A stretch of DNA of 35,199 bases from Smithella sp. UBA2180 (GTDB taxonomy: Bacteria > Desulfobacterota > Syntrophia > Syntrophales > Smithellaceae): positions 1 to 35,199 of the forward strand of contig DCVU01000114.1 in the NCBI GenBank assembly GCA_002327415.1, given 5' to 3'. Under the pieces are notes generated by a model, which was given only the letters and a program-made list of their open reading frames with translations, was not told the DNA's origin and made no database searches. Both the position numbers and the translations under genes were made by a program. Positions 1-35,199 of this stretch are shown in pieces. Each line of letters starts with the position of its first letter. The stretch's first letter is position 1.

Positions 1-189
1 CAGAGGCTTTTGCAGGCTTTGGGTGCTTACGGTTTTCTAGGGCTTAAAAAAAATAAACCGGCTTTTCTTAGCCATATCGGCAACGGACTGGAGAATTTAT
101 TGATGGCGGTCGATAACCTGGGTAACTTGGAAAGGCTAAGCGATTTAGCGACTGAATGCGAAACCATCCTTGCCCGTAAAAATTACTAG
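1..189 (+). CDS. 3' end of a CDS entering from the left edge (partial). The tail resembles the C-terminus of APH/AmgK-type phosphotransferases.
   Basis: Frame 1 is open from base 1 to TAG at 187-189 (QRLLQALGAYGFLGLKKNKPAFLSHIGNGLENLLMAVDNLGNLERLSDLATECETILARKNY*). The QR-x-L-x-x-LG-x-x-GF...K-x-x-FL pattern matches what I remember of the C-terminal helices of phosphotransferase-family kinases. The family call is from memory only. Confidence 0.4.
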   Translation, partial: QRLLQALGAYGFLGLKKNKPAFLSHIGNGLENLLMAVDNLGNLERLSDLATECETILARKNY

Positions 190-196
190 AAATCAC

Positions 197-228
197 TTGA
201 CATCCGGTCCGAATATTGTACCATATTC
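197..228 (+). promoter_or_regulatory. Putative promoter plus palindromic operator of the Phd/ParE operon
   Basis: TTGACA lies at 197-202, with TACCAT 17 nt downstream at 220-225. A perfect inverted repeat GAATAT-N6-ATATTC (211-228) overlaps the -10 region, as expected for antitoxin autoregulation. GGAGG at 234-238 sits 8 nt before the ATG at 247. Confidence 0.4.
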
Positions 229-246
229 AAACCGGAGGTAAAAATC

Positions 247-528
247 ATGAATATCATAAACGATATTAAGCCAGTTACATATTTAAAATCGAAAGCCGCG
301 GATTTGCTCAGGCAAATCAATGAAACGCAAAGACCTGTCATTATAACTCAGAATGGAGAACCGCGGGCTGTACTGCAAGATCCTGAAAGTTATGAAAATA
401 TGCGCAATGCCATCGGTATGTTGAAGCTTATTTCACAAGGGGAGGCTGATGTACGAGGTGGCCGGACGAAAGCACAGGAAAAAATGTTTGATGAAATCGA
501 AGCTACGTTAAATAAAAGGTCTAAATGA
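247..528 (+). CDS. Type II antitoxin, Phd/YefM family
   Basis: The 93 aa protein has an N-terminal ...LKSKAADLLRQINETQRPVIITQNGEPRAVLQDPESYENM... core typical of Phd/YefM. It has a good RBS and overlaps the downstream toxin gene by 4 nt (ATGA). Confidence 0.85.
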   Translation: MNIINDIKPVTYLKSKAADLLRQINETQRPVIITQNGEPRAVLQDPESYENMRNAIGMLKLISQGEADVRGGRTKAQEKMFDEIEATLNKRSK

Positions 529-851
529 AACCAAAATATAAGGTTCAAGGGGCGGTTGTCGCTGAAACTGACTTAAAACAGATCATCGATTATCTGGCGG
601 CTGATAGTCCGGGCCATGCTTTACAAATATTCAAGAAGATTCGGCAGAGAGCATCTGGTCTTTATTCTTTTCCTGAACGCGGCAGAATAGTTCCCGAACT
701 GCAAGCACAGGGGATAAATATTTACAGAGAGTTAATTGTCGCGCCCTGGCGAGTCGTCTATCGCATAGCGGAAGGAACCGTTTTTGTCCTATCGGTTATC
801 GATTCACGGCAAAATGTTGAAGATATCCTGCTCAACAGATTGCTAAAATAA
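525..851 (+). CDS. Type II toxin, ParE/RelE superfamily
   Basis: The 108 aa protein shows the typical ParE layout: A..DL..I..Y, FPERGRIVPEL, YRELIVAPWRVVYRI, VFVLSVIDSRQ. It is translationally coupled to the antitoxin. Confidence 0.85.
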   Translation: MKPKYKVQGAVVAETDLKQIIDYLAADSPGHALQIFKKIRQRASGLYSFPERGRIVPELQAQGINIYRELIVAPWRVVYRIAEGTVFVLSVIDSRQNVEDILLNRLLK

Positions 852-873
852 ATCCGGCATTTGGTTTTCGGAC

Positions 874-910
874 ATATCGATAAATGAATATCGATAAATG
901 AATATTGACA
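874..910. repeat. Tandem 14-bp repeat (ATATCGATAAATGA x2 plus a partial third copy)
   Basis: Two exact copies lie at 874-887 and 888-901, followed by the degenerate ATATTGACA. The repeat sits directly after the ParE stop, at the right edge of the TA cassette. Confidence 0.6.
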
Positions 911-945
911 TTTCCGTCTGTAACCGGTAATCAATTAGATTCCTC

Positions 946-1056
946 GGGCTCAAAAAACATAAAACCGGTTTTCTAAGTCACATCGGCAACGGTCTGGTAA
1001 ATTTACTGATTGCAGTCGATAATGGAAACATGACATATAAAGCAAAATTGTTTTGA
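946..1056 (+). pseudogene. Orphaned, diverged duplicate of the 3' end of the CDS at 1-189
   Basis: Bases 946-1029 align with 40-126 at roughly 80 percent identity (GGGCTCAAAAAACATAAAACCGGTTTTCTAAGTCACATCGGCAACGG... versus GGGCTTAAAAAAAATAAACCGGCTTTTCTTAGCCATATCGGCAACGG...). It translates LGLKKHKTGFLSHIGNGLVNLLIAVDNGNMTYKAKLF*, compared with LGLKKNKPAFLSHIGNGLENLLMAVDNLGN... in the intact copy. There is no start codon or upstream coding context. Confidence 0.6.
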
Positions 1057-1078
1057 ATAATTGAGTGTCCCCGGAATT

Positions 1079-1633
1079 TTACTCTACTTTTATATCACCG
1101 CTCTCCACATCAAAGATAATCATTTCAAGCGGTGTTTCCTCGTTATAGCGGTTGTTATAAATAGCTTTTGATCTTGCGCAGCCACCGGTTACAATCATTT
1201 TAACACTTTCGTAAACCTGCTCTGAATATCCATGAAGATGTCCGAAGAAAGCAGATTTGATGTTCTGCCTGTTTTTGTTTAAAGCATCTAAAAAATATTT
1301 TGTTGAACCGTGCGGTAAAGAATAAAATTCCCATTCTCCAAACTTAGGCGGAACATGTGATAGTATAACCGTGTTTTCACGGATACGCTTTTGCAGCATG
1401 AGTTGCTGTATCCAAGAGAACTTTTTGTTTGCTGTGTTAAGACAAATAAAGCGCCACTTGCCAATGTCTATAACTTTAGAACAACTGCCGAAATATCTAT
1501 AAAAATAGATCAATGGCCTGTCATGATTACCCGGCACGGCAATAAATATTGCAGGATATTTTTCAAGGTACTGCAACAGCTGTTTGTATTCTGAGTAGCG
1601 CCCCGTTAACACAAGATCGCCCACAATAAACAA
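1079..1633 (-). CDS. Calcineurin-like metallophosphoesterase, with an unresolved 5' end
   Basis: The motifs GD (FIVGDL), GNHD, SHVPP and GHLHG are present in the canonical order. The only canonical start is TTG at 1633, but homology (KIAILADCGCVSEW...) continues in frame upstream to about 1735. No ATG, GTG or TTG occurs before the stop at 1792-1790. Confidence 0.7.
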   Translation of the reverse strand: MFIVGDLVLTGRYSEYKQLLQYLEKYPAIFIAVPGNHDRPLIYFYRYFGSCSKVIDIGKWRFICLNTANKKFSWIQQLMLQKRIRENTVILSHVPPKFGEWEFYSLPHGSTKYFLDALNKNRQNIKSAFFGHLHGYSEQVYESVKMIVTGGCARSKAIYNNRYNEETPLEMIIFDVESGDIKVE

Positions 1634-2217
1634 CAGTTCAGGTTTATGCTTATGCCATATTTTATCGAGAAAAGCCGGGAATGTGTTTTCCCATTCGCTG
1701 ACGCAACCGCAGTCTGCAAGAATAGCTATTTTGCTTATTCCTTCCAGCTTTGAATAACGTGATTTAATAATTTTAAATTTGTTTTTAATTATATTTATAA
1801 GAGCATCCTTGTTGTGAAATGAATATAGAAAACTAAAGCTTGTGTGTCAAGAGGATTTCGGGCACAAGATATAGGGTATGAACGCAATGAGCGGTTTGGG
1901 GATGTGTCGATGGAGTCTGCCTTGTAAACCTTCCGACCAGCGCAGCTGCCTGTGACGACCGTTTACATCGGAAGATAAATCTATTCGTCGCGTTCTGTTT
2001 GAATATGCGTAATGACGTCAAGATTGAACATGATCATCCCGTGAGTATTTGGAACGGCGTAGATGTTGACATGAGGATGAAGAGCGTAAGAATCTGAGGT
2101 TTTGGATTCGGATAATGAGTTTTCAATTCGTTTTATGTTCCCATAAAGCCATTGCGCTCATCATGGCTATATGTTAAGCAATTCGTCAACATTCACCATC
2201 CGGAGAGATTTTGAAAA

Positions 2218-4794
2218 ATGAAGTATGAACCACTAGTTATTGAAGAAAAATGGCAAAAAAAATGGAAGGCGGAGAAATCCTTCAAGGTTACCGAAGACCC
2301 GCGGAAGAAAAAATATTATCTGCTGGAGATGTTCCCTTATCCTTCCGGCAAAATTCATATCGGCCATGTGCGTAATTACACCATCGGCGATGTAGTCGCC
2401 CGTTATAAGCGCATGAAGGGTTTCAATGTTCTGCACCCGATCGGTTGGGATTCCTTCGGCATGCCTGCGGAAAATGCGGCCATCGAGCATCAGATTCATC
2501 CCGCGAAATGGACCAACGAAAATATCGAGCACATGAAAAAACAGCTCAAGCGTATGGGCTTCAGCTATGACTGGGACCGGGAAGTTTCCACCTGCGAGCC
2601 GAAATACTACCGCTGGGAACAACTCTTCTTCATCTGGATGTACGAAAAAGGTCTGGCCTACAAGAAACGCTCCACCGTTAATTTCTGCACCAAATGCGAC
2701 ACGGTTCTGGCCAACGAACAGGTGGAAGGCGGCCAATGCTGGCGCTGCGGTACGGAAGTGCAGGAGAAAGTACTTGATCAGTGGTTTTTCAAAATCACTG
2801 CATACATCGAAGAACTTCTTGAGTATTGCGACAAACTGCCCGGCTGGCCGGAACGCGTCATGACGATGCAAAAAAACTGGATCGGGAAGAGCTACGGCTG
2901 TGAAGTTGATTTTCCGATGGCCGACGGAAACGGTGCCATCAAGGTATTCACCACGCGTCAGGACACGCTCTTCGGCGCGACATTCATGCTGGTGGCCGCG
3001 GAGCATCCGCTGGTTACGGAACTGACCAAAGGCAAAGCCATTGAGAAAAACGTTCAGGCGTTTGTTGAGAAAGTCAAAAAGCAGGACAAGTTGATGCGGA
3101 CTTCCGAGTATTACGAAAAGGAAGGCCTCTTTCTGGATTCCTACTGTCTCAATCCTCTCACCGGTTGGAAAATGCCGATCTTTGCGGCCAATTTTGTTCT
3201 GGCTGATTACGGCACCGGCTGCGTCATGGCCGTGCCGACGCACGATCAGCGCGATTTCGAATTTGCCAAAAAATTCAATCTGCCGCTGATAGTGGTCATT
3301 TCTCCGAAAGACAGAACGCTTGATCCGGTAACGATGACGGAAGCTTACGTGGATGAAGGAATTCTTGTCAACTCCGGTCAGTTCAACGGCATGGAAAACA
3401 CCAGGGTTCTGGAAGCCATCGCCGATTTTCTGGAAAAAGAAGGGAAGGGCAAACGCACCATTCAGTACCGTCTGCGCGATTGGGGTATCTCCCGCCAGCG
3501 ATACTGGGGCGCGCCGATTCCGATGATTAACTGCGCTACATGCGGCATCGTTCCTGTTGATGAAAAAGATCTGCCTGTCATACTGCCGGAAAATGTTAAA
3601 TTAAGCACCGAAGGCGGTTCACCTCTTGCGGCTCTGAAAGAATTCGTGGATACAACCTGCCCGAAGTGTGGTGGCAAGGCCGCTCGCGAGACGGACACGA
3701 TGGATACATTTGTAGAATCATCATGGTATTTCGATCGCTTCTGCTGTCCGGATTGCGACACCAAGCCCGGCCTTGACCGCAAGAAGCTCGATTACTGGAT
3801 GCCGGTTGATCAGTACATCGGCGGCATTGAACACGCCATTTTGCATCTGCTCTATTCGCGCTTTTACACTAAAGTCCTGCGCGATTTCGGCGTGATCGGC
3901 GTAGACGAGCCTTTTACCAATCTGCTGACGCAGGGCATGGTCTGCAAAGAAACGATGAAGTGCAAAGAGCACGGTTATCTTTACCCGGAGCAGGCGGCGG
4001 ATGACAAATGCCACATCTGCGGACAGGAAATAATTATCGGCAAGACCGAAAAAATGTCCAAGTCATTGAAGAACGTTATCGACCCTGACTATCTGATAAA
4101 AACATACGGCGCCGATACGGCGCGAATATTTTGTCTGTTTGCGGCGCCGCCGGAGAAGGATCTGGAATGGAGCGATCAAGGTGTGGAAGGCTCTTTCCGC
4201 TTTCTCAGTCGTCTGTGGCGCATCGTTGAAGAATATCTTGAAGACATAAAGAATGTTGAGCCTCTGTCCGGTGCTGTTGAACTGGAAGGTGAGTTAAAGG
4301 CGTTACGGCGCAAAACCCACCAGACTATCCGTAAAGTGACCGTTGATATCGAAGACCGTTTTCATTTCAACACGGCCATCAGCGCGGTAATGGAATTAGT
4401 AAATGCTGTCTATCAAACTAAACGTCCCGGCAGCGATGATAAAGTGGCGCTGTCTACCGTGAGAGAAGCGCTGGAGGCCGCCATCATTTTGCTGGTGCCG
4501 ATTGTGCCGCACATCACGGAAGAACTCTGGCAGTTGCTTGGTCATAAATATCTGGCTGCCAATGTTGTGTGGCCGGAATTTGATCCGGCGATTGCCAGTG
4601 AAGAAGAGATGACAATCGTCGTGCAGATTAACGGTAAACTGCGCAGCAGAATGACTGTGGCGGTGGATGAGGACCCGGAGAAAATCAAGGCAAACGCGCT
4701 GGCTGATGAAAAAATCAAGGCCATGACCGAGGGGACACAAATAAAGAAGGTTATTTACGTGCCGAAAAAACTGGTCAATATTGTTGTTGCATAG
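2218..4794 (+). CDS. leuS: Leucine--tRNA ligase
   Basis: The 858 aa protein carries the class I HIGH motif ([15 protein letters not shown]) and KMSKS (EKMSKSLKN). It also has the CP1 editing region ([12 protein letters not shown]) and the zinc-knuckle cysteines. Confidence 0.97.
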
Positions 4795-4834
4795 TAATAA
4801 AATAATGGTGAGGCCTTTGCATTATTATCGATTT

Positions 4835-4949
4835 GTCATTTCGACCGAAGGCGAAAGCCCGGCGTATGCTCGGGGAGAAATCTTATAAGGTAATGACATA
4901 AAATAAAGATTTCTCGTCGTTCCGGCCAGTCGGAACTCCTCGAAATAAC
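4835..4949. repeat. Inverted pair of REP-like units in the leuS-lptE spacer
   Basis: GTCATTTCGA...GAGAAATCT (4835-4883) faces AGATTTCTCG...TCGAAATAAC (4907-4949). The left unit contains GCGAAAGC at 4851-4858. Confidence 0.5.
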
Positions 4950-4987
4950 ATGAAGTACAGTTTTACTAAGATACAAGCGGTGTTATT

Positions 4988-5524
4988 ATGATAAAAAGGA
5001 AAAATCATTTGAAAATTAAAATCGCATTTGTTTGTTTTTTGTCTGCTTGCCTGTTCGGATGCGGATATTCATTTACATCACGTGGAGAGTCAATCGATAA
5101 CCGTATTCAAAAAGTTTACGTGGAATCGTTTGACAATAAAACTTCACAGGCGGAAATAGAAAATTTTTTCCGGACAGCTTTTATTAATCAGTTTATTCAA
5201 AACAGCCGTTTTAGAATCGTATCCAGCAGGGAGGACGCGGACGCAGTAGTAAGAGGCAGGATTCTTAATCTTAATACATCACCGCTTTCATATATCAAAA
5301 ATGGTCTGGCAGCCGAAGAACGGGCGGCAGTTATCATCGAAGTTGTTTTTCAGGATAATTCCAACGGCAAAGTAATCTGGAGCGCGAAGAACATGACACA
5401 ATCGGTTGATTATAAGATCAACGATGATATTAATCTGCTTCCCGCGACCAGAAAACAAGCGCTGATGAAACTGGCCAACGACATGGCGGAAAAAGCCTTT
5501 AACCTGATGATGTCCGGGTTCTGA
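4988..5524 (+). CDS. lptE: LPS-assembly lipoprotein LptE (RlpB-like)
   Basis: The 178 aa protein has a signal peptide with a lipobox (LSACLFGC|GY). Its size and its position directly after leuS match the conserved leuS-lptE synteny. The sequence family itself is weakly conserved. Confidence 0.65.
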   Translation: MIKRKNHLKIKIAFVCFLSACLFGCGYSFTSRGESIDNRIQKVYVESFDNKTSQAEIENFFRTAFINQFIQNSRFRIVSSREDADAVVRGRILNLNTSPLSYIKNGLAAEERAAVIIEVVFQDNSNGKVIWSAKNMTQSVDYKINDDINLLPATRKQALMKLANDMAEKAFNLMMSGF

Positions 5525-5660
5525 TTTTATCGAGATGTCGAAGATGCCGTCGTAATAAAAAGAATTGTAGTCATACCGGTCCCGCATACGCGGGATTGCA
5601 CTCCGGTCGGCAGATGTCGTTTTGATGAAATATGGACAAACAATAATGAAAAAATACTGG

Positions 5661-5713
5661 ATTCCGTATCGCGCTTCGCTGGCATTTATCCGGCGTATGC
5701 AGGACGGAATGAC
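5661..5713. repeat. REP-like hairpin with a GCGAAGCGC core (minus-strand orientation)
   Basis: The arms ATTCCGT (5661-5667) and ACGGAAT (5704-5710) flank GCGCTTCGC at 5671-5679. The element ends in the GTCATT-type terminus seen at 4835. Confidence 0.5.
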
Positions 5714-5724
5714 AAAAGTGGTTT

Positions 5725-8127
5725 ATGACCCCTTTAGTTCGAAAATTCGGCCGATTCCTGCTTCTGGCAGTCAAGGATGAAAAAGAGGCACTAGACTTCT
5801 TTTTTTTCAAAAAACGTACCGTTCAAGAAATAAAGAACATTTCTTCATATCTGAGAAAATTATCAGGCAAATATTTGCTGGTAATGGATGCCGACAAGAG
5901 GATTATTATTGATAAATTGTCTTTGCGCGAATTCATTGGCGCCGCCGAAACAAATCAAGCCGGCATGATTTATTCAGATTTGATTTTACGTGACGGGAAT
6001 AAGCTGATTGAGCATCCCCTTATAGATTATCAGGCGGGCAGTATCCGCGACGATTTTAATTTCGGACATCTTTTTTTATTTTCTTGTGCGGCAATCAAAT
6101 CAAGTCTGCAGAAATACGGTTCTCTGCCTTCTGAAGGGGATACGGCTTTATACGACTTGCGCCTGAAAGTTTCCATTGACCATAAAATAATTCATGTTGC
6201 GGAATTTTTGTACATTGTATCCGCAGAGAATAAACAAAAGATAAGCAAACCCGGCGGGAAAGAGGAAGCGCATTTTGCTTACGTTGCTAAAGAAAATTTG
6301 ATTCGTCAAAAAAAGCTCGAAAAGATAGCAACAGATCACCTGAAGCGCATCGGAGCATATCTGCCTCCACGTACAAAAAGCGTGAATAAAGAACAGCATG
6401 ACTTGCAGTGGAACGCCAGCATCGTCATCCCCGTGCTCAATCGTAAAAAGACGATTGCCGCCGCGCTGACCAGTGCCCTGGAACAAAAAACCGATTTTCC
6501 ATTCAATATTATCGTAGTAGACAATCATTCCACGGACGGCACCACGGATATTCTGAAGAAATTGGCCGCTAGATATCCCCACGTCCATCATCTTATTCCG
6601 GTACGGCGCGATCTCGGCATCGGCGGCTGCTGGAATGAAGCAATCTATTCGCCGTACTGCGGACGTTACGTTATTCAACTCGATTCCGACGATCTTTACA
6701 GCTCGCCCCAAACGCTGCAAAAAATTGTGAATACTCTGCGCCGAGGGCTATACGCAATGGTTGTCGGCTCTTACACTATTGTTAATGAGAACCTTGAAAA
6801 GATTCCACCGGGTCTTATTAACCACAAAGAATGGACGCAGGCTAATGGACATAATAATCTATTGCGTGTCAACGGCATGGGTGCTCCCCGGGCATTTGAT
6901 TTATCCACCATCCGCCGGGTTGGCTTCCCCAATGTCAGTTACGGCGAGGATTACGCTGTAGCTTTGAGAATTACCCGTGAATATAAAGTCGGCAGAATAT
7001 ACGAAAATTTGTACTGGTGCCGCCGCTGGAAGGGTAACACGGATGCCGGACTTTCCATTGAAAAGAAAAACCGCAACGATTTTTATAAGGATACGCTGCG
7101 TACCACGGAAATTGGGGCCAGAAAATCAGCCGGTAAAGAAGAACCTTTTTTCAACAAGGAAAGAATTTTTGCCGAATTTGATGGAGGAAAAGATTTATCG
7201 TTGACCTTGCTTTGCCAAAGCCTTTATGATTCGCAAAAGAAAAGCTGGCCACGACTTGCCGATGCCTGCCGTGACTTAAATGCCGTTAATAATAGAAAGT
7301 TATCAGGGAAATATAAAGCTTATCTGCAATACAATTCCGCCCGCGCTATAAGCAGCGGAGCCGCGGTTGATGCAGAGTCAATTAAGAAAAGACCTTGCTT
7401 TTTATGTCATGAAAATCTTCCAGTGGAACAGAAAGGAATTCTATACAGAAACCAATATTTAATTCTTTGTAATCCGGCGCCGATTTTTAAAAATCATTTT
7501 ACAATAGTTGCACTACGGCATGATCCGCAGGAAATTGCTACATCGATAAATGGTCTTTTAGATTTAGGCGCCGATTTATCCGGTTATGCTGTTTTTTATA
7601 ACGGGCCGGCCTGCGGCGCTTCCGCTCCCGATCATCTGCATTTTCAGGCGATTCCGAAAAACAGCCTTCCTTTTTTCCTGGAATTTAAAAAGCTGTTGCC
7701 TGTTAAAAATAAGCTTTCTGTTCGATACAGCCGGTGGAAAGATTTTGATCGTTCTGTTATTTTGCTGGAGTCGCAAAGCACTGATGAGTTAACAAAACAA
7801 TTTCTTGATTTGTATAGAGTGATGCAAAGGATACTTAAGACAAATAAAGAACCATTGGTTAATGTCCTTTGCGATTATTCAGGTAATCGCTGGCAGTTGG
7901 CTGTCTTCCTGCGTCAGAAACACCGTCCGAATGCCTATTTTGCGAAAGGCAAAGATAGAATATTTATTTCTCCTGGCGCCGTTGATATGGCAGGATTTGT
8001 AATCACGCCGCTTCTGGATAATTACAATCATCTGGATTATAATGCCATTCGCGAAATTTACCGGGAAGTATCACTACCGGAGAATGTGATGAATTCAATA
8101 ATTAAAGAAATTGTAAAGGGAAATTGA
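5725..8127 (+). CDS. Multidomain protein: N-terminal unknown or degenerate region, family-2 glycosyltransferase, and a C-terminal HIT/GalT-like nucleotidyl-transferase/phosphorylase domain (DUF4922-like)
   Basis: The GT2 core is [14 protein letters not shown]...[12 protein letters not shown]...QLDSDD...GEDY. The C-terminal part is CFLC...[17 protein letters not shown]...APDHLHFQA, with the H-x-H-x-Q motif at nt 7633-7647. The start at 5725 is uncertain because of a weak RBS and a repeat immediately upstream. Confidence 0.7.
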
Positions 8128-8129
8128 AA

Positions 8130-8684
8130 ATGTTTTTTACCGAAGATATAATTGTAGACAGTTCGATGAGTTTTTCCGAAGCGATAGAAGGAATAAATGC
8201 GCCACTGGAGATAATCGATCTCTTATCAATGATAGATGTCTGCTACTATTCTTTTGACGGCAGAAAGCATCAGGGACAAATTATCGTCAACCGGGAACTG
8301 GAAGATGATGTTTATGACCTATTTAACCTTATTGAAAAGATTTTATTTCCTGTGGGAAAAGTTGTCCCCATCGTCGCTTATCAATGGAATGATCATAATT
8401 CCATGGCGGATAATAATTCTTCATCTTTCAATTTCAGGGTTATTGAAGGAACAACAAAATTATCCATGCACTCGCTGGGGAAAGCTCTCGATATAAATCC
8501 GGTGCAGAACCCGGTTGTTTATCCCAACGGCGTGGTTGCGCCGGCAGGTGCTAAGTATCTGCCGGAAGACAGAGGAACCTTCACGGCAGACAATCCCATT
8601 GTTCAAGAATTTCTCAGGCGCGGCTGGCACTGGGGCGGGAATTTTGAGCAGCCCAAAGACTATCATCATTTTGAGAAGCCATGA
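8130..8684 (+). CDS. M15-family (VanY / D-Ala-D-Ala carboxypeptidase-like) zinc peptidase
   Basis: The motifs SMHSLGKALDI (H-x6-D) and RRGWHWGGNFEQPKDYHHFE (the WGG...D-x-HHFE tail) are typical of Peptidase_M15. The ATG at 8130 lies 2 nt after the upstream stop. The ORF track starts at an alternative TTG at 8124. Confidence 0.75.
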   Translation: MFFTEDIIVDSSMSFSEAIEGINAPLEIIDLLSMIDVCYYSFDGRKHQGQIIVNRELEDDVYDLFNLIEKILFPVGKVVPIVAYQWNDHNSMADNNSSSFNFRVIEGTTKLSMHSLGKALDINPVQNPVVYPNGVVAPAGAKYLPEDRGTFTADNPIVQEFLRRGWHWGGNFEQPKDYHHFEKP

Positions 8685-8687
8685 GAA

Positions 8688-9419
8688 TTATTTCGGCCGG
8701 GCGACGATGATGCCCGTGAATTTTTTATTGGATTTTAAATAGGCAACGAGATTTTTTTTGGAAATGACGACATTGCCTTCTTTGCTGGTAGCATGTAGCA
8801 GATGCAGACTTTTCCCCTGCCATATGGCAAATCCCAGGTGTGCAACGTCCAGTCCTTCCTGGTTTGTGGTAAAGGCAAGGATATCGCCATTATATATTTT
8901 TGATCTTTGCGTGGTTACTTTATCTTTGTCAATTACAGAGAAAGTTTTGCGGGAAAGTTTCTTTTCTATCGCTGACATTCTGGCAAGTTGCGCTTTATCT
9001 TTGAGGGGCGTGTATAACTCTTGATGAGCAGTAATAAAATTAATTTTATTTTGTTGAGGTTTGCCGCCAAGACGACTAGACACGTCAGTTAAAATCCCCT
9101 TTTTTTCATTATCGCGCAACCAATCAGTGAAATAATGCAGGCGTGAGGAATAGTCATTCATCTTGCCCTGCCGATAACGGATTGATTTTAAATTTTTTCT
9201 GAATTCTGTTCTTGAAATTTTTCCGGAAGAGGCGCAGCGGGCGAGGGCCAGAACCGTTTCCACAAAAGTTGTGCAATCAAAAACGGATACATTGACAATC
9301 AGTTTTTCTTTGCCACGATTTTCAATCGTTCCTGTTTTGTAAGGCTTATTGATAAAAAAAAAGCCGATTTCTATTATCAGATTTCCGTAAGACAAATTGT
9401 CAAATTGTTTCCCTCTCAT
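8688..9419 (-). CDS. DUF1460 / N-acetylmuramoyl-L-alanine amidase-like protein
   Basis: The 243 aa protein has LIVNVSVFDCTTFVETVLALAR, RYRQGKMNDYSSRLHYFTDWL, GDILAFTT...LDVAHLGFA and GIIVARP, matching my memory of the DUF1460 family. It is convergent with the M15 gene with a 3-nt gap. Confidence 0.7.
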   Translation of the reverse strand: MRGKQFDNLSYGNLIIEIGFFFINKPYKTGTIENRGKEKLIVNVSVFDCTTFVETVLALARCASSGKISRTEFRKNLKSIRYRQGKMNDYSSRLHYFTDWLRDNEKKGILTDVSSRLGGKPQQNKINFITAHQELYTPLKDKAQLARMSAIEKKLSRKTFSVIDKDKVTTQRSKIYNGDILAFTTNQEGLDVAHLGFAIWQGKSLHLLHATSKEGNVVISKKNLVAYLKSNKKFTGIIVARPK

Positions 9420-9502
9420 GGTAATAAGCTTTTCCTTTACTGATTTCTAAATGATTATTCGGAACAAAGCAAATATTAAGATGAAATTTTTTTTAACAAA
9501 TT

Positions 9503-9545
9503 ATAAAAAAGAAAACGGTCAGCAGGGAAGCTGACCGTTTTCTTA
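9503..9545 (-). terminator. Rho-independent terminator, probably for rpsT, with a bidirectional hairpin
   Basis: A perfect 12-bp stem AAAACGGTCAGC (9512-9523) / GCTGACCGTTTT (9530-9541) encloses a 6-nt loop. On the minus strand it is followed by TTTTCTTTTTTAT. Confidence 0.7.
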
Positions 9546-9555
9546 TAAATTATTA

Positions 9556-9587
9556 TTGATCCCGCGTCGCTACGCTCCTGGGATCAA
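9556..9587. repeat. REP-like hairpin in the rpsT 3' region
   Basis: TTGATCCC (9556-9563) pairs with GGGATCAA (9580-9587) around a GCGTCGCTACGCTCCT loop. Further degenerate units follow up to about 9705. Confidence 0.45.
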
Positions 9588-9710
9588 TTCCATTTGCGCT
9601 TCAAATTTCGTTTCACTCATTTTACCACGGCGCTGAACGTCTGATATAGTTCCACTTGCGTTTCGAGCTGCACTACGCTTGCTCTCAACGAGTGTCACTA
9701 TCAGCAAATG

Positions 9711-9974
9711 TCATTGAACAGCGTTGACTTTTTTAGTCAGTCTGGAAACTTTGCGTGAAGCATTTTTCTTATGAATTAAGCCTTTACTGGCTGCTTTATT
9801 CAATGCGGGGATAGCAGTTTTAAGCGCATTAATAGATTTTTCTTTATCCTTACTGTTTACATTTTCAATTACTGATTTAATCTTTGTTTTTAGTGCGGAC
9901 TTGGCGGCGATATTGTGCGCGCGGTTTTTTTTGTTCTGCCGATCACGTTTTTCTGCTGATTTATGTGTTGCCAA
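9711..9974 (-). CDS. rpsT: 30S ribosomal protein S20
   Basis: The sequence (M)ATHKSAEKRDRQNKKNRAHNIAAKSALKTKIK... is typical of S20. AGGAGG (9986-9981) abuts the ATG at 9980 but lies 6 nt from the TTG at 9974, so TTG is the likelier start. The ORF track gives 9980. Confidence 0.9.
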   Translation of the reverse strand: MATHKSAEKRDRQNKKNRAHNIAAKSALKTKIKSVIENVNSKDKEKSINALKTAIPALNKAASKGLIHKKNASRKVSRLTKKVNAVQ

Positions 9975-10191
9975 AAGCATCCTCCTGAACTAAATTTTTT
10001 TAGAAAAGTTTTGTTAAATATTACCTTACTGCGTTTGTAATGTTTGAGTTTCCTTAAATAGGGTTTGTTGATTAGCCTAATTATTGGGGACTGTCAAGCA
10101 CAAACTGGATTATTCCCCCACCGTATCTCATTGTTTTTTATAGGAAAGTATAAAATTGCTTCAAAAGTTTTTAAAAAACACTTAAATTTTC

Positions 10192-10219
10192 TTGACATAA
10201 TGTTTTTTCTTTATATAAA
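10192..10219 (+). promoter_or_regulatory. Sigma70-like promoter (TTGACA-N16-TATAAA) with no intact gene downstream
   Basis: TTGACA lies at 10192-10197 and TATAAA at 10214-10219. Downstream lies only the GGDEF remnant and then the 3' end of the convergent pyrG. Confidence 0.35.
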
Positions 10220-10257
10220 CAGACCATCTGTATACTTCCAGAGAACATAAGTTTCAT

Positions 10258-12064
<1,807 letters not shown>

Positions 12065-12132
12065 TCAATACTTTCCACATATTCATGACTAAAAAAGATC
12101 AAATGCCTCGGACACAAGTTTGATAATAAAAT

Positions 12133-15100
12133 TTAATTATCTGTAATGACCAATTGTTTAATGCGCCCGGCCAGAGTTTCCACCGGTTCACTGAACAAAT
12201 CAGCGATCGGGAATTTTTCCAAATAACCGTCATCCCAGTTAATATTATATTCGTTGACCAGATTGCGGATGTCGTTGTAGCGGTAACCCAAGACGCCCTT
12301 CTTTTCGCCTGCGGGCAGAAATTCATTATAGTCTACATGGAGTAAAACGAGATTGCTGACAGATTCATTTTCTCCTAATATAGGCAAAATTACGATTGCC
12401 GCTCCGTCCGCCTTGCCCTTGCCGATATAAACGTGACCGGTACTGACAATTGTCCTTTTCGTTCCCATAAGCATTGTGGAAGTTTCCGCGCGCGATTTCA
12501 TATCTTTGGCCACTCCGCCTTTTTTTCGGATGGTAATGGTTGAACCTTCGGCGGGATTGCCCTGTGCATCGAGGTTATTAATATCATAAATGGTGTATCC
12601 TCGCACGCCGGAAATGGCAGGTTGGATTCTGCTTACGGTCATGACGTTTCTGTAGGTCATATCTTTGGCGGCAATTTTCAGTTCTTCCAGAAGATCGAAA
12701 ATGATTCCTTTGAGTTCCTTTTCTTTGCGGCTTGTACCGACTGTAACCGTTTTAGCCTGATGACGTATTGCGTCTATAGGTCTGGTCAATTCATCAATTG
12801 CCCGGTCAAGTGTTATATCCAGAAGATCAAGAGGCGAGGCAAAATCTTCGTCAGTCTTAAATTCATGGCGGAAATCTCCCAGCGGTAATTTGCCAGCGGC
12901 ATATTTCGCCAAAAGCACGACATCCGAAATTGTCCGTACGCCCAGCAGATTGAATGCCCCATTATTACGATGATGATTGAAAGATTGATAAAACTTATTA
13001 ATTATCTGGCGCAAGTGAACATCGGCAATTCTTTCGTAAAGCGAATAATTTTTTTTCGTTTGTTCAGCCATAGCCAAATTCAGGCTGTTTCTGAATTCTT
13101 TAAAAATAAGCGCTTCTTTATTAATACCGCAAGCGGCATAATAGCCCCACAAATGCCCCGCCATAGTATTGAGAATCACTGGCAGCGGCATGGGTGCCAC
13201 CGGAAGGGAAATTACGGCATCGGCAATCTTATCGAAGCGATTATCACCTTCATCGGCAAAAACAATAACCGCGGCCTTGTGCGCTTTGAATATGGCCACA
13301 TCCTTGGCGATATCTTCCGCGACTGCCCGAGGATTACCGGCGGCACAAACCAGAATTAAAGGTTCGGCTGACAAATCAATATGTTTTTTGTTTTCCACTA
13401 CATCGGAAGAAATAGTTTTATAGCAAAGTTCACTGAGTTTGATTCTAATTTCATCGGCCGCCGCTTTGTTTGGCCCGCTGCCCACTATCGCCCAGAATTT
13501 CTTCGCGGGAGCTTCTTTCACGGAGGTGGCAATTTGATCCCTTTTGACAAAAACCCTCTCCATCAGTTGCGGCGCGCCTTCCAGATTACGCAATTCCGCC
13601 ATGATATAATCATCTCTGCGGGCGGCTAATAGTTGGGCAAAGAATAGGGCCAAAATATGACCCGCGATAACCTGGGAATAAAAGGCCTTGGTGGAAGCAA
13701 CCGACATTTCAATATCGCGTCCGTCGCTGGTGTAAAATACTCCGTGCGATTTTGTAGTGATATCCGATTGTCTCCGATTGACGATGGAAATGATGAAAGC
13801 GCCGCGCTCTGCCGCCATGGCCACGGCGCGATTTGTATCAGTTGTTGTTCCGGACTGGGTAATGGGAATCACAAGGGAATCGGATAAATCATCCTTTAAG
13901 AAAAACCCGCTTAATTCGGAAGCAACTTTGCACATTATATTAATGTTCTTGTTTTTTAAATAACGCTCCAGGGCGTCAGCCACCGCCGCACCGGCTACAG
14001 CCGCCGTTCCATGTCCGATAACTATTATATTTTTGATAGCGCCGTTTTGAAGTCTTAAACGAATGGAGGCAGGAACAATATCTTCACCTAAATTAAAAAT
14101 GACCTGCGGCAAAGAATTATCCTTTACGGTCAGACGATATTTACCCCGCAGGGTTCTTTTAATCGAAATGGCGGATTCGGAAATTTCTTTGAGGAAAAAA
14201 TGAGGATAATCGCCGCGATCAATATCGCGCGTCGTAATTTCCGCCTTCTGCAAATCAATATCTTTTAAACTAATTTTGGTGCCATCGTAATAGCAACCAC
14301 TTGCTCCTTCCAGTCCTCCCGATGAGGCTTGATCCAAGACAAATATTTGTCCAGCTGCCCTGCTTTCATTATTGGTGGCTGTTTCACCATTCATTTTGAT
14401 GAAATGAGGCATCACTTCCACTAGCCCGTATAGTTCCGAAGAAAACATGTATTGATCAGAACTGATCCCGATGTAAATGGACTGGCCGCTGCCTTTGAGC
14501 GCTAAAAACATCTTGCCCGGTTCCAGATCACTGGTCATGGCAATTGCGTGTGAACCTTCGAAATCATTCACAGTCAGGCGAAACGATTCAGTGAGGTTTT
14601 GACCGGCTTTCAAATATTTCTCAATTTGCAGGGGAATAATTTTCGTATCCGTTGTGAGCTCCGGGGAAATCATTTCCGCCGGAAGCTCTGCGCGCAGAGC
14701 CTGGTAATTATCGATATCGCCGTTTAATACAACATTAATATGTGCGGCGGATTTGGGATAAAAAGGAAAGTACGAATTTTTCTGATCAAGTTTATAATTA
14801 TTGACGGGATGACAATTTTCTTCCGTAATCGAACCGACGGAAGCCCAGCGCGTATGGGTCAGCGCCGTTTCATAAAGCGTATCCAGTGCGGCAAAACACG
14901 GGAGGATTTGGTCTTTCTTAATTATCTGCCTGAGATCACCGACATTGCGTCCCAGTTCACCCACAATAGAAAAAGTTTTATAGGTAAAAGTCACTGTCGT
15001 TTTTTTTGCGGTGCCGGCATTTACATTTGCTGCAATCAGGATGGCGCCATTAACAAGGTCTTTCTCTTCAGCTCTCGTCAAATAATCTTCGTATAAGCCT

Positions 15101-15864
15101 TTTTCTTTCAGTTTAAGCAAAATGTTTTCCATGTCTTTTTCTTTTTCCAGAGTAAAGACAATTTGCAGTCCCGCAGAATCTCTGCCCCGGACTTCCAAAC
15201 GATCCAGTGCATTGAGCAACAAATTAATTTGCCGGTATTTTTTAAAGGACGCCGGTTTGAGTTCGGATATTTTTTTTGCTCCGGAAAGATCACAAATCTT
15301 CGGGAAATTAGCCAGGATATCTTTTTCTAAAATCCATTGGATATCTTTAAACAGAATAATCCGGCTGTTGATAATTTCCAGATCGGTGGAAGTAAATCTG
15401 GCGGCATTATCTTCCAGGATATTTTCTTCTTCCGCCAGAAATAATTTCATTTTTTCAACTAAACTGAGAAGCTTTTTGGATCTTTCAGCCTTGAAGAAAA
15501 GAAATTCTTGTTTACTTTCCTGCTTGAACTCCAATGTGGTTTTTTCCATGGAGTTGAGCGTTTCGAGTCCACCTAAGTATGCTTCCGCTATAATCTTTCC
15601 AGTCAAGGCATTTTTCAAACCAAAACCTTTGATCTTTTTCCACAATGCCGCCATATCAAAATCTTCGGTTAAGTCTGCAGATTTTTTATCGGTATGGAGA
15701 GTCATTAATCCGGCAAAACCGCAGTTAAGTTGAGAAGTCAAAACCGGAAAAAAAATTATTGCCGGAACGGAAACATTTGCCGGATGTTTTCCTATAAATA
15801 TTTGACAGACCGCAAGAAACCGGCCCATATTTTTTATGGTATTGAGCATTCGCGCAATAAACAT
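12133..15864 (-). CDS. Giant GlmS-like glutamine amidotransferase: a class II Ntn domain with a large insert, two SIS domains, and an unknown C-terminal extension
   Basis: The motifs run CGFAGL (Cys codon 15723-15721) ... about 180 aa insert ... RLEVRGRDSAGL ... HTRWASVG..NCHP ... NGDIDNY ... TDTKII. SIS 1 is GHGTAAVAG...ITQSGTTTDT...VASTKAF and SIS 2 is VGSGPNKAAADEIRIKLSE. The ORF is open to 16065, but codons 1-67 run through a REP-like element. The ATG at 15864 has AGGAG 10 nt upstream. TTG at 15741 is another candidate start. Confidence 0.8.
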   Translation of the reverse strand: MFIARMLNTIKNMGRFLAVCQIFIGKHPANVSVPAIIFFPVLTSQLNCGFAGLMTLHTDKKSADLTEDFDMAALWKKIKGFGLKNALTGKIIAEAYLGGLETLNSMEKTTLEFKQESKQEFLFFKAERSKKLLSLVEKMKLFLAEEENILEDNAARFTSTDLEIINSRIILFKDIQWILEKDILANFPKICDLSGAKKISELKPASFKKYRQINLLLNALDRLEVRGRDSAGLQIVFTLEKEKDMENILLKLKEKGLYEDYLTRAEEKDLVNGAILIAANVNAGTAKKTTVTFTYKTFSIVGELGRNVGDLRQIIKKDQILPCFAALDTLYETALTHTRWASVGSITEENCHPVNNYKLDQKNSYFPFYPKSAAHINVVLNGDIDNYQALRAELPAEMISPELTTDTKIIPLQIEKYLKAGQNLTESFRLTVNDFEGSHAIAMTSDLEPGKMFLALKGSGQSIYIGISSDQYMFSSELYGLVEVMPHFIKMNGETATNNESRAAGQIFVLDQASSGGLEGASGCYYDGTKISLKDIDLQKAEITTRDIDRGDYPHFFLKEISESAISIKRTLRGKYRLTVKDNSLPQVIFNLGEDIVPASIRLRLQNGAIKNIIVIGHGTAAVAGAAVADALERYLKNKNINIMCKVASELSGFFLKDDLSDSLVIPITQSGTTTDTNRAVAMAAERGAFIISIVNRRQSDITTKSHGVFYTSDGRDIEMSVASTKAFYSQVIAGHILALFFAQLLAARRDDYIMAELRNLEGAPQLMERVFVKRDQIATSVKEAPAKKFWAIVGSGPNKAAADEIRIKLSELCYKTISSDVVENKKHIDLSAEPLILVCAAGNPRAVAEDIAKDVAIFKAHKAAVIVFADEGDNRFDKIADAVISLPVAPMPLPVILNTMAGHLWGYYAACGINKEALIFKEFRNSLNLAMAEQTKKNYSLYERIADVHLRQIINKFYQSFNHHRNNGAFNLLGVRTISDVVLLAKYAAGKLPLGDFRHEFKTDEDFASPLDLLDITLDRAIDELTRPIDAIRHQAKTVTVGTSRKEKELKGIIFDLLEELKIAAKDMTYRNVMTVSRIQPAISGVRGYTIYDINNLDAQGNPAEGSTITIRKKGGVAKDMKSRAETSTMLMGTKRTIVSTGHVYIGKGKADGAAIVILPILGENESVSNLVLLHVDYNEFLPAGEKKGVLGYRYNDIRNLVNEYNINWDDGYLEKFPIADLFSEPVETLAGRIKQLVITDN

Positions 15865-15879
15865 TATTGTGAAACTCCT

Positions 15880-15905
15880 ATTCCGAAAGCGAAGCGCAGC
15901 GGAAT
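15880..15905. repeat. REP-like hairpin with a GCGAAGCGC core
   Basis: The arms ATTCCG (15880-15885) and CGGAAT (15900-15905) flank AAAGCGAAGCGCAG. More repeat-like sequence extends to about 16060. Confidence 0.5.
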
Positions 15906-16061
15906 TGGTAAGTTGAACAATCCCGCGGAGCGGAGGGTAATGAGACCCAAGCTTCAGCAACAAAGTGCACTGAAGCTCGCAGGTCGAATTATACCGCATA
16001 AGCAGGTATTTAATACACCGCAGCGAGCTCGCGAATCTGTTTCCAAAGCTTGCTTTGGGGT

Positions 16062-17354
16062 TCATACCCGTGATTTTTCTTTCCGCCGCGAAGCGTCAGG
16101 GTTATTATTTATACATTCAGTTATAATGTTTTTAGTAATACCTCTTAACCAGTCCGTACCTTCCTTGGTTTGTGCAGGAGTTAATAATTGTATTGATTCC
16201 AGATAAGAGTTGCCTTTGTTGGAAAGGCGCCGCATTTTTTTTACAAACGAATCTCTTTTCTTCAGCCCAATCTTTTCTTCGCTGTTACCGGAAAGATATT
16301 CTTCCATTCGGGGCCAATCCTGCAAAAACTGTTTCTGAGCACGCGACACGCTGACTGGATATATTATTTCCATTTTTTTTGTGACTACTTCCATAGAAGT
16401 TTCTATGCTTTGTGCAAACAGGCGCAACTGCTTGACCCTTTCTGCAAGGGCTTCATCAAGAACACTGCACGCTCCGGAATAAAGGAGATCGCCATACATT
16501 TCTTGCATAAAAAACTCGCGACGTACGTGATGATACCACTGCCTCAAGGCCGATAAATTAGCCACGTACTCTATGTTATGTTTAACTTTTCGAGTAATGT
16601 CACCGCCGGAGGCACCGGCAGCAGAATCTTTCTTCTTTTCCAGAGAAGAAAGTGATGTCCAATGTATACCCTCTGTTTTAAAATCCTGTCGGCAAATAAC
16701 ACCTGCTGGAATCACCGTTCCATAATCAATTTGTACCGGTCCCACAATGCCGCCCTGGCCGCCTAGGAAAATCGGCGGTTCCCTAAGCATTACGCCGCGC
16801 GGCACATCGCCGATTAATGAAGGAGTCGCTTTATTCTGCCGTGGAGTATAATTAAAATGAATGTAGGAACTACCCACTTCACTGTGATTCTTTCGACTCG
16901 TTCCACCAGCCATCAGGCAATCGCAAAAATTAATCAGACTTCCCAATTGTACGAAAGGAAAGAGGATTGTTTGCTTTAAACCTACACAATGGTTTCCGCC
17001 TGCTTCTTCTTCCAAAAGGCAGCCGGAACGAACCTGTGCGTTGCTGCCCATTGTTGCTTTATTCAAAAAAACCGAATTGGTAAAGTATCCACCCCTGAGT
17101 TCAACTGCATTGCCCAGTTGACAATTAATTAGAGTAACAGGCGCTTCGAATCCCAGTTTTACTTCTGGAGAGATTAATGTGTTTTCGCCGTAAATCCTTG
17201 CCGCGCCATAAATTATTGAAGAACCGGCGATCCTTTCCGGATTTACTTCATCACCGATTTCCACAGAAAAAGGGGCCGTCATCCGAACCCCTTTTTTTAA
17301 GAGACAAATTATCTTTGGAGATAAGGTTACAGTTTTCTTAATGGTTCTAGTCAT
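16062..17354 (-). CDS. Left-handed beta-helix protein related to the GlmU acetyltransferase domain, plus a helical C-terminal domain
   Basis: Hexapeptide-like periodicity runs through residues 40-230. HFNYTPRQNKATPSLIGDV...FLGGQGGIVGPVQIDYGTVIPAGVICRQD parallels the GlmU pattern NYDG..K..T.IGD..FIGS...LVAPV.IG....AGS. The roughly 200 aa C-terminal part is not recognised. Confidence 0.55.
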   Translation of the reverse strand: MTRTIKKTVTLSPKIICLLKKGVRMTAPFSVEIGDEVNPERIAGSSIIYGAARIYGENTLISPEVKLGFEAPVTLINCQLGNAVELRGGYFTNSVFLNKATMGSNAQVRSGCLLEEEAGGNHCVGLKQTILFPFVQLGSLINFCDCLMAGGTSRKNHSEVGSSYIHFNYTPRQNKATPSLIGDVPRGVMLREPPIFLGGQGGIVGPVQIDYGTVIPAGVICRQDFKTEGIHWTSLSSLEKKKDSAAGASGGDITRKVKHNIEYVANLSALRQWYHHVRREFFMQEMYGDLLYSGACSVLDEALAERVKQLRLFAQSIETSMEVVTKKMEIIYPVSVSRAQKQFLQDWPRMEEYLSGNSEEKIGLKKRDSFVKKMRRLSNKGNSYLESIQLLTPAQTKEGTDWLRGITKNIITECINNNPDASRRKEKSRV

Positions 17355-17371
17355 AAAATTTTTTTAAACGG

Positions 17372-17680
17372 CTATTTATTATTTTTCCCACAGCTAATAC
17401 CCAGCTTAGCCATTTTATCGGTAAATGTGTTGCGGTTAATGCCTAAAAAAACTGCAGCCGAACTCTTTACGCCATTTGACCGGCGCAAAGCAATTTTAAA
17501 TAAACCTTTTTCCACCATACTCATAACTTCTTCGTAAAGTTTGCTTTTGCGATCACCGGAAGAAGATAGCACCGTAGCAATATCTTCCAGGTTTTTTTCC
17601 ATTATTTCTTCAACAGCCACATAAGGGGTTGTCTTAACATTCATAACAATTTCTGACTTATTATGCTTTTTCGATCGCAT
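17372..17680 (-). CDS. Small Fis-family helix-turn-helix DNA-binding protein
   Basis: The C-terminal sequence NGVKSSAAVFLGINRNTFTDKMAKLGI matches the Fis-type HTH (compare [26 protein letters not shown] in E. coli Fis, recalled from memory). Confidence 0.65.
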   Translation of the reverse strand: MRSKKHNKSEIVMNVKTTPYVAVEEIMEKNLEDIATVLSSSGDRKSKLYEEVMSMVEKGLFKIALRRSNGVKSSAAVFLGINRNTFTDKMAKLGISCGKNNK

Positions 17681-17756
17681 TTTTTGAAGCTTACTCCTTC
17701 CTGGTAATTTACTAAGAAAGTAAAAATGTAATTAAAAAGAATGATTAATTCCAAAG

Positions 17757-18272
17757 CTAGAATGATAATAATTTTAAAATTATAAAGGCAGTACTGATTA
17801 AAACACCGAACCAGCACATCACAATCAAAGAACGTTGTTCCACAGGATTTTCCAGATAATTCTTAACTTCTATTTCGACTTTCTCATTGTCTACCTTATC
17901 CACAAGAGAACGAATAAGTAAAGCATGGTTTTCTAATAAATTGGAAAAAAAATAAAATCCCTTAGTCGTTGTTAATATAAAATAAATTTTATTACGCAGG
18001 ATAACAACTCCTAATTGTGTAATCTCTGCCCAAGTAAATTCTTTTATACGAAAAAACTTCTCTATTTTTAAGCCTTCGTTAGTTACAATAATTTTTCTTT
18101 TTGTTGCTTCAACAGCAACAAATAAGGTAATGGCGAAAGAAACTGCTAGAATGATTTTCTCCAACATTTGACCTTTAAATAAACTGATTAGAAACAATAA
18201 GAAGAGAAGAACAACGACAGTGATAAAAGGTATGAGGAAAGTCCTTTTAATTTTAAAAATACTTTGTGTCAT
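17757..18272 (-). CDS. Hypothetical membrane protein: two N-terminal TM helices, a small soluble PH-like module and a C-terminal TM helix
   Basis: The 171 aa protein has hydrophobic stretches at residues 12-33, 38-56 and 148-168. The gene is strongly AT-rich. No family was recognised. Confidence 0.5.
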   Translation of the reverse strand: MTQSIFKIKRTFLIPFITVVVLLFLLFLISLFKGQMLEKIILAVSFAITLFVAVEATKRKIIVTNEGLKIEKFFRIKEFTWAEITQLGVVILRNKIYFILTTTKGFYFFSNLLENHALLIRSLVDKVDNEKVEIEVKNYLENPVEQRSLIVMCWFGVLISTAFIILKLLSF

Positions 18273-18352
18273 TTATTAGTTTCCTGATTTAATTTGATTG
18301 ATTAATAAAACATGCAAATATTACTTTTCCGAATGGTTTTAATTGTTTCTCA

Positions 18353-18829
18353 CTAGTCACGAATAAAAGTGCCGCTTTTACCGCCACTTTTTTCTAAAAG
18401 CATGATTTCTCCGATAACTATTTTCTTATTTACAGCCTTACACATATCATAAATAGTTAAAGCGGCAATGCTCACGGCTGTTAGCGCTTCCATTTCCACA
18501 CCGGTTTTCCCTGCTATTTGCACTTGAGCTTCTATTACAATTTGCGAGTTTTTATGATCAATATTTAGATCTACGTCAATTCCCGTTAATTGCAGCGGAT
18601 GGCAGAGAGGAATGAGTTCTCCCGTTTTCTTTGCAGCCATAATGCCTGCAATTTTTGCCGTTGTCAAAACATTCCCTTTGGCAATTTGACCTTTTTCTAT
18701 TAATTTTAGAGTTTGAGAATCCATTTTGACAATTCCCCGGGCTTTCGCCTTGCGAAAAGTCTCCACCTTAGCTGTAACATCCACCATTTGGACATGGCCT
18801 TCATTATTTACATGAGATAATTTTTTCAT
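18353..18829 (-). CDS. moaC: Cyclic pyranopterin monophosphate synthase MoaC
   Basis: The 158 aa protein has LSHVNNEGHVQMVDVTAKVETFRKAKARG, KGNVLTTAKIAGIMAAKKT..LIPLCHPL and TGVEMEALTA, all typical of MoaC. Confidence 0.93.
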   Translation of the reverse strand: MKKLSHVNNEGHVQMVDVTAKVETFRKAKARGIVKMDSQTLKLIEKGQIAKGNVLTTAKIAGIMAAKKTGELIPLCHPLQLTGIDVDLNIDHKNSQIVIEAQVQIAGKTGVEMEALTAVSIAALTIYDMCKAVNKKIVIGEIMLLEKSGGKSGTFIRD

Positions 18830-18977
18830 ATCAGTTATTAACTTTGGAATTTATTGTTGAATCAATTGATTAAATGGACATTAACATAGGCCAATTAATG
18901 AGTCAAGAAACGTAAATATTTTTTTCAGGTAATTTTTTAGATTCGTCCGGTTTAAGTATACTTTTACAGGAAATGTC

Positions 18978-19006
18978 TTGATATATAAATTCCAATTAGC
19001 TAGTAT
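18978..19006 (+). promoter_or_regulatory. Candidate promoter for comM (TTGATA-N17-TAGTAT)
   Basis: TTGATA lies at 18978-18983 and TAGTAT at 19001-19006, 32 nt upstream of the ATG at 19038. Confidence 0.3.
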
Positions 19007-19037
19007 CTCAACAAATTTCATTTAAAGAAGGCGTGCG

Positions 19038-20567
19038 ATGTTCGTTAAAGTAATCAGCATGAGCGTCATTGGCATGGAGTCCTATCCGGTATATGTGGAA
19101 GTGGACACATCACAGGGTCTGCCTCAATTTGCCACGGTCGGTCTGCCTGATGCTTCGGTCAAGGAAAGCAGAGACCGGATCAAGGCCGCCATCAAAAATT
19201 CCGGTTATCGTTTCCCCCGCAGTCATGTAACCGTCAACTTAGCTCCCGCAGATGTTAAAAAAGAAGGGACGGGTTTTGACCTTCCCATTGCTGTGGGCAT
19301 TCTGGCCGCGGAAGAATTAATTAAAGAAGCCGCTTTAAAGGGTTGTTTTTTTATTGGAGAACTGTCTCTCGACGGCAGCATCAAAGGCGTAAGCGGTGTC
19401 TTGCCCGCTACTTTTAAAGCAAAAGAAATGGGCATCAAATCGGTTTTTGTTCCCGAAGATAATGCCGCAGAAGCTGCTATGGTGGAAGGGATTAACGTCT
19501 ATCCGGTGAAAACTCTGCCGGATGTTGTGGAATTTTTAGCCGGCCGGAGTAACATCGAACCTCTTTGTTTGGATATAAATAAAATTTTTCAAAAAACACG
19601 TGAATATGACGTCGATTTCAATGAAATAAAAGGTCAGAAACAAGCAATGAGAGCGCTGGAAATTGCGGCGGCAGGCGGCCATAATGTATTAATGATCGGT
19701 CCGCCCGGTTCCGGAAAAAGTATGCTGGCAAAAAGACTTCCGACTATTTTACCCGATCTTTCCTTTGATGAGGCTATCGAAGTAACCAAAGTATTCTCCA
19801 TAGCCGGCTCTTTGAATAAAAAAGAAATGTTAATCGCTGTGCGGCCTTTTCGTTCGCCGCATCACACGATATCCGATGCCGGTCTTGTTGGCGGCGGCCA
19901 GACACCTCGTCCGGGAGAAATAAGCCTTGCCCATATGGGGGTTCTTTTTTTAGATGAACTTCCTGAGTTCAAGAAAAACGCGCTGGAAGCCCTCCGACAG
20001 CCGCTGGAAGATGGCACCATAACAATTACACGTTCTTTAGTAACGGCTTCTTTTCCCGCGAAATTTATGCTGGTGGCGGCAATGAATCCCTGCCCCTGCG
20101 GTTATTTTGGCGACCGTGTGCATACATGCCGATGCAGTCCGCAGCAGATTCGTCAGTATCAATCCAAAATATCAGGACCGTTATTGGATCGAATAGATTT
20201 ACATATTGAGGTGCCTTCAGTTAAATACCGGGCTCTGTCCGGTAAAGAATTGGGAGAATCTTCAGCAACAATTAGAGATCGCGTAAACAAAGCACGTGAT
20301 CTGCAAAAAAAGCGTTTTGGCCATAAAGGCATTCTTTGTAATGCCCAAATGACGGAAAAACAAATACGGAATTTTTGTCCTATAAGCGAAGAATCGCATA
20401 AACTGATAGAAATGGCCATTGAAAAACTGGGATTAAGCGCCAGGGCGGTAAACCGGATATTAAAATTATCCCGGACCATCGCTGATCTGGAAAACAAGGA
20501 AAATATTGAACCTGCTCATGTTGCCGAAGCAATTCAGTACCGAAGTCTTGATAGAAGTTTAATTTAG
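19038..20567 (+). CDS. comM: YifB/ComM-family Mg-chelatase-like AAA+ ATPase
   Basis: The 509 aa protein has an N-terminal Lon-protease-like domain (VEVD...[13 protein letters not shown]) and a Walker A motif (GPPGSGKSM). It also has LFLDELPEF, the zinc cluster CPCGY..C.C, and the C-terminal tail [10 protein letters not shown]. Confidence 0.93.
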
Positions 20568-20657
20568 TGCTATGTCAAAGAAAAATTTTAATACCAGACC
20601 GATTTGCGGATAGTAAAAGAATATAACTGAGGCTAGAGCCTGGTGAGAGAGGCATTT

Positions 20658-21755
20658 ATGGAAATTAAAATAAGGAAAACACCAACTAAAGAAAGAAAAG
20701 CTAAACCACGTGATGAGTCCAAGCTTGGTTTTGGCAAGGTGGTTACGGACCACTTTTTCAATATGAAATATAAAGAAGGCAAGGGGTGGTATGATCCGGT
20801 AATTGAGCCATACCGTAAATTACAGTTGGATCCAACGGCGATGTGCCTGCATTACGCGCAGGAAATTTTTGAAGGCCTCAAAGCCTATCGAGGTCAGGAC
20901 GGAGCAATTTATCTCTTCCGTCCGCAGGAAAACATTAAAAGAATGAATTCGTCGGCGGAAAGACTCTGCATGCCGGCCATTGATGAGGATCTTTTCATGG
21001 AAGCCATGAAAAAACTGATCATTATGGAAAAAGACTGGATTCCTAAGGGAGTCGGAACTTCCATGTATATCCGTCCGACGATGATTGCGACGGAAGCGGC
21101 CCTCGGAGTGCATCCCGCCAATGAGTATCTCTTCTTTATCGTCGTGGGGCCGGTAGGCGCTTATTATCCGCAGGGATTCTCTCCTACCAAAATGTATGTG
21201 TCGGAGGAATACTCTCGCGCGGTGCGCGGGGGTATTGGCCATATTAAGGCAGCCGGTAATTATGCCGCCAGTCTTTACGCCAGTAGAATTGCTACGAATA
21301 TGGGTTACACGCAGGTTCTGTGGCTGGATTCCTCCGAGAAAAGGTATGTGGAAGAGGTCGGCACCAGCAATATCTTTTTCCTGATCGGCGATGAATTAGT
21401 CACGCCTCATCTGGGTGGATCAATTTTACCGGGCGTCACGCGAAATTCGGTTATTGCTTTGGCGAAACATCTAGGAACCAAAGTTGTCGAAAGACAGATA
21501 TCTATTGGTGAAGTTATAACTGCTTCGCAGAACGGTTTGTTGAAAGAAGCTTTTGCTTCCGGAACGGCGGCTATAGTTTCGCCGGTGGGTCATATTCATT
21601 TCCGCGGTAAGGAATATGCCATCAACGGCGGCAAGACCGGAGCGCTGGCAGAAAAACTTTATAATGAAATCCTGCAAATTCAGTATGGATTGAAGACTGA
21701 TCCTTTCGGATGGCGCGTCAAAATATTTGATGGGAAAAACATTCCCAAGAAGTAA
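20658..21755 (+). CDS. ilvE: Branched-chain amino acid aminotransferase
   Basis: The motifs LHYAQEIFEGLKAYR, RP...RM..SA.RL, YIRP and EEVGTSNIFF mark a fold-type IV BCAT. The ATG at 20658 has GAGAGG upstream. The ORF track starts at GTG 20643. Confidence 0.93.
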   Translation: MEIKIRKTPTKERKAKPRDESKLGFGKVVTDHFFNMKYKEGKGWYDPVIEPYRKLQLDPTAMCLHYAQEIFEGLKAYRGQDGAIYLFRPQENIKRMNSSAERLCMPAIDEDLFMEAMKKLIIMEKDWIPKGVGTSMYIRPTMIATEAALGVHPANEYLFFIVVGPVGAYYPQGFSPTKMYVSEEYSRAVRGGIGHIKAAGNYAASLYASRIATNMGYTQVLWLDSSEKRYVEEVGTSNIFFLIGDELVTPHLGGSILPGVTRNSVIALAKHLGTKVVERQISIGEVITASQNGLLKEAFASGTAAIVSPVGHIHFRGKEYAINGGKTGALAEKLYNEILQIQYGLKTDPFGWRVKIFDGKNIPKK

Positions 21756-22029
21756 ATTATTATTTTTCTTCTTTGATACAGGCATTTGGGTTTGTATTCC
21801 ACAACACTGTGGAAATGGTTGTTGATAACTTTGTTGATAATCCCTGTAAGTGCGTAATTGTTACGATTTTACACCAGATTGCACAAAGTTTGGGCAATTA
21901 AAATATTCAATATAATCAATAACTTATTAATAGAGCCTTATATCATCGTTACTTATGGAGCATGGATAAGGGCAGATATAAACTTCCCGGGGGAAAATAT
22001 GCCATCAATGGCTGGTTTTTTATAAAAAA

Positions 22030-22731
22030 ATGATAAAAAAATTTTTCAAAACAAATGAGCTATTTACGGCAACAAAGATTGTTCTTTTCCTTATTCTATC
22101 GCTGCTGGCTCTGCCTTGTTGTGCTTTTTCCGAAGAACTTCCAACCGTTGGCGATATCGCGCAAAAGTTTCAGAGCACTTATGAGAAAACAAAAGACCTG
22201 AAAGCTAATTTCATTCAGGAAGCAACATTAACATCAGTCAAGAAAACTCAAAGGGAAGAAGGCCGCGTTTATTTTAAGAATCCGAAGAATATGCTCTGGG
22301 AATACTCCAATCCCAAAGGTAAAAAACTGGTGATTAACAGTAAAACCGCGTGGCTCTACCTTGCCAAGGAAAAGGTTGCTTATAAGCAGAAGTCGGAAAG
22401 TGTTTTCCAATCGAAGTTTTTAATAAACTTTTTTGCCGGATCGGGGAAAATGCAAGATGATTTTGTAATAAAGCATGCCGAACCCAAAGCTATCGACAAA
22501 GACGGCAATTATTTACTTATGTTGATTCCCAGGGAAAAGACGGCTGCCTGCAATTCGGTTATGCTTACCGTTGACAAAAACAATTTTTATATTTTGCAGG
22601 TAAGCTTCGATGATGTTATGGGCAATTCTACCACGCTGAAATTTTCCAATATTTTCATAAATACTGGAGTGGCGCAAAAAATGTTCCAGTTCCAGCCGCC
22701 GGCGGGGGTACAAATTTTCGAAATGCCATAA
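22030..22731 (+). CDS. lolA: Outer-membrane lipoprotein carrier protein LolA-like
   Basis: The 233 aa protein has a signal peptide (LILSLLALPCCAFS) and F.Q........EEGRVYFK.P..MLWEY, typical of the LolA fold family. Confidence 0.7.
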   Translation: MIKKFFKTNELFTATKIVLFLILSLLALPCCAFSEELPTVGDIAQKFQSTYEKTKDLKANFIQEATLTSVKKTQREEGRVYFKNPKNMLWEYSNPKGKKLVINSKTAWLYLAKEKVAYKQKSESVFQSKFLINFFAGSGKMQDDFVIKHAEPKAIDKDGNYLLMLIPREKTAACNSVMLTVDKNNFYILQVSFDDVMGNSTTLKFSNIFINTGVAQKMFQFQPPAGVQIFEMP

Positions 22732-22735
22732 TTAT

Positions 22736-22901
22736 GGGGCTGTTGAAAAAAGTCCATACCCTAAAGGGCACCATGGTCTGCGGCGTTGCGCTGCAAACCG
22801 CACCGCTCAACGTATGTATAATACGCCTCGCGGTTCAGTTTTTGCCCGCCTTGCATCTGAACATCCCGTATCAAGTACGGGACAAGCTTTTGAACAGCCC
22901 C
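22736..22901. mobile_element. MITE-like, non-coding 166-bp element with imperfect terminal inverted repeats
   Basis: The left end is GGGGCTGTTGAAAAAAGTCC (22736-22755). The right end is GGACAAGCTTTTGAACAGCCCC (22880-22901), whose reverse complement is GGGGCTGTTCAAAAGCTTGTCC. The interior folds back on itself and includes the CCCGTA-N5-TACGGG hairpin at 22865-22881. It starts 4 nt after the lolA stop. Confidence 0.45.
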
Positions 22902-22908
22902 TAAGACT

Positions 22909-22983
22909 GTAGGGTGGATGAAGCGAAGCGCATCCACCGAACGTTCGAATAGGGTGGAACCGCTACACTTGTTCCACCCTACA
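22909..22983. repeat. Two adjacent perfect hairpins, the first with a GCGAAGCGC apex
   Basis: Hairpin 1 is GGTGGATG (22913-22920) / CATCCACC (22931-22938) around AAGCGAAGCG. Hairpin 2 is TAGGGTGGAAC (22950-22960) / GTTCCACCCTA (22971-22981), an 11-bp stem. Confidence 0.55.
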
Positions 22984-23017
22984 AATCTGGAAGAAGAATT
23001 AATTTTATATAGGTCGT

Positions 23018-23770
23018 ATGATGAAGAGATATTATGCCAATCGGAGGGGTCCGACATATTATAAAGAGAAGAGTATTATAGAAAATATTTCTGAAAAGAA
23101 GCTGCCAAATTACATTGAAGATTTAAAGAAAAAATTAAAGGAAGCTCCAGATTATGGAATGATCAAACATGCGCGAACGTTAAAAGCTTTCGATTTAATG
23201 AATATTAATACAAAGATAAAATCCATAACATCTGATCCCAATAATAGACAAATTTTCGGTTTGTTTGAGAAATCAACCCCTGAACTACAAGCCCTCTACC
23301 GAGAAAAATATAGAATAGAAGAAGAACTGAATAAACAGAAGAGTGACTTGGAAATGAACCAATACAGTGAACTGATGACAGGCGACTTGTGGGCTGCACT
23401 CCTAGTAGCAGAAAAAAGACTAGAACAAATTAACAGCAAAAGAAAGAAGGCAGAAGCCTTAAAGCAAAAAACATCTGTCATTGCGGAATATGAAGGAAAA
23501 TCTAGAAAAGTTGCCCGTTCAGTTAAGACTAAACTACCAATGAACCAAACCTGTCCATATTGCGGAAAAGAGATTGGCAAGATGGCACATGCTGATCATA
23601 TTTACCCAATCTCAAAAGGAGGTAGATCGACTATTTCCAATATGGTATACATATGCAACACCTGCAATATCAAAAAAAGTGACATGACGCTCAGAGAGTT
23701 TATATTAGAGTATAAGCTTAATCGAGACATGATCGAGCGAAATCTTGAATCACTGGGAAAAAGTTTTTAA
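23018..23770 (+). CDS. HNH endonuclease with a long uncharacterised coiled-coil N-terminal region
   Basis: The C-terminal sequence is CPYCGKEIGKMAHADHIYPISKGGRSTISNMVYICNTCNIKKSD (nt 23552-23683). It contains CxxC...H-x2-H...N...CxxC, the HNH beta-beta-alpha-metal/zinc module. Residues 1-175 are Lys/Glu-rich and helical, with no family recognised. Confidence 0.8.
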   Translation: MMKRYYANRRGPTYYKEKSIIENISEKKLPNYIEDLKKKLKEAPDYGMIKHARTLKAFDLMNINTKIKSITSDPNNRQIFGLFEKSTPELQALYREKYRIEEELNKQKSDLEMNQYSELMTGDLWAALLVAEKRLEQINSKRKKAEALKQKTSVIAEYEGKSRKVARSVKTKLPMNQTCPYCGKEIGKMAHADHIYPISKGGRSTISNMVYICNTCNIKKSDMTLREFILEYKLNRDMIERNLESLGKSF

Positions 23771-23865
23771 TCTTTCATATATAGATTGATGTCTGCGCTA
23801 AATGTAACATGTAGTGCATAATTTCTATTAATAATCTTCGATAGCAAAAGAAAATGTGACAATTG

Positions 23866-24441
23866 ATGAATGATGAGATTCAAAAAAATGTTAAAGAGTT
23901 GCAGCATGCCATTATTGTTGCAGGATTGAACTATGAAATTTGGTGGACTTATAAAGAAAAAGAAAGTCGTAAGCGTTATGTTGATATTCTAAACAAATAT
24001 CCGCTTTTTTTTCAGACCTCTCTTCATGCTCATTTCGTTGCGATGATAGTTTCACTCTATAGATTATATGAGACAAGAAAAGACACAGTAAACTTACCCC
24101 AGCTTTTGAAAATTCTTAAAAGTCAAGATTCTATTCCAAATCAAGAATTAAAGAAAATAGAATCAGAGATTAAAAAAATAAAACCTTTATGGGTCAAGGT
24201 CTCCGTTCTTAGGAATAAAATGTTTGGACACAGATCAAATGCTCTCAATGATGATGGGATTTGGAAAGAGGCAAAAGTAACACCAAATCAGTTCAAACAG
24301 CTTATTGACGAATCAAAAAGAATTTTGAACGAAATAACATCATTGTGGAATAGAAGTAGTCATGCTTTTAATTTATCATCAACAAAAGATACTGTAAATT
24401 TATTAGAAGATTTGAAACAATTGAATGAATCACAGATATAA
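23866..24441 (+). CDS. HEPN-domain protein, AbiU2-like (putative abortive-infection RNase)
   Basis: The protein is about 191 aa and all-helical. An Rx4-6H motif with a polar residue after the Arg (LRNKMFGHRS, nt 24211-24231) sits in the C-terminal third. It is preceded by the hydrophobic helix FVAMIVSLYRLYE, as I recall for the AbiU2 HEPN clade. The assignment is from memory, not from an HMM. Confidence 0.5.
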   Translation: MNDEIQKNVKELQHAIIVAGLNYEIWWTYKEKESRKRYVDILNKYPLFFQTSLHAHFVAMIVSLYRLYETRKDTVNLPQLLKILKSQDSIPNQELKKIESEIKKIKPLWVKVSVLRNKMFGHRSNALNDDGIWKEAKVTPNQFKQLIDESKRILNEITSLWNRSSHAFNLSSTKDTVNLLEDLKQLNESQI

Positions 24442-24490
24442 AAAGCGCATGACCTGCGCAAACATTGTCCATTCAAGCAGGCCATCTCTA

Positions 24491-25405
24491 TTAGTCGAAG
24501 GGATTATCCCGGTCAAAATCCGGTGTCAGTTCGTAGTCGTTGACTTCCTGAACAAAGATATTATCGAAACCTAACTTCAGTGCATAATCCATAACTTGTT
24601 CGTATTCACTTTTGGTGATTCTGCGACCTAAAATCGGATGATGGCGTACTTTGACAATAGGCGTGTATTGAGACATGAGGCTAAGTTGAACCGACGTGGA
24701 TATTTCTTTTTTGATCAGTCTTAGAACTTCTTTTGAGTTTTCTATTCTACCGGGTAAAACCAAATGGCGAATAATTATTCCTCTCTGAGCAACACCGTTT
24801 TTCAACTCCAGACCGTCGCCGACCTGCTTTACCATTTCTTTTATCGAATCCAGCGCAAAGCGGGGATATTCCGGCGCGAAAGAAAAAATGATGCTGTCTT
24901 CTTCCAGACCGTATTTAAAGTCCGGCAGATAAATATCAACCATGCCGTCGAACAATTTGATAACTGCCGGATGTTCATAGCCGCCGCAATTGTAAACAAA
25001 CGGCACCGTAAGTCCCTGCATACGCGCCATGCACAGAGCCTCCATCACCAGAGGAGCCTGCGGCGTCGGTGTGACCGGCTCAACGTTGTGACAGCCTTTT
25101 TTTTGAAGATCCAGCATGATCTTGGCCAGATCCAATACTGTCAGATGGCGCCCCTCCGCGCTGTGAGAAATCTGATAGTTCTGGCAATAGATGCACCCCA
25201 GATTGCATGAAGAAAGAAAAATTGTTCCGGCGCCTTGCGTTCCTGATAAAGGAGGCTCTTCACCATGATGGGCCAGCGCGCAATCCATGACGATATCGGC
25301 AGGAAGACGGCAATAGCCCAACTCTGTTTTTGTCCGGTCAACCCGGCAGGCGCGCGGGCAAAGCGTGCAGGATTTGTAAATATTAAGCAGTTCCTGAATA
25401 ATCAT
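24491..25405 (-). CDS. Radical SAM protein, PflX-like (COG1313-type putative activase)
   Basis: The protein has a CNLGCIYCQN (CxxxCxxC) cluster motif. An N-terminal extra Cys cluster (CTLCPRACRVDR...GYC) is typical of PflX-like proteins. Confidence 0.8.
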   Translation of the reverse strand: MIIQELLNIYKSCTLCPRACRVDRTKTELGYCRLPADIVMDCALAHHGEEPPLSGTQGAGTIFLSSCNLGCIYCQNYQISHSAEGRHLTVLDLAKIMLDLQKKGCHNVEPVTPTPQAPLVMEALCMARMQGLTVPFVYNCGGYEHPAVIKLFDGMVDIYLPDFKYGLEEDSIIFSFAPEYPRFALDSIKEMVKQVGDGLELKNGVAQRGIIIRHLVLPGRIENSKEVLRLIKKEISTSVQLSLMSQYTPIVKVRHHPILGRRITKSEYEQVMDYALKLGFDNIFVQEVNDYELTPDFDRDNPFD

Positions 25406-25428
25406 ATTTTTAAAAAAAGTTTTAAGAT

Positions 25429-25501
25429 TTAAGTAATTAAGTTTTAAGAAAAAAGAGATTGCGCGAAGCGCCTCAATTATACTTAACCCTTAATTACTTA
25501 A
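25429..25501. repeat. Long intergenic hairpin with a GCGCGAAGCGC apex
   Basis: Perfect 13-bp arms TTAAGTAATTAAG (25429-25441) / CTTAATTACTTAA (25489-25501) are extended by inner pairings (TTAAG/CTTAA, ATTG/CAAT). GCGCGAAGCGC lies at 25461-25471, almost exactly central. The hairpin sits between the patatin stop and the radical-SAM start. Confidence 0.6.
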
Positions 25502-25505
25502 TTAT

Positions 25506-26573
25506 TTAAATCTTCTCCACTATTTCCCTGATCTTTCCGCTTGCCACCAATTCCAGAAATTCTTCGCCCAGCGGCGCGGATAATTCCACGGCTTTATGCC
25601 AGTTTTTAATTCTTGTTTCCTGATCGTTAATGAATGTAACCAAATCGGTGCGGTCGGGCGCTTTTCCGCCCGGGAGATTTTCGATAAAACTCTGCGATGG
25701 TAAAACCATTAAAACATTGCTTAGTGTTTCTGCTTCCGGCACACGCCGAGTAATATTTTTATCAAGCCAACCCGGAATAATCCGTTCCTGATGATGAAAG
25801 AAAAGCACAATTTCATTTTCTTTGGCGGCAAACTGATGCGTTAGATGATAATCAATGAGACCTCCGTCGCGATAGACACCGCGAGGGGCGCCGTAAATAT
25901 CATTCACGCCGTCAATAACGAGAGGAATGGCTCCCGAGGCCAGAACGGCATATTTAAAATTAATCTCGTTTAGTTGTACGTAAATTCCACGGAATTGTGA
26001 TCTAAGGCAAAATGCCGGCGGCTTGGAAGCATTATAAAAAACAACCCTCTGTGCGAATTTATAAATATTTTCCCGGCTGAAATAATTGAATACAAAACAG
26101 GTTGCTAGCCCCAGTTTTTGTAATCCGGTATTTTTAAAAGCGACAAGCCCGCACGCCCGCGCAGTGATTATAACCAGACGATATTTTTTGTTGGCCAGAG
26201 CGAAAGGCAGGGCGTCGTCTTCCAGATAGGCATTGATGATATTGGTAATTTCCTCTAGAGATGTTGCCGGCGTATCTTGTTTTTTATACGTTACGTTTAT
26301 GTAGGCTTCCAGAAGTTTTTGATAGGATTCGACGGCTTGGGGCTGCAGCCAGGCGGCAAAACGAAACGCACCTGCAGAGGCGCCTACCAGTTGAACCGGT
26401 TTTGAACGTCCTAGAAAACCATCCTTGAGGAGAGTCAAATCGAATCCACTGGCAATAAGCCAACGCGGTCCCACCGCCGGTCCGAAGTAAGTTGACACGG
26501 AATCAAAGTTAAATCCGCCGTCTTTAATTATTTGGTAAATATTTTTACCGGCTTTAATTCGTATTTGGCTCAT
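25506..26573 (-). CDS. Patatin-like phospholipase family protein
   Basis: The nucleophile elbow G-x-S-x-G (VGASAGAF) and the catalytic Asp motif (YRDGGLIDY) occur at the usual spacing. The protein is 355 aa. Confidence 0.7.
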   Translation of the reverse strand: MSQIRIKAGKNIYQIIKDGGFNFDSVSTYFGPAVGPRWLIASGFDLTLLKDGFLGRSKPVQLVGASAGAFRFAAWLQPQAVESYQKLLEAYINVTYKKQDTPATSLEEITNIINAYLEDDALPFALANKKYRLVIITARACGLVAFKNTGLQKLGLATCFVFNYFSRENIYKFAQRVVFYNASKPPAFCLRSQFRGIYVQLNEINFKYAVLASGAIPLVIDGVNDIYGAPRGVYRDGGLIDYHLTHQFAAKENEIVLFFHHQERIIPGWLDKNITRRVPEAETLSNVLMVLPSQSFIENLPGGKAPDRTDLVTFINDQETRIKNWHKAVELSAPLGEEFLELVASGKIREIVEKI

Positions 26574-26753
26574 AATTTCTGTTGGGCAAAGGCCTTGACA
26601 CGTAAACGTTTGTTTTGTAGATTAACATTAGTAGTTCTTGCTGTTAAAAACTGAAAACAATTAAGTTCTTCAATGTTTTTGCTATCTGTTCAGGCGAGGA
26701 GTTTTTATCAATAATTAGAGAAAATGCAAGTAAATTTATTTAAGGATTAAGTT

Positions 26754-28010
26754 GTGGATATAAAAGATTCGGTACAACAAATAGCCCGGGACGCAGCGTT
26801 GGCGGCGCGAAAACTTTCCCGCATGACGGAAACGGAAAAAAATAAAGTCCTTTTGCGCATGGCGGATGAACTGGAGATGAATAGTAAATTTCTTCTTACG
26901 GAAAATTCCCAAGACGTAATCAGAGCCAAGAAATCCGGTCTTGCCAAAGCCATGCTGGAACGTCTGACACTGAAGCCGGCCACGATTGAACAGATGGCCA
27001 AAGGATTAAGAGAAGTGGCAGCGTTGCCTGATCCAGTGGGAAAAGTAATTTCCATGTGGCGCAGACCCAACGGGCTATTGGTCGGTAAAATGCGCATTCC
27101 ACTGGGAGTCATCGGTATTATTTATGAGTCGCGTCCCAATGTTACCGTTGATGCCGCCGCTCTTTGTCTCAAGTCCGGCAACGCCGTAATTCTGCGGGGT
27201 GGTTCCGAATCAATCAAATCCAATCTGGCAATTGCTTCCGTCCTGCAGCGAGTATTGCAGGAAACATCAATACCCGCAAACGTGATTCAGGTAATTCCGT
27301 TTACCGATCGTGAAGCTGTATCGGAGATGCTGCAGTTGGATGAGTATATTGATTTAATCATACCACGCGGCGGAGAAGAATTAATTCGCGCCGTAGTCGC
27401 TCAATCCAGAATACCGGTAATCAAACACTATAAAGGAGTCTGCCACGTTTTTGTAGACGCGCATGCAGATATTGACATGGCTATTAATATTTGTTTGAAC
27501 GCCAAAACTCAGCGCCCTGGCGTGTGCAATGCCTTGGAGACAATGCTTGTGCATAAAGATATTGCCGGTAAATTTCTGCCGCTGGCGGCGAATAAATTAA
27601 GAAAAGCCGGGGTTGTTATAAGAGGATGTGAAAAAACAAAATTGATCTTAAAAAAGATTGAAAAAGCCGACGAAAATGATTGGTATGCGGAATATCTCGA
27701 TTTGATCTTGGCTGTAAAGGTTGTAGAAAATATTGATGAAGCTATCGCGCATATTGAGAAATACGGTTCTTTGCATACAGAATCAATAATTACGAATGAC
27801 TATGCCAATTCCCAGCGTTTTTTAAATGAGGTCAATTCTTCAACTGTGCTGGTTAATGCTTCGACGCGTTTCAGCGATGGCTTTGAATTGGGTCTTGGTG
27901 CCGAAATCGGAATATCAACTACAAAACTTCACGCTTTCGGTCCTATGGGGCTGGAGGAATTAACTACAACAAAATTTATAATTTATGGTAACGGGCAGGT
28001 GCGAACATGA
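26754..28010 (+). CDS. proA: Glutamate-5-semialdehyde dehydrogenase (gamma-glutamyl phosphate reductase)
   Basis: The 418 aa protein has [31 protein letters not shown] and HTE.I.T. It uses a GTG start. Confidence 0.95.
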
Positions 28011-28657
28011 GATGGGGACTTTTAGGTGGAACATTTGATCCGATTCATTTCGGTCATTTGCGCGGCGCGGAGGAGATGCTGGAAATTTTTAATTTGAACC
28101 GCATTATTTTTGTTCCTTCATCGCGGCCGCCGCACAAGCTGGAAGCGGAAATAACATCTTTTAATCATCGTGAACAAATGATTCGCCTGGCAATTGAAGA
28201 TAATGTTAATTTTTCTTTTTCTGAAGTGGAGAAATTACGTTCCGGCAAATCTTATTCCGTGGAAACAGTGGAATATATTCTCAACAAATATATGGAAGAT
28301 CTGGAGCTTTACTTCATCGTCGGACAGGACGCTTTTCAGGCGGTAACAACTTGGAAAGACTGGGAGAGACTTCTGCTGTTGTGCCATTTTGCTGTGATGA
28401 CCCGTCCCGGTTATGACGATATGAGTCTCAATGAAATTCTGCCGAAAGAATTCGCCGCGAAATTTACCTACGATAAAAAAATTGATGGATTCAAAGGCCC
28501 GACGGGACATACCATATATTTCCGTCATGTAAGCTTTTTGGACATTTCTTCTTCCCACATGAAAGAAATGATCAAAGAAGGCAAATCTATAAAATATCTC
28601 ACACCGGATAAAGTCCGCCAATATATCATAAAAAATTCTCTCTACAAAAAATCATGA
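28007..28657 (+). CDS. nadD: Nicotinate-nucleotide adenylyltransferase
   Basis: [15 protein letters not shown] (the HxGH motif) and ISSS..R at the C-terminal part are present. It overlaps proA by ATGA, which is the conserved proA-nadD synteny. Confidence 0.93.
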
Positions 28658-28667
28658 GGGAAAATAT

Positions 28668-29468
28668 ATGACGTATAAATATATTGAACTGGAGATTAAG
28701 GATTTTATCGCGACAGTAACTTTAGCCAGAGAGAAAAGCCTGAACGCTTTGAGTCTGGATTTTGCCGCGGAGATTGCCGGCGTTTTCAAAACGCTGGGTT
28801 CTATGGATGAGGTAAGGGCAATTATTCTGCAAAGCAAGGCCAGAATTTTTTGCGCCGGTCTCGATTTGAAAGATGCTGTTTCAGGCTTCAATGATTCGGC
28901 CAAAGGTGTTTTTAATGCCATAAAGAAAATCCAGCCATTGTTTGATTGTTGCAATGCCATTGAAGAATGTCCCAAACCGGTCATTGCCGCCATCCATGGC
29001 AAGTGTATCGGCGGTGGACTTGATCTAATTTCTGCCTGCGATATCCGTATCTGCAGCGAAGACGCAATTTTCTGTCTTAAAGAAGCAAACATTGGATTGG
29101 TTGCCGATATGGGTGCACTGCAACGGCTTCCGTTGATAATCGGCCAGGGATTTGCCAGAGAGATGGCCTATACAGCAGGAAACTATACCGCGCTTAAAGC
29201 CGAAAAGATGGGTCTTGTCGCTGAAGTTTACGCGGATAAAGACGCCCTCATGAAAGCCGCTCAACAATTGGCAAGACAAATAGCCACGAATGCTCCCCTT
29301 GCCATTCAGTGCACAAAAGAGGTTCTAAACTTCAGCCGCTATACAAGCGTCACTGAAGGTATGGTTTTGGCGATACAAAAGAACATGTTTTTAATGACAT
29401 CGGTAGATTTGAAAGAAGCCTTCATCTCTTTTATGGAAAAGAGAGCCCCGAATTTTAAGGGAGAATAA
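28668..29468 (+). CDS. Enoyl-CoA hydratase/isomerase (crotonase) family protein
   Basis: The 266 aa protein has NALS....E, FCAGLDLKD and PVIAAIHGKCIGGGLDLISACDIRI (the oxyanion-hole motifs). It resembles dienoyl-CoA isomerase-type members. Confidence 0.88.
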   Translation: MTYKYIELEIKDFIATVTLAREKSLNALSLDFAAEIAGVFKTLGSMDEVRAIILQSKARIFCAGLDLKDAVSGFNDSAKGVFNAIKKIQPLFDCCNAIEECPKPVIAAIHGKCIGGGLDLISACDIRICSEDAIFCLKEANIGLVADMGALQRLPLIIGQGFAREMAYTAGNYTALKAEKMGLVAEVYADKDALMKAAQQLARQIATNAPLAIQCTKEVLNFSRYTSVTEGMVLAIQKNMFLMTSVDLKEAFISFMEKRAPNFKGE

Positions 29469-29559
29469 TGTCAATCCGCCTTCATTCGGCTACCTTTGGA
29501 TGTTTTATCTGCCCGGTGTCTAAGACTGTGTTGCAATAGCAAAGAATGTTATTCCTTGT

Positions 29560-29653
29560 CCTCCGCTGGCGGAGGTGTCACGTAGTGACGAAGGTGGATA
29601 CTGTAGTAACTGCTCCCCGAGCAGTACGAATCGGCGCGTTTAGGAAACGCGCC
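29560..29653. repeat. Array of four short perfect hairpins
   Basis: The four hairpins are CCTCCGC-tg-GCGGAGG (29560-29575), GTCAC-gta-GTGAC (29577-29589), ACTGCTC-ccc-GAGCAGT (29609-29625) and GGCGCGTTT-agg-AAACGCGCC (29633-29653). Confidence 0.6.
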
Positions 29654-29730
29654 CTACCTCGCTTAAGTTTCAAAGTCGGTGTCAATTCGCGTGACTCAAC
29701 GCATATGATATCTTGCCGCTTGCTCGGAAT

Positions 29731-30693
29731 TCATACCCGTGGTTTCCCTTTATAAATAAAACGTTCCAAAAGGCGGTTATAGTTTGTCCAGTCGGAATCG
29801 GTATTGGTAGAATCAGTGATTAATATTTGAAATGCGTTAAACTTGGCGTCCAGATCATCAATGTAATGGACGACCAAAGCTTCCAGAGTTTTCGGGCGCT
29901 TAGGAGAACCGAATTCAAATTCTCCGTGATGACTTAAAATAATATGGCGTAATTCCAGCGCTAATTGCGGAGGGAAATCGGGGATGTTGTCTATTTTTTT
30001 ATCGATCATTTCCACGCCCATCACTATATGGCCGATTAATCTTCCTTCATCGCTGTAATCAATTATGTGGTCATAAGAAAATTCATATATTTTTCCGATA
30101 TCATGAAGAATACCCCCGGTAATAAGCATGTCCTTGTTGAGAGTTGGGTAATGTTCGGATACTTTTTCCAGTAAGCGCACGACAGAAAGCGTGTGCTCCA
30201 GAAGTCCGCCTAAATAAATGTGATGAAAACCTTTTGCCGCGGGCGCTCTCTGAAAAAGCTCCACGGTTTTTTGATCACGAAAGAAAGCTTGCAGTAAATC
30301 TTGCAGCGGCTTGGTCTGAATTTTTTCAACATAGGCGAGCATTTCATCAAACATGGCCACAACTTCGCCTTTTGCCGCGGGTAAATAGTCGGCAGGTTCG
30401 ACATCTTCCCACGCATTCTTTACAATTTTGACGATCGATATTTGAATTGAATTTTTATAATTAGCGGCTTTTCCTTCAATATAAATTATATCGCCTTTCT
30501 TAAACTGTTGATCTAATTCCATCGCGTTGTCCCAGACCTTACCATCGAGCTCGCCGGTTTTATCCTTCAGGCGAACGTTCAGATAAGGAGAGCCTTTCAG
30601 AGAAAAGGCCATGTTCTTTTCGGCAACCAAAAATGTGGATGCTACCTTTTCCCCCTGCTTGATGTCTTTAAGATAAATTTCTTTATTCTTCAA
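29731..30693 (-). CDS. OB-fold plus HD-domain phosphohydrolase, YhaM-like 3'-5' exoribonuclease family
   Basis: The N-terminal OB fold (LVAEK......GSPYLNVRLKDKTGELDGKVWDN) is followed by the HD domain (GGLLEHTLSV...LHDIGK...SHHG). Confidence 0.8.
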   Translation of the reverse strand: MKNKEIYLKDIKQGEKVASTFLVAEKNMAFSLKGSPYLNVRLKDKTGELDGKVWDNAMELDQQFKKGDIIYIEGKAANYKNSIQISIVKIVKNAWEDVEPADYLPAAKGEVVAMFDEMLAYVEKIQTKPLQDLLQAFFRDQKTVELFQRAPAAKGFHHIYLGGLLEHTLSVVRLLEKVSEHYPTLNKDMLITGGILHDIGKIYEFSYDHIIDYSDEGRLIGHIVMGVEMIDKKIDNIPDFPPQLALELRHIILSHHGEFEFGSPKRPKTLEALVVHYIDDLDAKFNAFQILITDSTNTDSDWTNYNRLLERFIYKGKPRV

Positions 30694-30731
30694 ATTTTTA
30701 CCCGCCTTTTCTTAAGAATTTATTGTATTAC

Positions 30732-32645
30732 TCACGTTTGTTCCCGTAAAATGCGGTGATCGTCTACTCTTACGGTTAATTTATTTACATCGAAATATTC
30801 CATCAGTGGGATAATGTATTTGCGCGAAAGTCCGGTTAAATCTTTGAATGTCGCCGGTGTCGCCTTGCCGTCTTTTACCAGCATTGCTTTATAATCATCT
30901 CGCAATTTGCTCAAAGCACCACTCGAAAAGCACATTTCTTCATTAATCTTAATTAAATCTCCGTCCTTGAGCATCAGTTTTATAATGCTTTGTGCTTTGG
31001 TTTTTTGATCCTTGAAGCCGTTTATAACATCGGTAAGAGAAGGCGGCGTAAGTCCGGCCTCACTGTAAATCATGGCAATTTTATGACGCAGAAAATCGAG
31101 ATCACCGGCCAGTTCCACATGGTACCCTGCCATTCGGACATTGTCTTTGTCGCTGACAATAATTTCTTTTTTACCAAGGTTCTTCAACGCCAGATTGAAT
31201 AATTTTACCGATATGGCGCGGCCGAGAGTTTCTTTGAGCTGTTCTTTGGAAATGCCCACCTGCAAAGGGTTTTTCTGATGATAGGTGGCAAGATTTTTAC
31301 CAATGAGTTCTTCCAACTGATTGTAAAAATAAGCGGAGATGACAGTTGTATCTTCACTATCCAGAAGGATCGCTTTTTTAGCGGAAAGCAGACCCTCCAG
31401 AGCTTCCCGGATTTTCTTTATGTTTATACCAAGACGAAAGTTAAGTCCGTGCAAATTGATACCGGAAAATACTGTTCTCTCCATGATTACGGAAATTTTC
31501 TCCGCCAGCGATCCGCTTTGCAATATGTTCAGATCGGCAATAACTTTCTCGTTTTGCCTTTTATGCTTTGTGGGCAGGGGATCAATAATCTGACCGCCGC
31601 CAATTGTTGTTACCGGCGAGTAGCTGCGCAGAACAAAACGATCACCGGCGACAATCACATCTTTATTGGCCAGAACCAATTGAGCAAAGGCTTTTTGTCC
31701 CGGCGCAAGTTCATCTTTATCCAGTAATGTTATGCGGGTGATGATTTCGCTTGTGCCCGTGTGCAGACGAACGAGTGCCCGGTTCTTCAGATTTTTAGAA
31801 TTAGAGGAGAGAAATTCGACAAAAATATCTAATCTTTGAGATGGCCGGATGGTTTTAGGGCGCACAAGGACGTTGCCGCGTTCAATGGTCGATTTTTCAA
31901 CACCTTGAAGATTAATAGCCGTGCGTTGACCAGCCCAGGCTTCCTCCACCGGCTGATTATGAACCTGAATGCCTCTGATGCGGGCATTAATATTTTCGGG
32001 AAGTATTTCAATTTCTTCGCTGGTTTTGATATGGTCGGAAACCAGTGTGCCGGTAACGACGGTGCCGAAGCCTTTCATCGTAAATACGCGATCCACAGGC
32101 AGACGAAAAATTCCATCATCCGCTTTTTCATTAATTTTACTTACAGTCGCATCGATTGCCGCTATCAGATCAGTAAGCCCTTCTTGTTTAATGGCGGATA
32201 CAGGCACAATGGGTGTGCCTTCCAAAAAAGAGCCTTGAAAGAATTCGGTGATCTCCGATTTTACAAGGTCCAGCCAGTCTTTTTCTACAAGATCAATTTT
32301 TGTCAGGGCGACGATGCCTTGGGAAATTCCCAAAAGAGAACAAATACTTAAATGTTCTTTGGTTTGCGGCATGATACCCTCGTCTGCGGCAATAACCATC
32401 ATAACCAGATCAATACCCGCAGCGCCGGAAACCATGTTTTTGATGAATTTTTCATGGCCGGGAACATCCACAATTCCGAGTGTCTGGCCGGAAGGAAGGG
32501 CAAGTGAAGCAAAGCCCAGCTCAATGGTAATGCCCCTTTTTTTTTCCTCTTTCAGACGATCGGTGTCTACTCCGGTAAGCGCTTTAATTAATGCTGTTTT
32601 CCCGTGATCGACATGACCGGCTGTACCAAGAACAAAATGTTTCAT
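30732..32645 (-). CDS. selB: Selenocysteine-specific translation elongation factor
   Basis: The 637 aa protein has the G domain GTAGHVDHGKT...DTDRLKEEKKRGITIELGFA...DVPGHEKF...TKID. A long C-terminal winged-helix extension is typical of SelB. Confidence 0.93.
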   Translation of the reverse strand: MKHFVLGTAGHVDHGKTALIKALTGVDTDRLKEEKKRGITIELGFASLALPSGQTLGIVDVPGHEKFIKNMVSGAAGIDLVMMVIAADEGIMPQTKEHLSICSLLGISQGIVALTKIDLVEKDWLDLVKSEITEFFQGSFLEGTPIVPVSAIKQEGLTDLIAAIDATVSKINEKADDGIFRLPVDRVFTMKGFGTVVTGTLVSDHIKTSEEIEILPENINARIRGIQVHNQPVEEAWAGQRTAINLQGVEKSTIERGNVLVRPKTIRPSQRLDIFVEFLSSNSKNLKNRALVRLHTGTSEIITRITLLDKDELAPGQKAFAQLVLANKDVIVAGDRFVLRSYSPVTTIGGGQIIDPLPTKHKRQNEKVIADLNILQSGSLAEKISVIMERTVFSGINLHGLNFRLGINIKKIREALEGLLSAKKAILLDSEDTTVISAYFYNQLEELIGKNLATYHQKNPLQVGISKEQLKETLGRAISVKLFNLALKNLGKKEIIVSDKDNVRMAGYHVELAGDLDFLRHKIAMIYSEAGLTPPSLTDVINGFKDQKTKAQSIIKLMLKDGDLIKINEEMCFSSGALSKLRDDYKAMLVKDGKATPATFKDLTGLSRKYIIPLMEYFDVNKLTVRVDDHRILREQT

Positions 32646-32832
32646 GTTATTTGCCTGTTTGATTTGATCAATATTTTGTGGAAAATAACAAACTCCTCAC
32701 TTTTTCACAACATTATAATTTATTATATAGCTTGCATGGACAAAAACCTGTATTAACCCGCGCAAAACAGCCGATGATTTAATGATTGAAAATATTGGTG
32801 AAAATTGTTAGAAATGCGTCAAGAGGTTATGT

Positions 32833-33246
32833 TTGCGTATACTTTGTCTGGATTACGGTGAAAAAAGAATTGGGGCTGCCATCTGCGATGAACTGGGAAT
32901 AACTGCGCAGGGTTTGCCTACTATCATCAGAAAAAGCAAGAGACATGACGGGGATATCCTGGGTAATCTGATCAAAAGCTACAATGTGGAAAAAATTGTA
33001 ATAGGTTATCCTGTTCGGCTTGATGGTTCAGAGGGCATACAATGTGAAAAAGTGAATCGTTTCTCAACTCTGCTTATTAAGACTTTCTCTCTGCCTGTTA
33101 TTAAGTGGCCGGAAACACTCTCTACCAAAGAAGCTGAAGAAATACTGATCAATTCCGGCGTCCATTGGAAAAAAAGAAAAAAAATGGTGGATAAAATGGC
33201 CGCCTGCCTGATTCTTCAAGGTTATCTGGATTCTATCACTAAATAA
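32833..33246 (+). CDS. ruvX: Putative pre-16S rRNA nuclease / Holliday junction resolvase-like YqgF
   Basis: (M)RILCLDYGEKRIGAAICDELG and DERLSTKEA-like (ETLSTKEAEE) motifs are present. The start is TTG, with AGAGG 6 nt upstream. Confidence 0.88.
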   Translation: MRILCLDYGEKRIGAAICDELGITAQGLPTIIRKSKRHDGDILGNLIKSYNVEKIVIGYPVRLDGSEGIQCEKVNRFSTLLIKTFSLPVIKWPETLSTKEAEEILINSGVHWKKRKKMVDKMAACLILQGYLDSITK

Positions 33247-33270
33247 TTTCAAATTAATTCCGCAAAAAAT

Positions 33271-34395
33271 ATGAATAAATCTGATAAAAAAAATAGAATA
33301 GAGAAAAATTCATGGATAAGGCGGATTCTCTTGTTCAGGTTTTTTAAGAAGTCCTCTTTTACGGGCAGAACAGTTCGCCGCGTTATTTTATATTTTATTG
33401 CTGTTATTTTTGTCTTTTGTGTTTTGCTATTAAATTATTCAATTAGTTCCATTGATAAAAAAAATGTAAATGTGCTGGTAGATATACCAACAGGTTCCAG
33501 TTTTTTAAAAGTTACGGAAATACTCAATCAGTCAGGACTGATCAAAAACCGTGTTTTCTTTTATAGTTTGGCCATAGGGAAAAGAGCCGTACGTTCCATT
33601 CGCGCTGGTGAATATGAATTTAATACATCCCTGTCTCCCGCAGCTATGATTGATAAATTATTGTGCGGTGAAATAAAAATTCATAAGGTTGTTATCTGCG
33701 AGGATCTATCTATGCGGGAAATTGCCGCGCTTTTGGACAAAGAAAAATTGATTAATAAAGAGAATTTTTTTGAATTGGCCGGCGATGAGGAATTTCTGGA
33801 ATCTTTGGGGATTGAAGCTGACTCCATAGAAGGTTATCTTTTTCCAGACACTCATTTTTTAGATCGTTCGATGAGTACTCGCCAGATTATGAAAATTATG
33901 GTTAATCAGTTTTGGAAAAAAGTAACACCGGAAATGATTAAAAGAGCCAGGGAGATGAAACTAGACATTCATAAGCTTGTTACGTTTGCCTCTATTATTG
34001 GCAAAGAATCAGGTGATGATGCGGAAAAACCCATGATTTCAGCTGTATTTCACAACAGGCTCAAGAAGAAAATGCGTTTGCAAAGCGATCCCACGGCCAT
34101 TTATGATTTGGATAATTTTGAAGGTAAAATTTTACGTAGTCACTTGAAAAGAAAATCTCCTTACAACACTTATGTAATAAGAGGTCTGCCGCCAGGACCA
34201 ATTGCCAATCCCGGGTTGGCCTCCTTGAAAGCTGCATTGTATCCGGCTCCCGTTAAATACCTTTACTTTGTTTCTAAAAAAGACGGTTCACACTTTTTTT
34301 CAGCTTCACTAATTGAGCACAATCAGGCTATAAATCGCTATCGATATATTAATAGTGAATCAATACAGCAACTTGCAGTGCCAGAACATAAATAA
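33271..34395 (+). CDS. mltG: Endolytic murein transglycosylase MltG (YceG-like)
   Basis: The protein has an N-terminal TM anchor, then EGYLFPDTH, ASIIGKES, ISAVFHNRLKKKMRLQSDPT, SPYNTY and GLPPGPIANPG. This is the conserved ruvX-mltG synteny. Confidence 0.9.
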   Translation: MNKSDKKNRIEKNSWIRRILLFRFFKKSSFTGRTVRRVILYFIAVIFVFCVLLLNYSISSIDKKNVNVLVDIPTGSSFLKVTEILNQSGLIKNRVFFYSLAIGKRAVRSIRAGEYEFNTSLSPAAMIDKLLCGEIKIHKVVICEDLSMREIAALLDKEKLINKENFFELAGDEEFLESLGIEADSIEGYLFPDTHFLDRSMSTRQIMKIMVNQFWKKVTPEMIKRAREMKLDIHKLVTFASIIGKESGDDAEKPMISAVFHNRLKKKMRLQSDPTAIYDLDNFEGKILRSHLKRKSPYNTYVIRGLPPGPIANPGLASLKAALYPAPVKYLYFVSKKDGSHFFSASLIEHNQAINRYRYINSESIQQLAVPEHK

Positions 34396-34537
34396 AAAAG
34401 AATAAAAAAAGCCTTTAATTTTTAAATAAATTTTTTTAATTCCACTATTTTTTTCAATTCAAAAAAAATTCCCGTTATTTCAGTATTTCCCCAGTGATTT
34501 TAAGTTACTTAACCCTGAAAAAAGTTAAATTTTTTGC

Positions 34538-34566
34538 TTGACAAAGGTAATTGTCGTCTTTATAGT
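34538..34566 (+). promoter_or_regulatory. Pmra-like sigma70 promoter (TTGACA-N17-TATAGT)
   Basis: TTGACA lies at 34538-34543, followed by an exact 17-nt spacer and TATAGT at 34561-34566, 41 nt upstream of the mraZ ATG. Confidence 0.6.
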
Positions 34567-34573
34567 TGGCTCG

Positions 34574-34599
34574 GTGGAGTAAAGTGGCTTATCGTGGAG
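34574..34599 (+). promoter_or_regulatory. Three phased direct repeats (GTGGAG / GTGGCT / GTGGAG), a putative MraZ operator
   Basis: Hexamers at 34574-34579, 34584-34589 and 34594-34599 are spaced exactly 10 bp start to start, between the -10 box and the mraZ start. The third overlaps the RBS GGAGGG. Confidence 0.5.
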
Positions 34600-34606
34600 G
34601 GAAGTG

Positions 34607-35053
34607 ATGTCGGTTTTTAGAGGACAATATCATCATACTATCGATGAAAAGGGGAGAATAATCTTTCCGTCCAAGTTCCGTGAAATTTTTGCGGATGAGT
34701 ACGACAACCGGATTGTGATTACCAACTGGGACCAGTACTTGATGGTTTTTCCTTACGATGAGTGGTTGATAATTGAAGAAAAAGTAGCCCATCAATCCAA
34801 GTTGCGCAAAGAGGTGCGTTCATTTCAGCGCTTCTTTATGTCCGGAGCGGTTGATTGCAGTATTGACGGACAAGGGCGTGTGCTTATCCCGCCGACTTTA
34901 CGCGAATATGCCCAATTGGAAAAAGATATTGTTCTGGCCGGCATGCTGAAGAATATCGAAATCTGGTCGAAAGATCGTTTCGAAGAAAGAATGAAACAGG
35001 CCGCCGGTGAAATTGACAAATGCGCCGACTTCATAGCTGATCTGGGAATTTAA
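34607..35053 (+). CDS. mraZ: Transcriptional regulator MraZ
   Basis: [26 protein letters not shown]... and a second ...[14 protein letters not shown]... form the duplicated SpoVT-AbrB/MraZ motif. The ATG at 34607 is preferred over GTG 34604. Confidence 0.95.
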
Positions 35054-35056
35054 ACC

Positions 35057-35199
35057 ATGATTACCGACTTCTATCACGAGCCGGTAATGGTTAAAGAAGT
35101 TATTGAATCGCTTTTAGTCAGTAGAACGGGAGTTTACGTGGATTGCACTGTGGGGGGTGCAGGTCACGCTTACGCGATACTTAAAGAAACTGACGCGCT
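35057..35199 (+). CDS. rsmH: 16S rRNA (cytosine1402-N4)-methyltransferase RsmH, 5' part (runs off the right edge)
   Basis: [19 protein letters not shown]......[13 protein letters not shown] is the canonical RsmH N-terminus. It lies directly after mraZ. Confidence 0.9.

Follow-up and report, generated by a model that had tools for sequence, protein, structure and literature searches.

Gene organization of the locus

The analysed window is a 35,199-nucleotide stretch of the Smithella sp. UBA2180 contig DCVU01000114.1, and it carries a gene module whose ORFs are all read from the minus strand. The module begins, as initially annotated, with a small Fis-type HTH gene (17372..17680, 102 aa) that matched Pfam HTH_8 (2.2e-10) and scored 45 bits on the NCBIfam Fis models, far under their cutoff of 122. 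After a 17-nt gap follows the gene of a 430-aa beta-helix protein (16062-17354), and then a giant GlmS-like ORF of 1243 aa (12133-15864). The expected pyrG lies directly downstream (10409..12055; Pfam CTP_synth_N, 6.5e-126), 77 nt from the giant ORF, and this CTP synthase gene is a conserved neighbour, found behind the module in most loci from Syntrophales as well as in many other loci. An Rfam search found no glmS ribozyme or other Rfam element at the locus. Only in Syntrophales was the Fis-type gene kept ahead of the module, in every case accompanied by moaC and a DUF6585-like gene. Its product is putatively a small DNA-binding protein co-transcribed with the module and at most a candidate for a module-dedicated regulator; its conservation is limited to this Syntrophales synteny block.

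The giant had been assigned a length of 1243 to 1310 aa. We place its start at the ATG at 15864, giving 1243 aa, because about 110 homologues measure 1230-1250 aa and because the giant ATG overlaps the stop codon of the beta-helix gene in close relatives (TAATG), an overlap by which the two genes appear to be translationally coupled in relatives of Smithella. The 1310-aa reading did not stand, since it results from a structured 209-nt repeat element (15865..16073, minus strand) inserted at the junction of the two genes in this strain, where it also alters the last few codons of the beta-helix gene. The repeat has a predicted RNA fold of -75 kcal/mol (z = -4.3) and is missing from three loci (L003, L005 and L011) in which stop and ATG overlap. 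Related copies occur in other Smithellaceae loci, one of them (L022) at the same junction, and the element is an insertion in this strain, outside the ancestral module. A start at TTG 15741, also suggested initially, is unlikely because the 47-aa leader is conserved at the protein level across Desulfobacterota.

The giant protein is most probably a GlmS with additional domains

The leader (residues 1-47, 15724..15864) carries the motif hydrophobic-x-hydrophobic-G-x-x-P, followed further on by three hydrophobic residues-F-P-x7-CG, in about 72 Desulfobacterota-type loci, and it is missing from most of the distant family members, which begin MCG. It precedes the nucleophile strand CGFAGLMT (15700..15723), which is invariant in 112 close homologues and in which Cys48 is the equivalent of GlmS Cys1; Cys-Gly was found in 60 of the 63 divergent homologues. 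The nucleophile is thus not N-terminal in this clade, as had been noticed, while most family members, including most divergent ones, start MCG. Leader-bearing and MCG forms were otherwise collinear when the 63 divergent members were aligned.

From its sequence, the leader is a probable propeptide. In the Desulfobacterota subfamily its removal, which we infer and which would probably be autocatalytic as in PurF and GltB, would expose Cys48 as the N-terminal nucleophile. PurF and GltB are likewise class-II glutaminases with a leader before the nucleophile Cys, one that has to be cleaved off, and the E. coli GltB propeptide junction reads ...N/CGF. The end of the giant leader, ...QLN/CGF, resembles this junction. 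Unlike in PurF and GltB, the leader bears a strongly conserved hydrophobic-FP motif and sits on a GlmS-type enzyme, on which we know of no described propeptide; its conservation is stronger than a disposable propeptide needs, which argues against this role.

Insert 1 (residues 56-212, 15229..15699) separates beta-strand 1 from helix 1 of the glutaminase domain. A helical insert of about 180 aa had been proposed between CGFAGL and RGRDSAGL (225-232); the helical insert is there, but its length is about 157 aa. The AlphaFold model is all helical (pLDDT 86.3, pTM 0.79), and it matched no known fold in Foldseek (best E 0.48) and no sequence in PDB or Pfam. The insert was present in 63/63 divergent members at 118-177 aa, and its helical bundle would be an oligomerisation or partner-binding surface.

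The class-II (Ntn) glutaminase domain continues over residues 213-545 (14230..15228; Pfam GATase_6 and GATase_7). This part aligns with E. coli GlmS 14-39 and 67-240 and is expanded further, by about 60 aa, in the stretch from RGRDSAG to HTRWAS. All glutaminase motifs are in place, as first noted: RGRDSAG, HTRWAS, CHP, LNGDIDN and TDTK are near-invariant in the 112 close and 63 divergent members. Two SIS subdomains make up the isomerase domain (residues 546-915, 13120..14229; Pfam SIS, 6.3e-15), which aligns with E. coli GlmS about 240-588 and whose near-invariant motifs are TQSGTTTDT (family-wide (S/T)QSGTTTDT), VASTKAF, KLSELCY and KKH.

In terms of GlmS residues, the near-invariant positions correspond to Cys48 of the giant, Arg26 (RGRDSAG), Arg73 and Trp74 (HTRWAS), Asn98 and Gly99 (NG), Asp123 (TDTK), Lys485 and Glu488 (KLSE), His504 (KKH) and Lys603 (AKTVTVG). 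The catalytic and Fru-6-P-binding positions remained near-invariant even across the 63 divergent members, which are at or below about 50% identity. Ser303 and Glu351 of GlmS are replaced by Ala and Thr, respectively. Judged by these alignments, the catalytic apparatus of GlmS is complete in the giant, with essentially all of its catalytic residues retained. However, its core scored 226-251 bits on the NCBIfam glmS models, under the cutoffs of 381-418 (phmmer against E. coli GlmS, 3.6e-22), a high divergence, seldom seen in a housekeeping GlmS, that would suit a paralogue whose specificity has changed.

The last 310 aa, in which no motif had been recognised at first, were found to hold the canonical GlmS C-tail, in the order helical insert, C-tail and a 197-aa alpha/beta domain. 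Insert 3 (residues 916-1030, 115 aa, 12775..13119) joins the second SIS subdomain to the C-tail; it is present in all 63 divergent members (93-135 aa) and had no Pfam or PDB match. We modelled the C-terminal region as a separate tail piece, leaving out the isomerase domain, and insert 3 was helical in this model (model residues 1-120, pLDDT about 76-89). The internalised C-tail (residues 1031-1046, 12727..12774), RPIDAIRHQAKTVTVGTSR, is the counterpart of E. coli LAKSVTVE, with Lys1038 in the Lys603 position, and is near-invariant family-wide. Its motif, RPIDAIRHQAKTVTVG(T/I)SR, is exactly 16 aa long in 63/63 members, with R, P, D, H, Q, A, K, T, V, G, S and R invariant or nearly so, and it is disordered in the model lacking the isomerase domain. 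The C-terminal alpha/beta domain (residues 1047-1243, 12136..12726) was modelled at pLDDT about 80-93. Its top Foldseek PDB matches were GAF, PAS, Cache and LOV sensor domains, though weak ones (E 1e-3 to 1e-2, probability 0.9-0.99, target TM 0.4-0.49), and sequence searches found no GAF/PAS likeness. The model thus weakly suggests a putative ligand-sensing domain with a GAF/PAS/Cache-like fold. This domain forms 431 clusters at 50% identity and is almost always C-terminal in proteins of 1130-1280 aa.

The partner protein is a distant relative of GlmU

The left-handed beta-helix domain of the partner (residues 12-237, 16644..17321) had been described as closely patterned on the GlmU acetyltransferase half. 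The relationship was supported by profile methods: the best PDB matches of the family profile were all GlmU (2v0h, 1.2e-4), and hhalign aligned it over about 200 residues with GlmU 242-439 (92% probability, E 6e-7). It is not a close one, as the single-sequence PDB search gave E = 0.28 and catalytic residues are replaced. R109, K127, N168 and K175 correspond to GlmU R333, K351, N386 and approximately K392, whereas S139, G125 and G199 invariably stand where GlmU has H363, E349 and S405. The partner also lacks the N-terminal uridyltransferase domain of GlmU (PDB 2v0h, 3fww, 4fce) and adds a family-specific TSRKNH loop, an NFCDC motif and a helical C-terminal domain of about 190 aa. This domain (residues 238-430, 16065..16643) could, as noted initially, be assigned to no family: searches of Pfam and PDB by sequence gave nothing except spurious helical matches, although it is kept in orthologues down to 45% identity. 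About 21 polar, Cys and His positions of the protein are invariant. By sequence, the partner is thus a distant GlmU relative in which predicted sugar-phosphate-binding residues persist but the catalytic His, Glu and Ser do not. It would derive from the GlmU acetyltransferase domain and would still bind hexosamine phosphate, but the N-acylation proposed for it at first is doubtful because the GlmU catalytic triad is missing.

The double-length family is widespread and linked to glmM

At least 587 species genomes, spread over several phyla, encode the double-length architecture, and its tail region is found in at least 4196 MCG-type proteins; the four family-specific additions of the giant are conserved across phyla. 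We found no paper in the literature describing this family. In gene-neighbourhood comparisons, which cover individual loci, Syntrophales, Acidobacteriota and Actinobacteria each include cases in which a true glmM adjoins the giant gene, the beta-helix gene or both of them, so that linkage of the giant to glmM spans several phyla. The order was giant, beta-helix, glmM in six loci (L040, L043, L051, L057, L070 and L074), giant, glmM, beta-helix in an Acidobacteriota locus (L069), and giant, glmM in L077; the neighbouring GlmM proteins scored 482-594 bits on TIGR01455, above its cutoff of 447.55. This linkage supports the earlier suggestion of an amino-sugar module without a characterised member. 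No glmM was seen near the giant in the Vulcanimicrobiota, Planctomycetota and Armatimonadota loci examined.

Three actinobacterial contigs (L097, L100 and L102) carry the order rplM-rpsI-glmM-giant-acpS-yjeF-CBS-alr-tsaE/B-rimI-tsaD(-groES/EL). The giant occupies the glmS slot of what we take to be the usual glmS neighbourhood, the rplM-rpsI-glmM-X-acpS-alr type of block in M. tuberculosis. In that species glmS is Rv3436c and glmM is Rv3441c (PMC9366312). Giant genes are frequently surrounded by genes connected with glutamine and nitrogen (carA/carB, glnA, split glutamate synthase, hisHF, pyrG, gdh and an NrpR-like regulator), the last two adjoining the giant in some lineages. In Desulfobacterales loci the giant is preceded by genes of a PBP-like transpeptidase, a DegT/PseC-family sugar aminotransferase and an Fe-ADH. 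The beta-helix gene is absent near most members outside Syntrophales and a few other lineages, and many giants without it nearby still keep insert 1.

Proposed function of the giant and its partner

We favour, with some confidence, the reading that the giant is Smithella's own GlmS in a double-length form, feeding the ordinary GlmS, GlmM and UDP-GlcNAc route, and probably the housekeeping enzyme of its lineage. As a glutamine:fructose-6-phosphate amidotransferase it would supply glucosamine-6-phosphate to this route. The actinobacterial neighbourhood suggests that the giant may be the housekeeping glmS of its genome. The non-canonical pathway considered initially was not supported by the near-invariant catalytic and Fru-6-P positions, the MCG starts and the actinobacterial glmS-type block; the pathway looks canonical, and what is unusual is the enzyme architecture, which probably serves allosteric control. 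Because the C-tail is held between a helical insert and the GAF/PAS-like domain, a ligand bound to this modelled domain could govern tail closure and hence activity. The result would be a protein-level allosteric control of hexosamine entry, which fits the frequent glutamine and nitrogen gene context.

It is rather unlikely that the giant is instead a specialised paralogue, aminating another ketose phosphate or providing GlcN-6-P for a dedicated envelope or secondary amino-sugar pathway, with the beta-helix protein as its N-acyltransferase, as in the dedicated module of amination and N-acylation suggested initially. The sub-cutoff glmS scores, the Ser303 and Glu351 substitutions, the Desulfobacterales neighbours and the beta-helix active-site region, which is strongly constrained and unlike that of GlmU, are consistent with such a paralogue. 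However, apart from these substitutions the GlmS positions that bind phosphate and sugar are preserved, the neighbouring mutase qualifies as a true GlmM equivalog rather than a specialised PGM/PMM, the actinobacterial giant sits in a ribosomal, cell-wall and tRNA-modification block that we take to be the normal place of glmS, and the putative acyltransferase gene is missing near most members outside Syntrophales and a few other lineages. Even less probable, at the level of a slim chance, is a non-catalytic or ammonia-dependent sensor on a GlmS scaffold, in which an uncleaved leader blocks the Ntn nucleophile and the glutaminase domain only binds glutamine. Such a protein would signal the status of nitrogen or hexosamine, perhaps in concert with the beta-helix and Fis-like proteins. 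The highly conserved leader placing Cys 47 residues from the start, the extra sensor-like and helical domains and the nitrogen-assimilation context, with the NrpR-like regulator and gdh, point in this direction. Pseudoenzymes, however, normally lose catalytic residues, whereas both active sites of the giant family are under strong purifying selection across phyla; most members have the canonical MCG start with an otherwise collinear protein, and propeptides ahead of the nucleophile Cys are known for PurF and GltB. The sensor proposed initially was thus not supported.

For the beta-helix protein, a tentative possibility is a regulatory pseudo-GlmU. With GlcN-1-P, UDP-GlcNAc or acetyl-CoA as its ligand, it would modulate the giant through contacts of its own helical domain with the helical insert of the giant, as a functional analogue of GlmR/YvcK in Bacillus. 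The replacement of His363, Glu349 and Ser405 by invariant Ser, Gly and Gly with retention of sugar-phosphate-binding residues, the apparent translational coupling to the giant and the unexplained helical domains on both proteins suggest this role, and GlmR-type control of GlmS reportedly has a precedent (PMC6171935). However, a catalytic or metal site would account for the invariant polar, Cys and His positions no less well, and insert 1 persists in giants without the beta-helix gene nearby. Over such a ligand-sensing partner of the giant, we lean slightly towards a GlcN-1-P acyltransferase with a relocated catalytic base, the invariant His157 in a family-specific loop.

Comparison with known hexosamine enzymes

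With bacterial GlmS of the E. coli type (PDB 2j6h, 3ooj, 1jxa), the giant shares an Ntn glutaminase with a Cys nucleophile, two SIS subdomains, a Lys-bearing (L)AK(S/T)VTV tail, the full set of key residues for catalysis and Fru-6-P binding, and linkage to glmM. Its GlmU-derived upstream gene also recalls the glmU-glmS order of the E. coli operon. The giant differs in its double length, the 157-aa helical bundle after beta-strand 1, the glutaminase expansion of about 60 aa, the 115-aa helical insert, the 47-aa leader of this clade and its scores under the equivalog cutoffs. Canonical GlmS ends in a free tail, which closes over its sugar site and links both active sites to each other, whereas in the giant the tail is internal and followed by the 197-aa sensor-like domain. 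Known controls of bacterial GlmS, namely GlmR (YvcK), the glmS ribozyme and GlmY/GlmZ, likewise tune the entry to hexosamine synthesis to metabolite status, but each is a separate protein or RNA, while the putative sensor of the giant is fused to the enzyme. Eukaryotic GFAT/GFPT (PDB 6r4e and related), the second-best PDB sequence matches of the giant (1e-19), are also GlmS-type enzymes lengthened by regulatory insertions and under protein-level allosteric control. The GFAT insertion totals about 70-80 aa and lies elsewhere in the glutaminase domain than those of the giant, and GFAT ends in a free tail and carries no GAF/PAS-like domain.

GlmS core and domain layout of the long protein

The 1243-aa GlmS-like ORF of the window (minus strand, ATG at 15864, 3′ end at 12133) matched GATase_6/7 and SIS in Pfam, and E. 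coli GlmS was its best solved relative (3.6e-22). The NCBIfam glmS models cover residues equivalent to 396-979 of a 1310-aa frame, and the protein scored below the cutoffs of both TIGR01135 (225.7 bits against 418.05) and NF001484 (251.4 bits against 381). An actinobacterial member of the family likewise fell under the glmS equivalog cutoffs. Motif invariance was judged on alignments of 112 close and 63 divergent members, using an E. coli GlmS reference sequence whose residues 67-588 agree with the alignment, and residues of the long protein were counted from the ATG at 15864. We found that Cys48 in CGFAGL (E. coli GlmS Cys1), RGRDSAG (Arg26), HTRWAS (Arg73 and Trp74), LNGDIDN (Asn98 and Gly99), TDTK (Asp123), (S/T)QSGTTTDT (TQSGTTTDT in the window; the Ser347-Thr352 loop), VASTKAF (the same in E. 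coli GlmS, Val399-Lys403), KLSELCY (Lys485 and Glu488) and KKH (His504) were all near-invariant. The glutamine-site residues of GlmS were kept, with Thr76 changed to Ser and His77 to Val, as were the two SIS subdomains with their Fru-6-P and catalytic residues, the exceptions being Ser303 to Ala and Glu351 to Thr.

In canonical GlmS, the C-terminal tail is free; it closes over the bound sugar and contributes to the ammonia channel. The initial annotation had seen no recognizable motif in the last part of the long protein, but a counterpart of this tail is present there: RPIDAIRHQAKTVTVG(T/I)SR, at residues 1031-1046, corresponds to the GlmS C-terminal LAKSVTVE including Lys603. AKTVTVG and its Lys are invariant but internal (1037-1043), with about 200 residues beyond, whereas Lys603 of GlmS lies at the chain end. 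Along the chain, the leader (residues 1-47) and the nucleophile strand (48-55) are followed by insert 1 (56-212), the remaining glutaminase domain with about 60 extra residues (213-545), the isomerase domain (546-915), insert 3 (916-1030), the C-tail (1031-1046) and a C-terminal domain (1047-1243). These elements were found, at similar lengths, in 63 of the 63 divergent members, most of which start with MCG. As read from its sequence, the long form appears to be a complete GlmS with four additions, and its core has diverged far beyond the usual housekeeping GlmS.

Insert 1 was confidently predicted to be a helical bundle (pLDDT 86.3, pTM 0.79). It had no match in the PDB profile search, nor in Pfam at E values up to 10. 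In Foldseek comparisons, the insert gave generic helical-bundle noise only (best E 0.48), and the top 40 PDB matches of the C-terminal domain were mostly GAF, PAS, Cache and LOV domains with weak scores (E 1e-3 to 1e-2, probability 0.9-0.99, target TM 0.4-0.49). Pfam had no match on the tail at E values up to 10, nor on 18 diverse tails, and a PDB profile search with the tail of the long protein returned only spurious peroxiredoxin matches (E ~0.4), and we regard the GAF/PAS assignment of the predicted domain as weak. In the tail model (pLDDT 80.7), insert 3 was helical and the last ~190 residues alpha/beta, while the C-tail, modelled alone, was disordered; the predicted disorder fits a segment normally packed into the isomerase domain. 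Polar positions invariant in the 18 tails (a Tyr, Ser-Arg, Gly-x-Lys, an Asp and a Glu) would, we infer, suit a putative ligand pocket.

Gene start and the leader before Cys48

The long ORF lies in a row of four genes on the minus strand, following a Fis-type HTH gene (17372-17680, 102 aa; Pfam HTH_8, 2.2e-10) and a beta-helix partner ORF without a Pfam family (16062-17354, 430 aa), and preceding pyrG (10409-12055), which begins 77 nt past it. Smithella sp. SCADC and D17 share ~99% identity with the window across this stretch, and P0064, a fragment listed as Smithella sp., matches the window at 100% identity, which places the organism in Smithella (order Syntrophales). We take the ATG at 15864 (MFIARM...) as the start of the long ORF because the lengths of its full-length homologues (n~110, at 63-96% identity) correspond, at 1230-1250 aa. 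From the length range of 1243-1310 aa proposed initially, the lower figure stands; the upper one results from a 209-nt insertion exactly at the junction of the partner and the long ORF (15865-16073), which was seen in the window alone when compared with its nearest relatives, loci L003, L005 and L011, and which changes the 3′-terminal codons of the partner gene and creates a spurious 1310-aa frame. In these three loci the ATG overlaps the stop of the upstream gene (...AAAAATAATGTTT...), the classic translational-coupling arrangement. A shorter start at TTG 15741, also put forward earlier, is unlikely because the leader is conserved as protein.

Promoter and terminator scans over the module performed no better than on shuffled sequence, so co-transcription is unsupported. 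Neither a glmS ribozyme nor a leader RNA was found when 9000-19200 was scanned with Rfam, which returned one sub-threshold IS009 match only (15696-15809, plus strand; 22.8 bits against a gathering score of 117, E 0.051), which lies on the strand opposite to the leader and insert coding region and is probably due to chance.

MCG is the canonical start of Ntn amidotransferases, and it is shared, as MCG(I/L/F), by most of the divergent members, whose sources are several phyla outside Desulfobacterota. The nucleophile Cys is invariant; as Cys48 of the window protein, it follows a conserved leader. The Smithella protein has such a leader, as do essentially all members of the Desulfobacterota type, at lengths of 17-71 aa and with the motif hydrophobic-x-hydrophobic-G-x-x-P, three hydrophobic residues, F-P, seven residues and C-G. 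In PurF and GltB, a leader is removed before the nucleophile Cys. Because the glutaminase residues are still invariant within the leader-bearing clade, the simplest reading, by analogy with these enzymes, is that the leader is a propeptide which would be removed to expose Cys48. The leader's own conservation further suggests that its role may exceed the blocking of the active site. Co-occurrence of the leader with the beta-helix partner was considered and rejected, with 42 leader loci carrying the partner and 30 lacking it.

The beta-helix partner and the Fis-type gene

The upstream protein had been described as closely patterned on GlmU. Profile methods upheld a relation to GlmU and the close likeness fell away, as the single sequence reached only an insignificant E of 0.28 against solved structures. 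With the family profile, GlmU acetyltransferase domains came out on top in the PDB (1.2e-4), hhalign aligned partner residues 13-233 with GlmU 242-439 (92% probability, E 6e-7), and the NCBIfam glmU models matched at 1e-8 to 1e-12, far under their cutoffs. The N-terminal nucleotidyltransferase (uridyltransferase) domain of GlmU is absent: the partner starts at the beta-helix and had no NTP_transferase match in Pfam. Its C-terminal 190 residues are helical and gave no match.

We found that partner R109, K127, N168/Y169 and K175 correspond to the GlcN-1-P-binding residues Arg333, Lys351, Asn386/Tyr387 and approximately Lys392 of GlmU. R109, K127, N168 and K175 (the last one alignment position off) do not vary among 12 orthologues whose identity goes down to 45%, and Tyr169 is Phe in 7 of the 12. 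At the positions of the GlmU catalytic residues His363, Glu349 and Ser405, the partner carries invariant Ser139, Gly125 and Gly199; in one HMMER register His363 falls opposite Phe143, and no register yields a His. Cys78, His122, Cys144, Asp145, His157 and His166 are also invariant across the 12 orthologues at the same range of identity, with Cys146 in 10 of 12, and His157 lies in a family-specific TSRKNH loop. The three His residues lie on successive helix turns, at intervals of 35 and 9 residues, and could form a putative metal site resembling the one in gamma-class carbonic anhydrases. Taken together, these alignments indicate that the partner probably derives from GlmU, with an active-site region that appears strongly constrained but different, and its function may be that of an acyltransferase, with its base relocated or with a metal site, or that of a ligand-binding partner.

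The Fis-type protein contains HTH_8 and scored 32 bits against a cutoff of 99 for PRK00430 and 45 bits against 122 for PRK01905, by which it appears to be a Fis-type HTH protein and not a Fis orthologue. Its gene was found upstream of the module only inside a conserved Syntrophales synteny block; it may equally be a dedicated regulator or a conserved neighbour.

Distribution and gene context

The tail region formed 431 clusters at 50% identity and was nearly always C-terminal in proteins of 1130-1280 aa. Scanning one genome per species for the motif located the long form in at least 587 genomes, and a profile of the MCG-type members retrieved at least 4196 proteins at E <= 1e-50. Source names included Smithella, Syntrophus, Desulfobacterales, Desulfomonilia, Acidobacteriota, Planctomycetota, Vulcanimicrobiota/Xenobia, Armatimonadota, Acidimicrobiales/Actinomycetes and Riflebacteria. 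The members found came from uncultured or poorly studied organisms, except for a MAG labelled Syntrophus aciditrophicus (L041). NCBI names the family only 'SIS domain-containing protein' and JGI names it GlmS.

With GIANT for the long form and LbH for the beta-helix partner, the order in Syntrophales is comM / moaC, DUF6585-like, Fis-HTH, (LbH), GIANT, (NrpR-like regulator, gdh), (LbH), (glmM), pyrG. GIANT-LbH-glmM was found at L040, L043, L051, L057, L070 and L074, GIANT-glmM-LbH at the Acidobacteriota locus L069, and GIANT-glmM at L077. With 566-594 bits on TIGR01455 (cutoff 447.55), the mutase beside the long form is a true GlmM, and the two genes are neighbours in several phyla. In one Smithellaceae subclade, an NrpR homologue and glutamate dehydrogenase lie between the long form and LbH (L001:13911-16347; further loci L027, L029, L031, L035-L037 and L044); this bacterial homologue of the archaeal nitrogen repressor carries Pfam NRD1_2 (2.6e-82) and a winged-helix domain.

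Desulfomonilia-type loci have the order carA-GIANT-carB (L064, L065, L066, L067 and L071) or carA-GIANT-LbH-glmM-...-carB (L070 and L074). There a split glutamate synthase and glnA come before the long form and pyrG comes after it; elsewhere, hisH-hisF follow the long form. This run, from the split glutamate synthase, glnA and carA to carB and pyrG, consists nearly entirely of glutamine-using or glutamine-making enzymes. The possibility that the long form is the missing glutaminase subunit of the split glutamate synthase was rejected, as L058 has a gene of its own for a class-II glutaminase subunit of 364 aa. In Desulfobacterales, the long form comes after a PBP-like transpeptidase, a DegT/PseC-family sugar aminotransferase and an Fe-ADH.

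The most telling gene context is the actinobacterial block. The independent contigs L097, L100 and L102 carry rplM-rpsI-glmM-(0-2 small genes)-GIANT-acpS-yjeF-CBS-alr-...-tsaE-tsaB-rimI-tsaD(-groES-groEL), and GlmM scored above the TIGR01455 cutoff in both contigs tested, L097 and L100. In M. tuberculosis, we take rplM and rpsI to be Rv3443c and Rv3442c, alr to be Rv3423c, and tsaD-groES-groEL1 to be Rv3419c-Rv3417c. The M. tuberculosis glmS is Rv3436c and glmM is Rv3441c (PMC9366312). On this gene order, the actinobacterial long form would sit at the position of glmS. In another actinobacterial contig, a 210-aa hexapeptide-repeat protein lies 0.8 kb downstream of the long form, outside the glmM block (L101:13285-13917). 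No glmM-type or other linked neighbours were seen at the Vulcanimicrobiota, Planctomycetota and Armatimonadota loci. A tblastn search with E. coli GlmS over ~1.6 Mb of the loci recovered the long forms only, at no more than 30% identity, and is uninformative beyond these loci.

Pathway and possible control of the long form

The initial annotation raised the possibility of a non-canonical hexosamine-type pathway. Judged from these sequences, the pathway is most likely the ordinary GlmS → GlmM → UDP-GlcNAc route, and the unusual part is the enzyme. GlmS (EC 2.6.1.16) is the committed, tightly regulated entry to UDP-GlcNAc and thence to peptidoglycan and LPS, and it is an antibiotic target; its known control in bacteria is RNA-based (the glmS ribozyme, GlmY/GlmZ) or relies on a separate protein (GlmR). 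The location of the long form among glutamine-consuming and nitrogen-assimilation genes fits an activity tied to nitrogen status, and its frequent siting with carA/carB, glnA, glutamate synthase, hisHF and pyrG suggests that the spending of glutamine is controlled in a coordinated way. The C-tail, fixed between the helical insert and the sensor-like domain, could serve as a lever for allosteric control.

One reading that joins these features is that the long form would act as a self-contained metabolic checkpoint. The ligand of its GAF/PAS-like domain would be a nitrogen or hexosamine signal (such as UDP-GlcNAc, GlcN-6-P, 2-oxoglutarate or glutamine); once in the bound state, the domain would physically pull the internal C-tail on or off the sugar site and so gate ammonia channelling. 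In Syntrophales, the catalytically rewired pseudo-GlmU would dock on the helical insert as a second sensor; leader processing would add an irreversible activation step; and the long form would have taken the place of canonical GlmS in parts of five or more phyla. We consider it rather unlikely that all of these steps hold jointly. Next to the glmS ribozyme and the GlmY/GlmZ small RNAs, such a checkpoint would be a third, purely protein-based control of GlmS.

If the long form is the housekeeping enzyme, Syntrophales, many Desulfobacterota, Acidimicrobiia, Vulcanimicrobiota, Planctomycetota and Armatimonadota would use a double-length GlmS with a fused allosteric module, to which pipelines give only the generic 'SIS domain-containing protein' or plain GlmS, and it would offer a natural system to study how C-tail movement couples the two GlmS active sites. 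The literature searched contained no account of a long GlmS, nor of glmS in Smithella or Syntrophus. The architecture is a variant form of a known enzyme kind, undescribed in that literature, and not a new kind of system.

A dispersed repeat at the junction

The insertion of 209 nt at the junction is a member of a strongly structured repeat family that is dispersed in Smithellaceae. Its predicted RNA fold has -75 kcal/mol (z = -4.3) and is without an Rfam family. An exact 38-mer of the repeat had no match in species-representative genomes, and relatives were recovered only by blastn at lower stringency, at L022:6344-6530, L009:3840-4011 and 4791-4943, L005:14788-14839 and 17342-17402, L014:4873-4953, L076:4612-4687, L015:8207-8346 and L010:8201-8340. 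In the homologues P0019 and P0042, the copy at the junction was mis-called as an N-terminal extension. P0027 (from L015) and P0058 carry a copy in-frame within the long protein, where 46 extra residues (CETQISKTKCIEICKSNNPATSGGYDAQLLGAELGSMACSGVHTRE) follow residue 369 in a variable glutaminase-domain loop; these in-frame copies recall the Rickettsia palindromic elements. Upstream of the region studied, the window also encodes an 800-aa protein (5725-8127, plus strand) with a family-2 glycosyltransferase domain and DUF4922 (5.6e-53).

Follow-up and report, generated by a model that had tools for sequence, protein, structure and literature searches.

Two small nuclease genes lie side by side in an AT-rich islet of Smithella sp. 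UBA2180, and the question that they raise is whether they constitute a new two-part defence system or two separate modules that share an address. The window, here meaning the whole 35,199-nucleotide stretch of DNA that was analysed, has lolA on one side of them and a convergent radical-SAM gene on the other; both proteins are of already known nuclease kinds, one an HNH nuclease (ORF1) and the other a HEPN protein of the AbiU2 family (ORF2). On balance, the islet is probably made up of two nuclease modules of one gene each, independent of one another and acquired horizontally, that are stacked in this one variable spot. On this reading neither gene needs the other, and the combination of HNH and AbiU2 is not an obligate two-component machine. 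The features on which the argument draws are as follows, with positions counted from the first nucleotide of the window.

22732 to 22990, no strand: GC-rich (53%) segment structured by inverted repeats, between the lolA stop and ORF1, forming the left boundary of the islet.
22984 to 24444, forward strand: AT-rich two-gene islet (GC 32.7%).
23018 to 23770, forward strand: ORF1, helical/coiled-coil HNH nuclease of 250 aa (Pfam, AF2 model).
23279 to 23533, forward strand: single helix of 85 residues (residues 87 to 171 of the 249-aa form), presumed to be a dimerising coiled coil (AF2 model).
23552 to 23683, forward strand: HNH beta-beta-alpha-metal core with two CxxC pairs (Pfam, invariant columns).
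23771 to 23865, forward strand: AT-rich spacer of 95 bp between ORF1 and ORF2, free of terminator-like structure.
23841 to 24441, forward strand: AbiU2 mini-cassette, delimited by DNA homology to two loci that lack the HNH gene, L122 and L126 (alignment).
23866 to 24441, forward strand: ORF2, AbiU2-family HEPN protein of 191 aa (PF18734, 5.5e-30).
24019 to 24036, forward strand: second invariant motif of ORF2, S52-L-H54-A-H56-F57 (within TSLHAHFVA; homologue alignment).
24211 to 24231, forward strand: Rx4-6H HEPN signature R116-N-K-M-F-G-H122 (R116, N117, F120 and H122 invariant).
24445 to 24459, reverse strand: hairpin that terminates the convergent radical-SAM gene; its T-tract adjoins the stop codon of ORF2, and the islet has its right-hand boundary here.

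A sequence-only reading of this DNA had described two same-strand ORFs, 95 bp apart, flanked by lolA and a convergent radical-SAM gene. The coordinates (counted from the ATG at 23866) and the Pfam profiles agree with this, identifying the flanking genes as LolA (PF03548, 2.2e-24) and Radical_SAM (2.5e-09), and the ORF list holds no ORF within the islet besides these two. The atypical composition that was then estimated by eye was borne out on calculation: GC stands at 32.7% in the islet as against 42.1% in the window, 50% in leuS and 46% in pyrG, with ORF1 at 35.3% (z -1.3) and ORF2 at 30.6% (z -2.4; GC3 26%). The hairpin repeats placed at 22736-22983 are likewise real and resolve into two inverted repeats, with 14-nt arms at 22736-22749 and 22888-22901 and 31-nt arms at 22908-22938 and 22953-22983. 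The segment 22732-22990 folds with a minimum free energy of -106.7 kcal/mol, far better than its shuffles (z -6.98). The repeats have no further copy within the window, and the MITE label given to them earlier is a putative one. Rfam gave no match in the segment, and scanning for Rfam families and tRNA genes likewise drew a blank in the islet and in the window as a whole. An attC/integron interpretation of the hairpin was dropped, as GTTRRRY-type core sites were not seen by eye and no integrase lies nearby. Both genes do look horizontally acquired and of defence type, as had been proposed, and the order lolA, HNH, AbiU2, radical SAM is present in all same-species contigs (L001-L006). In the 95-bp spacer no forward-strand terminator was predicted and folding was unremarkable (z 0.04), which makes co-transcription of ORF1 and ORF2 plausible; the two are probably read from one transcript.

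ORF1, entered in the database as P0001 with the second ATG (23021) as its start, is recognisable through its C-terminal part. Residues 179-222, previously read as an HNH module (CPYC..HADH..N..CNTCN), match PF01844 HNH at 8.4e-13 and PF14279 HNH_5 at 9.9e-13, and eight positions (C179, C182, D193, H194, N208, C213, C216 and N217 in the 250-aa numbering) are invariant in 16 homologues. The HNH profile, the catalytic D-H, N and N/H residues and the zinc-binding CxxC pairs are all found, and ORF1 is, as far as its sequence tells, a catalytically intact HNH nuclease of the Cas9/IscB/McrA type that presumably cuts DNA. Profile matches of the HNH part in the PDB (4h9d, Cas9d, IscB-type HNH) reach down to 1e-9, and Foldseek retrieved McrA, Cas9 HNH and Gme HNH, with EcoKMcrA (6ghc) at the top. 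The core class is shared with McrA, and homologues are named "McrA" by JGI pipelines; however, the 6ghc alignment spans no more than 82-93 columns, within the HNH, and the N-terminus of ORF1 is a coiled coil with no domain for reading modified DNA such as McrA and ScoMcrA possess.

This N-terminus is modelled by AF2 (pLDDT 81) as helices plus the single 85-residue helix, consistent with the coiled coil that the sequence-only reading had predicted, and Foldseek found no significant structural match for it outside the HNH. The C-terminal end of the long helix is conserved across the family as AEYEGKSRKVARSVK, with R162 and A165 invariant. Compared with the relative P0003, successive thirds of ORF1 are 52%, 71% and 97% identical, a mosaic pattern, and the long helical N-terminus probably evolves fast and probably serves dimerisation. 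ORF1 matches HNH families only in Pfam, NCBIfam and PHROGs, the best PHROG match being a phage HNH endonuclease family (5e-21).

The absence of a named system for either protein or for the pair, suspected from the start, was upheld by PADLOC, which returned nothing for ORF2 and, for ORF1, weak Septu-PtuB/PDC-M01B matches to the HNH part (1e-7 to 1e-3). The better of these PtuB and PDC-M01B matches (1e-7 to 1e-6) take in the HNH and about 70 preceding residues, and PtuB is comparable to ORF1 in size and in architecture, with a helical N-terminus plus HNH. Septu nevertheless differs in that no PtuA ATPase lies in or near the islet, whose neighbours are LolA, AbiU2 and radical SAM, and the ORF1 scores are low and owed to the HNH domain. 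One 53% relative, at L007, does come after a P-loop NTPase-like gene, which has no PADLOC match itself. An AbiU1-type protein, a PtuA and a McrA recognition domain were all looked for at the Smithella locus, and none was found.

ORF2, for which an alternative start at 23863 would give 192 aa, is by profile and motif a clear member of PF18734 HEPN_AbiU2: the E value is 5.5e-30 (104.7 bits, the cut-off being 26.8), and residues 4-174 align with positions 3-185 of the 193-position profile. The family and the RNKMFGH signature had both been named correctly beforehand, and R116, N117, F120 and H122 are unchanged in 20 homologues of 51-87% identity. The motif of the TSLHAHFVA region also served as the search pattern for homologue loci. 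A divergent subfamily (AbiU2B), only 20% identical to the ORF2 type (AbiU2A), carries RDKTHFH at the equivalent of the signature. The AF2 model of ORF2 is all-alpha (pLDDT 78, pTM 0.72); Foldseek against the PDB and BFVD gave generic helical bundles only (E >= 0.09) with no HEPN entry, and a sequence search of the PDB found no match. PADLOC has no match for AbiU2B either, and both subfamilies are therefore covered by no named or candidate system. Close homologues of ORF2 number 312 and its representative clusters 1136; the best 150 of these 1136 AbiU2A clusters are, with few exceptions, represented by proteins that have one domain and a length of about 190 aa, and none of the seven longest among those 150 is fused to an HNH.

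Do the two genes travel together? The sequence-only reading had put them forward as a candidate new defence pair, and this claim survives in part only. A conserved pair, as it was put there, is not supported: an HNH of the ORF1 type occurs in 0 of 29 other AbiU2A loci (27 species-level genome loci plus L122 and L126), and a 73%-identical HNH in a syntenic Aminotran_4-LolA locus lacks AbiU2, the convergent gene that begins 244 bp after it leaving no room for one. AbiU2A homologues at 87% and 78% identity, and AbiU2B homologues at 83% and 72% identity, are likewise without HNH, and close homologues of one gene without the other are seen at P0003, P0006, P0007, L122, L126 and L135-L141. In the wider HNH family, represented by 80 loci from metagenomes, there was no AbiU2A, and AbiU2 was not among the most frequent Pfam families of the 131 neighbours.

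What does stand is a looser association. Among the seven closest HNH relatives, whose contexts are short metagenome contigs with DNA sequence available for all but those of P0003 and P0004, three have an AbiU2-type neighbour, involving two subfamilies and both gene orders: P0001 has a type A AbiU2 downstream, and P0002 and P0004 have a type B AbiU2 upstream. The latter two keep the same 120-bp spacing between AbiU2B and HNH although their HNH proteins are only 60% identical, and two of the four distinct AbiU2B contexts contain an HNH. (Downstream of the P0004 HNH lies an ORF of 172 aa.) A facultative link therefore exists, and since PF18734 is a rare family, three adjacencies out of seven are hard to put down to chance and argue for some functional tie. 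Given that each gene is elsewhere usually found without the other, two stacked single-gene modules are nonetheless to be preferred to a new two-part system.

The behaviour of the AbiU2 gene elsewhere points the same way as the stacking reading. The DNA homology that defines the cassette begins about 25 nt before the ORF2 ATG and ends at the stop codon. A same-strand gene lies less than 200 bp upstream in 17 of 22 AbiU2A loci, AbiU2 falls below its flanks in GC in 23 of 28 loci, and ORF2 homologues are present in both bacteria and archaea. Across 27 genome loci the AbiU2A neighbours are mutually unrelated (HsdR, DruE, AbiTii, Peptidase_U49/Lit, DUF2971, a transposase, nadC/lepA), and unrelated defence genes (DruE, HsdR, AbiTii, a Lit-like peptidase) are found upstream of the cassette. 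Anantharaman et al. (2013, PMC3710099) listed AbiU2 "in operon with ... R-M operons", and the succession of ORF2 homologues behind HsdR, DruE, AbiTii, Lit-like peptidase and HNH resembles the HEPN-appended defence operons described there, with the differences that HNH is not listed as an AbiU2 partner and that the Sel1-repeat partner noted there is missing at the Smithella locus. A further parallel, by domain, is HNPBCG_15845 of Vibrio mimicus, an integron cassette with a single AbiU2 HEPN gene that protected against T4 and T7 (bioRxiv 10.64898/2026.03.17.712381); like ORF2 it is a small, stand-alone, mobile, promoter-less AbiU2 HEPN cassette, but it is integron-borne, and neither an attC-like site nor an integron was seen at the Smithella islet.

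Under the stacking explanation, AbiU2 would be a cassette of about 600 bp, lacking a promoter of its own and landing just downstream of any same-strand gene, often a defence gene, and ORF1 would be a "plug-in" nuclease found alone or next to varied partners. An ORF2 dimer would form a composite Rx4-6H RNase site, and upon phage infection could cleave cellular or phage RNA, leading to abortive infection or growth arrest; co-transcription with ORF1 would give one DNA-targeting and one RNA-targeting layer, and the role in Smithella would presumably be anti-phage. That members of the narrow HNH clade adjoin AbiU2 repeatedly, yet not always, may then reflect shared residence in defence islets or a loose functional synergy. 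Were this so, the Smithella locus would be an ordinary small defence islet of descriptive value, and the AbiU2 HEPN gene a cassette of about 600 bp, widely exchanged among bacteria and archaea and hitch-hiking behind other defence genes. The comparison would also flag a fast-evolving coiled-coil HNH found beside several different partners.

The foremost rival to stacking is a genuine AbiU-like two-component system with an exchanged nuclease, an unlikely though not far-fetched proposal. The HNH would take the AbiU1 role as DNA-cutting effector, AbiU2 would act as modulator, sensor or second effector, and the two would form one operon and interact physically. The model is AbiU of Lactococcus lactis, a two-gene locus of abiU1 and abiU2 (Dai et al. 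2001, reviewed in PMC13064643), in which nuclease-like AbiU1 is alone sufficient for resistance and the addition of AbiU2 lowered it (PMC13064643; PMC3985639; PMC3632139). The earlier statement that AbiU2 is a lone gene thus fails against the literature, and the view of it as known only in that form is corrected. The Smithella pair has the same arrangement, nuclease-type gene first and PF18734 HEPN gene second on one strand, 95 bp apart with no intervening terminator. The three adjacencies among seven narrow-clade contexts, with subfamilies 20% identical and in both orders, the 120-bp spacing kept across 40% HNH divergence, and the general position of AbiU2A 3' of DNA-targeting defence genes also speak for such a system. 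Against it, ORF1 is an HNH protein without similarity to AbiU1 (ParB/AIPR/COG1479- or REase-like), the close homologues of each gene occur solo, the 29 AbiU2A loci and the 80 HNH loci offer no recurrent partnership, the seven longest of the best 150 AbiU2A representatives include no fusion, and two orders with two subfamilies fit island reshuffling equally well. A related proposal, which can be offered only tentatively, is that the narrow coiled-coil HNH clade and AbiU2 HEPN form a facultative modular "DNase plus HEPN" defence, with the HEPN partner exchangeable between the two subfamilies and the proteins interacting, each serving or being served as a gate or a back-up by its partner. Should the two-component reading prove true, it would explain the pairing of nuclease and AbiU2 in the original AbiU locus and offer a manageable system of two genes in which to study the coupling of HEPN modulators with DNA-cutting effectors.

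It is less probable still that ORF1 is a selfish or mobile-element nuclease, whether a free-standing homing-type HNH or one for element maintenance, inserted at the same hot spot as an AbiU2 cassette to which it is unrelated. Its mosaic structure and its best PHROG match would fit, as would the gene-sized unit of homology with L123, whose limits are roughly -12 and +30 relative to the ORF, and the mobile contexts of its relatives: in L007 one has a polB-like gene and an integrase for neighbours, on Thauera plasmid pTha01 another is flanked by an integrase and IS21, and integrases, T5orf172 and an RT occur near wider-family loci. Those loci also have many defence-type neighbours, however, the architecture and weak PADLOC matches resemble the Septu PtuB effector, and the HNH is stably retained in all contigs of the Smithella population. 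The family is moreover nearly missing from viral contigs, scans of which yielded six distant HNH-only matches and neither AbiU2A nor AbiU2B; phage origin and a classical phage homing endonuclease were set aside on that result. A tblastn search of plasmids gave one weak AbiU2 match and six HNH matches, the sole full-length HNH among them (pTha01) having no AbiU2 nearby. Finally, a toxin-antitoxin module (type II), with one protein acting as antidote to its partner, is very improbable, for although the proteins are small, the cassette is a two-gene, same-strand one and HEPN proteins are often toxins (PMC3710099), close relatives carry each of the genes on its own, the ORFs neither overlap nor are tightly coupled, and lactococcal AbiU2 proved non-toxic in E. 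coli (PMC3985639).

The islet consists of two genes on a common strand, 95 bp apart, flanked by LolA on one side and a convergent radical-SAM gene on the other:

22732-22990: GC-rich segment (53%) separating lolA from the islet and containing two nested inverted-repeat structures
23018-23770, same strand as ORF2: ORF1, HNH-nuclease gene, 250 aa
23866-24441, same strand as ORF1: ORF2, AbiU2-type HEPN gene, 191 aa (192 aa from an alternative TTG start at 23863)
24439-24459: ORF2 stop codon, overlapping the T-tract of the radical-SAM gene's terminator hairpin

With 32.7% GC over 22984-24444 against 42.1% in the window, the islet is as atypically AT-rich as the sequence-only reading had estimated, ORF2 (30.6%; GC3 26%) deviating more than ORF1 (35.3%). 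The window's LeuS falls in clusters (>=90% identity) that include Smithella sp. SCADC and D17, which places the organism in Smithella. The roughly 250 bp 5' of ORF1, which hold the two inverted-repeat structures, fold far more stably than shuffles (z -7.0); neither a second copy of the repeats within the window nor an Rfam match for the segment was found, and its candidate natures are a REP- or MITE-like element or a recombination site. The ORF1-ORF2 spacer holds no terminator-like structure, and the sole such hairpin at the right end of the islet is that of the radical-SAM gene, adjoining the ORF2 stop; given the overlap with its T-tract, the AbiU2 cassette ends exactly at this terminator.

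We lean towards regarding the islet as a stack of two autonomous single-gene modules, each acquired horizontally, that share one variable spot and are probably co-transcribed, one a predicted AbiU2-family HEPN abortive-infection gene and the other a predicted coiled-coil HNH nuclease. Both genes belong to known kinds. The HEPN_AbiU2 profile (PF18734) matches nearly the entire length of ORF2 at 5.5e-30, and 20 homologues show no variation at R116, N117, F120 and H122 of the RNKMFGH motif (24211-24231) or in a second motif, SLHAHF (residues 52-57); the AbiU2-type identity first proposed by eye therefore holds by profile. The AF2 model is an all-helical bundle (pLDDT 78, pTM 0.72) with which structure searches returned generic helical bundles only, and the putative HEPN assignment rests on Pfam family and motif, without an independent fold match.

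In ORF1, the HNH module recognised earlier at residues 179-222 was recovered by PF01844 (8.4e-13) and HNH_5 PF14279 (9.9e-13), with no further Pfam match. Its AF2 model (pLDDT 81) comprises three short helices and a hairpin, an 85-residue helix (87-171) and the HNH core. Two CxxC pairs, D193-H194, N208 and N217 (250-aa numbering) are invariant over 16 homologues, as is the EYEGKSRKVA stretch directly before the HNH. Among solved structures, the closest are the Gme HNH nicking enzyme, Cas9d/IscB-type HNH domains and McrA, with every match confined to the HNH core or the helical stretch immediately preceding it; no solved structure significantly matched the N-terminal half. Successive thirds of ORF1, from N- to C-terminus, are 52%, 71% and 97% identical to P0003, the HNH at the corresponding lolA locus of a related, syntenic contig (JGI 3300075153), whereas identity to P0002, another close relative, is a uniform 78-84%, which suggests recombination and a fast-evolving N-terminus.

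That the two genes form a new pair, as had been proposed, found only partial support, which came from the closest HNH relatives. The lolA-HNH-AbiU2-rSAM order is kept in every contig of the same population, which is uninformative on linkage. The families differ greatly in size (27 proteins in the HNH search, 312 in that for ORF2); a profile search for ORF2-type AbiU2 (AbiU2A) gave 1136 representative clusters, nearly all of the matches listed being single-domain proteins of ~190 aa, and no AbiU2-HNH fusion turned up when the longer proteins in the top clusters were checked. None of 27 AbiU2A genome loci of different species carries an ORF1-type HNH. Their neighbours are mutually unrelated, including type I HsdR, DruE helicase, AbiTii, Lit-like Peptidase_U49, DUF2971 proteins, a transposase and ordinary housekeeping genes, and AbiU2 seems to be appended 3' of defence genes of various kinds. 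At L024 (1-6676), for instance, the homologue directly follows a Druantia DruE helicase (PADLOC, 1.5e-174) and precedes a Fic-domain gene; others come after HsdR (L026), AbiTii (L035) and Lit-like Peptidase_U49 (L041). The closest AbiU2A relatives (87% and 78%) likewise have no HNH beside them, the latter lying behind a 194-aa gene and then a SIR2-like gene.

From the HNH side, the ORF2-type profile found AbiU2 in 0/80 metagenome loci of the wider family, in which no partner recurs, and AbiU2 is absent from the most frequent Pfam families among 131 immediate neighbours. In a related contig, a 73%-identical HNH occupies the syntenic Aminotran_4-LolA locus with a convergent gene only 244 bp beyond, so that AbiU2 is absent there.

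Within the HNH proteins at >=47% identity, by contrast, 3/7 contexts have an AbiU2 neighbour, spanning two AbiU2 subfamilies and both gene orders. P0002 (80% identical to ORF1) and P0004 (58%), whose HNH proteins share only 60% identity, each have a 185-aa protein upstream at a spacing of 120 bp; that of P0002 matches PF18734 above threshold (4.3e-7, 30 bits) at 20% identity to ORF2, and a PF18734 match is also recorded for that of P0004. This divergent subfamily (AbiU2B) includes relatives at 83% and 72% identity, and these occur solo. The other four contexts show LolA only, a P-loop NTPase-like gene in a polB/integrase element, a TPR gene and DUF2806. Since PF18734 is a rare family, two separate adjacency events by chance are unlikely. 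The link is, however, facultative.

The main rival, a real AbiU-like two-component variant, draws on this repeated adjacency within a narrow HNH clade; the numerous solo occurrences of each gene tell against it, and we consider it possible but doubtful. AbiU was founded on a two-gene locus: its AbiU1 (AbiUi) is nuclease-like and enough for resistance, which fell on adding AbiU2 (AbiUii) (PMC13064643). The earlier description of AbiU2 as a lone gene was thus mistaken, and a nuclease plus AbiU2 has precedent, although ORF1 is unrelated to AbiU1, a member of a ParB-type nuclease family (PMC3632139). Anantharaman et al. defined AbiU2 as a HEPN family and noted its association with Sel1-repeat genes and with R-M operons (PMC3710099), and a 2026 preprint reports protection against T4 and T7 by a single integron cassette that carries an AbiU2 HEPN domain (10.64898/2026.03.17.712381). 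A selfish or mobile HNH is unlikely; ORF1 residues 118-239 also match phage HNH families (phrog_2118, 4.9e-21), and in viral contigs neither family was found apart from distant HNH matches. A toxin-antitoxin pair is highly improbable; lactococcal AbiU2 showed no toxicity in E. coli (PMC3985639).

As to the favoured reading of two stacked modules, the window, aligned as DNA with the HNH-less loci L122 and L126, is homologous to them from ~25 nt before the ORF2 ATG (~23841) through the stop codon, and homology of the HNH gene to locus L123 is likewise limited to ~-12 to ~+30 around the ORF. An upstream same-strand gene ends <=200 bp away in 17/22 AbiU2A loci, and the AbiU2 gene lies below its flanks in GC in 23/28 (mean difference 8 points). 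AbiU2A homologues occur in Syntrophaceae, Nitrospirae, Planctomycetota, Synechococcus, Methanophagales and Baldrarchaeota; those in archaeal MAGs (71% and 51% identity; Methanophagales and Baldrarchaeota; P0053, L025) indicate probable inter-domain transfer of this small gene.

The only defence-database matches of ORF1 are weak ones to Septu PtuB and PDC-M01B, the latter a duplicate of Septu according to PADLOC users (PMC11811056), and the ATPase partner of Septu is absent beside ORF1. At L007 (276-8000), a 468-aa P-loop/STAND-like NTPase (weak AAA_22 match, none in PADLOC) precedes an HNH of 53% identity within an element bearing a polB-like gene and an integrase, giving a Septu-like arrangement of ATPase and HNH in a mobile element. 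L122 (450-4111), which holds the 87% AbiU2, the closest outside the population, reads reverse transcriptase (PADLOC RT, 9e-64), 159 aa, AbiU2 and 305 aa, adjoining IS110 and IS3 transposases; by analogy, it may be likened to type IX retrons, which combine RT, HEPN and wHTH. Elsewhere in the window, moaC and a Fis-type HTH gene flank another strongly AT-rich gene:

17757-18272, minus strand: 171 aa, 29.5% GC (z -2.6), weak sub-threshold DUF6585 match

This gene, too, may have been acquired.
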